Source of the DNA: Macrostomum lignano
Taxonomy: Eukaryota
Length of the DNA stretch: 64,000 nt
Direction: 5' to 3'
Assembly (NCBI GenBank): GCA_002269645.1
Contig: NIVC01000365.1
Coordinates: 310,001-374,000, forward strand
Shown piece by piece: positions 1 through 64,000 of this stretch; position 1 is the first letter of the stretch; each line of letters begins with the position of its first letter. The notes below the pieces were generated by a model. That model searched no databases, was not told the DNA's origin, and was given only the letters and a program-made list of their open reading frames with translations. The position numbers were made by a program, and so were the translations under genes.

Positions 1-135
1 CCTCAGATTCCCCTTTCTCAGATTCCCCTTCTCGCATCTGTTTGAGAATTCCCCAGATTCCCCTTCTTGCATCTGTTTGAGAATTCCTCAGATTCCCCTT
101 CTTGCATCTGTTTGAGAATTCCTCAGATTCCCTTT
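1..135. repeat. Short tandem repeat, ~36-38 bp unit (cagattccccttcttgcatctgtttgagaattcc), ~3 copies, cut by the window edge
   Basis: Unit visibly repeated at ~17-53, 54-90 and 90-126. Confidence 0.8.
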
Positions 136-867
136 TTTACATCGCTTTCACTTTCTTTAAGTCCGTCCAAAACTTATTTTCAACAGTTTCTAAAGCCAAT
201 AAAAGTACAACTGTGAGCTTGAGACAGTTGCGGGCCTCTTTAGCACCTGCCTCCCATTAGCTGCCTTAATTTGGCAGCTCGACCCCCCCCCAACACCGAC
301 TGACCCCAGCCGCTTTGATTGCTCGAAAATTCGATTCGAAATAGGGAATTTCGAAGTTGAGGCAGCAGCGGGAAAAGGCTCGAGACAAAAAAGCTACTTC
401 TTGTGACGAGAAAATCCCGCAGGATCACGCCACCGCGTCTCTTCGAGTGGCTGCCGCCTGCTTGAGGGGGCAGTGGGGAGGGAGTCGGCCCCACTCGGAG
501 AGCTCGGTTGCCATGGCAACCAGGCCATCACAACGTGTCAAGCTGGGCAGAGCGGCGGCAGCTAATTGGCCAGAGCTGGGGAGGTGGCGGCCGGCTGCGA
601 GCCGCTTTTAAGGCCCGGCCGGGCCGGAGCCGCCGCCGCTGCCCGCCCCGAGACAATTAAACTCCTCAAGCAATTAATTAGGCCGAGCGATTGAAGCTTT
701 TTCTGCGTGTCACAGAGCACTCACTTGAACCCAATCATCTCAGCAGGCTTCCGGGTTGACGAGGCTGCTGATCGCCGATTTTTCAGTTCAGATTGTTGAC
801 TGAGGTAAGCGGCGGGTCTCGGTGGCGACCTGACTGACCAGGGTTGACCCGGGCTGACCCGGGCTGA

Positions 868-1965
868 CCCTCTCTTACCCTCTCTCACCCTCTCCCACCC
901 TCTCTCACCCTCCCTCACCCTTTCTCACCCTTTCTCACCCTTTCTCACCCTTTCTCACCCTCTCTTACCTACTCCCACCCTTTCTCACTCTCTCTCACCC
1001 TCTCTCACCCTCTCTTACCTTCTCTCACCCTCTCTCACCCTCTCTTACCCTCTCTCACCCTCTCCCACCCTCTCTCACCCTCCCTCACCCTTTCTCACCC
1101 TTTCTCACCCTTTCTCACCCTCTCTTACCTACTCCCACCCTTTCTCACTCTCTCTCACCCTCTCTCACCCTCTCTTACCTTCTCTCACCCTCTCTCACCC
1201 TCTCTTACCCTCTCTCACCCTCTCCCACCCTCTCTCACCCTCCCTCACCCTTTCTCACCCTTTCTCACCCTTTCTCACCCTTTCTCACACTCTCTTACCT
1301 ACTCCCACCCTTTCTCACTCTCTCTCACCCTCTCTCACCCTCTCTCACCCTCTCTCACCCTCTTTCACTCTCTCTCACCCTCTCTTACCTTCTCTCACCC
1401 TCTCTCACCCTCCCTCACCCTTTCTCACCCTTTCTCACCCTCTCTTACCTACTCCCACCCTTTCTCACTCTCTCTCACCCTCTCTCACCCTCTCTTACCT
1501 TCTCTCACCCTCTCTCACCCTCTCTTACCCTCTCTCACCCTCTCCCACCCTCTCTCACCCTCCCTCACCCTTTCTCACCCTTTCTCACTCTTTCTCACCC
1601 TTTCTCACCCTCTCTTACCTACTCCCACCCTTTCTCACTCTCTCTCACCCTCTCTCACCCTCTCTTACCTTCTCTCACCCTCTCTCACCCTCTCTTACCC
1701 TCTCTCACCCTCTCCCACCCTCTCTCACCCTCCCTCACCCTTTCTCACCCTTTCTCACCCTTTCTCACCCTTTCTCACCCTCTCTTACCTACTCCCACCC
1801 TTTCTCACTCTCTCTCACCCTCTCTCACCCTCTCTCACCCTCTCTCACCCTCTTTCACTCTCTCTCACCCTCTCTTACCTTCTCTCACCCTCTCTCACCC
1901 TCTCTCACCCTCTTTCACTCTCTCTCTCCCTCTCTCACCCTTTCTCACCCTCTCTACCCTCTCTT
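868..1965. repeat. CT-rich 10-mer tandem array (ctctctcacc) with a 150-170 bp higher-order period
   Basis: 10-bp periodicity is visible in the block layout. The variant tctcttacctactcccaccc recurs at 961, 1121, 1291, 1441, 1611 and 1781. May lie in a 5' UTR intron of the downstream GPCR (candidate donor gag|gtaagc at 805, acceptor ttcttcag at ~2698; inference). Confidence 0.95.
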
Positions 1966-2709
1966 ACAACCTCCCTTCCTTCAAAGTTCTCTCTCAAACT
2001 ATCTTCATAAATAATTTATCAATCCCTCTGATACGCCCAATTCCTTCTTTCCATCACCGTCCGCTTAAAGAGCAGGTAAACTCGATCCCCAGAAAAAAAC
2101 CGCACCGGCTGAGCAGGGCCACCGCTAGTTCGTATCGGAAAGAGTTGAGGACACAAGAAAAACATTCTAATGCACTTTCCTGGAATGTGGAATCCCCGTA
2201 TGAGCTGAGCCTCTCCCTCCCCAAGATACTCTGACTTCAACTTCCGCACTTGTCCCCGAGTCTTCAAGCTCCCAAATCGATCACTGGCCATGTCCATCAC
2301 AATTTTCAAGCGTGAATGATCATTTTAGCCACTTCCAGAGCGGGAGGATCTATTTCAGGCATGCAAAATCGATATTTTTATGGGACGAGTCTTGCGCAAG
2401 TCAGCAAAATATTTTGTTGTCATGGCGACCAGATTTGACAGGAAAGATGAAGAGCGGGAGAAGAGGCTGCGCACCTGGCGACCTGAGTTCGCCCTCTGCA
2501 GCTGGCCTGTCATTGTGAGAGCTCGCCTCGCCTTCGGCAAGACTGACAAGTTGAAGCGCTTATGAAGCCCTGATCCAAATCGAGGACGCGTGTGGAAATT
2601 TTAAAGCTAATTTTACTGACTATCCTCAATCGCCTACTCACAAAGTGCTAATCAGTAGTCAAAAAGGGTCATTCTATAAGATTTATTTATATTCTTCAGC
2701 AGAGTGACC

Positions 2710-3705
2710 ATGGCAACGACCAACACAACAATGACCACAGCGCCCGTGGCGGCCACCGGCGATCCGGAGTGGATCAGCACCTTCAAGAAGTTCCAGCTGG
2801 CGATCGTCATCATCGGCCTGATGCTGAACATCCTTGGTCTAGTCGTGTTCTTCACTAAAGCCTCCAAGAGCTTCAACGTGATGACGCTGATGCTGCTGAA
2901 GCATCAGACCTGCTTGGACTCGCTGATCTGCCTGCTGAACGTGTTCTACCTGCTGCCCAACCTGCCTGACAGCTCCAGCAACCCGGTGGCCTGCTACCTG
3001 TGGTACACCCAGACCTTCTACTGGATCCTCGTTGTCCTCAGCGTGTGGAACCTCCTGCTCATCTGCGTGGAGCGCTTCATGGCGGTGGTGTTCCCTATCA
3101 AGTACAAGGCCAAGAAGCCAATCCACGTGGCCTTCATGATCCTCGGCATCCACCTGGGCGCCTACCTGCTGGCTACACCCGTCACCTTCTGGGTCCGCTA
3201 CGCCGATGGCGTCTGCAAATACGGCACGCCGACCTTCGACTCGCCGGCTCTTGTCCAGTTCCTGACCGTCCACGCCGCGCTTTGGTTCCTCGGCATCTAC
3301 ATGTGCCCCATGGGCGCCATGGTGGTCATGTACACCAAGATCATCATCGTGATCCGCGCCGCCACCGGGGCCACCACCTCCAGCGACGGCAAGCAGAGCA
3401 ATGCCGCCACTGAGTTCACCAAGACCGCCATCGTGGTCACCACCGTGTTCGTGGTCAGCTTCTCCTTTGACTCCTTCTACTACTTCATCGGCACCTTCTC
3501 GCCCGTCATCAACTACGAGGTGAACTCGACACCGCAGATCTTTAGCACCTTCATGGTGACGCTGAACTCGTGCTCTGCCGTCATCATCTACCTGATCTTC
3601 ATGCGGGTGTTCCGCAAGCACAGCCTTCAGCTGCTCAGCTGCGGCCGCTACAAGGGCACCGGAGCGGTCGGCGGCGGCCCGGCCAGCGGCACCACCAGCG
3701 GCTGA
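2710..3705 (+). CDS. Rhodopsin-like (class A) orphan GPCR, intronless CDS, ~331 aa
   Basis: ATG at 2710 in ccATGg context. Seven hydrophobic segments. TM3 LLICVERFMAVVFP (DRY-type motif as ERF). TM3 Cys (VACYL) and ECL2 Cys (GVCK). TM7 LNSCSAVIIY followed by a helix-8-like FMRVFRKH. Strong GC3 coding bias. Confidence 0.9.
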   Translation: MATTNTTMTTAPVAATGDPEWISTFKKFQLAIVIIGLMLNILGLVVFFTKASKSFNVMTLMLLKHQTCLDSLICLLNVFYLLPNLPDSSSNPVACYLWYTQTFYWILVVLSVWNLLLICVERFMAVVFPIKYKAKKPIHVAFMILGIHLGAYLLATPVTFWVRYADGVCKYGTPTFDSPALVQFLTVHAALWFLGIYMCPMGAMVVMYTKIIIVIRAATGATTSSDGKQSNAATEFTKTAIVVTTVFVVSFSFDSFYYFIGTFSPVINYEVNSTPQIFSTFMVTLNSCSAVIIYLIFMRVFRKHSLQLLSCGRYKGTGAVGGGPASGTTSG

Positions 3706-3803
3706 GAGCGTCGGCGACCGTTGCCATGGCAACAACTGGGCCGAATATTGAATCGGTAAAACTGACTCAAACCTCAATTAGCGGTAGGGTTAGGTTTAGT
3801 AAT

Positions 3804-4742
3804 GGGATTAACAGCACTGATTTGAAGGACTAGGGGATTAGCGGCACTGATTTGAAGGACTAGGGGATTAGCGGCACTGATTTAAAGGACTAGGGGATTA
3901 GCGGTGCTGATTTGAAGGACTAGGGGATTAGCGGCACTGATTTGAAGGACTAGGGGATTAGCGGCACTGATTTGAAGGACTAGGGGATTAGCGGCACTGA
4001 TTTGAAGGACTAGGGGATTAGCGGCACTGATTTGAAGGACTAGGGGATTAGCGGCGCTGATTTGAAGGACTAGGGGATTAGCGGCACTGATTTGAAGGAC
4101 TAGGGGATTAGCGGCACTGATTTGAAGGACTAGGGGATTAGCGGCACTGATTTGAAGGACTAGGGGATTAGCGGCGCTGATTTGAAGGACTAGGGGATTA
4201 GCGGCACTGATTTGAAGGACTAGGGGATTAGCGGCACTGATTTGAAGGACTAGGGGATTAGCGGTGCTGATTTGAAGGACTAGGGGATTAGCGGCACTGA
4301 TTTGAAGGACTAGGGGATTAGCGGCGCTGATTTGAAGGACTAGGGGATTAGCGGCACTGATTTGAAGGACTAGGGGATTAGCGGCACTGATTTGAAGGAC
4401 TAGGGGATTAGCGGTGCTGATTTGAAGGACTAGGGGATTAGCGGCACTGATTTGAAGGACTAGGGGATTAGCGGCGCTGATTTGAAGGACTAGGGGATTA
4501 GCGGCGCTGATTTGAAGGACTAGGGGATTAGCGGCACTGATTTGAAGGACTAGGGGATTAGCGGCGCTGATTTGAAGGACTAGGGGATTAGCGGCGCTGA
4601 TTTGAAGGACTAGGGGATTAGCGGCACTGATTTGAAGGACTAGGGGATTAGCGGTGCTGATTTGAAGGACTAGGGGATTAGTGGCGCTGATTTGAAGGAC
4701 TAGGGGATTAGCGGCGCTGATTTGAAGGACTAGGGGATTAGC
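3804..4742. repeat. 30-bp minisatellite (gggattagcggcactgatttgaaggactag), ~31 near-identical copies
   Basis: Exact 30-bp period; variation is confined to gcggcact/gcggtgct/gcggcgct. Starts ~100 bp after the GPCR stop codon. Confidence 0.97.
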
Positions 4743-6089
4743 ATGGCAAAGGCTTCAATTAAAGGACGATTTGCTTTTTTGTTTTTTTTGTCTTGTGTTT
4801 ATCTGTTTATTTTTGTTGTGCTTAACCGAAAGGCTGTGCTTGGCTGCGGTTTGCTAGCAGTCGAATAGGCAGCCATGGCGGTGGTAGATTTAGCTCAGCT
4901 CCATGCTCACCCTGCCGTGATAGAGTATGAGCTCTCAGCAAATTTTAGACACAGTCACTCTTTAGCCTCACAATATTCACTGTTTTATGTAAATTTTGGT
5001 ATAAAAAAATTGTACTTTTTGAAAAATGCAAGCCCTTTTTGTTATGCTTAGCTGGCTTTAAATGTTTAAAGTAAGCAAGCAAAATAATTATCAAATGCAC
5101 ATCAGCACATCTGGCACGAACTGCATGTACTTTTTGCACCCGGTTTTACTTTGTCTATTTGTCACAGTCAACGTAATGGCTAAATTAAATGCACTTTAAC
5201 AAATCTATGAAGTTTCGTAATGTCTAGAGTTTTACGGCGGAGCCTGACACCTAATTGGTTCCGCAAAAATTTAAATTGATTTATAAACCCTAAAATTTGT
5301 TTTATTTCATCTAGTCTTAGTTTATGTAATTCACTTTATTTATTTCATTTTCATTTCATTGTCATTGTCATTGTCAGATATTCTGGTAGCGAAACTCTGC
5401 TCTTATACAGTAGAAAACTGATGTACACTTTATCGTGAATGGTTACTTAAGCCTTTTATCTTTGTAAATATAATCTGAGATGATGTCGATCTATATTTTA
5501 TTTCCACGCATTCTTCTAAGACTGACACCTGAACTATAATGATGAAATATACACAAAATGCAATAACTCGGATTCAATATTTTTCTGTTGAGTGTTGTGG
5601 CACGTTAAAAATGTAAAAATATTATAATTCCTTTAGCTTGTCACTGCTAATTTTATCTTTCTGAAGAAATTCTTTTCTTTCTTTGGACTCAAAACCTCGA
5701 ACTCACCTGACTCTATGCAGTTATTTTATTACGTCGTTGAAAAAAGGCTTTTTAGTTTCACTTTAGCATGTCAGGTCTATTTTTAGCTCATTTACTCGTA
5801 GGCAGATTTCACTCGCCGGGAATTCCGGCGTCCGGAGTCAGTAGGGGTGGGTTAAATGTACATTGTCGCTATAGTGGGGTTGGGGGAATGAATGTACATT
5901 GTCTCAATAGTGGGGTTTGAGAGTAATTGATGTACATTACGCAGCGAGCGTCCAGAGATAATCGGCGGGCGCCCGACAGAGCTGCGTGTTGTGGCATGCT
6001 GCGGTAAAGGCCGCCTATTTATTGAGGCAAACCCTGCGCTCGGCCTTGAAGATGTTAAATAAAGTGAAATCGGAACCAAGCACCCCATT

Positions 6090-6106
6090 ATTGGCTAGCT
6101 ATAAAA
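6090..6106 (+). promoter_or_regulatory. Putative TATA box (TATAAAA, 6100-6106) with adjacent inverted CCAAT (attgg)
   Basis: Lies ~60 bp upstream of ATG 6166. Motif match only. Confidence 0.4.
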
Positions 6107-6165
6107 GTGAGACGCCACAGGAGCTCCCATAAAGTACATCAACAGCCACGACAACAGCTGACTAA

Positions 6166-6528
6166 ATGGGAACAGAAATGTCCAGCAAGGATTTGCACAG
6201 CAAGCAGTTGCCGTCAAGACAGGCGCACCTGTTCAGGCGCCGGATCTCCAGCCTGGTATTTGGCATCGCCCTACTAGCCTCGACCGGGCTTGTGGCCGGG
6301 GCCACCGCCGCCCGCGCCGTGCAGTGTCCGGCCTCGGTCGACTGTCCCGGACAGCGCGGCCGGCTGCACTTTGCTCTGATGCTGAGCGGCAGCGCACTGT
6401 TCATCGGGTCTCTGGCCGGGCTGCTCATCCTGCGCTACATCGTGTTCGGGGCGCTGCCGCCGGCTGATGACACGGCCGAGTTCGAACACCTGAGCGAGTG
6501 CGACACGCCGACTGGGGAGCTGGCGTGA
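6166..6528 (+). CDS. Small protein (120 aa) with two hydrophobic segments, unknown family
   Basis: GC-rich ORF set in AT-rich flanks. Hydrophobic stretches ISSLVFGIALLASTGLVAGA and LHFALMLSGSALFIGSLAGLLILRYIVF are separated by a CPASVDC loop; acidic C-terminal tail; TATA box upstream. Confidence 0.6.
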   Translation: MGTEMSSKDLHSKQLPSRQAHLFRRRISSLVFGIALLASTGLVAGATAARAVQCPASVDCPGQRGRLHFALMLSGSALFIGSLAGLLILRYIVFGALPPADDTAEFEHLSECDTPTGELA

Positions 6529-7927
6529 GACAATTTCGCTTCATTTCTGGCATTTATAAATCTGGTAAAAAGTCCAACTTACCGATAAAAAATATTTAAA
6601 ATACTTTTAAAACATGTTCTCAAACACGTGACAATCTGTTTTTACGGTAATCAAATTTTGTTAAATTATATTCATGTTTGGCATGAATTTAAATTTGATT
6701 TTGAGTTTAGCAACAAGTTCTTTTTCTTCAAAATTTAGTCATTTACTTTTCTGCAAATATATGCTAATTACCTGTAATTATGTACCAAAAATTTTGTAAA
6801 TATGTTCTGTTCTGTCCTCGTTACTTCACTGAAACGCACCAAAACGTCTAGCAAAATATACCGCAATTTGCTTATCGCCCTACTGACAACGAACAGTAGA
6901 CCAACTAGATTGAAGGTGTGCCACCTTAGCAGGTCGAAGTGCATTAATTGCTCAATATTTCGAAATTATTTTTGATTTCTTTGAGTACAGTTTTGCAACA
7001 CATAAAACCCTAAAAATGTTAAACTATTGTAAACTACTTAGATGCTACGTATTTTAGTTACATATGTCCTATGTGACTAATTAATTATAATTTACCATTC
7101 ATTAATTTTTTAATCACAAAGTTCTATTAAATAGACTCAAAAAATCAAACTGAGACACATGAATTAACATCATATACTAAGGTCCAAGAAATAATACTCA
7201 TAATAAATATCTTGGACATTTGGACTTACGAAAAATAATCTTGCAATTAACAACGAAATTAGTTAAAAAAAATTTTCGCCGCTCCGATTCTGTTCACTGT
7301 AATTTGAAATGAGATTTTCCTAGAAATTCAGCATTTCAAATGTACAGTTTAACGCCCACAGGTACGTGAAACCACCGGATGCGACTTTGCAGTGAAATGC
7401 TTTGCCATTTGATACAAGTTACCCAACATTAGGTAGCCTGATCATTTAGCTAAATCCATAATTAGGCACAGCAGCTTTCAAAACTCCGAAAAAACGAATT
7501 AATCAATAAATATGTAAACTATTATATGAGAAAAATACTGCCGTGTCTAAAACAAAAAGCGTCGAGCATTTAACTAACCTCACACAGTGCAATGAGAATT
7601 AAAAACAAAGATATTTTTATGGAAACTTTACACCATTTTTTACACTGTAAATTTTTTTACACTGTGAAAGGTTAATCAATGCTACTCACACTTTTAGGGA
7701 CTTTCACTGCACATTTTGTGGGCGGTGCTGCGCGCAATAATAGTTTCGCAAATTTGTATCAAAACCGCCAAACGGCAAACATGCGCGCAGTACCCACTCA
7801 ATAGAGTGTTCGTTTTTGGAAAGAATATTTAAATTGTAACTCGAGCAGACATTAGCTTTTTAAGTGCTTTGCTTATGAGAATTCAGCAGCCACTGCAACG
7901 CAAATTACGCAATTTATCGTAAATAAT

Positions 7928-10900
7928 TGGATGGTTGTTGACTGGACGTATGGTTGTGACTGGATTGTTGCTGACTGGATGGTTGCTGACTGGATGGACG
8001 GTTGCTGACTGGATGGTTGCTGACTGGACGTATGGTTGTGACTGGATTGTTGCTGACTGGAATGGTTGCTGACTGGACGGATGGTTGCTGACTGGATGGT
8101 TGCTGACTGGACGTATGGTTGTGACTGGATTGTTGCTGACTGGATGGTTGCTAACTGGATGGACGGTTGCTCACTGGATGGCTGCTGACTCGATGGCTGC
8201 TGACTAGATGGCTGCTGACTGGATGGTTGCTGACTGGATGTATGGTTGTGACTGGATTGTTGCTGACTGGATTGTTGCTGACTGGATGGACTGTTGTTGA
8301 CTGGATGGTTGCTGACTGGATGGATGTTTGCTGACTGGATGGTTGCTGACTGGATGGTTGCTGACTGGATGGTCGCTGACTGGATGGTTGTTGACTGGAT
8401 GGGTGCTGACTGGATGGATGGTTGCTGACTGGATGGATGTTTGCTGACTGGATGGCTGCTGACAGGATGGCTGCTGACTGGATGGTTGCTGACTGGACGG
8501 TTGCTGACTCGATGGATGGTTGCTGACTAGATGGTTGCTGCCTGGATGGTTTCCGACTGGATGGATGTTTGCTGACTGGATGGTTGCTGACTGGACGGAT
8601 GGTTGTGACTGGATTGTTGCTGACTGGATGGACGGTTGCTGACTGGATGGTTGCTGACTGGATGGTTGCTGACTGGATTGTTCCTGACTGGATTGTTGCT
8701 GACTGGACGGATGGTTGCTGACTGGATGGTTGCTGACTGGATGTATGGTTGTGACTGGATTGTTGCTGACTGGATTGTTGCTGACTGGATGGACGGTTGC
8801 TGACTGGATGGTTGCTGACTGGATGTATGGTTGTGACTGGATTGTTGCTGACTGGATGGATGGTTGCTGACTGGATGGACTGTTGTTGACTGGATGGTTG
8901 CTGACTGGATGGATGTTTGCTGACTGGATGGTTGCTGACTGGATGGTTGCTGACTGGATGGTTGCTGACTGGATGGTCGCTGACTGGATGGTTGTTGACT
9001 GGATGGTTGCTGACTGGATGGACGGTTGTTGACTGGATGGTTGCTGACTGGATGGATGATTGCTGACTGGATGGTTGCTGACTGGACGGTTGCTGACTGG
9101 ATGGATGGTTGCTGACTGGACGGTTGCTGACTGGATGGACGGTTGCTGACTGGATTGTTGCTGACTGGATTGTTGCTGACTGGATGGACGGTTGCTGACT
9201 GGATGGTTGCTGACTGGATGTATGGTTGTGACTGGATTGTTGCTGACTGGATTGTTGCTGACTGGATTGTTGCTGACTGGATGATTGGTTGCTGACTTGA
9301 TGGACTGTTGTTGACTGGATGGTTGCTGACTGGATGGATGTTTGCTGACTGGATGGTTGCTGACTGGATGGATGTTTGCTGACTGGATGGTTGCTGACTG
9401 GATGGTTGCTGACTGGATGGTCGCTGACTGGATGGTTGTTGACTGGATGGGTGCTGACTGGATGGATGGTTGCTGACTGGATGAATGTTTGCTGACTGGA
9501 TGGCTGCTGACAGGATGGCTGCTGACTGGATGGTTGCTGACTGGACGGTTGCTGACTCGATGGATGGTTGCTGACTAGATGGTTGCTGCCTGGATGGTTT
9601 CCGACTGGATGGATGTTTGCTGACTGGATGGTTGCTGACTGGACGGATGGTTGTGACTGGATTGTTGCTGACTGGATGGACGGTTGCTGACTGGATGGTT
9701 GCTGACTGGATGGTTGCTGACTGGATTGTTCCTGACTGGATTGTTGCTGACTGGATGGACGGTTGCTGACTGGATGGTTGCTGACTGGATGTATGGTTGT
9801 GACTGGATTGTTGCTGACTGGATTGTTGCTGACTGGATGGACGGTTGCTGACTGGATGGTTGCTGACTGGATGTATGGTTGTGACTGGATTGTTGCTGAC
9901 TGGATTGTTGCTGACTGGATGGACGGTTGCTGACTGGATGGTTGCTGACTGGATGTATGGTTGTGACTGGATTGTTGCTGACTGGATGGATGGTTGCTGA
10001 CTGGATGGACTGTTGTTGACTGGATGGTTGCTGACTGGATGGATGTTTGCTGACTGGATGGTTGCTGACTGGATGGTTGCTGACTGGATGGTTGCTGACT
10101 GGATGGTCGCTGACTGGATGGTTGTTGACTGGATGGTTGCTGACTGGATGGACGGTTGTTGACTGGATGGTTGCTGACTGGATGGATGATTGCTGACTGG
10201 ATGGTTGCTGACTGGACGGTTGCTGACTGGATGGATGGTTGCTGACTGGACGGTTGCTGACTGGATGGACGGTTGCTGACTGGATTGTTGCTGACTGGAT
10301 TGTTGCTGACTGGATGGACGGTTGCTGACTGGATGGTTGCTGACTGGATGTATGGTTGTGACTGGATTGTTGCTGACTGGATTGTTGCTGACTGGATTGT
10401 TGCTGACTGGATGATTGGTTGCTGACTTGATGGACTGTTGTTGACTGGATGGTTGCTGACTGGATGGATGTTTGCTGACTGGATGGTTGCTGACTGGATG
10501 GATGTTTGCTGACTGGATGGTTGCTGACTGGATGGTTGCTGACTGGATGGTCGCTGACTGGATGGTTGTTGACTGGATGGGTGCTGACTGGATGGATGGT
10601 TGCTGACTGGATGAATGTTTGCTGACTGGATGGCTGCTGACAGGATGGCTGCTGACTGGATGGTTGCTGACTGGACGGTTGCTGACTCGATGGATGGTTG
10701 CTGACTAGATGGTTGCTGCCTGGATGGTTTCCGACTGGATGGATGTTTGCTGACTGGATGGTTGCTGACTGGACGGATGGTTGTGACTGGATTGTTGCTG
10801 ACTGGATGGACGGTTGCTGACTGGATGGTTGCTGACTGGATGGTTGCTGACTGGATTGTTCCTGACTGGATTGTTGCTGACTGGATGGACGGTTGCTGAC

Positions 10901-13004
10901 TGGATGGTTGCTGACTGGATGTATGGTTGTGACTGGATTGTTGCTGACTGGATTGTTGCTGACTGGATGGACGGTTGCTGACTGGATGGTTGCTGACTGG
11001 ATGTATGGTTGTGACTGGATTGTTGCTGACTGGATGGATGGTTGCTGACTGGATGGACTGTTGTTGACTGGATGGTTGCTGACTGGATGGATGTTTGCTG
11101 ACTGGATGGTTGCTGACTGGATGGTTGCTGACTGGATGGTTGCTGACTGGATGGTCGCTGACTGGATGGTTGTTGACTGGATGGTTGCTGACTGGATGGA
11201 CGGTTGTTGACTGGATGGTTGCTGACTGGATGGATGATTGCTGACTGGATGGTTGCTGACTGGACGGTTGCTGACTGGATGGATGGTTGCTGACTGGACG
11301 GTTGCTGACTGGATGGACGGTTGCTGACTGGATTGTTGCTGACTGGATTGTTGCTGACTGGATGGACGGTTGCTGACTGGATGGTTGCTGACTGGATGTA
11401 TGGTTGTGACTGGATTGTTGCTGACTGGATTGTTGCTGACTGGATTGTTGCTGACTGGATGATTGGTTGCTGACTTGATGGACTGTTGTTGACTGGATGG
11501 TTGCTGACTGGATGGATGTTTGCTGACTGGATGGTTGCTGACTGGATGGTTGCTGACTGGATGGTCGCTGACTGGATGGTTGTTGACTGGATGGGTGCTG
11601 ACTGGATGGACGGTTGCTGACTGGATGGCTGCTGACTGGATGGCTGCTGACAGGATGGCTGCTGACTGGATGGTTGCTGACTGGACGGATGGTTGCTGAC
11701 TGGATGGTTGCTGACTGGATGTATGGTTGTGACTGGATTGTTGCTGACTGGATGGATGGTTGCTGACTGGATGGACTGTTGTTGACTGGATGGTTGCTGA
11801 CTGGATGGATGTTTGCTGACTGGATGGACTGTTGCTGACTGGACGGTTGCTGACTCGATGGATGGTTGCTGACTAGATGGTTGCTGCCTGGATGGTTTCC
11901 GACTGGATGGATGTTTGCTGACTGGATGGTTGCTGACTGGACGGATGGTTGTGACTGGATTGTTGCTGACTGGATGGACGGTTGCTGACTGGATGGTTGC
12001 TGACTGGATGGTTGCTGACTGGATGTATGGTTGTGACTGGATTGTTGCTGACTGGATTGTTGCTGACTGGATGGACGGTTGCTGACTGGATGGTTGCTGA
12101 CTGGATGTATGGTTGTGACTGGATTGTTGCTGACTGGATGGATGGTTGCTGACTGGATGGACTGTTGTTGACTGGATGGTTGCTGACTGGATGGATGTTT
12201 GCTGACTGGATGGTTGCTGACTGGATGGTTGCTGACTGGATGGTTGCTGACTGGATGGTCGCTGACTGGATGGTTGTTGACTGGATGGTTGCTGACTGGA
12301 CGTATGGTTGTGACTGGATTGTTGCTGACTGGATGGTTGCTAACTGGATGGACGGTTGCTCACTGGATGGCTGCTGACTCGATGGCTGCTGACTAGATGG
12401 CTGCTGACTGGATGGTTGCTGACTGGATGTATGGTTGTGACTGGATTGTTGCTGACTGGATTGTTGCTGACTGGATGGACTGTTGTTGACTGGATGGTTG
12501 CTGACTGGATGGATGTTTGCTGACTGGATGGTTGCTGACTGGATGGTTGCTGACTGGATGGTCGCTGACTGGATGGTTGTTGACTGGATGGGTGCTGACT
12601 GGATGGATGGTTGCTGACTGGATGGTTGCTGACTGGATGGTTGCTGACTGGATGTATGGTTGTGACTGGATTGTTGCTGACTGGATTGTTGCTGACTGGA
12701 TGGACGGTTGCTGACTGGATGGTTGCTGACTGGATGTATGGTTGTGACTGGATTGTTGCTGACTGGATGGATGGTTGCTGACTGGATGGACTGTTGTTGA
12801 CTGGATGGTTGCTGACTGGATGGATGTTTGCTGACTGGATGGTTGCTGACTGGATGGTTGCTGACTGGATGGTTGCTGACTGGATGGTCGCTGACTGGAT
12901 GGTTGTTGACTGGATGGTTGCTGACTGGATGGACGGTTGCTGACTGGATGGTTGCTGACTGGATGGTTGCTGACTGGACGTATGGTTGTGACTGGATTGT
13001 TGCT
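7928..13004. repeat. ~5.1 kb satellite with a 15-bp core (gactggatggttgct), 19- and 29-bp variants, and 1.05-1.17 kb higher-order blocks
   Basis: Rare variant cctggatggtttccgac at 8541, 9589, 10719, 11887. Variant atgattggttgctgacttga at 9281, 10411, 11459. The array joins directly onto the Helitron ORF at 13004/13005. Confidence 0.97.
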
Positions 13005-16000
13005 CCATCCGGAAAGAGATGAGGATAAGCCAATGTAAAATATCCTTCATCCTGAAATTCGTTTACCGGCTCGTTGCTTCTTGCTGGCCATTTCAATTTT
13101 TCACTCAAAAATTTGTCTCGTACTGCCGATTCCAATCGACGCAAAGGAGTCTCCAACAGCGAACTAATTGTTTCCTCGAGCTCGTTCGTCTCGTCCGCAT
13201 TTTTTTCTACTTGTTGCTGCAATCGCTCAGCTCTGGCTGAGCCGCCTTCTTGCTGTGCCGCCTCGAAATTCACTTCATTGTCAGACTGCATTTCGACAAT
13301 CATACCTTCTACTTGATGAGCATAACCATCTTCAGGCAGATGTAGCAACGCATCATTATTCATTGAAACCTGATACTGTCTAAAGTACTTGTTGTTTGCC
13401 ATTAAATAGCGCATCGCATTAGTCACTTTGTCGCGTCGAACTCGCAAATTGTTCATTGTGCCGCTTTGCGCTTCTCCAGGCTGAACACGGGCTCTTTCGT
13501 CGTACATTAAAACAACTGGCAGAGATCGTCTTGGCAGCTCTCGCAAAACGTGCGACTGATCTTGAGGCAACATGATTCCGTGTCCTCTCGATTTTGTTTG
13601 CTTTTGGGGAAAAATTTGTACCACAACAATAACCGACAAAACTGGCGAAATCAACATTTGCTCTGCTACACTCAAATCTTGCAAATCTTCTGGCTGCTCC
13701 AACATCGGAATCGCATTGTTTTCTTGGCTAAACGATTTCGGCTCATTGTCATCTCTGAAACAACGATCGCACATGTCTTCAGAATCGATGCTAAAATATT
13801 TTCCAGGAAACTTTTCCCTACACACGTAGCACTGTTTCAAATGTGATACTTTTGTTATGTTTTCATTGAAAAAGTCTTGCCTCATCTTTTTGAACTGGTC
13901 TGTGAACGGATTGCGAAGGCACTTTGGCAGATTAGGATCTCCGATTTCATCTTCAACAATTGGAGCATCTTGAGCGCTCTCTTCTGAAGTGCTGCTCTGC
14001 GGAACATTTTCTTTAGCTGGCTGCTGCTCCATTGTAGGCCGCTTTCTGGGTGACGAACGGATCGCTTCATCAGGCTTCTCCTGAGTAGCACGTGTCTTTC
14101 GTGGTGATGAATACGTAGAAGTAGCTGGAATATTATCAGACTGACGTTTATCTTGCTGCTCCTGCTGCAAAGGTGCCGTCTTCCTAGGCGACGATCGAAC
14201 GGGTTCGCAGATATGATTTTCTGCGTTTGTCAATCTCTGTTTCCGTGGTAAAGAATTTGCATAGTTGACCACTTGCTGCTGGTTTTTCAAACGCTCGCTG
14301 CGACGAGTAGGAGCACTTGGTACAACGTCGCTCTTCTTTTCTCGACCTCTTCCTTTTTCCAAATGGCAAGAAACGCTTGAAACCGCCGAAACTGAGTCGC
14401 CACAACCGATGCAACTGCAACATGGTGCTCTCCGAGTGCGACTGCTTCTTCTCAATAAGCTCTGACCAGATACACTAGAGGCTGCAACAGACACAGACTC
14501 TAATGTGTTTGCTTTAGCGCTCAGTCGACTACTCCGACGCGTAGCGCAACTTGCCTTCCCAACATCCTTTTTACGCCGACTGCGCCGCGGAACATTTGAT
14601 GGCACGGACTCTGACACACGATCACTTTTAACTGACTCTGACACATGCTCAATTTCAACTGACTCTGCGCTATCCTCCGCGTCAAGATCGACATTCCAAT
14701 TCCAGACAGAGTTGTTCCGATCCCGAAGCACTTCATATGAATTCGGATGCGCAAACAAACTCGTATTATTTTCCAAGGACTTTGCTTGATTTCTACAACG
14801 TCCCTTCCAATGCCTACTTTGAACTCGGGTCCAGTCTGCAACCTTTTCAAAAGGCGTCATTGGTGGAGCTGGAGGTGGCATCATTACAACAGGATCTTCG
14901 ACAACATGAACATTCTCGTTGAGAGGGGGCATTTCCACATTCTTGGCGCTCAAATCTCCTTGGCCAGTCGGCCGAACTGAGCTTGCTTCATTAACTTCCA
15001 AATCATTGACACGAACGATTTCGTAGTGTTGACTACCAGGATTAAACAACAATCGAATAGTAGCCAAACGTTCTCCAATATTCGGTCGGGAATAATGGCC
15101 AGGCCGCGCTAGATTAAGCATGTTTGACTGATAAATAAACACTTCTAGCCGCAACAGTTCACCAATTAGTTCTGGAACTCCGCATGGCACGTACATACGG
15201 GGACGCCTTGTATCGTCGCGCACTTTTTCCCAATTCAGTCCTGTTTGCATAATTCTTTCCTGATTATTGACATCGCGATGCACCCATTGCTCGAATTCTG
15301 CAGCAACCGCATCTCGAAAATCTTCTACGCTTAGCGATTGATAGGCGGAAAAACCTGGCAGTTCTTGTAATTGTCTCAATATGGCCGTGAAAAAACAGTT
15401 GCCGTCACCTCGTACATTCTCAACGCGACACGAAGAAAAAGGAACCCATACAGGTTGGACTTGTACAGCAGCAGTTACATGACCTTCGGCAAAATCCATT
15501 GCAGTAGCACCTGTTTCATCTGTAAAAGAATACAACTCTTAAACAGTGAGGTATGATAATTTTAAGGAATTGAGCATTAATTGTATTTTGCACAAGTCGT
15601 AAACACTAAAATCTAATTTTCAATATTCGCAAGCAAAGTCAGATGTAAGAAAGAAAATTAACTTGTACTATGCATAGAAATTCAATAAAAAATAAAACTC
15701 TCACCAGCACTCAAGTAGCCTATAAGTTGCTCATTGTAAGCAGCACCAGAATTGGGCACTTCAGCATCACCTTCGACCACGGGGTATTCCGAAGCAGCCA
15801 GAGCGTCGGCCAGAGCAGCATCATGTTCAGCTAGCAGGGCAGCCAGACCAGCCTCGTCCAGCTTAATCACAGACTCAGTTTTAGCAGCAGCATCAGCAGA
15901 AGCACCAGCTTTAGTCCCAGCAGCGGCAATAGAAGAGGCAGCAGCAGCTTCCGGTTGTACATCTGGCTCTTGAATCTGTTCTTCGCCAGCAGTTAAATCA

Positions 16001-16934
16001 CCGACAGCAGCAACTTTAATATTATTCTTGGAGCGGCTCCAGTTTTTCTTCTTCGGCCGTCCGCACTTTTTCGCACCTGTTTAAAGTCACAGTAAAAAAG
16101 AAATTTATAAATCTACCTATATATATATATATATATATATGTCTGTCCATCTATTTCGCTCTAGAGCGTGCCATTCTTGATCAATTTTGATAGCGTTTTT
16201 TCTAAACTATTGCAGATTTTGCACTGATTATACAGTGGTCAAAATTTCTTAAATCTGCTCAAATTCTAAGGGTGTTAAACATTCGAAAATAGAGTTTCTA
16301 TAATTATTTTAATGATCTGTCAAACAAGGTCAGATTCCAATTGAATTTATTCCCTTTGTCGAAACTATTCAGTCGAAACTACTCAGTCGAAACTATTGAG
16401 TTCACACTATTCAGTCAAAACTACTCAGTCAAGATTATTAAGTCTAAACTATTCAGTTGTAACTATTCAGTTGAAATTATTCTGTCTGTCAAAACTATTC
16501 AGGCGAAACTATTCAATCTAAACTATTGAGTGTGAACTATTGATTTGAGCTGCGTCAGTTAAGAGTTTGAAAAATTCACATTTTTAGACATCTGAAAAAC
16601 ACTTTTTTACAGAATTACCTGTGAACTATTCAGTGTGAGTTATAGTGTGAACAATTGAGATTTATTGTTTGGTAAATAAATTGTGTAGTGCAGGAACTTT
16701 TTAGTTTGTCTGTTGCCCAAATGGGCAGCCAAGAATGCTAGTAAAAGCTGGTTTCCTAAGGTGTGAATATTAATAATAAAGGTAGGATTGCTTTGAAACT
16801 ATTCCTGAAAGTAGCACCTATCACCTGCAAGTTGCAACAAATGTACAAAACTTACTATTGGCAGCAACAGAAGAAGCACTTGTATCCTTGTTAATGCTAG
16901 TGTTGTCCTTGATGCTGTTTTTGTCGTTGCCCAT
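13005..16934 (-). pseudogene. Truncated spliced Helitron RepHel gene (N-terminal ~990 aa): AT-hook-like, OTU-like protease, CxxC-CxxC Zn finger, DUF6570-like; Rep and helicase absent
   Basis: Exons 16934-16856 (MGNDK...), 16076-15705 (KKCGRPKKK) and 15519-13005, all phase-1 GT-AG joins that stay in frame. OTU motifs VRGDGNCFFTAI and HYEIV. CYVC..CDRC..NN..P..L..L..AEQMLISP..LRVRRDKV..YL..NNKYF. Ends at [20 protein letters not shown], the motif that normally precedes the Helitron Rep region. The ORF runs on through the satellite to 11873. Confidence 0.8.
16112..16741 (+). mobile_element. Non-autonomous Helitron1-type element, 630 bp, nested in intron 1 of the Helentron gene
   Basis: 5' A|TCTACCTATATATA... 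with a (TA)n tract. 3' hairpin TGCCC-AAAT-GGGCA (16714-16727), 10 nt, then CTAG|T. A|T insertion site with no TSD. Internal degenerate aaactattcagtc repeats. Removing it leaves a 149-nt intron. Confidence 0.7.
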
Positions 16935-19514
16935 CCTGTCTAAATAAACATGTTAGTAAATATTTCAGAATGATAAAGAAACTAATTAGCTAAACACAGA
17001 AAACATGCTACTCTTTACCAAGTTAACTCAACTCTTTTCTGGTGGCAAATTTAGTTAAACTACGAACACTAGCACTGCTACTGGATTGTGGATTAATATG
17101 CTGCAGCATAATATACTGGCATATAGGCGGTGTGTGCCATGTAGTTTTTGTGCTTTCAACATTTTTTCTTGGATTTAGTGCATATTTTCTAGAGTTTTTT
17201 CAGGCATATTCCATGTTTTTGTACATGCTTCTAGGAATTCTATATCAGCAAAAAAACATCCCTTGGTAAAAATTCACCATAAACTAAGTGTCTAGCACTT
17301 TCAAGCATTGCTTGATATAAGGAGCATTGGCATGTATATATTGTCTAGCAAAAATGCTAAATTTATAATAAATTGAGCAGAATTTATAAAAAGTGTCCAC
17401 AAACTTCTACCATTAAGCAGAGTACTACAGATATTTGTACTATGCTAAACATATGAAGAAATAAAAAGAATACTTACTTCAAAACTAAAGTCTTAAGTCA
17501 AAATTATGCAAACAAAAGGAAAATTCAAGTTAAATTTGACTGATAACTACAAAATAAAATGTGAAAGGATGAGTACTTTTAAAAGATATATGTAAATATG
17601 ACTATAATTTATAAAAATATGGAGCAAAAAGCAAAGCAGAGAAAAAAAACGTAAATATTTGGCAGAATACAATTAATTAGCTATAAAATAATATTAAAGT
17701 ACTATACTTCAGTTATATTTCAAATAAAATTTGAAGCTTACACTTACAGTGTAAAACTGATAACAATTGAATATATTACAATTAAAACTTGTACTTGTAG
17801 AATATAATATATTGTACAATAATTATATATAATGTAGTAGGATACGAATAAATAGCGTAACAAAACCGAATATTATAGCTACAGATTGAAGCTTGAAAAT
17901 ATTTCAGATTTAGATAGCGTTTGCTTAGATAAGTTGCTTTGAAAATTTGGGGTCAAATTTGTCCTACAGCAATAAACTACTGTTAACATAACCGATTTAA
18001 ATTTAAATTTTTGTAGAAATTATAAGGAACAGAACGACTGAAATGTACAGTTTAATTATTTCAAAATTAAATAATTTCGAATTCTATTTTACCTTATTGC
18101 TTTCTTCAATTAAATTTTGTTATACAATTTATAAAATGCCTATTTTCAAAATATACCTCAAAAAGTAAGTTCAACAGCTTTAAAAATGCGCACGTTTTTA
18201 CACTTCACGGCTCCAAAAAGTCACCATAGAAGATTTTTGCAGGACGCAAGACTTTTTACGTTACAAAATAGCACTTTTATGTGCATTTTTTATTCAGTTT
18301 CAAAAGGCTTTTTAGTTACCTATTTGGTATTTTTTGTTTTAAAGATTTTTGCGAAATCAGGTCATTTTAACTTGTTACGAAACTGTGGACCCACACTTTT
18401 ACGCAACGCAATGCGCATGATGTCATCTTAAAGCACTTGCTAAATGCTATTTATTGACACTACACTGAAGGCCTGGCGTAGGATAGTTAATAAATGGCAG
18501 CGTGAAATATAGCAAAAAAACGCATAGTACCGGAACCTCGTAATTCGGTAAAATGTTAATAGCGTCAAAATACGAATTTTCGCACACTAACGAAGATGGC
18601 AGTCATCTGTACGTGTTTACTGGGCACAATAGTGCTCTTGGAAGCTAAGAACCTCATAGCGAAAATCAATAAATTTTTCACCCTATGTGTGCTCATATAG
18701 GTTGTTTTTGCACAAAATCACGTTTTTCGATTTTAAAAGTCAATTATAACAAAATTTTGCAACTGACAGACGTGAATATCATTTTTTCTGACAGTAGTCA
18801 TCTAGGTGTTTCTAATAAGTACAAATTTTGGTTCATTCTTACGCTTCACCTATCCTTAGTATAGGTACAAAGTCATTATTTCATTTCCAGCAAGTCACGT
18901 GACCTGACCTGAGGTGTACAACGCATCGTGCAATGACAGCGAACATACATTCAAATTAAAGTACATCTAAAATGTAGTTCAATGACACCAAGCGCGTCGC
19001 GCTCCGGTAATCCGCTCAAAAGTTACAGGCTAAAAAGTATGTTCGATATGCAAGCCCCCCGTACCGTCGTTAAAGTACATTTCTGTACCGGCAGCGACTT
19101 CAATAAACTAAGACGAAATTTCAAAATATACATATTGTGCGCAATTTAGTTGTGCACCTTGCCTAAAAAGTCTGATTTTCCTAGCATGTCGTCGTTTCTT
19201 ATTTTTTGTACATTTGTATCATGAAAAATACATAAAAATAGCCTAAATCACGTTTATCGACTTTAGCAGTGTATGGCTCAGAGTCAGTGCAACGAAACGG
19301 CTCAAAATGTATTATAAACATGTAGATCTTACCTAAATGACCGCATTCATGTACTTTTTAGAGTCTCGCAACAAGGTTGAATTTCCTTTATTTCGGTTCG
19401 AATACCTACCCGTCGAATATTCGAATGTAATTAACAGGTGCGAATGTACAGTTAAAGTGAGTATCTTGGTTAAAGTCGTGCGTCATGTAAGAGTCCCAGG
19501 TGCCATTGTTAGAA

Positions 19515-19562
19515 TGACGCAGCTCAAAGGTCGCGCTGACGCGCGACCTTTGAGCTGCGTCA
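19515..19562. other. Perfect 22-bp-stem hairpin
   Basis: tgacgcagctcaaaggtcgcgc - tgac - gcgcgacctttgagctgcgtca. Confidence 0.9.
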
Positions 19563-19976
19563 GTTGAAAGTTGATAAAAATGCGCATTTTTTGACACTTA
19601 AAAAACACACTTTTACAGAATTACCTATCAAGGTAAGCATTTAGCGGAAAATAACCAATCAGTGTCTTGAAGGTCTGAAAATTCGCCAAAAGTTGGGTTC
19701 AATCAATTTTTGACTCCATATTGTGAATCCTTATTTTTTGAGATTCAAGATTTGGACGGGTCTAAAAAAAGTCACTTTTTTGTTGCCATGGCAACCAAGA
19801 CGCGTTGCTATGGAACTTTCACGTCACACATCTTGTAGCCCTAAATGTTTTACGTCCATAGAGGGGTCACACATGGTTTCATCTCAAGTGGTTTTAACTC
19901 TGCATCAATTTTATTTTCTAAAACGTTGATTTTACGTTGGGGGAGTCTCCGGGACATCTTATCTCGGTCTCGTTTG

Positions 19977-20047
19977 TCCGAAAAAATTGCCAACGAGGAG
20001 CTACGCTCGCTTCGCTCGCTTCGCTCCTCGTTGGCAATTTTTCCGGA
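19977..20047. other. Subterminal palindrome of the Helentron 5' end
   Basis: tccgaaaaaattgccaacgaggagc ... gctcctcgttggcaatttttccgga (one mismatch in 25 bp) around a cgctcgcttcgctcgcttc loop; adjacent to the subTIR. Confidence 0.85.
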
Positions 20048-20400
20048 CTGCACTTCGACCTAACTAGTGCATTTCTTTCACTTTAAATTATTTAGAAGCA
20101 CAGCTTCTACAACGCAACATTCCAACTACGGCAGAAAACTGAAATTGGAATGAGCAGAGAATGCGCGGAATCTGCACACAATTCATCATCTTCCTACCAG
20201 CTTAACTGTGGCCAAGACATCTTTCCCACTTTCCGGAATTCGATAAGATCATTCGATAAGTGGCTTGCGCCTCAGTCTGAGGATTTGCCATTTTCCTCAT
20301 GTCGCATCCTCAGCTGCGACTCCCTCAGCACTTTTGGGGCCTCGAGAATGGCGAATCTTCTTGGACTCAAAGCCCCCTGCTCAGTATTGCTGCTCCCGGT

Positions 20401-21078
20401 AGTCGGGACTAAGACTCCCTGACAGTCGGGACTGGGACTCCCTGACAGTCGGGACTGGGACTCCCTGACAGTCGGGACTGGGACTCCCTGACTGTGACAG
20501 TCGGGACTGGGACTCCTTGGCAGTCGGGACTGGGAATCGCTGATCAAAGCTGTCAGGGAGTCCCAATCAAGGCTTTCAGGGAGTCCCAGTCCCGATTTTC
20601 AGGGAGTCCCAGTCCCGACTGTCAGGGAGTCCCAGTCCCGACTTTCAGGGAGTCCCAATCACGACTTTCAGGGAGTCCCAGTCCCGACTTTCAGGGAGTC
20701 CCAGTCCCGACTGTCAGGGAGTCCCAATCACGACTTTCAGGGAGTCCCAGTCCCGACTTTCAGGGAGACCCAGTCCCGACTGTCAGGGAGTCCCAGTCCC
20801 GACTGTCAGGGAGTCCCAATCCCAACTGTCAGGGAGTCCCAGTCCCGACTGTCAGGGAGTCCCAATCCCAACTGTCAGGGAGTCCCAGTCCCGACTTTCA
20901 GGGAGTCCCAGTCCTGAGTCCCAATCACGACTGTCAAGGAGTCCCAATCCCGACTTTCAGGGAGTCCCAGTCCTGAGTCCCAATCACGACTGTCAGGGAG
21001 TCCCAGTCCCGACTTTCAGGGAGTCCCAGTCCTGAGTCCCAATCACGACTGTCGGGGAGTCCCAGTCCCGACTGTCAG
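20401..21078. repeat. ~22-23 bp minisatellite (cagggagtcccagtcccgactgt) present as two oppositely oriented arrays
   Basis: 20401-20540 reads agtcgggactgggactccctgac; 20553-21078 reads its reverse complement. Confidence 0.9.
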
Positions 21079-21414
21079 GTCCGAATTTCCTGCCGAGACC
21101 TGACCCAGTCCCAGCGGTCTACCGGACAGCATAGGAGACTCACAGTTTGTTCATCGATAATCGAAATTCCCCAACAGACTCGCTGTTAATCCCTCAGCGT
21201 CGGCCTTACAAACTGCCCTGTCCCCTTTTATCCAAGCTTCTTTGCAGGCAGAGTGCTGGCCTATCATTAAAATTTACTTATAGTGAAAGTGTGCGGGCGA
21301 CCCCCCCTGTTGCCACACATGCAGTTTTATATTATGAGCGCCTGGGGAATACCAAGAGGCCGGATGTAATGAGCCAAAGTCCATTGCTGCTCTCGCTGCC
21401 ATGTTAAACTATTG

Positions 21415-23579
21415 TGTCAAAGGTGAAGCAATTGGGGATGTCAAATGTCAAATGTTGGCTGAGTGGCAATCACAGTGTCAAAGGTGAAGCAATTGGAGTG
21501 TCAAAGGTGAGGCAATCAGAGTGTCACAGGTGAGGCAATCAGAGTGTCAAAGGTGAGGCAATCAGAGTGTCAAAGTTGAAGCAATTGGAGTGTCAAAGGT
21601 GAGGCAATCAGAGTGTCAAAGGTGAAGCAATTGGAGTGTCAAAGGTGAGGCAATCAGAGAGTCACAGGTGAGGCAATCAGAGTGTCACAGGTGAGGCAAT
21701 CAGAGTGTCAAAGTTGAAGCAATTGGAGTGTCAAAGGTGAGGCAATCAGAGAGTCACAGGTGAAGCAATTGGAGTGTCAAAGGTGAGGCAATCAGAGAGT
21801 CACAGGTGAAGCAATTGGAGTGTCAAAGGTGAGGCAATCAGAGTCACAGGTGAAGCAATTGGAGTGTCAAAGGTGAGGCAATCAGAGTGTCAAAGGTGAA
21901 GCAATTGGAGTGTCAAAGGTGAGACAATCAGAGTGGTACAGGTGAAGCAATCAGAGTGTCAAAAGTGAAGCAATCAAAGTGTCACAGGTGAGGCAATCAG
22001 AGTGTCAAAGGTGAAGCAATTGGAGTGTCAAAGGTGAGGCAATCAGAGAGTCACAGGTGAGGCAATCAGAGTGTCACAGGTGAGGCAATCAGAGTGTCAA
22101 AGTTGAAGCAATTGGAGTGTCAAAGGTGAGGCAATCAGAGAGTCACAGGTGAGGCAATCAGAGTGTCAAAGGTGAAGCAATTGGAGTGTCAAAGGTGAGG
22201 CAATCAGAGTGTCACAGGTGAGGCAATCAGAGTGTCAAAGGTGAAGCAATTGGAGTGTCAAAGGTGAGGCAATCAGAGAGTCACAGGTGAGGCAATCAGA
22301 GTGTCACAGGTGAGGCAATCAGAGTGTCAAAGTTGAAGCAATTGGAGTGTCAAAGGTGAGGCAATCAGAGAGTCACAGGTGAAGCAATTGGAGTGTCAAA
22401 GGTGAGGCAATCAGAGAGTCACAGGTGAAGCAATTGGAGTGTCAAAGGTGAGGCAATCAGAGTGTTACAGGTGAAGCAATTGGAGTGTCAAAGGTGAGGC
22501 AATCAGAGTCACAGGTGAAGCAATTGGAGTGTCAAAGGTGAGGCAATCAGAGTGTCAAAGGTGAAGCAATTGGAGTGTCAAAGGTGAGGCAATCAGAGTG
22601 TTACAGGTGAAGCAATCAGAGTGTCAAAAGTGAAGCAATCAAAGTGTCACAGGTGAGGCAATCAGAGTGTCAAAGGTGAAGCAATTGGAGTGTCAAAGGT
22701 GAGGCAATCAGAGAGTCACAGGTGAGGCAATCAGAGTGTCACAGGTGAGGCAATCAGAGTGTCAAAGTTGAAGCAATTGGAGTGTCAAAGGTGAGGCAAT
22801 CAGAGAGTCACAGGTGAGGCAATCAGAGTGTCAAAGGTGAAGCAATTGGAGTGTCAAAGGTGAGGCAATCAGAGTGTCACAGGTGAGGCAATCAGAGTGT
22901 CAAAGGTGAGGCAATCAGAGTGTCAAAGGTGAAGCAATTGGAGTGTCAAAGGTGAGGCAATCAGAGAGTCACAGGTGAGGCAATCAGAGTGTCAAAGTTG
23001 AAGCAATTGGAGTGTCAAAGTTGAAGCAATTGGAGTGTCAAATGTGAGGCAATCAGAGTGTCAAAGTTGAAGCAATTGGAGTGTCAAAGGTGAGGCAATC
23101 AGAGTGTCACAGGTGAGGCAATCAGAGTGTCAAAGTTGAAGCAATTGGAGTGTCAAAGGTGAGGCAATCAGAGAGTCACAGGTGAAGCAATTGGAGTGTC
23201 AAAGGTGAGGCAATCAGAGTGTCACAGGTGAGGCAATCAGAGTGTCAAAGGTGAGGCAATCAGAGTGTTACAGGTGAAGCAATCAGAGTGTCACAGGTGA
23301 GGCAATCAGAGTGTCAAAGGTGAGGCAATCAGAGTGTTACAGGTGAAGCAATCAGAGTGTCACAGGTGAGGCAATCAGAGTGTCAAAGGTGAGGCAATCA
23401 GAGTGTTACAGGTGAAGCAATCAGAGTGTCACAGGTGAGGCAATCAGAGTGTCAAAGGTGAGGCAATCAGAGTGTTACAGGTGAGGCAATCAGAGTGTCA
23501 AAGGTGAGGCAATCAGAGTGTCAAAGGTGAGGCAATCAGAGTGTCACAGGTGAGGCAATCAGAGTGTTACAGGTGAGGC
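21415..23579. repeat. 23-bp minisatellite (gagtgtcaaaggtgaggcaatca / gagtgtcaaaggtgaagcaattg), ~2.2 kb
   Basis: Continuous 23-bp periodicity with two to three interleaved variants. Confidence 0.97.
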
Positions 23580-24299
23580 CATGTTCGAATTGGGTGGGAT
23601 ATTTCGGAATGACGAGGCGCTTCCTCAGCGGGAAACTGAAACTGGGATGGCGGATCCCTCAATGGGACACTCGCAGCTCAACCCCCGTCCCATCGGGAGT
23701 TGCTCAGCAGGCGACGGTCTCGAGCAGCTGAGTCCGCAAGCTGGCTGAGACGCCCGAAGGCGGCACGGTCCAAATCCGCTACAGGCAAGCCGCAGGCGAT
23801 ACGAGAATGCATGGCCGCTGAAAGCACCTGTCCAGTTGGCGTGTCGTTGGCGGGATATCCAGCGGATTTGTCGGCAAAGACCTGCTGATTTGCAAGAAGA
23901 GTAATTCCACACCAAGTCTAGATTGTGTACCGCCCGGCAGTTCAAGTGCTCAGCCGAAAATGAGTTTCTGTTTCCCCATGGGTCTCTTAAGTGAAATATC
24001 CTGCTTAGAATGGAAAGATATCATTTTTTGAGAAGGAAACCTGGAAAGCAGGGCGAACTCAGATACTCCGAGTGGATGGCAAGGCTTAAAATTTGCATAA
24101 AAGGCCAGTTTGAATGGACCCGGGCACTATGGCAGCTTGTAGCAGAAATGTTCTTTATGAAGGGAAAATGCGGGAAATTGGCTGGGCAGGAAAAGGTGGA
24201 AAATTGACAAAAACTGGAGAGAGGACTGCAGACGGGTGAAGGGTGTGGACTGAATCAACTTGGACGGAAACAAATACTATGAGGAATAAAGCTGAGATG

Positions 24300-24500
24300 G
24301 AGCGAAAAAGGGCGGAGAACAGGAAGAGAGAGAGGAGAGAAGGAGGAGAGGGAGAGAGGGAGAGAAGGAGAGATGGAAAGGAGAGAAAGAGAGAAGAGAC
24401 GGAGAGAGGGAGAGAAGGAGAGATGGAGAGGAGAGAAGGAGAGAAGAGAGGGAGAGAGGGGAGAAGGAATGGTGAGAGAGAGAGGGAGTGCGGAGAGGTG
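24300..24500. repeat. AG-rich low-complexity tract
   Basis: gagagaaggagag-type purine run. Confidence 0.7.
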
Positions 24501-25019
24501 ACACGTCAGAGTGCTAGGAATGAGAAACACAGGGACTGGTAAAGTCAGCAGAGATGTGGAAGCAGTTTAGAGGGTCAGAGTCAGTCCTCAGGCAGTCAGC
24601 AAACAAAAGCAGCAGCAGCAGCAGCTCTCATGACGCACTCGCCTTGACCAAGTTGGCTGAGTGACACTGAATTGGTTGGCAGTTTTCTCTCGCGCTTTCA
24701 GAGCCGCATTTTACTTGGCTGAATCCGAGCCAGTGGCTGAGTCGCTCAACGCGACTTCCCCGCCAACGGTCCTCGAAGTAAAACTAATTCTCAGGGTTTT
24801 TCGCTCCACTTTCAAAGCCGAAGCATGCCGAAGTACTTGATGTCTGGGATTTTGTTAACAAAAATGCTTTATCACAGTTTCCAATGTCCTGTCTGGAGAC
24901 AAGATTCTCAGACATCAAGTGTTTGAGTCTGCAGTTACTGATGCGAACAGATGCTTTAAAAAGATTCAGTAAAGCCTTTTTAAGGGTCAGTCCTAAGCTG
25001 CCTCCACCACGGCTTCCCC

Positions 25020-25366
25020 CTTCTTCCCTCTCCCCTCAACATCTCTCCCCCCACACTCTCCCCCCACACTCTCCCCCCACACTCTCCCCCCACACCCTCT
25101 CACCCTTTCTCTCTCTCCCCTCACCCTCTCTCCCCTCACCCTCTCTCCCCTCACCCTCTCTCCCCTCACCCTCTCTCCCCTCACCCTCTCTCCCCTCACC
25201 CTCTCTCCCCTCACCCTCTCTCCCCTCACCCTCTCTTCCCTCTCCCACAGCTCCCTCTCCCACAGCTCCCTCTCCCACAGCTCCCTCTCCCACAGCTCCC
25301 TCTCCCACAGCTCCCTCTCCCACAGCTCCCTCTCCCACAGCTCCCTCTCCCACAGTTTCCTCTCCT
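25020..25366. repeat. CT-rich 15-mer tandem arrays (ctctctcccctcacc, then ctccctctcccacag)
   Basis: Two adjacent 15-bp unit types, ~8 copies each. Confidence 0.9.
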
Positions 25367-25776
25367 ACTGCCAACATGAATAAACTGATCCCCCTCGTAT
25401 GCCTCCCCCACTGCCTCATTGAGCAAAGCTGATCGCCAACTTTTATAGAAACAATGTCAATTCAAACCCAAAAGCTACAGGCCTAAAGGATTTTAATCCC
25501 CTCATGCAGGGGTGGGGGGAGAAACTCCACCAGCAGTCAGTCACCTGCGGCAATACACTATATGCAGCAGCAATAATGCCGGTATATCCCGCTTAGCCTG
25601 AAATGCTTTCTTTGTTAACAAATGATTTATTTTGTTACTGTCTGAGTCACCCGCCGCCGCCAGCGCCGCAGCTCACATTGGACAATTGATTTTCCAGCTG
25701 CGATAAGTCTCAAATTATTGAAAGCTGCAAAACTGCCGCAGTTTACGATGCCAGTTTTGGTCCGGAGTTGAGGCCC

Positions 25777-26011
25777 CTGGGCAGCGGCATACCGACACTA
25801 TAGGCATGTCTCTACAGCACTGGGCAGCGGCATACCGACACTATAGGCATGTCTCTACAGCACTGGGCAGCGGCATACCGACGCTATAGACACACGACTT
25901 TACAGCACTGGGCAGCGGCATACCGACACTATAGGCATGTCTCTACAGCACTGGGCAGCTGCATACCGACGCTATAGACATGTCTCTACAGCACTGGGCA
26001 GCGGCATACCG
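25777..26011. repeat. 43-bp minisatellite, ~5.5 copies
   Basis: Unit ctgggcagcggcataccgacactataggcatgtctctacagca. Confidence 0.9.
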
Positions 26012-27461
26012 AACCCTAGTCAGGCAGCTGCCTCAGCACAGCACTAGACACCAGCCAACCCTTGCACAGACACCTCGAGACCATTTAAAGTCATTAAGTG
26101 CAATCTAGAGGCTCAGGCCAGCCGTCTAAAGCCGGTATTTGGCGTGGAAATATAAAAGGTTGGCCGGCTTTCTGAGCCTGCCGCAAGGCGTGACCTGCCG
26201 GACACAGAGTAGAATTAGAATCATGAAGGGCTGCAGGCCGCCCAGAGCTTGGCCAATCCTGCCCGCTACAAAAGGGACTCCAACAACCCCCCCCCCCTCC
26301 ACCGACGGGCGCCTCCGCAGTCGTGACAGCGGAATTTCATGAAACCAAAAAGGGGGAAGGAAGAAGGAGGCAAAGCCGTCACGGGAGTTGATGGACTGGG
26401 AGCTCATAAACTGATCGCCCCTTACTCACCCCTCCCGGCTGACCGACTCTTCTATAGCTGTGGGATTAAGCCAATGCAGCATCCCTGCTGCCCCATCCAG
26501 AGTCCCTATCTCCCTGCCCAGCTAAAAAAGTAGCAAAGAAACAAGCGGGAGGGGGAGGGACGGTTCAGAAGGAAGTTGTTTCTCCTTCGAGTTCCCAGAG
26601 ATCAGCGCTGGCCCCACAGGAAGCAGGACGGGCAAGGCGGGGAAGGGGGAGAAGGCGAGCTTCACCTCTTGCTGCTGCCTCCTCAGATAATCCAATCCAA
26701 CCAGTGGGAGGCGGGCCGTTGTCTCCGGGAGCTGCCTGGCTAATCTGGCGTCTCCCGCTGCCGTCTCCCCCGCCGTCACTTAACAACAGCCCGCAGGTCT
26801 TGTGAGAATGGGCGGGGCCGCTGAAGTTACACAGTGTGTATGTGGGGGGCAGGAGCAGGGAAATTACAAATTAGCGGTAAAAGAGAGGCACAGCAGCAGC
26901 AGCAGCAGCAGTAGCTAAGAAAGCAAAGGCCGAATCGACGCTTCTAATTCCTGTGCTCAGAATATGCTCGCCCGAGCATTCAGCAACAAAAGACAAAGAG
27001 AGAGAAAGGCGCGCAACGCTGTGACATTTACCGCGCAGCGCAGATCAGCTCTCTCGCAGTCCGGGGTGCTTTTTGAGCAAGTAAAATGCAGAGTAGAGAA
27101 GGGGGAGGGCCGTGGCCTGGACTAAGGGGCAAATCACCTGCAGTCGCTACCTGAAGCTGCACTTTTCTATGCCTCATTTGCGTCATTCGTTACTGCAACA
27201 ACAGCAGCGGCCTCGGAAAAAAGTTCCCGGGCAGGGCACGGCAGAAATGCTCGCATCCCAGAGGCTGGTTGACGCTCAGCAGCTGCATCGCCATTGGTCC
27301 GCGCCGAGCAGTGGCGGATTAGCCTGAGCCCCTGAGTCCCTCAGACTTCAGCGGGCTCCCCTAGAGCTGATAAAGCGTAGAAATCCGACCCCACTCACCG
27401 ACTCCCTTCATCCGATATCCGGACACTGCAGAACTGCCTTTGGCTGCAGGCAACTCGGACA

Positions 27462-27793
27462 AACGGCTAAACAGACTCAGATAACAGGCTAAACAGACTC
27501 GGACAACAGGCTAAACAGACTCGGACAACAGGCTAAACAGACTCGGACAACAGGCTAAACAGACTCGGAGAACAGGCTAAACAGACTCGGACAACAGGCT
27601 AAACAGACTCGGACAACAGGCTAAACAGACTCGGACAACAGGCTAAACAGACTCGGATAACAGGCTAAACAGACTCGGATAACAGGCTAAACAGACTCGG
27701 ATAACAGACTAAACAGACTCGGACAATAGGTTAAACAGACTCGGACAACAGGCTAAACAGACTCGGACAACAGGTTAAACAGACTCGGACAAC
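27462..27793. repeat. 22-bp minisatellite (aaacagactcggacaacaggct), ~15 copies, ending ~12 bp before a GPCR ATG
   Basis: Directly visible period. Confidence 0.93.
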
Positions 27794-27805
27794 AGCAAGA
27801 ACAGC

Positions 27806-29017
27806 ATGGATTCGAACGCCTCCTCTCACAGGGACAGTCAACAGGATTCGCTGTACCGCAGCCTCCTGCTGCCATCGTACGCCGTCAGCCTGACTGTGTC
27901 GCTGATCTCGCTGATCTCGCTGGTGTTCACACTATGGATTTTTGTACGCCGTCGGGACGCCACGGCCGGCGCCCGCGGCATGGTGCTGCTGATCGCCACC
28001 GACACCTTCGCCTCCATGGTGCTGGTCAGCGTCCACGTCATCAGCATTAGCGAGGTCGCCAACGTGACGATCGCCAGCACATCGGCCTGGCGGAGCTTCG
28101 CCGACATCCAGTTCACCGCCACCAACGCCAGCCTGCTGCTCCGGAACTGGTGGGTGGCCTTCCTCACCCTCGCCCGCCTCATCGTCATCCTGTTCCCGCT
28201 GCACGTCACCGAGATTCTCACCCGCCGACGCCAGGTGGTCGCCTTCGTGATCATCCTGATTGCCTCGGTGGCGATCAGCGGCGCCAGGTACGCCGAGGAG
28301 AAGGCCTGCGCCGACTCTGCCGTCGCCTCTTACGACGCTGCCGCGCCCGCCGATCCGGCCAAGGCCGTCGTGGCCAGCACCACCTCCTGCGAGAGCTTCG
28401 TGATCTTCTTCTTCGTGATGCAGACGGGCCTGCCTGTGCCCGTGGTGCTCGTCATCTCCGTGGTGCTCGCCGTGCACCTCTGCTCGGCGCCTCCGACCAG
28501 CGTCACCGAGGAGGCCGCCGCGCCATCCGCCGCTGCCCGGGCGTCCCGCGCCGCCAGGTCCTCGGTGTCGCCGCCGTCCCGACCGCAGCTGATGAAGCGT
28601 CGGGCAACGCGCATCCTGCTGGTGCTGGCGGCGACCTTCACGGTGCTGGAGGTGCCCACCCTGGTGTGCTCCATGTGCCTGTACACCTTGCCCAGCTTCA
28701 GGGCCTCGGAACTCAGCCGCCTGCTGGTCTCGCTGTCCAACTGCCTGGTGACGCTTGACACCCTGGCCAACTTCTTCGTGTTCTTCGTGTTCTCCAAGTC
28801 CTTCAAGGTGGAGGTGAAGCGCTGCCTCTGCCATCGGCTGCAGGACGGCGGAGTCGGCGGCCAGCCGAGCTCGCAGCGGCGCTGGCAGCAGCAGCAGCAG
28901 CAGCAGCAGGCGTTGCTGTTGCACAGGCGCGGCACCAGCGAGCGGCGGCGACAGCCCGGCGGCACCGTGATGGAGGCGATGGCCGAGGACTCCGGGGCGG
29001 AGCTGAGCAAGCTGTAG
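27806..29017 (+). CDS. Class A peptide-receptor-like GPCR (FMRFamide-receptor-like superfamily), intronless CDS, 403 aa
   Basis: Seven hydrophobic segments. TM3 end VAFLTLARLIVILFPL, TM6 KRRATRILLVLAATFTVLEVP, TM7 LDTLANFFVFFVFSKSFK. Poly-Q in the C-terminal tail. High GC3. Confidence 0.85.
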   Translation: MDSNASSHRDSQQDSLYRSLLLPSYAVSLTVSLISLISLVFTLWIFVRRRDATAGARGMVLLIATDTFASMVLVSVHVISISEVANVTIASTSAWRSFADIQFTATNASLLLRNWWVAFLTLARLIVILFPLHVTEILTRRRQVVAFVIILIASVAISGARYAEEKACADSAVASYDAAAPADPAKAVVASTTSCESFVIFFFVMQTGLPVPVVLVISVVLAVHLCSAPPTSVTEEAAAPSAAARASRAARSSVSPPSRPQLMKRRATRILLVLAATFTVLEVPTLVCSMCLYTLPSFRASELSRLLVSLSNCLVTLDTLANFFVFFVFSKSFKVEVKRCLCHRLQDGGVGGQPSSQRRWQQQQQQQQALLLHRRGTSERRRQPGGTVMEAMAEDSGAELSKL

Positions 29018-30330
29018 CTGAGCTGGCGCCATCTCGACTCCACTGAACACCCTCGATGCACTCTGAGCTGCATGACAGCTCTCAATAACAATTCGTGTCT
29101 GCACTGCAGTTCCCCGCTTTCAGCCCCTGAGCTGAGGAGTTCCTTCAGCCAGTTTTTTATCCCGACACAAATCGCTAAACTCGTCTTAATGAAACTTTAA
29201 AAAAACTTCGCCGGGTCGCTCTTGTGTTGTGGGCAAGCTAAGCACTGTTTATCAAGTCAACTATAAGTACAAATCAACGCTGCTTGTAGAAATTATTTAC
29301 ATTTTTGTCTGCTGCTTTTTTTATTTGTAATGTGCGGCAACATCGACAACGGGCCGACTTTATCGTCGCTCGTCAGGCACGGGGGGCGGTGGGTGCCGAC
29401 GCAAGTCAAGGCGAGAGCCGGCCCGCAGCCAGTTCAAGGATGTCGGCGGTCGTGCTCAGTCCGCTGACCCCTGAGAACGCGCACGCACTTGCACAGGGTG
29501 TATGGAGCGGCCTGGAACTGGTGGCAACGGGCTCCAAATCAACGTGCGTGCAGCGCACAGAATCGAACTTGGAGGCATGTTGGAGCGAGAATCATGCAGA
29601 CATCGTGCAGTACTCGCACTTCTATCCCGTGGCTTGTGGCTGCACCTCGAGGGCCTCACCGACGAGTCATCGGCTGCGCTACGCCCTTGGGCGTGCACTA
29701 CCCCGACAGGTTGCCGTCCAGAGACCCGATGGCCCGAGCCGGCACACCAGACGTGAGCGGCACCCTTGCGCCGGCGCTGCCAGATGCTGCTGGGCCTCCG
29801 GAGTCACGGCTGGCCCTTGCGTGTGTCTATCAGGACTATCAGACTGTAGAGACAGCAACAGCAATGTAAAATTTTAATTATTCTCAGTTAAAGCCTGAGA
29901 ATGAGCGACTGAGCAGAGCTTGAGTGGGGACTGGAAAGATGCCATGCATGTATCGAGGATTATTTCCGTATGAGTACAAATATTTCATTTTAATTTTTCA
30001 ATTTCTGCCAAAAATTCTCAATTTTTCTAAACTGTTTTGTAATCGCTCACTTTTTTTTAGAAAAGACGGCTTCTTAACAGGTAATTATGCAAAACTGCAG
30101 ATGCCCAGTGTGCAGCCAATTCATCCAAATCATCACTCTCGCAAGTCAAGTGTTTTTAAAAGGTCTACTAAAATAACATGCTATTGAATGTAAGTGCACC
30201 GATCAGACTCCACATGAGCAATTTGCAGCTTAACAGTAACGGATGGCAAGCCATTTTTCCGCCCGTCGAAGGGGAAGAGATTACCCCCTGCCATTTTCGC
30301 TTACGCTAGAAAGGCTCGAGCAACGTCCCA

Positions 30331-30555
30331 TCTAATGACCGAATCGAAGCCCCTCTAATGACTTAATTTAAGCCCATCTAATAACCGAATCTAAGCCATT
30401 CTAATGACCGAATCTAAACCCCTGTAATGACCGAATCTAAAACCCTCTAATGCCCGAATCTAAGCCCTTCTAATGACCGAATCTAAGCCCTTTCAATGAC
30501 CGAATCTAAGCCCTTTTAATGACTGAATCTAAGCCCCTCTAATGACCGAATCTCG
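30331..30555. repeat. 23-bp degenerate minisatellite (taatgaccgaatctaagcccctc), ~10 copies
   Basis: taatg recurs at 30425, 30448, 30471 and onward. Confidence 0.85.
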
Positions 30556-31403
30556 GCTTAAATAAATGCATGCAAAGACCGCATTTTAAACTTGTACATA
30601 ACCTCATAATCTAATCTTGTACGAGCTAGATGAAACCGGATAAGCCCCTGCCTGTCCCTAATATCCTAAGCACACTGATTAGTGCTCTATAAATATCAGA
30701 CCTCACAATGAAGCACCTAATTAATGGCGCGCACAGCTGAAGTAGCTGTAAAAAAGTCACGCCTATTTTAAACTGAATTTTATAAGAATAATAATAATAA
30801 TAATCCTCGACAAGACTCTAAAAATAAATACCAACGCAAGGTGCAGCTGAAGCTCAGGAAGCCGAGCTCGACAAGAGGAACTGCACTGGACTGCGTGCCA
30901 CACTGGATTCGTACAGTTCATGAGATCGCAGCATAACCGTACTAATAGTAACAACCAACACTCAGCCCCGCCGCCCACAGCTGACTTGGCCAGTCAGAAA
31001 ATAACTTGCAATTAATGTCACTAATAAGCCATGGAGTGCATAGCTCGTACTGTTCCGTACTATAATGCCACTTCCTTCGCTTTGTGCACTCGAAGCCCCT
31101 CGCCTCCCCGACACGCTCAACTTAAAGTAGGAACTTTACTTGAAATCTCTGAACAGTCTGGCTATTCCATATCTTGCGCAGTTGCTTTTGGAAAAGGTAA
31201 ACGAGATTCTTCTTTCTACGAATATAATTCTAAGCAGAGTTAACTTGCACTCGCTCCGCTTTCCAGTGCCAATAATTCAATGGCGTGTCAGCTTTTTAGA
31301 TGAAAAAGTTTTTCTGTTGCTGTATATACTACTTAGTAATGTAGGCAAATTAACTCTGAGTATTTTATCGTTTAGTTTCATCCAGTCGTTACATGTAGTG
31401 CGA

Positions 31404-31640
31404 ATGTCAGCTACTGACAGCAATTGTCAGTGCGGATGTCAGCTACTGACAGCAATTGTCAGTGCGGATGTCAGCTACTGACAGCAATTGTCAGTGCGGA
31501 TGTCAGCTACTGACAGCAATTGTCAGTGCGGATGTCAGCTACTGACAGCAATTGTCAGTGCGGATGTCAGCTACTGTCGGTAAGTGTCTGTGCCGATGTC
31601 AGCTACTGTCGGTAAGTGTCTGTGCTAATGTCAGCTACTG
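31404..31640. repeat. 32-bp minisatellite with an internal inverted repeat (ctgaca-gcaat-tgtcag)
   Basis: Unit atgtcagctactgacagcaattgtcagtgcgg, ~5 exact copies plus degraded copies. Confidence 0.9.
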
Positions 31641-31816
31641 ACAACTAACTGACAGTGCTATTATCAAACAAATTTCAAAATTGATAAAGAAATGGAAAAG
31701 TTAACACCGGAGACTCAGTTTGGCTATCAAATTTCACAAATATATTTAAATGCCCTTACAAGAAAAATGCATAGCTAGGTGCAAAATCCCGCAGAGCTGT
31801 GCACTCACAGCGCTAG

Positions 31817-34800
31817 TCACTTGCCGCACTCCAGCTTGTGCAGGCGCCAGTGCGCCCGCTGGCAGCGCCTGTCGCAGTACAGCCTCCGTCCGGAGCAGCC
31901 GCTGCAGGCCATCAGGCGGGACGGCGGCGGGGGAGCGGCCTTACCGCAGGCGTGGCACCGCTCGCGCACCTGGGAGGCCACGGTAGCCACGCCGGTGCGG
32001 AAGGAGAGCTCCAGCTGCCGAGCCGCCAGGCAGGCCAGGTATTCATCCAGCTGAGCGCGGGTGGTCGGCACCGGGAACTCCTGGGTTGGCAAACAGGAAT
32101 GACAGGTGAAAATAATTCGAGCGCCTGCCACCCCAGCAGCTACTCCCACCCCAGCAGCTACCCAGCCTCAGCAGCTACCCCACCCTAGCAGCTACCCCAC
32201 CTCAGCAGCTACCCCAACCCAGCAGCTACCCCACCCCAGCAGCTAACCCACTCCAGCAGCTAACCCACACCAGCAGCTACCCCACCCCAGCAGCTACCCC
32301 ACACCAGCAGCTACCCCACACCAGCAGCTACCCCACACCAGCAGCTACCCCAACTCAGCAGCTACCCCAACTCAGCAGCTACCCCACCTCAGCAGCTTCC
32401 CCACCGCAGCAGCAGCTACACTACCCCCAGCCCACCTGCTTGCCGCTGTCCGGCGAGTAGAAGCTCCAGCTGGCCGAGTCCGCATCGAACCGGATCGGCC
32501 GGGCCAGCAGGCGGGAGGCCCGGCACGTCTCGGAGTTGAAGGCGCGCAGAAACTCCAGGCTGAGCTGGGCGGTGCCGGCGTGGTCGTGAGGCGAGCAGAC
32601 GGCCAGGCAGTCCAGGCTGGGGCACACCGCCACCAGGGAGCGACCGGGCATCTCGGACAGCAGGCCCGGACACCAGGAGTCGGGCCGAAGCAGGGCAAGT
32701 CCGGCCAGCATTAGGTCGGAGTGCCGCTGGGCGAGGCGGCGCACCTAAGAAATGAAAGGGCAAAATGCGATGTGTGTTTTTTTGCCTTGCACTGCGGCCA
32801 TGATGCCGCAATGATGCTAAGGAGGGTTCCCATCTTCTATGACCTCACCTGCAGCCTCTCCTGTTTTTTATGACCTCACCTGCGGCCTCTCCTGTTTTTT
32901 ATGACCTCACATGCGGCCTCTCCTGTCTTCTATGACCTCACCTGCGGCCTCTCCGTCTTCTATGACCTCACCTACGGCCTCTCCTGTCTTCTATAACCTC
33001 ACCTGCGGCCTCTCCTGTCTTTTATGACCTCACCTGCAGCCTCTCCTGTTTTTTATGACCTCACCTGCGGCCTCTCCTGTTTTTTATGACCTCACATGCG
33101 GTCTCTCCTGTCTTCTATGACCTCACATGCGGCCTCTCCTGTCTTTTATGACCTCACCTGCAGCCTCTCCTGTTTTTTATGACCTCACCTGCGGCCTCTC
33201 CTGTTTTTTATGACCTCACATGCGGTCTCTCCTGTCTTCTATGACCTCACATGCGGCCTCTCCTGTCTTCTATGACCTCACCTACGGCCTCTCCTGTCTT
33301 CTATAACCTCACCTGCGGCCTCTCCTGTTTTTTATGACCTCACCTTTGGCCTCTCCTGTCTTCTATGACCCACCTGCGGCCTCTTCTGTCTTTTATGACC
33401 TCACCTGCGGCCTCTCCTGTCTTCTATGACCCACCTGCGGCCTCTCCTGTCTTCTATGACCTCACCTGCGGCCTCTCCTGTCTTCTATGACCTCACCTGC
33501 GGCCTCTCCTGTCTTCATGACCTCACCTGCGGCTGCCTGCCTTCTATGACCTCACCTGCGGCCTCTCCTACGGGTTCCCAAATGGCCTCTTCAATGACCT
33601 GCCCATGGCCTCTAAACCCCCCTCACCAAACCACCGCCCTCCCCAGCAGCGGGCGCAGCCTCCATCAGCGGTCCCGCCAGCATCTCCCGATTCAACCGGT
33701 TGGCGGCCTCCTTCATCGCCTCGGCCGCGGCCGCAGCTTCAGTCACGTGACAATATCGCTCGGGCATTCGCTCGTTCACCAGTCGCAGGCTGGCCGCTGC
33801 TCCGTCCGCTGAAACGGCCAGCACCGCCAGGCCGACGGTCAGCTCGGCAGACAGGCTGGAGAGGTGCGGCGCCAGCTGGGGCCAGTCGGCCAGCTCCACC
33901 GGCCGCTCCAGCTCGGACAGCTCCGCGGCCGTCAGGTCCGCGTGCTGCCGGCTCAGCGGGAAGGCCAACGGGCGGCCATCCGCGGGAACTTCGGCGGGGA
34001 AGAGAGGGGGAATGGAAATTGCTTCGAATTATCTGACAGTTGTGTGAGCCACCAGTTTACCTCTGACAGTTGTGTGAGCCACCAGTTTACCTCTGACAGT
34101 TGTGTGAGCCACCAGTTTACCTCTGATCCCCCAGTGAGCCACCAGTTTATCTCTGATCCCTCAGTGAGCCACCAGTTTATCGCTGATTCCTCAGTGAGCC
34201 ACCAGTTTATCTCTGATTCCCCAGTGAGCCACCAGTTTATCGCTGATTCCTCAGTGAGCCACCAGTTTATCGCTGATTCCTCAGTGAGCCACCAGTTTAT
34301 CTCTGATTCCCCAGTGAGCCACCAGTTTATCTGTGATTCCCCAGTGAGCCACCAGTTTATCTGTGATTCCCCAGCGAGCCACCAGTTTATCTCTGATTCC
34401 TCAGTGAGCCCCCAGTTTATCTCCAGAGTCTTCAGTGAGCCCCAGTTTATCTCCAGAGTCTTCAGTGAGCCCCCAGTTTATCTCCAGAGTCTTCAGTGAG
34501 CCCCCAGTTTATCTCCAGAGTCTTCAGTGAGCCCCAGTTTATCTCCAGAGTCTTCAGTGAGCCCCCAGTTTATCTCCAGAGTCTTCAGTGAGCCCCCAGT
34601 TTATCTCCAGAGTCTTCAGTGAGCCCCAGTTTATCTCCAGAGTCTTCAGTGAGCCCCCAGTTTATCTCCAGAGTCTTCAGTGAGCCCCCAGTTTATCTCC
34701 TGAGTCTTCAGTGAGCCCCCAGTTTATCTCCAGAGTCTTCAGTGAGCAAACCCCTTAGCGGGCCCTACAGGGCGGCCAGATCCAGCGCTCACCCTCTCCA

Positions 34801-35156
34801 TACTGCTCAGCCGCGATCCGCACGGAGTCCCCCTCAATCTCAGCCAAGACCTGAGCTGCCAGGTGCTCGGCAGCTTCGGGCAGCAGGTCCAACTGGGGCT
34901 CGAATTGCCAAAACTGGTCCAGCGGATGCTGGTCAAGACCTTCCAGAGGACGGAAGTAAGCATACAGCCTGCCAGCAGTGGGTTCAGTCACCAGGGTGAG
35001 GCCAGGGTGCCAGCATTGGGCATCAATGGCATTCAGCAGCGACAGCAGTGGCAGATGGCTAAGCAGGGCTTGCTTTCTACCAGATACCAGCAGCTGGTGC
35101 TGCTTCTCAGCTGCTAGCACAGGTGCAAAACTAGATTCAGTCTTGTCTAGTAGCAT
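31817..35156 (-). CDS. MYND-type zinc finger protein, 4 exons, ~432 aa
   Basis: Exons 35156-34793, 33988-33627, 32744-32436, 32080-31817 with GT-AG joins in phases 1,0,0. C-terminal CHACG..LMACSGC..LYCDRRCQRAHWRLHKLEC is a MYND finger. Start codon uncertain. Confidence 0.82.
32128..32420. repeat. 16-17 bp intronic minisatellite (ccccaccccagcagcta)
   Basis: Fills intron 3 of the MYND gene. Confidence 0.9.
32838..33570. repeat. 31-bp intronic minisatellite (tatgacctcacctgcggcctctcctgtcttc)
   Basis: Fills intron 2 of the MYND gene. Confidence 0.93.
34030..34746. repeat. ~30-bp intronic minisatellite with a progressive change of unit along the array
   Basis: Fills intron 1 of the MYND gene; the constant core is gtgagc(c/a)ccagttta. 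Confidence 0.93.
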
Positions 35157-36123
35157 AGCTGAAGCTCTGCAGTGTTGTTTTTCAATTGGTTCTTTGGTGT
35201 AGCTAATAGTGGTCAAAAATTTCAAAATAAAATCAAATAATTTATCTTAACTTTGTGTTAAATTAATTGATTAACTATTGATAGAAGTTTTAAAATCTTG
35301 AGAATCTAAAAAATTATAAAGGTATTGATAACATAGATAACTCAAATGCAATATGGCACTTACATTTTGATGTTAAACTAAGATAGGGCCTAAATAATAA
35401 AAAATCTAAAATAAACATTGGCAGATCATATAAGCAACCTCTTGCTTGCAATAACATACTACTGAGGATTTACTCCATTATGTTAGACATCTTATAAGAA
35501 TATATAGCTTATCTCTTATTTAACTTATTCCTATGATGCAATAATCCATGGCCAACAACAATATGATAAGCTTTACTATCTTTGTTGAAGTTAGCAGAGC
35601 TGTAAGGATTTAAAATATAATAAGCATAAATAATTTATAACATTTAATTTACTATATGATAGTAGTTAAAATTCCAATAAAGTTGTTTGTCCTTATCTAT
35701 TCATTACAAAAAAACACAAAGTAACAATTTTAACCAAACCCTAGAAATAAAAGACATCCTAGCCAAAGCCAAAGTAAGCCAATGGCTTTAAAAATTTAAG
35801 GCAATTGAAAAAATCAATAGAATAAGTGAGAGGAAGATATCTAAAAGTATACATTTATTGACCAACTTAGTAAAAAAGCCCTTAACTTGCTGGCTAATGC
35901 TTTACAACCCTATAAGCCAAAAGATAAGATTTCCAATGAGGAAATCATTAAGAGGAACTTTTTTAAAAGGAAACAAAGGCAACAAAGTCAAGACTAGCCT
36001 ATTTATAAACCTACTATTTGAAGCAAGAAGATAATGGAACTATTTGGCTAGGTCAACAGAGATTGTTAGAAAGTTTCTAATAGAAAAATTGAAAGATCTC
36101 ACTTGGGAAATAATATCTGTGGC

Positions 36124-36313
36124 TAGGGATTCCAAAATCCCGACATTTTACAATCCCGGGATTGAATAGTCCCGAAATCCCGATGCTGTTGAAATCCCGG
36201 GATTCAAAATCCCGGAATCCCGGTGCTTTTGCAATCCCGGGATTAAAAATCCCGGGATTCGATTCCCAAAAAATCCCGGGATTCAAATCCCGGATTTTTG
36301 GCCCCAATCCCTA
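36124..36313. mobile_element. 190-bp MITE, probably hAT superfamily
   Basis: Termini TAGGGATT...AATCCCTA, with the inverted match extending imperfectly into ccaaaatcccg. 8-bp direct repeat TCTGTGGC at 36116-36123 and 36314-36321. Interior is made of aaatcccggga motifs. Confidence 0.85.
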
Positions 36314-39136
36314 TCTGTGGCTAATAAAAGACAAAAAAGAAGTGACACTTTGATAATCAATAAGACAGTTTCACAATGCAAGCCAGATGCATGACAAAAG
36401 ATTACAAAGCAAGCTAGTTTTATAGAAAATGGAATCTAAAGAGCTAAGAAGACCAAACAAAACTTTTTTGCTATGGCAAAGAAATACAATTATAACTTAA
36501 TTACTTAATATATAACTAGGCCTACGCCTACATATCTGCCTAGGCTTCACGTTAAGTCAGGCAGGCACTCACTCAGGCAGGCTATGGAATTTCATTAGAT
36601 TAGATTAAATTTTAATGTTAAATTAGATTAAACGCCAATCACTCACTATTGCATGCTAATCGAAACAGCAGCCAGGGCCCACGGGTGCTATTATTAATAA
36701 TTATTATAATTATTATACTAAGCTTAAACTATAAAGCTAAAAAAAATTACCTACCCACATTGTGGAAATTTAAAACTACTTCATTGATTCTCTCCAGAAG
36801 TCAGAATCAGATCGAGAGCTTTATTCTAAATTAACGTTTTGCTGATTTAAAAAAATGTACTAACAAAACAACTTTACCTAGTCATACAGCTTAGGCTTTC
36901 GTATCATTTTGTTTATGTTTTATGTGCATAGACTGGGTGTCAAGTAAAGAAGTCCAACAAAAATTCAGTATAAAGTACTCTGAAACATTTATAAGTATGA
37001 TTTTTAAGTTTGCAAGGAAGCAATAAGGAATGTTATCGTAACATTCCAGCAGGTTTATATTTTTATCTTAGGAAATTAGTACAGGCCGGTCTCTCTTACC
37101 AAATCGTGCAAGACATGGCAACTGCGCTCGCTGTTTTTAAACAAAAAAGGGTTTAAAATTGCTTTTTAACGATCCTTTGCCCAAGAGCATGACCCCATGA
37201 CAAACAGACTGGGGTAACAGACAACAGACAGAGGCACCAGTTCAGCGGCACAAAGGGTCAGGAGGGCCATGACCGCGCGAGGGACCAGCTTCGACGCGGT
37301 CTGGGCGCTGGTGGCCAAAGCAGGCTGACATTCAACCTGCCGTTAATTAGGCCCGCGTTCGAGTCATTGACAAACGTATAGACTGATTAAAGTCTCGCAG
37401 AGTGTCTCTTCATCCGCGGTTGTTTTTCTAGCCTTTATGTACAATAGCTAGGGTTGGAAAACAAGTTTTGAACAGGTGCGAATATCATCCGGCAGTGGTG
37501 GCATGAATTTAAGCGCTGTAACTTAGTGAGTTCGCGGAGTGGAGTAGGCGGCGCGGGTGGATCTGGCGTCGGTATGGTCGTTAGCCGCGGTAGCGAAAGG
37601 CAGAGCGGAATGCTGAAAATTAAATAGTAGCTTTTTAAAGTACTAGACCATCTGCGGGGACATAACGGCAGTGGAGTCGGACTAATTTGACGAGAGGATC
37701 GCTACAGTGTACGTAACTGAAAGCACCGAATACAAAACATTACCAATGGTTGGTACTGATTCTAGATTTTTCCCTGCCACAATTAACAAAAATTCAAAAG
37801 CCGTCAAGACGGTCTCTGATGATCATATTGTCACCGGCCCAGACTTGGCCCAGAGGGTTGTGGTGCGGCCTGGAGCTTCCTGGCTGCATGGTGATCTTGC
37901 ATTGCTGGTGAGAGCGACCCTTATTTTAGGAAGATAACCGCGCTCTGTGCTGCTTTGAGCTGCCATTGCGCTAGGTGAACCTACCCGTGTGCAGGGAGCT
38001 GTTGCAGGTAAACGGGCTACATGACCAGGCCTCATGCCTGAGCCCCGAAGCAGCGTGCCCTGCCGAAGGCGAGACCCACCAAGAATTCGGGGATCCTAGT
38101 AGGCTTTGGAGCGTGTTCAGTTGCCCACTGCGACCCTGCCTGAAGGGAAATTTCCGCCGGAGAATGATGGTTTCTGAGGAGGCCGGATCTGACCCCACTA
38201 AAAGCGGGTTGGCGGAGTCAGACTGTGCAATAAAAATTCGCTTCGCAGTAAAGATCACCCAAAATTTTCGCCCCTGAAGGCGCCCAATCTCGCCTCTTAT
38301 GGCTTAGGTGGTCCGGGTCCAGCACTTCTGGTGGACCCTCTACAGACTTCAGGGACAGAGCCCTACTCCGGGCTGATATCCTGCTGGGCAAACCCCGTTT
38401 AACAACAAAAACAATTAACAAAAGATAGACATACGGTCGTACGATCGTGTTACACAGATTGTTTCCATCTTTACACATATATGCAGGTATAGAAGCATAC
38501 TACTGTTCTAAACGGCTTGTAATTAAATTTAAGCAAAATTTAAGCATTGAGGATTGTTTGCTTGAAGTGCAAGCGCCCAATGCCAATAACCCAGTTCAAT
38601 TCTGTCTGCCTACTCTTGCAAAAGTACAATAATTTCTCTCTCTCGCTATACCCGACCCTGCCCCGCTTGTACAGGGCGGGTTGCCATTGACAACAGTCCA
38701 AACTGTACATGTATAGGGAAAATGTATGCCCCCCGGTGAGACAAAAATGTGATTATTAAGGTTACAGCTACTGAGGTATTTGTAGATGCGTTCAGAGGTG
38801 GAGTAGAGATTGAGAGAGAGAGGTGAGCAAACAGACTGAGTACGCGGAGCCCAGCTCTTTCCGGCTCATATAGGAGCTCAAAACTCTGCTCAAACAATGA
38901 AGGGCAAGAAACCAAATGCGTACAGGGCCTCAGACAGGCGTGGGAAATCCTCTGATTGGATGAGAAGCCGACTGCTCTTCCTGCCACTCCCAACCTTCTC
39001 CTTCTGCTCCTGCTCTCCTGACTGGGTTACTAAAAATACAGCCATTAGCAGTTCGGTTTATAAGGGACACAAAGTAACAACTGGTTGGGAAAATTCGATT
39101 TCAAATCCTTCTAGTGCTTCTCCCAACAGATAGAAT

Positions 39137-42100
39137 ATGAGAACCTCAGTCTTAGCATTGCTCCTGCTGATCTTGACTGCAGCTGTGACCACTTTCGTGG
39201 GTGAGTACCATTAGCCTCTCTGTGTGACATTTTCACTCCGACTGCGTTTCCTGTGGTGCCACATTGTCACTCCGACTGTGCCCACTGTGGTGCCACATTG
39301 TCACTCCGACTGTGCTTACTGTGGTGCCACATTGTCACTCCGACTGTGCTTACTGTGGTGCCACATTGTCACTCCGACTGTGCTTACTGTGGTGCCACAT
39401 TGGCACTCCGACTGTGCTTACTGTGGTGCCACATTGTCACTCCGACTGTGCCCACTGTGGTGCCACATTGTCACTCCGACTGTGCTTACTGTGGTGCCAC
39501 ATTGTCACTCCGACTGTGCTTACTGTGGTGCCACATTGTCACTCCGACTGTGCTTACTGTGGTGCCACATTGTCACTCCGACTGTGCTTACTGTGGTGCC
39601 ACATTGTCACTCCGACTGTGCTTACTGTGGTGCCACATTGTCACTCCGACTGTGCTTACTGTGGTGCCACATTGTCACTCCGACTGTGCTTACTGTGGTG
39701 CCACATTGTCACTCCGACTGTGCTTACTGTGGTGCCACATTGTCACTCCGACTGTGCTTACTGTGGTGCCACATTTCCCCAACTCTCCCCAATGTTCCAA
39801 TCGCCCATCACCCACAGACGCTCGCAGATCATCGTCTAGAAGTTACTCAAGCTACCGGAGTTACCGCTACTCATCTTACCGCTACTCGTCTTACCGCTAT
39901 TCGTCTTACCGCTACTCATCTTACCGCTACTCGTCTTACCGCTATTCGTCTTACCGCTATTCGTCTTACCGCTACTCGTACAGGTGAGCTACCGATACTG
40001 GGAGTTTGCGGGATGCTCAGTGCATGTTAATTTGCTCTACTCTGAAATCCTTTTAGGAGCCCACTGTACACAAGGCGGTTGTCGTCCAATCTGATGGGCA
40101 CTCTGTACTTCTCGTACGTCAGCCGGTATCCGAGGCACTTCAGCTACAGGCGGAGTGCTGTCGGCAGCTCAGGTGAGCGATTTATTGCCTCGAGAGATGA
40201 GAGTGGAAGAGAGATGAGAGTGGAAGAGAGATGAGAGTGGATGAGAGATGAGTGTGGAAGAGAGATGAGAGTGGAAGAGAGATGAGAGTGCAATAGAGAT
40301 GAGAGTGGAAGAGAGATGAGTGTGGAAGAGAGATGAGAGTGGAAGAGAGATGAGAGTGCAATAGAGATGAGAGTGGAAGAGAGATGAAAGTGGAAGAGAG
40401 ATGAGAGTGGAAGAGAGATCAGAGTGGAAGAGAGATGAGAGTGCAATACAGATGAGAGTGGAAGAGAGATGAGAGTGCAATAGAGATGAGAGTAGATGAG
40501 TGATGAGAAGCAAGCCATCAGGAATCTCCCAAGCCTCAACCCCACTCATTCCCCTGATCATTCCCCTGATTCCCCATCAGGTGGCAGCTGCACAAACCGC
40601 CTGGCCCTGAGCAACGGAAGCTACGTTGGCTCTTTCAGCTGTCCCTTCCTGGGTGACGAGCCGAGCAGCTGGACAAAATGCTGCGGCTACGAGAATGAGC
40701 AGTTCTGCTGCGACCCGGCCTACGATGAGTGAGTTCAGTAGCTGCTGGCTTCAGTGGCTAGTTACTGATCGCTGATTGGCTGTCGCTGAATGTACATTAG
40801 AGAGGCTAGTTACTGATCGCTGATTGGCTGTCGCTCAATGTACGTTAGAGAGGCTAGTTATTCGAATCGGCTTGTTCCTCCAGCTCGAATCCTCCATCCC
40901 CACAGCTCGTGGGCACTGGCCTCCCAAGGCCTGAGCTTTGTCGCCATCTTCTTCATCGTGGGAGGCTGCCTTACCGGTCTCGCCATTGTCGGCGTACTGA
41001 TCTTCTTGTGCGTGAGGAAGGGCCTCTTAAACACCAGGAGACCCGGCGTCATGACCGCGCCTACCGCCGCCACAGCCGGTAAGGCTATAGCAGATCACCG
41101 TCAACAGTTGTCTTTAGACCTGACTTGTTAAAACTGACTGCAAAATATTGCTGCTCCCCTCCCCCCCCCCAGTTGTCACCAGCCCGCCGGTCTCCGTGGC
41201 GCCCGTCCAGGCCATCAGCAAGTGGGTGCCCATGGCTCCCGGCCCTGGGCAGCCGCCGGTCGTTGGTTCGAATCCGCCACCGTATCCAACATCGAATGCC
41301 GGGCAGCCGCCGGTCGTTGGTTCGAATCCGCCACCGTATCCAACATCGAATGCCGGGCAGCCGCCGGTCGTTGGTTCGAATCCACCATCGTATCCAGCAT
41401 CGAATGCCGGGCAGCCCATCGGTAATCAGAGTTTATTGGAAATAAACCAGTGACCCCCATAAGCAGAAAGAGAAAATTGATTCCTATAAACACAACCAGA
41501 GGACATGGACCCCCGAAAACATGAAGGAGGGCATTGAACTTCAATAAGCACAAAGGGGCATTGATCCCCTATAAACACAATCGGAGGGAATTGACACTCC
41601 CTATAAACACAAATGAGGGCATTGTCCCTATAAACACAAAGGAGGGCATTGACACTCCCTATAAACACAAATGAGGGCATTGTCCCTATAAACACAAAGG
41701 AGGGAATTGACACTCCCTATAAACACAATTGGAGGGCACTGACACTCCCTATAAACACAAAGGAGGGAATTGACACTCCCTATAAACACAAAGGAGGGCA
41801 CTGACACTCCCTATAAACACAAAGGAGGGAATTGACACTCCCTATAAACACAATCGGAGGGCATTGACACTCCCTATAAACACAATCGGAGGGCAAAGGA
41901 GGGCATTGACCCCCTATAAACACAAAGGAGCGCATTGACCCCCTATAAACACAAAGGAGGGCATTGACCCCCTATAAACACAATCGGAGGGCATGACCCC
42001 CTATAAACACAAAGGAGGGCATTGACCCCCTATAAACACAAAGGAGGGCATTGACCCCCTATAAACACATAGACGGGCATGACAATTTAACGACAAGGGA

Positions 42101-42434
42101 AGGTTTTAATCTCATTTTGTATTTTTTAAGTTTTCTGAACATTAAAAAATTGATTTTGATTTGATTCTTTTGCAGGAATGGAAAACCAAGGATTCGAACC
42201 ACCGCCCTACCCGCTGTACCCGCCATCGTATCAGAATCCGTACGCCAATGCGAGTAAGAGCTATAGTTATTGGTTTCATTTTTATTGCCTTTTCGCCTTC
42301 TCGGGCATATAATAATCAGAAATTCTGAGAAGCTACTCACAGTAGGTTGGTTGCATGCAGTGTTCTAAAAATGAAAAACTCCAATAATAACGAAAATTAC
42401 CTCCAACTTGGCAGACGCTCCAGATTATGGCTGA
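39137..42434 (+). CDS. Shisa-like single-pass membrane protein A with an N-terminal (RYSSY)7 repeat, ~337-350 aa
   Basis: Exons 39137-39200 (signal peptide), 39818-39983 (DARRSSSRSY..(RYSSY)7), 40057-40172, 40581-40728 (C..F.CP..CCG..FCC), 40906-41078 (TM), 41173-41421 (Pro-rich, PPPY), 42176-42253 and possibly 42415-42434; the alternative is read-through to a stop at 42312. Phases 1,2,1,2,1,1 are all compatible. Confidence 0.82.
39225..39775. repeat. 34-bp intronic minisatellite (gtggtgccacattgtcactccgactgtgcttact), ~16 copies
   Basis: Intron 1 of Shisa-like gene A. Confidence 0.95.
40192..40505. repeat. 17-bp intronic minisatellite (gagatgagagtggaaga)
   Basis: Intron 3 of Shisa-like gene A. 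Confidence 0.9.
41450..42070. repeat. ~29-32 bp intronic minisatellite (ccctataaacacaaaggagggcattgacact)
   Basis: Intron 6 of Shisa-like gene A. Confidence 0.9.
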
Positions 42435-42867
42435 GCGATGAAGCATGGAAGACGCTGGCGGCTGACGATTTTTAACGAAGTTGATGAAGCTTAAAAAACA
42501 GTTTTAACACTTAAAGTGCCGCTTCGGTGATGAGATTTTGTGTTGTCAATTGCAGTTGTAGAATGTTTTTTTTCAAAGCCTGCATGCCGAATCTGTTATG
42601 TACTTTAATGAAACAAATCAGAACGCTGTTCTTGAACATTACAATTTCAGTTCCACCTGTCTTCTATTGGGTCTTTTCTCTCAGTTTTAATTCTATTCTT
42701 TTTACCAAATTGATGTTTGACTTCTTACCTATTCAGGCTAAAATACACTGACTGCAATTTGTTCAGAGACCAAACAGTTTTCAATAAAGCTGCACTGATT
42801 TCCGTTGCGACTAAAGAAAATTCAGAGATTAGGCCGAAATGAGTTGTTAATGATAATATGGCAGGAC

Positions 42868-44012
<1,145 letters not shown>

Positions 44013-44337
44013 TTTCAGCCCAATAGCTAGAGAAAAGGCTTACAAGTTTCCAACTGCAAGGATATAATTTCATAGTTAAGGGTAAAATGTTGCAAAGCAG
44101 CAGGACTGAAAAAAGCAGTTTATTTGGCTCATCCTCAGCAGTGACTAAATTGGCAGCTTCAAGTAGAAGTAAAAGAAAATATCACAGAAGTTGAAAGCTT
44201 GAAAATAAGATTTGGCATTAAAAATTATAGCTGTAATTAATATTAAAGATGCCGATAGAGAATAAATATCCGGCCAGAAGAAAAAAGAAGAAAATTCATT
44301 GAGTTCTCAGTTAGAATCGCCCGTCTCAACCACTGAG

Positions 44338-44751
44338 TCAGAAGGCCGGGTGGAGACCCAGGTTGTTCTCGATGTAGTCCAGCTCCCTCTTCAGCTGGCA
44401 CTGGACGCAGCTGGCGCAGAAGCTCGTTGCGCAACAGTCGTTCAGAATGCTGCCTTTGATGTTGTACCTGGCGCGCAGCTTCACCCGGTAAGCCATGAGG
44501 GTCATGGAGCTGCCAGCACAGCCGAGACAGATTGGGGTGCAGCAGCCTTCGCCCATGCGCTGCGACAGGTTGCAGCAGAGCTGGTACGGGCCGCAGAAGA
44601 ACGTCACGACGCAGCCGCCGAGGTCCTCGCAGCAGGCCAAGAGTCCGGAGTTCCATTCGCGCAGCTGAGGCGGGTGCACCGGAGCTCCAGCCATCGGGTT
44701 GGCCTGCTGGCGCGGCTGAGCAACCACTGGGTGTACAGCTTGGGACTGCAT
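44338..44751 (-). CDS. PLAC8/cornifelin-family cysteine-rich protein, 137 aa, intronless CDS
   Basis: Family motifs WNSGLLACCEDLGGCVVTFFC and YRVKLRARYNIKGSILNDCCATSFCASCVQCQLKRE. Confidence 0.92.
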   Translation of the reverse strand: MQSQAVHPVVAQPRQQANPMAGAPVHPPQLREWNSGLLACCEDLGGCVVTFFCGPYQLCCNLSQRMGEGCCTPICLGCAGSSMTLMAYRVKLRARYNIKGSILNDCCATSFCASCVQCQLKRELDYIENNLGLHPAF

Positions 44752-45337
44752 GCTATCGGTTGCACTGAAAAATACGGATGGCTGATTTGAAATTACCTGA
44801 TTAAGGCAGGCATCACGGACAGTATTTAAATTCAGTTCACTTAAATGAAAATACCAAGCTGCCAGCCTAAACTTACGGCAGTGGCAAACTCTTACAGTGC
44901 TTGGAAAATCTTCTTGTAGACAGACTCGTCAATTTATTAGTCACTGGCAGCAGAAGCAGCAGCTCTTGCAGCCTCCTTAACCAACTGGTTATTTAACTTT
45001 TATGAACGAAAAACTATGGGGTACGGCTGGGAGGCTGGGAGGCTGAGAGGCTGAGAGGCTGGGTTTCAGCATCGATCGATCTGCATGATCCCTAGCTAGC
45101 TGCATCGCTTTCTGTCTCCAGTGCTTCGTGGATTCAGCTGCGTGCTGAGTCCGCCAAGTAGCTGACTCTGTTCCAGACCAGACAGCCATTGCTTCAGTTG
45201 CTATGGGCAACTTGACAGCAAATATGCAGCAGGCAGAGACACTGCAAAGCTTTCAAATTAAGTGAGGAGGAGGATGGGGAAGTTTAGTCCTGAAACTTGC
45301 GACGCTTTAAGTGAGAGGAATTGATGAGGAACTACAC

Positions 45338-46036
<699 letters not shown>

Positions 46037-46434
46037 CTAGGACACAGGTAGACAAACTGACCCTAAGACAGGCAATTCCCATTTGCACGTTGAGTTCTCA
46101 GTCTACGCGGTGTCACACAGAATTAATTTAATTTCGCAGCCTATTGCAAGCCACACAGGCTGCGGGAGGGAGGTCCTTGCCCCCAAAACGCAGAAAGACA
46201 AACACTGGGCAGCCGCAGTGCAGCGCCATTGTCCACCGGCCAGCACAATCCACGGCCGATTGGCCAAGCGAAGAGTGTCGCACAAAAGAGAAAAACGATA
46301 AAAATGATATGCAACTTCTGGCTCGGGCGGGGCCGCCTCTCAGCCAGTCACTCAAATTCTCTCTCAGGGCAAACCGCGAGCTCAGAGACGCTGAGGCAAA
46401 AATAAAGAATTTTCGAACAAATAGCGAGTGAGGC

Positions 46435-49400
46435 ATGCGACTCACCTGGCTGGTTGCCGGGGTGCTTCTGGCCGCTGTCCTGCTGATGGCCACGTCTGCT
46501 GGTGAGTGAGCTGGCCACCCTCTCAAGCACACCTCACCTCTCTCCAGATCCAATCTCACTTCTCTCTAGATCCGATCTCACCTCTCTCTAGATCCGATCT
46601 CACCTCTCTCTAGATCCGATCTCACCTATCTCTAGATCCGATCTCACCTATCTCTAGATCCGATCTCACCTCTCTCTAAATCCGATCTCACCTCTCTCTA
46701 GATCCGATCTCACCTCTCTCTAGATCCGATCTCACCTCTCTCTAGATCCGATCTCACCTCTCTCTAAATCCGATCTCCTTCTCTCTCTAGATCCGATCTC
46801 ACCTCTCACTAGATCCTATCTCACCTCTCACTAGATCCTATCTCACCTCTCACTAGATCCTATCTCACCTCTCACTAGATCCGATCTCACCTCTCTCTAG
46901 ATCCGATCTCACCTATCTCTAAATCCGATCTCACCTCTCTCTAGATCCGATCTCACCTCTCACTAGATCCGATCTCACTTCTCTCCAGATCCGATCTCAC
47001 CTCTCTCTAGATCCGATCTCACCTCTCTCTAGATCCGATCTCACTTCTCTCCAGATCCGATCTCACCTCTCTCTAGATCCGATCTCACCTCTCTCTAGAT
47101 CCGATCTCACCTCTCTCTAGATCCTATCTCCCCTCTCTCTAGATCCGATCTCCTTCTCTCTCTAAATCCGATCTCACCTCTCACTAGATCCTATCTCCCC
47201 TCTCTCTAGATCCGATCTCACCTATCTCTAAATCCGATCTCACCTCTCTCTAGATCCGATCTCACCTCTCACTAGATCCGATCTCACTTCTCTCCAGATC
47301 CGATCTCACCTCTCTCTAGATCCGATCTCACCTCTCACTAGATCCGATCTCACTTCTCTCCAGATCCGATCTCACCTCTCTCTAGATCCGATCTCACCTC
47401 TCTCTAGATCCGATCTCACCTCTCACTAGATCCGATCTCACTTCTCTCCAGATCCGATTTCACCTCTCTCTAGATCCGATCTCACCTCTCACTAGATCCG
47501 ATCTCACTTCTCTCCAGATCCGATCTCACCTCTCTCTAGATCCGATCTCACCTCTCTCTAGATCCGATCTCACCTCTCACTAGATCCGATCTCACCTTTC
47601 TCTAGATCCTATCTCCCCTCTCTTTAGATCCGATCTCACCTCTCTCTAGATCCTATCTCCCCTCTCTCTAGATCCGATCTCATCTCTCTCTAGATCCGAT
47701 CTCACCTCTCTCCAGATCCGATCCCACCTCTCTCTAGATCCGATCTCACCCTAATAAGAGAAACAAACCACATCGACGTTTGCGCAGATGCGGCCAGATC
47801 TCGCGCCCGGTTCTCCTATAGGTCGCGAGCTCGATTCTCCTACAGGTCGCGAGCTCGATTTTCCTATCGGTCCCGAACTCGATTCCGCTACAGCAGAAGC
47901 AGGCGTTACTCAAGATACTCATACATGTGAGTCGGAATTAGTCGGAGTCACCCTTCTGGGTGACCTTCCTGACGAATTTGAATGACCGGGTTGAAGGACA
48001 TTTTCCCGAAGCATTATGTAGAAATATCAATTTCGTAAAATCTGACAAATTCGTAAATCCATTCGAACCCCCAGCGGCCCGATCTACTCTCGCCGCCTGT
48101 CGCCCTCGCTGATGGGCCCCGTGTACTTTGGCTACGCGTCCCGGTACCCGATGTACTTTAACTACAGGCGGGGCAGCTCCGCCCACGGCTTCGGTGAGAA
48201 ATTTGATTGCAATGCATTCTCCTCGCTTCATCGCCCAGGCCAGATTTTATTGTTCGATATTTGGGGAAATTTTTGAAATTCACTGGTTTACAAATCCAAA
48301 CCTTTAACACTTGACCAGCCAATTTGTTCGACTGGAAACGGGGGGAATTTTCGGTGGCAAAATAATGTAAAAATTATCCAAATATTTTTACTAGAGTAAA
48401 TCTTCTCTTGTGGTTTGCAAATCTGAATAAATCACCTGAGACAGATTAACCTTTTTTGTAATCTAGGTAGCTGTGAACAGTGAGTAACAATCTTAAAGAA
48501 TAGCCATCACCTGAGGAGGTACGCTCGTAGATATCTTCAGGAGTTACAATATCATATCAGGTAGACATCTTCAGGAGCTACAATATCATCTCAGGTAGAC
48601 ATCTTCAGGAGTTACTCAGGTAGACATCTTCAGGAGCTACAATCCCATCTCAGGTGGATATCTTCAGGAGTTACTCAGGTAGACATCTTCAGGAGTTACA
48701 ATATCATCTCAGGTAGACATCTTCAGGCGTGACAGTATTGTCTCAGGTAGAAATTTTATGAGGATGATGTGTACCGGATTGCCTGCCCCCTGCCCCGCCC
48801 CAGGCGAGGTGTGCACCAACCACCTGGCCCTGAGCAACGGCAGCTACGCGGGCACCTTCCACTGCCCCTTCCTGCCCGACGAGCCGCGCAGCTGGACGAA
48901 ATGCTGCGGCTTCGATGGCGAGGGATTCTGCTGCGACCCAGACTATAATGAGTGAGATGGGGCCCGAGCTCTGAGCGAAGTCTCGGTGCTGTACATGTGC
49001 ACATAGTACAGACAGAATTGATGTACACCCCACACGAGGCTAGGTTGGATGTGCATTGATGTAGAGATTAATTGTAAACTGACTTGATCGAGGCAGAATG
49101 TCAGCATGTGCAATAAGCTAAAGATCAATGTACTTTGGTACAAGCTAAGTATACATGTAAGTGTACGTTGAATGTCGGATGTGCATCGAAGCAGCTTGGA
49201 TTTAAGCGGAGGTTGGATGTACATAGTGCATTGAGTCAAGTACAAGGTTAGATGTACATGAATGTAGGAGTTGAAGCTACATGTACAATTAAGGCAGGTT
49301 GGATGTACATAGGTAGTTGCATGGATGTACATAGGAGTTGGATGTACGTAGGAGTTGGATGTACATAGGAGTTGGATGTACATAGGAGTTGGATGCACGT

Positions 49401-50446
49401 AGGAGTTGGATGTACATAGGAGTTGGATAGGATAGGAGTACATAGGATAAGAGCTGGGGATTTACATGTACATTGAGGCAGGTTGGATGCACATAGAAGT
49501 TGGATGGCATATTGATAAACATGTACTGTAAAAGCACTCAAGCATCGCTAAGCCTCCCTGCCGGCACCGCTCGCAGTTCCTGGAAGCTGGCAGTTGGCCT
49601 CGGCGCCGCCGCAATCCTCGCCATCATTGGAGGCGTCCTTCTGGCCCTGGGCCTGCTGATCGCCCTGCTCGTGTACTGCTGCTGCTGCTCGAAGAAGCGG
49701 GGCGGAAGCGGCGGAGCTGGTGAGGATGTCTGAGGGATAAAGTCTGGACTGGGAATTTTCTCACCAACGTGTGCCACAGTCTCTGATAAGCGCTATGCAG
49801 TGTCTGATAAGCACCCTGCAGTGTCTGATAGGCACCCTGCAGTCTCTGATAAGCACCCTGCAGTCTCTGATAAGCGCTATGCAGTGTCTGATAAGCACCC
49901 TGCAGTGTGTCTGATAGGCACCCTGCAGTGTCTGATAAGCACCCTGCAGTGTCTGATAAGCACCCTGCAGTCTCTGATAAGCACCCTACAGTCTCTGATA
50001 AGCACCCTGCAATGTCTGATAAGCACCCTGCAGTCTCTGATAAGCACCCTGCAACTGTGTCTGATAAGCACCCTGAAGTCTCTGATTAAGCACCCTGCAG
50101 TGTCTATCAGCGTCTTCGATTTGAAGTTCCCAAAGTCTGCGACAAGCGCCATTTCAGTTTCAACTCGCACTCGAATTGTCCGCAGGTGCCAGCGCAGCAG
50201 CGGCGGGCAGCAGCAAAGAGCCGGTCGGCGTCACGAATCCCGTGAAGCCGCCCTACCCAACCATGGAATATGGGACAGGTGAGTTCACCAATAAGCCAAT
50301 TGGCCCCGCCCACTGCCTCACATGCACATTTGCTCCGAATTCCGAATCCCGCAGTGCAACCGCCGCCGGATCGCCAGCCGGGCTCCGCCCCCTATCCGCC
50401 GCCGCAGCCACCGCCATATCCGCCCCCGTACTCGGCTCAGAGCTAG
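46435..50446 (+). CDS. Shisa-like single-pass membrane protein B with an N-terminal (RSRARFSY)3 repeat, 266 aa
   Basis: Exons 46435-46501 (signal peptide), 47788-47926 (DAARSRARFSY..), 48075-48193, 48804-48951 (Cys domain, 148 nt as in paralog A), 49577-49719 (TM + YCCCC), 50186-50278 and 50355-50446 (PPPYPPPYSAQS*). Total 801 nt with the same intron phases as paralog A. Confidence 0.85.
46545..47752. repeat. 22-bp intronic minisatellite (agatccgatctcacctctctct), ~55 copies
   Basis: Intron 1 of Shisa-like gene B. Confidence 0.96.
48520..48750. repeat. Degenerate intronic repeat (caggtagacatcttcaggagttac...)
   Basis: ~7 copies of variable length in intron 3 of gene B. Confidence 0.8.
49210..49505. 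repeat. Degenerate 17-18 bp intronic repeat (gttggatgtacatagga)
   Basis: Intron 4 of gene B. Confidence 0.75.
49778..50105. repeat. 21-bp intronic minisatellite (gtctgataagcaccctgcagt)
   Basis: Intron 5 of gene B, ~15 copies. Confidence 0.9.
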
Positions 50447-51246
50447 CCGGCGGAGAGGAGCGGGTCGGAGAGCGGCCAGAGAAAGTGTGAGCGTCTGGTG
50501 AGTCACTGCTCGCACTTCTTGCTGCTTCTGTTCGAAGGGAGGGAAGAATGTAGGCGAGGAGAGAAGAAGGGAGGAGAGAAGGGAGGGAGAAGGGAGGCAA
50601 GGAGGGAAGAAGGGAGGAGACAAAAGAGGAGAGAAGGGAGTGAAGAGGAAATAAGGGAGAAAACAAGGCAGGATGGATGTGATTTAGCCACTGAACCATT
50701 TACAACCACAATTCATCAATTGCAGACAGCGGAACTTGTGTGGACCTGTCGCTAAGGACCAATCTAAGCGGACTCAAAATATAAGAAAATCCATATTTTT
50801 CTACTGCAAGTAGCCAGTGTAGAAAATAAAATCTATATCGTTAAAATAAATAATGATAGACAACGGTATCATATTGCTTTTTTTTCATAGCACAATGCTA
50901 CGAGTATATGCGTTCGTGAATTTCATAAACTACTTGATCAAGTAATGAAAAAGCAATCTGGGTCATTTTGTGTATTTGAACCGGTCATTCATGTACTACT
51001 CGCAGTAGTCACTGCTCTACGAATCAAGAGCGACAGTCAAACAAAGACAAGGCATAAGAGTTTTCTGATTGCTGCACGTGAAGACAAAAAACTATCAAAT
51101 GTCAAATGTCAAAAATGTCAAATTAAAAAATAAAACTACAAGTTCAATAAGTTCTTAATTATAATTGCATAATTAATCTACTAATTAGCCCCACCGCTAA
51201 TCCGCAATCAGCCCCACCGCTAATCCCCAGAGTCGCGAGTCCCCCA

Positions 51247-53863
51247 TCATAGCTTGCTGCCCTTGGAGTCCCACTTGTAGAATCCCAGCCCGGTCTTGCG
51301 GCCCAGCCGGCCCTCCTCAACCAGCTTGTTGAGCATGTCGCTGGGCTTGAACAGCTCAACATTGGGGAACTTGGCGTGCCAGCCGTCCATGATGAACTTG
51401 GTGGTGTCCAGGCCCACGTAGTCGGCCAGCTCGATGGGGCCCATGGGGTGGCCGGCGCCCAGCCGCATGGCCGTGTCGATGTCCTCGGCAGTGGCGTCGC
51501 CGCGTTCCAGCATGCGGACGGCCTCGGTGAGGTAGGGCACCAGCAGGCGGTTCACGATGAAGCCGGGGGTGTCCTTGCAGGGCACGGCCGACTTGCCCAG
51601 GCTGCGGCTGAACTCCAGCAGCTGGTTGAAGGCGGCCTCCGTGATGTCCGGGGTTCGAACCACCTCCACCAGGCGCATGACCGGGACAGGGTTGAAGAAG
51701 TGCAGCCCGCCGAATGTCGGCCTGGAGTGGAGAGTGGGGCGATTCTCACTTGGGGGGGCGATTATCACTGGGGTTGGGGGCGATTCTCACTTGGGGGGGG
51801 GCGATTATCACTGGGGTTGGGGGCGATTCTCACTGGGTTGGGGGCGATTCTCACTGGGGTTGGGGGCGATTCTCACTGGGGTTGGGGGCGATTCTCACTA
51901 AGGTTGGGGGCGATTCTCACTGGGGTTGGGGGCGATTCTCACTGGGTTGGGGGCGATTCTCACGTGGGGGCGATTATCACTGGGATTGGAGGCGATTCTC
52001 ACTGGGACTGGGGGCGATTATCACTGGGATTGGAGGAGATTCTCACTGGGACTGGGGGCGATTCTCACTGGGATTGGAGGCGATTCTCACTGGGATTGAA
52101 GGCGATTCTCATTGGTTTTGGGTCAAAAGCCTTATGGCTCACTTGCGGTTCGGCACAGCCTCGGCCAGCTCGGCGATGCCCAAGGAGCTGGTGTTGGAGG
52201 CAAACAGGCAGCCAGCCGGAGCTGTTGAGTCCAGCTGGCGGTAGAGGCTGCGCTTCAGCTCCAGGTTCTCCACCACCGCCTCTACCACCAGGTCGGCTGA
52301 CTTGGCGGCGTCGGCTGCAGACTGGCTGGTGGCCAGGTTGGCCATGGTCTTGGACACCAGCTGCTTGGCCTCCTCTGGCCGGTCCTTCAGCTGCTTCTTG
52401 GCCACCCGCTCCAGGCTGGTCTGGATGCTCTGCACTGCCTTGCCCAGCAGCTGCTCGTTCAGGTCCACCAGGGTCACCTGGTAGCCAGACTGGGCTGACA
52501 CCTGTTAGGGTCAGAGTTGGGGACAGACTATGCTGAGAGGGTGCATCTTGTATACCACTATCAAGTGGGCAAACAAAAATGCTGGAAAAGTTATATTCAT
52601 TAAGTATATTTTAAGCAACATAAAGGCAACTTTAAATATCTTAGTTCCTTTAAATATAAAATAAAATGGTCTCTAAAAATTATATTTGAACACTGATTCT
52701 ATTCATAATATTTTACAATAGAATAAATAAATGAATTAGAATGAATTAGTTGTCTATAAAGTAATATAATATATAAGGGCCTAAAAAAAGCCCAATCATA
52801 TTTTAATCTATATATATGCATAACTATTGATTTCACTTCTGTTTTTCTTTTTGGTAGGTTGCAAATTGTAAGTCATATTATCAGTCAAAATAAGTTTCAA
52901 GGCAAGTATAATTTCTGAGGTTGCAATGCCATGCTGATCTATTCAGCTTTTCTATGTGAAAAAAAATTGGTGACATGAAAAACAGTCCAAAAGTTCTAGC
53001 CCAACTAAGGCTATGCAATTCTATTTATGGAGAGCTTATGTGCATGGTAGCCATTTGCCTAATGTTTTAATTGCATGCACAGCGGCTAATAGTTGGTTTC
53101 CCTCAAATCTGCATATTGCTACTAATTGAGCCTAAGTAAAACCTTATTGTTACTATATTGTTTTTATAATATTTTATCATACAACCCATGTATGTATACT
53201 ATGTATACCAAATTTAATGTAAATTCATTGCTTTTTTGTTAATTTGAATATTAATTCAAATAGTATATGACTTACAATATATGAGATAACTGTTATACAT
53301 GCAAGCTCTCTGTTCTATTTATTATAATATATTTGTATTAACTATGTATGGGTCTAGGCTATGCTCATATATAATTTTGATAAAAAATATTATCACACAC
53401 TACTATTAATACTATACTACTATACATGTAGAATATCAATTATAAGTCTAATACATTTTAGCTACATTCTTGCCCTTTTGACTGTTGCCCCTTTGATTTA
53501 TCACCCTTTAAGTTTAAATTAGTTCCTAGTCAAAACATAACAAGCAAACCCTAATTTATCATTGTCGTTGACTTATATTATAATATTAATTGCATAATAA
53601 TATAGGGTCTAGCCATCTAGGTGTAACGTGTAATCCAATTTGTTTCCCCAAACTAAAAACCTATCACAATATACAAATCTCTAAGATCTTAAATATACTA
53701 TTCTTTCCTTTTGAAAAAAATATAATAGAAGACAAAAACATACCTGCGCAATGCCAGAACCCATCAAGCCGGCCCCGATAACTGTAACTTTGCTGATTGA
53801 CCTGCTACTCATTGTGTACTGCAGACTAAACTGACGCAGAATTTGCTTTGAACACGCAAGCAT
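51247..53863 (-). CDS. HADH: Mitochondrial short-chain 3-hydroxyacyl-CoA dehydrogenase, 3 exons, ~317 aa
   Basis: Exons 53863-53744 (transit-like peptide + [15 protein letters not shown]), 52501-52143 ([18 protein letters not shown]) and 51721-51247 ([44 protein letters not shown]). Phases 0 and 2 are compatible. Confidence 0.96.
51735..52115. repeat. 22-23 bp G-rich intronic minisatellite (ggggcgattctcactggggttg)
   Basis: Fills intron 2 of HADH almost from acceptor to donor. Confidence 0.92.
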
Positions 53864-55372
53864 GATCCAACGAGAGTTAAAAGTCTATAATTAAATTGGC
53901 ACAACTGTAAAATATTTAGCAAAAGCCTGTGGTTTTGTTTCGCTATCAAATATGAAGACTTGACACGATACGAGTACTGACGTAATGAAGGTCTGTGCGC
54001 GCGCGCTAATTCCAGGAAATAATTGTATTTCGAAATGGTACGAAAAATGAGCCCCCGAATTCCGGAAAATCTAACTACTTGAAATATAGTTAATAACCGA
54101 AATTAATCACTTTAAATTTAATCAGCATTCTATCAAAGCCCGTTTATACTTTTGATAGACTTATTTGAGATATTAGTTGAGTCTGATCGAGTTATGTGTG
54201 TGATCGATTTTAGCAAAAACATCTCTGCCGATTTTCTTCGAACTTTATATCTACGAGTACCAAAGAAGCACTGGCCTTGTAGCATCAAGGAACAAAGGGT
54301 TTTCCCTAATTAGACGCCGTCACGCCGGAATGTTCTGTTCAAGACCTTAAATGCCCAGAACTGATAATTACAGTATCAATTTATTATTTGTAAATGTCAT
54401 GACTCGCATCATTTGTTTCAAGCCTTTCGGCCTTTAAATCTGCTGTTTTCATCTATATACAAGCACGTCTAGTCGTACTACAGTTCATGCATATTAAACA
54501 ATTTGATAGCTTGATAGATGTTGACAGCTTATCTTCGCCCAAGCTCCATAGCTGCATGCTTTATGTTTGATCTCGGGGAAAAAGATAATTTATTGCAAGA
54601 TAATTCTCATGCACGTGGTGCGTACCTACGCGGAGGTAATTTTTTATCTAAGCCATTTAATCAGGACTTAATCTGCTTTTCTTCGTGTTCTCAAACTTTA
54701 CCGTACGTACATGTGCAAGTTACATAGCGGAATCAAGGACCTTGAGCGGAATGGGCGACCCTCGTCTCCCCGCTGTCTACGGACCACCCTGTATAGCTAA
54801 GTCAATAAATGTTACATGTAGCTACAGAAGCTCAACGATATGAAAGACAGCTTGTTCCACAAGAACAAGACGCCGAAGTGCATTCTATGATGAGGGCTGG
54901 AAATCATTATTACTTTCTTTCAAACTATAATTGCTACAAAAAGCCCATTCTCACCCTAACGTTTCTCTGATCTCTTTCCCTTTGACTGTGCAAATTGCTC
55001 ATTCTCTGCTTCTAAGCCTGTGTAGCTCATAATAAATGTGTTTCGACCCAGCAGTTTTTGTACTCAGAGCCAATTGCACACCGCAGTTGCTTGCTGCTGC
55101 AGCCCAACTAAGTGTGCACACTAGAGCGGCCTGACGCCACGCGGTTGCCCTTGGCAACAAAGCAGCCAACCCCACGGCCAACCCGTCTATTGAGCGCACA
55201 TTTCTAAAAACCTTGGACTACGCACTCTCTCCACTGAGCTCAATATACAGTAACATAATATAAGCTCAGCACAGCTAGCGCTTTGCATTGAAAATCTGTT
55301 TAATAAAGCCTTAGCTAAATTCAGCCGACGATAATTCTCAAACTAACTGCAGCTGCTTCTTTTGCGATCGCC

Positions 55373-58065
55373 ATGACGCTGCAATTTCGCTGGGAGGAAC
55401 GCTTTCTCTACAGGCAGGAGCCTTGGATACTGAAGCGTAAGTAAATACAGATAGACGGTGCTAGACGAATCCAGGTGTCACCAGTGTGGTTTATGGATTA
55501 CCATGCAGTATTAGAGCCAGGTGTCACCAGTGGCTCATGGATTACCAAAGTGTCAGACAGAGCCAGGTGTCACCAGTGGCTCATGGATTACCAAAGTGTC
55601 AGACAGAGCCAGGTGTCACCAGTGGCTCATGGATTACCAAAGTGTCAGACAGAGCCAGGTGTCACCAGTGGCTCATGGATTACCAAAGTGTCAGACAGAG
55701 CCAGGTGTCACCAGTGGCTCATGGATTACCAAAGTGTCAGACAGAGCCAGGTGTCACCAGTGGCTCATGGATTACCAAAGTGTTAGACAGAGCCAGGTGT
55801 CACCAGTGGCTCATGGATTACCAAAGTGTTAGATAGAGCCAGGTGTCACCAGTGGCTCATGGATTACCAAAGTGTCAGACAGAGCCAGGTGTCACCAGTG
55901 GCTCATGGACTACCAAAGTGTCAGACAGAGCCAGGTGTCACCAGTGGCTCATGGATTACCAAAGTGTCAGACAGAGCCAGGTGTCACCAGTGGCTCATGG
56001 ATTACCAAAGTGTTAGACAGAGCCAGGTGTCACCAGTGGCTCATGGATTACCAAAGTGTCAGACAGAGCCAGGTGTCACCAGTGGCTCATGGATTACCAA
56101 AGTGTCAGACAGAGCCAAGTGTCACCAGTGGCTCATGGATTACCAAAGTGTCAGACAGAGCCAGGTGTCACCAGTGGCTCATGGATTACCAAAGTGTCAG
56201 ACAGAGCCAGGTGTCACCAGTGGCTCATGGATTACCAAAGTGTTAGACAGAGCCAGGTATCACCAGTGGCTCATGGATTACCAAAGTGTCAGACAGAGCC
56301 AGGTGTCACCAGTGGCTCATGGATTACCAAAGTGTTAGACAGAGCCAGGTGTCACCAGTGGCTCATGGATTACCAAAGTGTCAGACAGAGCCAGGTGTCA
56401 CCAGTGGCTCATGGATTACCAAAGTGTCAGACAGAGCCAGGTGTCACCAGTGGCTCATGGATTACCAAAGTGTCAGACAGAGCCAGGTATCACCAGTGGC
56501 TCATGGATTACCAAAGTGTCAGACAGAGCCAGGTGTCACCAGTGGCTCATGGATTACCAAAGTGTTAGACAGAGCCAGGTGTCACCAGTGGCTCATGGAT
56601 TACCAAAGTGTCAGACAGAGCCAAGTGTCACCAGTGGCTCATGGATTACCAAAGTGTCAGACAGAGCCAGGTGTCACCAGTGGCTCATGGATTACCAAAG
56701 TGTCAGACAGAGCCAGGTGTCACCAGTGGCTCATGGATTACCAAAGTGTCAGACAGAGCCAGGTGTCACCAGTGGCTCATGGATTACCAAAGTGTCAGAC
56801 AGAGCCAGGTGTCACCAGTGGCTCATGAATTACGGAAGTGTCGGTGAACAAGGGCAGGTGTCCATGATTGACCATAGGATTACCAAAGCAGTCAGCCCAG
56901 CAACAAGCTTTGACTCCATCACCACCATTCGACCGTTCTGCAGCCCAGCGCGACCACCTGATGAACATGACGGAGGACCTGCAGTCGGCGTTGAACTGCC
57001 TGACCAGCGACGCGAAGCGCGGCAGGGCCGCCCTGGCGCAAAGAATTCTGCACCCGTTCTGCTACCTGACCTGCGGCTCCGAGCTGGTGGCGCAGGGCGC
57101 CGAGGCCGCGGCTGACCGCCTGCTGGCAGGCTCAACCGACTGCCCGGACCGAGCGGGCCAGCGCCAGATCTGCACCGTCGGCTTCTATAAGGCGCGAGAC
57201 TGCCGAGACAACCAGCTGTGCATTGTGCAGCAGTGCCGCATGTGCCAGCTGGGCGGAGACTGCCAGCAGACCTGGTAGGGGCCGTGCCTATCGCATATCT
57301 ATTTGTGTCTATCCATGTCTATCGCATATCTATCCGTGATTATCCATGTCTATCCCATTTCTATCCCTATCTAGCCATGTCTATCCCATATATATCCCTA
57401 TCTAGCCATGTCTATCCAATATCTATCCCTATCTAGCCATGTCTATCCCATATCAATCCCTATCTAGCCATGTCTATCCCATATCTATCTGTGTCTAGCC
57501 ACGTCTATCGCATATCTATCTGTGTCTAACAATGTCTATCCCACATCTATCCGTATCTAACCATGTCTATCCCATATCCATCCGTCTATCCATGTCTATC
57601 GTATGTCTCTGTATCTAACCATGATATTCCCATATCTATCCGTATCTAACCATGTCTATCCCATATCTATCCGTGTCAAGCCACGTCCATCGCATATCTA
57701 CCCGGGTCTAGCTCCGTCTATCCCATATCTATCTGGGCCTGGCCACATTTTTAACTTTATCCATCTCTATTCTACGTTTCCGGGACGATCCCAAGTCAAC
57801 CCGTCTCCTTTGTATATACTAGGAGCGTAGTTCTACGTCTATCTTATCCTATCCAGCTCTAACCACGCCAATTTCACTCCCATCCTCCACTCTACCGACG
57901 CTCAACCCAACCGCAAATCTCCCTCATTCCCGCCGCAGCCTCAGCCTGATCTGGAAGCCCATGACCAACGGCGAATGGCGCCTCTTCGTGCTCGCCACGG
58001 CGACTGCTGACGGCGACGTCGCACCCGCCGACTATCTGGGCTTCCGCCGCCTGCTGGACCTGTGA
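55373..58065 (+). CDS. Small cysteine-rich protein, probable NTF2/SnoaL-like fold, 3 exons, 173 aa
   Basis: Exons 55373-55436, 56944-57274 and 57939-58065; phases 1 and 2 are compatible with canonical GT-AG sites; AATAAA at ~58108. The fold call rests on the C-terminal CLSLIWKPMTNGEWRLF strand-turn-strand pattern (inference). Confidence 0.7.
55470..56830. repeat. 46-bp intronic minisatellite (gagccaggtgtcaccagtggctcatggattaccaaagtgtcagaca), ~29 copies
   Basis: Intron 1 of the NTF2-like gene; near-identical units. Confidence 0.97.
57288..57730. repeat. Degenerate intronic repeat (ccatgtctatcccatatctatcc...), ~29-30 bp
   Basis: Intron 2 of the NTF2-like gene. Confidence 0.8.
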
Positions 58066-58811
58066 GAGGCAGCCGAGGCCGCGCAGATAACAGCGACAAC
58101 AATAATTAATAAACCCAACAATAAAGCTTAGTTTATCTACCCGTCCAGGCACCTGTAATTAAAAAAGAAAAACAAATATAACAGAAACCACCGAAACAAG
58201 TTTTAAAAATCAATTTAATGCCTTTGTTTAAAAAGTTTTATTCACATACAACTTTTATTTATTGCTAAACGCACTGCATAGTACTAAAACTAAGAGCGGA
58301 AAAAGCCGCTAAAAACAACGGAAAAAAACGAAAAAAGCAGCAACAAAAAACGAGAAAAGTTTTCTGATCTGACTACTGATAGTGAAAACAGTAGTATTAT
58401 TGGGGCTAAATTTACCGCACAGAACAGAATTAGGAAGAGCTGAGACAAATGCCAGCTTGCAAAGAAAAGCTGCAAGAACTGTAGAAAATACAGCAAAACG
58501 AGTGTTCGAGTGTTGGAACATTCGAATAGGAACGATTTAACTAACCATTTTTATTCTATAAAAAACAAAAAACCAGTAAACCCTCAAAATCTCTTAATTT
58601 CTAAGAATATTACGTAATCTCAAGAAAATATGATTATAACAAAATCTTAGCAAAATCAAAACATTGCTAACTGGGCAAACCATGCTAAACTGATTTTTGG
58701 GGCAACAATGAGATACTGAGTAATTTAACAGAACTAACAAAACAAAGGAGCTGCCGGTAGTACACAGGCATGAGGAAAATCCTCACCGACAACAACTGTT
58801 GCAATTTGGGC

Positions 58812-60792
58812 ACCTGTTGGGATCAGAGAGTTAGCACACCTGTTGGGATCAGGGAGTTAGTACACCTGTTGGGATCAGGGACTTAATACACCTGTTGGGA
58901 TCAGGGAGTTAATACACCTGTTGGGATCAGGGACTTAATACACCTGTTGGGATCAGGGAGTTAGTACACCTGTTGGGATCAGGGACTTAATACACCTGTT
59001 GGGATCAGGGAGTTAGTACACCTGTTGGGATCAGGGACTTAATACACCTGTTGGGATCAGGGACTTAATACACCTGTTGGGATCAGGGAGTTAATACACC
59101 TGTTGGGATCAGGGAGTTAATACACACCTGTTGGGATCAGGGAGTTAATACACCTGTTGGGATCAGGGACTTAATACACCTGTTGGGATCAGGGAGTTAA
59201 TACACCTGTTGGGATCAGGGAGTTAATACACCTGCTGGGATCAGGGAGTTAATACACCTGTTGGGATCAGGGAGTTAATACACCTGTTGGGATCAGGGAG
59301 TTAATACACCTGTTGGGATCAGGGAGTTAATACACCTGTTGGGATCAGGGAGTTAATACACCTGTTGGGATCAGGGAGTTAATACACCTGTTGGGATCAG
59401 GGAGTTAATACACCTGTTGGGATCGGGGAGTTAATAAACCTGTTGGGATCAGGGAGTTAATAAACCTGTTGGGATCAGGGAGTTAATACACCTGTTGGGA
59501 TCAGGGAGTTAATACACCTGTTGGGATCAGGGAGTTAATACACCTGTTGGGATCAGGGAGTTAATACACCTGTTGGGATCAGGGAGTTGATACACCTGTT
59601 GGGATCAGAGAGTTAATACACCTGTTAGGATCAGGGAGTTAATACACCTGTTGGGATCAGGGAGTTAATACACCTGTTGGGATCAGGGAGTTAATACACC
59701 TGTTGGGATCAGGGAGTTAATACACCTGTTGGGATCAGGGAGTTAATACACCTGTTGGGATCAGGGAGTTAATACACCTGTTGGGATCAGGGAGTTAATA
59801 CACCTGTTGGGATCAGGGAGTTAATACACCTGTTGGGATCAGGGAGTTAATACACCTGTTGGGATCAGGGAGTTAATACACCTGTTGGGATCAGGGAGTT
59901 AATACACCTGTTGGGATCAGGGAGTTAATACACCTGTTGGGATCAGGGAGTTAATACACCTGTTGGGATCAGGGAGTTAATACACCTGTTGGGATCAGGG
60001 AGTTAATACACCTGTTGGGATCAGGGAGTTAATACACCTGTTGGGATCAGGGAGTTAATACACCTGTTGGGATCAGGGAGTTAATACACCTGTTGGGATC
60101 AGGGAGTTAATACACCTGTTGGGATCAGGCAGTTAATACACCTGTTGGGATCAGGGAGTTAATACACCTGTTGGGATCAGGGAGTTAATACACCTGTTGG
60201 GATCAGAGAGCTAGTACACCTGTTGGGATCAGGGAGTTAATACACCTGTTGGGATCAGGGAGTTAATACACCTGTTGGGATCAGAGAGCTAGTACACCTG
60301 TTGGGATCAGGGAGTTAATACACCTGTTGGGATCAGGGAGTTAATACACCTGTTGGGATCAGAGAGCTAATACACCTGTTGGGATCAGAGAGCTAGTACA
60401 CCTGTTGGGATCAGGGAGTTAATACACCTGTTGGGATCAGGGAGTTAATACACCTGTTGGGATCAGAGAGCTAGTACACCTGTTGGGATCAGGGAGTTAA
60501 TACACCTGTTGGGATCAGGGAGTTAATACACCTGTTGGGAACAGGGAGTTAATACACCTGTTGGGATCAGAGAGCTAGTACACCTGTTGGGATCAGGGAG
60601 TTAATACACACCTGTTGGGATCAGGGAGTTAATACACCTGTTGGGATCAGAGAGCTAGTACACCTGTTGGGATCAGGGAGTTAATACACCTGTTGGGATC
60701 AGAGAGTTAGTACACCTGTTGGGATCAGGGAGTTAATACACCTGTTGGGATCAGGGAGTTAATACACCTGTTGGGATCAGGGAGTTAATACA
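58812..60792. repeat. 26-bp minisatellite (gggagttaatacacctgttgggatca), ~75 copies
   Basis: Exact period. Begins ~10 bp past the FBXO47-like stop codon on the minus strand. Confidence 0.97.
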
Positions 60793-60801
60793 CTCACTCA
60801 G

Positions 60802-62588
60802 TCACTCCTCGCGCCGGCCGGTCAGCACGGCCTCGGTCCGCAGCGGCAGCAGCAGGCGCAGCAGCGACTTGGTCAGCTCGGCCTGAGCGCGCAGCAGGAT
60901 GCAGAAGTCCTCCATGCGGCCCTCCAGGCCTTCGCTCTCGTACAGGTCGGCCATGACGGTCCTGAAGCTGTCGCCGAAGCTGTCGATCAGGTAGGCGCGC
61001 TTGGCGGCGCTCGGCGCAGCGGCGATGGTACTGCGGATCAGCCCGGCCACCAGGCCGAACGGCTGCTTGGCCTTGACGGTCACCAGACAGAGCGACGTCA
61101 GCAGCATCACCAGCTCGTTGCTGGTCGACTCGCTTTTCGACATTCGACGCGCCATGCCGTTTAGCACCAGGCGGCTCACCTGGCAGCCGGCCATGAGCAG
61201 CACGCAGGCGGAGTTCTCGGACAGCCAGGCGGTGGGCAGCCTGCGCAGGGATGACAAACGGAATTGAGTCGTTAAAAAAACACAAGAGTTGCCCCAGAGT
61301 CGCAAGAGTCAACAGAGAGCTGTTTGCAATGACTCTTTAGCGATTCTTGGCATGGTAACGTTTCCAACGGGCTGCCCACTCCGCCGACTCCCCTGAGCAG
61401 GCACACAAGCGCGCGGATACGTACACTGTACTGTGCCCTGGGGGGTTGGCTTCGAAGGGCGTTAATTGCAGGAGCAGAGCCAAGCCGAGATTCCAATTTA
61501 GCCCCAAGTTAATGTGACTGCAATTGAAATCGAGCCTGGGCCGCGCTCTAGCGCCACAGACTGGCGCTCGCGCCTCACCTGGTCAGCTCTTCGAACAGGC
61601 GCGGAATTCGCGGCCGCAGCTTCTTGTCAGTGTAGAGGGCGCGCAGGGCGTCGCCAAGGCTGCCGAAGCAGGCGTCGATTTGGGCGGCGCTGGCTGCCGT
61701 GCTGCGGGACATGTCGCGCCACATCACCCGCGACTCGAACGTCGGCCCGAGGGTGACGAACAGCAGCCAGGCGGCCGGCCGGGACCGCCAGGCGGCCAAC
61801 AGGCGGCAAAAGCGGCGCCAGCGCTGCCGCTCGGAGCAGACGGCCAGGAACAGGTGGCGGATGAAGAGGCGGACGCGGAAATCGTCGACTGCGGAGACGG
61901 GAGCGCCGCCAGACGAGACGGCGAGCTCGGCGACGGTCAGCAGGGCGGGTCTCCGCCGGGAGCTGCGCGGGTCGAACAGGCGAAGCAGCGCCAGTCCGGC
62001 GGGGTCCAGCCAGCGGGCCGGCCACCCGGCGGTGAACTCGCCGACCAGCAGGCCGGCGGCCGAGTAGTGGGCGCGCACCTCCCGGATGGTGGCGCCCGGC
62101 TCGGCGGCGGCGAGGCAGGACGGCATCAGGTAGCGGTGAAGGAGCCGCAGACGGTCCGGCAAGGCGTCAAAGCAGCTGAGCCGCTTCAGCAGGCGGCCAG
62201 CGCGGACAAATTTCGAGTCGGAGCAGGCGACGTCGGAGGAGGCGGCGGCGGAGGTCGGCGAGCCGACGAGATTTGGCATGGACGCGCGGAGCAGCCTGCA
62301 GGCGTAGGCGGACTCGGTGAATTCGCGGACAAGATGGTGGAAGCTGCGGCAGGTGCAGGCCAGTTGGCCGAGATCGTCGGCGTCCAGACAGCCGCTGGCG
62401 AGGATGCGGAACAGCAGCTCCGGCGGCAGGTTGGCGAGGCCTCGGCTTGGCGGCTGCTCGCTTGGGCGGCTCCGCTTGGCCGGTGGCGCAGACGGGCTGC
62501 GGCGGCGCTTGTGGCAGTCGACTGCCGAAGCTTCGGCAGCGGCTGCGGTTGCAGACATCTGGCATAGAGTCATCCAGCGGTGCAGCAT
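60802..62588 (-). CDS. FBXO47: F-box only protein 47-like (PROM-1/FBXO47 family), 2 coding exons, ~482 aa
   Basis: Exons 62588-61579 and 61240-60802 (phase 2). F-box LANLPPELLFRIL..LGQLACTCR. Motifs recalled as FBXO47-like: GRLLKR..RL, FTAGW, RVRLF.R, WLL...GP..VMW.DM, LGDALRALY, LFEELT..PTAWLSENSA, LLRAQAEL. Confidence 0.8.
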
Positions 62589-62744
62589 GACGATTGGGAC
62601 TGGCGAGCAGCGATGAATATTGATGGATGATGGGGGACGGAGACTGGAGGTATTGCGTTTGGTTAAATAAAGAAATTTTGAGTAGGTTCTCCTAAGACTG
62701 GTTCAGAATCGGTTAAATCGGGGTAAACCGGAGTAGATTACTCT

Positions 62745-63550
62745 ACTATTAGAGATTACTGTTACACCGAGGGAGATTACTCTTACACCGAGGGAGATTA
62801 CTCTTACAGCGAGAGAAATTACTCTTACACCGAGGGAGATTACTCTTACACCGAGGGAGATTACTCTTACAGCGAGAGAAATTACTCTTACACCGAGGGA
62901 GATTACTCTTACAGCGAGAGAAATTACTCTTACACCGAGGGAGATTACTCTTACACCGAGGGAGATTACTCTTACACCGAGGGAGATTACTCTTACACCG
63001 AGGGAGATTACTCTTACAGCGAGAGAAATCACTCTTACAGCGAGAGAGATTACTCTAAAACCGGGGAGATTACTCTAAAACCGGGGAGATTACTCTAAAA
63101 CCGAGGAGATTACTCTAAAACCGGGGAGATTACTCTAAAACCGAGTAGATTACTCTAAAACCGGGGGATTACTCTTAAACCGAGGGAGATTACTCTAAAA
63201 CCGAGGGAGATTACTCTAAAACCGGGGAGATTACTCTAAAACCGAGGAGATTACTCTTACACCGAGGGAGATTACTCTTACACCGAGGGAGATTACTCTT
63301 ACAGCGAGAGAAATCACTCTTACAGCGAGAGAGATTACTCTAAAACCGGGGAGATTACTCTAAAACCGGGGAGATTACTCTAAAACCGAGGAGATTACTC
63401 TAAAACCGGGGAGATTACTCTAAAACCGGGGAGATTACTCTAAAACTGGGGAGATTACTCTAAAACCGGGGGAGATTACTCTAAAACCGGGGAGATTACT
63501 CTAAAACCGGGGGAGATTACTCTAAAACCGGGGAGAATACTCTAAAACCG
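62745..63550. repeat. 20-21 bp minisatellite with two unit classes (gagggagattactcttacacc / ggggagattactctaaaacc)
   Basis: Directly visible; blocks of the two classes alternate. Confidence 0.93.
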
Positions 63551-63805
63551 TTGGAGTTAACTCTAGCAAAAGCAGCACGCAAACATTAACAGACTATTAA
63601 AGCAACAAGTTAAACGGCACATTTAACTGTGTATTTATAAATTTGCAATCGCTACTAACATGCAGACAATTCTAGGCAACACTGAGCTTTCCAGGATAAT
63701 GTCAAGAGGGGTCACTAGACTGGCACCAGATACTCCAGCGCTAGACTGACCAATCTGTAACCAAGACAAACATTTCGGTCACTGTGTGCGCCGGTCGAGA
63801 AGAGC

Positions 63806-64000
63806 TCACGACATCCGCGCACTCTGCAGCCGGTGCAGCTGCTGGATCAGCTCGGTAGCGCTGGGCGACATCGGCCTGTGCCGAGAGTCGGGCAGGTCGC
63901 CGAGGCCCACAGACCGGCCGAATGTGAACGGGGTCCAGACGCCCTGCACGGACGGGTGGAAGCTGCGCAGGTTCTCGTGCAGCGGCAGCAGGTCGTCGCC
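63806..64000 (-). CDS. 3' end of an unidentified protein-coding gene, cut by the window edge
   Basis: GC3-rich open frame GDDLLPLHENLRSFHPSVQGVWTPFTFGR...LHRLQSARMS* ending with TGA at 63808-63806. Confidence 0.6.
   Translation of the reverse strand, partial: GDDLLPLHENLRSFHPSVQGVWTPFTFGRSVGLGDLPDSRHRPMSPSATELIQQLHRLQSARMS

Follow-up and report, generated by a model that had tools for sequence, protein, structure and literature searches.

Results

Two neighboring genes in the window

The stretch of Macrostomum lignano DNA analyzed here (the window, 64 kb) holds two neighboring genes, A and B, and on re-splicing both were found to encode Shisa-like membrane adaptor proteins (Table 1). An initial annotation had spliced the two genes by hand. 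Its junctions in gene A (39200/39818/39983/40057) and gene B (46501/47788/47926/48075) are each canonical GT-AG, and the intron phases it gave, 1,2,1,2,1,1, are indeed common to the first six introns of both genes. For gene A, every listed junction was right, but intron 7 (phase 1) had been missed, and with it exon 8, which is short. With exon 8 included, the C-terminus agrees with that of the UniProt entry A0A1I8INH6 (P0004), an M. lignano protein near-identical to A. Public gene models at this locus disagree with one another and are due for correction.

The proposed paralogy was borne out by protein alignment, with 43% identity overall (E 2e-65) and 59% identity from exon 3 through the transmembrane (TM) helix. 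A tblastn search within the window returned A and B as the sole copies. A and B form a tandem paralogous pair, and each of their introns contains a minisatellite. Exons 2 and 3 of either gene make up a phase 1-1 cassette, so a join of exon 1 to exon 4 keeps the reading frame.

Table 1. Exons of genes A and B and what they encode (positions in the window)
Feature	Position	Strand	Content	Remarks
Gene A	39137-42434	+	8 exons, 337 aa	
A exon 1	39137..39200	+	Signal peptide MRTSVLALLLLILTAAVTTFV(D); ends in phase 1	GT donor 39201
A exon 2	39818..39983	+	DARRSSSRSYSSYRSY(RYSSY)x7RYSY	Coding minisatellite, 15 bp x 7.9, 39861-39979
A exon 3	40057..40172	+	Semi-conserved Tyr/Arg segment SPLYTRRLSSNLMGTLYFSYVSRYPRHFSYRRSAVGSS	From alignment with relatives
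A exon 4	40581..40728	+	Six-Cys Shisa-type domain CTNRLALSNGSYVGSFSCPFLGDEPSSWTKCCGYENEQFCC	Conserved NGS sequon
A exon 5	40906..41078	+	TM helix (residues 173-201), then RKG...RR	
A exon 6	41173..41421	+	Cytosolic tail	PPPY, PPPY, PPSY from coding repeat, 54 bp x 3.1, 41247-41416
A exon 7	42176..42253	+	Tail, PPPY and PPSY	
A exon 8	42415..42434	+	...NAPDYG and stop codon	C-terminus of A0A1I8INH6 (P0004)
Gene B	46435-50446	+	7 exons, 266 aa	
B exon 1	46435..46501	+	Signal peptide MRLTWLVAGVLLAAVLLMATSA(D)	
B exon 2	47788..47926	+	DAA(RSRARFSY)x3 RSRTRFRYSRSRRYSRYSYI	Coding repeat, 24 bp x 3.1, 47811-47885; degenerate fourth unit RSRTRFRY
B exon 3	48075..48193	+	GPIYSRRLSPSLMGPVYFGYASRYPMYFNYRRGSSAHGF	cDNA-like contig L001 aligns from 48075
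B exon 4	48804..48951	+	Six-Cys Shisa-type domain	
B exon 5	49577..49719	+	TM helix (residues 162-190), then CCCCSKKRGG	
B exon 6	50186..50278	+	Cytosolic tail (…NPVKPPYPTMEYGT)	
B exon 7	50355..50446	+	Tail end PPPYPPPY and stop codon	

Protein layout and family placement

Both proteins have the layout first proposed for them: a signal peptide, an Arg/Ser/Tyr-rich (R/S/Y) extension, a Cys domain, a TM helix and a PPxY tail. The AF2 model of P0004 has a helix at residues 2-27, in the signal-peptide region. Cleavage after 'DA' fits the hydrophobic core and the small residues at -1 and -3, as judged by eye, and the pattern [DE]-A↓R-[RG] recurs family-wide at the putative cleavage site.

The six cysteines follow the order C*C*CC*CC in A (C119...C136...CC149-150...CC158-159), in B and in all relatives, and the invariant columns of the alignment are C, N, F, CP, CCG and CC. 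This order is the defining pattern of the Shisa-like/STMC6 family (PMC5578492). With Pfam Shisa_N, A and P0004 score marginally (22.2 bits against a cut-off of 22), while the relatives from Bugula (31.2), Tubulanus (30.3) and Lingula (24.3) score higher; gene B alone gave no Shisa_N match and stayed below every Pfam gathering score. A profile of the family matched PDB entry 5M0W (Shisa-3) with E 2.5e-5, aligning F-CP...CCG...YCC. Together, the Shisa_N and 5M0W matches support the Shisa-like assignment of the Cys domain made in the initial annotation. A Foldseek search of the PDB with the full-length AF2 model, which is mainly of low confidence beyond the Cys domain and TM helix, returned no match.

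In each protein, a single hydrophobic run shortly after the Cys domain is followed by basic residues, and AF2 models it in P0004 as a helix (151-177, pLDDT 82-89). With the signal peptide judged by eye, this gives an N-out/C-in arrangement. A N-x-S/T sequon is conserved in the Cys domain. The proline-rich tail carries PY motifs of the PPxY/LPxY class typical of the family, five PPxY in A (PPPY x3, PPSY x2) and PPPYPPPY plus KPPYP in B, and a PPxY near the C-terminus is conserved among the relatives. Judged from these features, A and B are type I single-pass proteins of the Shisa-like (STMC6) adaptor superfamily. The extension is predicted to be extracellular because of the N-terminal signal, the basic residues after the TM helix, the sequon and the CUB domains of an M. 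lignano paralog, P0031, in which an R/S/Y stretch is followed by two CUB domains and then by Shisa_N.

The Arg/Ser/Tyr extension

The extension is about 90 aa long, with a net charge of +19 in A and +21 in B, no Lys and at most one acidic residue. It places 87-95 residues before the first Cys, 13-24 of them Tyr. In the AF2 model, residues 25-59 have pLDDT below 50, which predicts disorder, and a short helix (62-73 in P0004) lies in the exon 3 segment. The extensions alone matched no Pfam family at E up to 1. A furin-type R-x-[KR]-R site occurs once in B and nowhere in A.

In gene A, the repeat units differ by 22 synonymous and 0 non-synonymous pairwise codon differences at 2 variable sites, both of them third codon positions. 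The first three units of gene B have 7 variable sites, all of them third codon positions and all synonymous. Since the units differ only synonymously, the repeat exons are translated in frame and constrained; this pattern demonstrates purifying selection on the repeat peptides of A and B. Unit number varies between genome copies: RYSSY occurs 7 times in one and twice in another, and the tail repeat 3 times against 2. The repeats are in-frame coding minisatellites whose copy number drifts while their composition is held. The earlier view that composition is conserved and sequence is not also stands for the two paralogs, since the repeat units of A and B differ and the Arg/Ser/Tyr makeup is kept.

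Transcript support comes from ortholog contigs of related species and from the UniProt gene model A0A1I8INH6. Three Logan contigs (L001-L003, 0.9-1.05 kb) from related species have uninterrupted full-length ORFs that include the repeat exons. They are ~80% identical to the exons, the match ends of L001 coincide with gene B exon borders, and L002 ends with an AATAAA-type signal. These contigs are intron-free and we read them as mRNA, with the repeat exon included in the related species. Exon 2 is unalignable between orthologs that are ~80% identical over the other exons. A contig look-up by exact protein for P0001 and P0004 found none.

Relatives in other phyla

To find relatives, an exhaustive phmmer search of 1.84 billion proteins was run with P0001 as the query. 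Since the repeat exon is absent from P0001, the R/S/Y N-termini among its matches are an unbiased result. Matches were found in Bugula, Lingula, Tubulanus, Mya, Dreissena, Ostrea, Gigantopelta, Elysia and Liolophura, and in the relatives from all nine genera the signal peptide leads into an acid-free stretch rich in R/S/Y/G. The R/S/Y(G)-rich N-terminus is present in bryozoan, brachiopod, nemertean and molluscan relatives, at least five invertebrate phyla in all. Exon 3 of gene A can be aligned to the segment before the Cys domain in the molluscan, nemertean and brachiopod relatives. Molluscan members may resemble the N-terminal half of Shadoo/PrP, with a signal peptide, RGG-type basic repeats and an Ala/Gly/Val-rich tract (e.g. 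WKTAAAVGVVYGL).

Word-indexed homolog searches returned P0001 only (A/B core query), mainly metagenomic Shisa_N proteins (18-sequence profile) or one oyster protein (profile without the TM helix). The UniRef entry A0A1I8INQ7, matched with the A/B core query, gives M. lignano as its source. This kind of search was lossy, as it missed sequences from the query alignment itself, so the taxonomic range was taken from the exhaustive phmmer run.

The initial annotation had regarded an Arg/Tyr/Ser ectodomain as new to the Shisa-like family. This claim fails because relatives from several phyla carry the same N-terminus and A0A1I8INH6 already holds the RYSSY repeat; such database proteins were what the annotation itself had named as evidence against it. 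Literature searches by the relatives' accessions and by Macrostomum plus Shisa found no paper on the extension (Pei & Grishin 2012 was outside their scope). The A/B group represents a variant subfamily, not yet described, within a known kind of protein, and its relatives are uncharacterised. As judged from the sequences, the subfamily is so far seen in spiralian phyla and has an additional module inserted after the signal peptide and ahead of the six-Cys domain. This module is rich in Arg/Ser/Tyr, joined in some members by Phe or Gly, and is followed by the semi-conserved Tyr/Arg segment.

Comparison with known protein families

CYYR1 shares with A and B a signal peptide, a small Cys-rich ectodomain, a TM helix with Cys at its cytosolic end and several PPxY motifs, and bivalve CYYR1-like proteins were matched by phmmer at about 3e-6. 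Membership in the CYYR1 family (PF10873) was rejected, as B scored 23.5 bits against a cut-off of 31 and A gave no match; the bivalve CYYR1-like protein P0009 (34 bits) falls into a separate group. In P0009 and P0013, the Cys-rich region comes right after the signal peptide, without the ~90 aa cationic extension. The CYYR1 layout, with its Cys/Tyr-rich domain directly after the signal peptide, likewise does not fit A and B, given the residues that precede their first Cys.

With Shisa (PF13908, 5M0W), A and B share a homologous Cys domain and the adaptor layout. The match to Shisa-3 is confined to the domain core, and the Shisa-3 construct lacks the extension. The likeness is one of domain and layout, and the partnership of Shisa with Wnt/FGF receptors is not carried over to A and B. 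STMC6 proteins in the wide sense (WBP1, VOPP1, TMEM92, CX, CG15760) have the C*C*CC*CC order, one TM helix and PY motifs, as A and B do. The Pfam WBP-1 match was weak (E 0.026), and UniProt names the gene A copy a 'CX domain-containing protein'. In Drosophila CG15760, the six Cys come directly after the signal sequence (PMC5578492), whereas in A and B the two extra exons of the phase 1-1 cassette add the cationic module.

Arg/Tyr 'sticker' low-complexity regions are found in proteins with FUS-type SYSSYG repeats and in mussel foot protein 3, which are nuclear/cytosolic or secreted. Sticker sequences undergo cation-pi self-association and bind polyanions or surfaces. The extension resembles them in its dominance of Tyr, Ser and Arg and its predicted disorder, and none is homologous. 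Unlike them, it belongs to a TM adaptor and lies on its extracellular/lumenal side. Mussel-foot-type adhesives are secreted, non-membrane proteins of gland granules whose Tyr is converted to DOPA; the TM helix and cytosolic PPxY tail of A and B rule out this class.

Discussion

We favor the view, with a probability of roughly 60%, that A and B are tandem Shisa-like adaptors with a cationic ectodomain module that may capture ligands. From what is known of the family, the PPxY tail would recruit NEDD4-family HECT ligases through their WW domains, as has been established by experiment for CYYR1, and A and B would act as trafficking and degradation adaptors. Human CYYR1 uses its PPxY motifs to bind WWP1/WWP2/ITCH via their WW domains, and the motifs direct WWP1 to degradation in lysosomes (PMC11399591). 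Going by its composition, the extension would be the ligand-capture part, through multivalent binding to polyanions such as sulfated glycans, mucus or extracellular matrix; alternatively, it might self-associate via Arg-Tyr contacts. External binding would in this way be coupled to ubiquitin-dependent endocytosis. A function as a PPxY adaptor for NEDD4-type ligases, with an ectodomain that would capture polyanions or self-associate, is likely. Adhesion, antimicrobial activity and coacervation, suggested in the initial annotation, are candidate roles. A wider proposal is that the extension is an ancient, spiralian-wide 'sticker-spacer' disordered region that defines a distinct receptor class, couples capture of polyanions (sulfated glycans, mucus, microbial surfaces) or Arg-Tyr clustering to NEDD4-dependent endocytosis, and uses repeat number as an evolvable tuning knob. 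We consider this proposal doubtful.

The R/S/Y stretch could instead be a tolerated coding minisatellite, a flexible spacer that holds the Cys domain and itself binds nothing, whose composition reflects whichever repeat units expand in frame in a minisatellite-rich genome. The minisatellites in every intron of A and B, the unit numbers that differ across genome copies (RYSSY and tail repeats alike) and an exon 2 that cannot be aligned between close orthologs would all be expected of such a spacer, and rapid turnover of sequence and copy number is also consistent with loose constraint. However, the same acid-free, Lys-free Arg/Ser/Tyr(Gly) composition recurs in five phyla in non-repetitive sequences, the unit differences are synonymous throughout, and the module also heads the CUB-containing paralog P0031, all of which makes a mere spacer unlikely. 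It is improbable to a greater degree that the proteins are membrane-anchored precursors from which a cationic N-terminal peptide, cut at RR or RSRR, is secreted as an adhesive or antimicrobial. Dibasic sites do exist (RR after the signal peptide and YTRRLS in A, RSRR in B), and the composition recalls cationic Tyr/Arg-rich adhesives such as mussel foot protein 3. Yet the only R-x-[KR]-R site is the one in B, the dibasic sites are not kept in molluscan, bryozoan and brachiopod relatives, and the conserved TM helix and PPxY tail point to a function at the membrane.

Two further explanations concern whether the extension is made and where it lies. The main transcript might skip exons 2 and 3 and encode an ordinary Shisa-like protein, with the R/S/Y exons being minor or artefactual. 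The in-frame join of exons 1 and 4 would permit this, the UniProt models A0A1I8INQ7 and A0A1I8HRM7 lack the repeat, and an Ostrea isoform (P0044) lacks the N-terminus. But the intron-free contigs and A0A1I8INH6 include the exons, the synonymous-only variation shows in-frame translation, and the repeat-less models are defective, one starting from an internal Met and one being chimeric, so we regard skipping as very improbable. The N-terminal hydrophobic segment might also be an uncleaved anchor, leaving the Arg-rich region cytosolic, where it would serve as an RS-domain-like or RNA-binding part. Positive charge is much higher on the C-terminal side of this segment than on its N-terminal side, and under the positive-inside rule such a charge bias could favor cytosolic retention. 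In such an arrangement, the cytosol would contain the disulfide-rich Shisa domain with its conserved N-glycosylation sequon, and the PPxY tail would face outward. That topology contradicts the one described for the Shisa-like family (PMC5578492) and conflicts with the extracellular CUB domains downstream of the R/S/Y stretch in P0031; we find it scarcely credible.

The usual picture of a Shisa-like adaptor is a small Cys knot sitting directly on the membrane. The A/B subfamily adds a conserved, Lys-free and nearly acid-free disordered ectodomain that selection maintains despite turnover in sequence and repeat number. It offers a handle on what Shisa-like adaptors sense and on whether cation-pi-rich disordered regions act outside cells. 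Since M. lignano is genetically tractable, with RNAi and transgenesis available, the proposed role of the A/B ectodomain is testable.

Two neighboring Shisa-like genes

Genes A and B were re-spliced by hand and by script. Gene A encodes 337 aa in eight exons and gene B encodes 266 aa in seven, with GT-AG at all introns. The first six introns of both genes have the phases 1,2,1,2,1,1, as had been proposed. The junctions listed in the initial annotation were all exact, but the terminal exon of gene A was overlooked. Protein identity between A and B is 43% (E 2e-65) and rises to 59% over the part that runs from exon 3 to the end of the TM helix. Because the junctions are exact, the phases are shared and the proteins are this similar, the paralog pair is confirmed far beyond chance. 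A tblastn search found no third gene copy within the window. In gene A (39818-40172) and gene B (47788-48193), exons 2 and 3 together make up a phase 1-1 cassette, which is plausibly the trace of a module insertion. Skipping both exons would preserve the frame and give a canonical Shisa-like protein, in which the Cys domain directly follows the signal peptide.

In both proteins, a hydrophobic signal sequence, ending …VDA in A and …ADA in B, precedes the Arg/Ser/Tyr-rich (R/S/Y) extension encoded by exons 2-3. The A extension (95 aa, net +19) contains 19 Arg, 24 Tyr, 32 Ser, 0 Lys and 0 Asp/Glu. The B extension (87 aa, net +21) contains 22 Arg, 13 Tyr, 7 Phe, 17 Ser, 1 Glu and 0 Lys. Next come a C*C*CC*CC domain of 41 aa, which bears an NGS sequon, a TM helix (residues 173-201 in A and 162-190 in B) followed by basic residues, and a Pro-rich tail, in which A has five PPxY motifs and B has PPPYPPPY. 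For A0A1I8INH6, a full-length copy of gene A, an AlphaFold2 model was built from an alignment of 22 family sequences. Residues 25-59, the R/S/Y stretch, had pLDDT <50, residues 62-73 formed a weak helix, the Cys domain was small and beta-rich (pLDDT 75-84), the TM helix was confident and the tail was disordered.

Coordinates of genes, repeats and neighboring features
Feature	Position	Strand	Remark
Gene A exon 1	39137-39200
Gene A exon 2	39818-39983
Gene A exon 3	40057-40172
Gene A exon 4	40581-40728
Gene A exon 5	40906-41078
Gene A exon 6	41173-41421
Gene A exon 7	42176-42253
Gene A exon 8	42415-42434		Short, terminal, …NAPDYG*; C-terminus of UniProt A0A1I8INH6
Gene A tail coding repeat	41247-41416		54 bp x 3.1, 97% identity
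Gene B exon 1	46435-46501
Gene B exon 2	47788-47926
Gene B exon 3	48075-48193
Gene B exon 4	48804-48951
Gene B exon 5	49577-49719
Gene B exon 6	50186-50278
Gene B exon 7	50355-50446
Gene A intronic minisatellite	39227-39775		34-bp unit
Gene A intronic minisatellite	40192-40508		17-bp unit
Gene A intronic minisatellite	40756-40860		48-bp unit
Gene A intronic minisatellite	41483-42084		31/58-bp unit
Gene B intronic minisatellite	46533-47750		22-bp unit, 55 copies, 1.2 kb
Gene B intronic minisatellite	48527-48751		34/59-bp unit
Gene B intronic minisatellite	49298-49428		17-bp unit
Gene B intronic minisatellite	49777-50105		21-bp unit
(CAGA)n/(GACA)n microsatellite	42868-44012		287 copies
(CAGA)n/(GACA)n microsatellite	45339-46036		175 copies
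Intronless rhodopsin-family GPCR ORF	2704-3705	+	7tm_1, 59 bits
1220-aa ORF, DUF6570 domain	11873-15535	-	68.1 bits
Intronless 403-aa ORF	27806-29017	+	Several hydrophobic stretches; GPCR-like by eye
PLAC8-family Cys-rich ORF, 137 aa	44338-44751	-	Between A and B; Pfam PLAC8, 60.9 bits
3-hydroxyacyl-CoA dehydrogenase gene	51247-52501	-	At least 2 exons; just downstream of B, opposite strand
F-box ORF	61575-62588	-	Near window end
Region of inconsistent models	33664-33933	+	Matched by upstream piece of A0A1I8HRM7
Region of inconsistent models	44578-44772
Region of inconsistent models	51219-52481

The window is eukaryotic DNA: its genes are spliced and nearly all introns contain a minisatellite; the intron length of genes A and B is largely repeat. 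Both long microsatellites flank the single gene between A and B. The DUF6570 domain, a Helitron-helicase-like N-terminal domain, lies in an ORF that is made up of a long coding tandem repeat (…HPVSNHPVS…/…SSQQPSSQQ…) in its C-terminal part. This ORF is probably a transposon remnant. The 403-aa ORF had no Pfam match at E up to 0.001.

The repeat exons are coding

Unit lengths, synonymous-only differences and ORFs from other samples show that the repeat exons are really coding. The exonic units (15, 24 and 54 bp) are each divisible by three, whereas the intronic units mostly are not (34, 17, 31/58, 22 and 34/59 bp). The 15-bp unit of gene A, which encodes RYSSY, has two variable sites, both at the third codon position, and all 22 pairwise codon differences between units are synonymous (0 non-synonymous). 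Gene B varies at seven sites across its first three 24-bp units, and all seven are third positions and synonymous (14 vs 0). By our own arithmetic, the chance of 7/7 third positions is ~(1/3)^7, roughly 5e-4.

Three Logan contigs from other samples, L001 (SRR28338165, 912 nt) and L002 and L003 (SRR30276812 and SRR30276804, about 1 kb), each contain an uninterrupted full-length ORF. Each encodes a signal peptide, R-rich stretch, exon 3 segment, Cys domain, TM helix and PY tail, with about 76-84% nucleotide identity to the exons. The L001 match ends coincide with gene B exon borders, e.g. 48075, 49578 and 50278, and L002 ends with an AATAAA-type signal. These contigs may be read as spliced mRNAs of related species, and we infer that the M. 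lignano copies of both genes are expressed. The segments that correspond to exon 2 in the contigs, ARFRSSFRSRFRVRIGRTGRFSRYRYSYS and SRISIRVGSARYSYRYSYRASYRYTY, have retained the composition and not the sequence.

Genome copies differ in repeat number but always in frame (7 vs 2 RYSSY units; 3 vs 2 tail repeats), which suggests that length is free to vary while composition is held. Each 54-bp copy in the gene A tail carries a PPxY. The tail of A0A1I8INH6 is shorter by one copy; genome copies therefore differ in their number of WW-binding motifs.

The repeat-bearing N-terminus is already in a public entry, A0A1I8INH6 (RYSSY repeat included), under the UniProt name 'CX domain-containing protein', and the M. 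lignano models at this locus are inconsistent. The closest database protein, A0A1I8INQ7 (E 1.3e-62), represents a gene B copy in truncated form, with its start at a Met inside exon 3. A0A1I8F323 combines PLAC8-antisense sequence, gene B exons 2-3 and HADH-antisense sequence in one chimeric model, and A0A1I8HRM7 fuses an upstream piece to the Cys-domain exon of gene A.

The extension is shared across phyla

The 'Shisa-like' reading of the initial annotation holds at the superfamily level. Protein A scored 22.2 bits with Pfam Shisa_N (cut-off 22), and relatives scored 31.2 (Bugula), 30.3 (Tubulanus), 27.9 and 24.3. Protein B scored 23.5 bits with CYYR1, below the cut-off of 31, and matched WBP-1 weakly. 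The suggested profile check against Shisa was run, and an 18-member family profile matched the Shisa-3 domain 5M0W at E 2.5e-5, with F-CP…CCG…YCC aligned. The Cys pattern, TM helix and PY motifs are those by which the Shisa-like (STMC6) family was described (PMC5578492). Judged from sequence, membership in the Shisa-like superfamily is supported, and would not imply a narrower placement in CYYR1 or Shisa proper.

An exhaustive phmmer search with A0A1I8INQ7 yielded 37 proteins with an E value of 1e-3 or lower. Since this query lacks exon 2, the repeat could not recruit the matches. Relatives in Bryozoa (Bugula neritina), Brachiopoda (Lingula anatina), Nemertea (Tubulanus polymorphus) and Mollusca (Mya, Dreissena, Ostrea, Gigantopelta, Elysia and Liolophura), and one metagenomic sequence, have a signal peptide, a ~60-120 aa R/S/Y/G-rich, nearly acid-free and Lys-poor stretch, and then the same Cys domain. 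Typical fractions are R 0.10-0.24, S 0.05-0.34, Y 0.03-0.27 and D+E <=0.08. The position of the mature N-terminus is conserved ([DE]-A|R-[RG]-G-G…), and the pre-Cys segments of the flatworm and molluscan proteins can be aligned (GP-Y-[ST]-R…G-x-[VI]-Y-[GF]…R-Y-P). The R/S/Y ectodomain had been called unfamiliar in the Shisa-like family, and this view did not survive the search. Because the extension is found in several phyla, it is no novelty of Macrostomum; the trait is old and belongs to an undescribed subfamily. Unlike A and B, CYYR1-like bivalve proteins and one hemichordate and one horseshoe-crab protein have the Cys domain straight after the signal peptide.

Database labels for the relatives are either 'uncharacterized' or automatic names that mislead ('putative cuticle collagen 155', 'CPSF6-like'), and we found no paper on these proteins. 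Four molluscan proteins (P0008, P0012, P0018 and P0019) have RGG-type repeats at the start and then a tract rich in Ala/Gly/Val, e.g. WKTAAAVGVVYGL. This layout resembles the N-terminal half of Shadoo/PrP, as a resemblance only; the molluscan head matched no Pfam family.

Proposed function and alternatives

NEDD4-family ligases are bound at their WW domains by the PPxY tails of this superfamily; for CYYR1, this binding was found by experiment, together with late-endosome localization and WWP1 degradation (PMC11399591). Shisa proteins retain receptors in the ER/Golgi (PMC5578492). By analogy, A and B may be PY adaptors of the CYYR1/Shisa-like type. Their extension is polycationic, lacks Lys and has Tyr and Ser at regular intervals. 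Sequences of this kind associate with one another through Arg-Tyr contacts and bind polyanions that are sulfated or phosphorylated. Because of this composition, the extension could be the capture or clustering part of a receptor. We give this explanation as a whole a probability of about 60%; the specific ligand of the extension is a doubtful proposal.

That the extension is a neutral spacer or minisatellite is improbable. The extension could also be shed as an adhesive or antimicrobial peptide, but its furin-type site is single and unconserved, and we consider shedding quite unlikely. Exons 2-3 might be skipped, as the phase 1-1 cassette lets exon 1 join exon 4 in frame and an oyster isoform lacks the N-terminus; the R-rich stretch is present in all three Logan contigs, and skipping seems very unlikely. 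Least credible is an inverted topology. In A0A1I8J5J8, a third M. lignano protein from outside the window, two CUB domains separate a signal peptide and R/S/Y head from Shisa_N and a TM helix. The CUB domains after the head argue that it is extracellular, and its presence in this protein indicates that it behaves as a portable module.

The interpretation in the initial annotation is partly supported, with A and B as members of an undescribed subfamily of Shisa-like adaptors. Their ectodomain, cationic and aromatic, is real, under selection and of old phylogenetic origin, and is already present unremarked in public protein sets.
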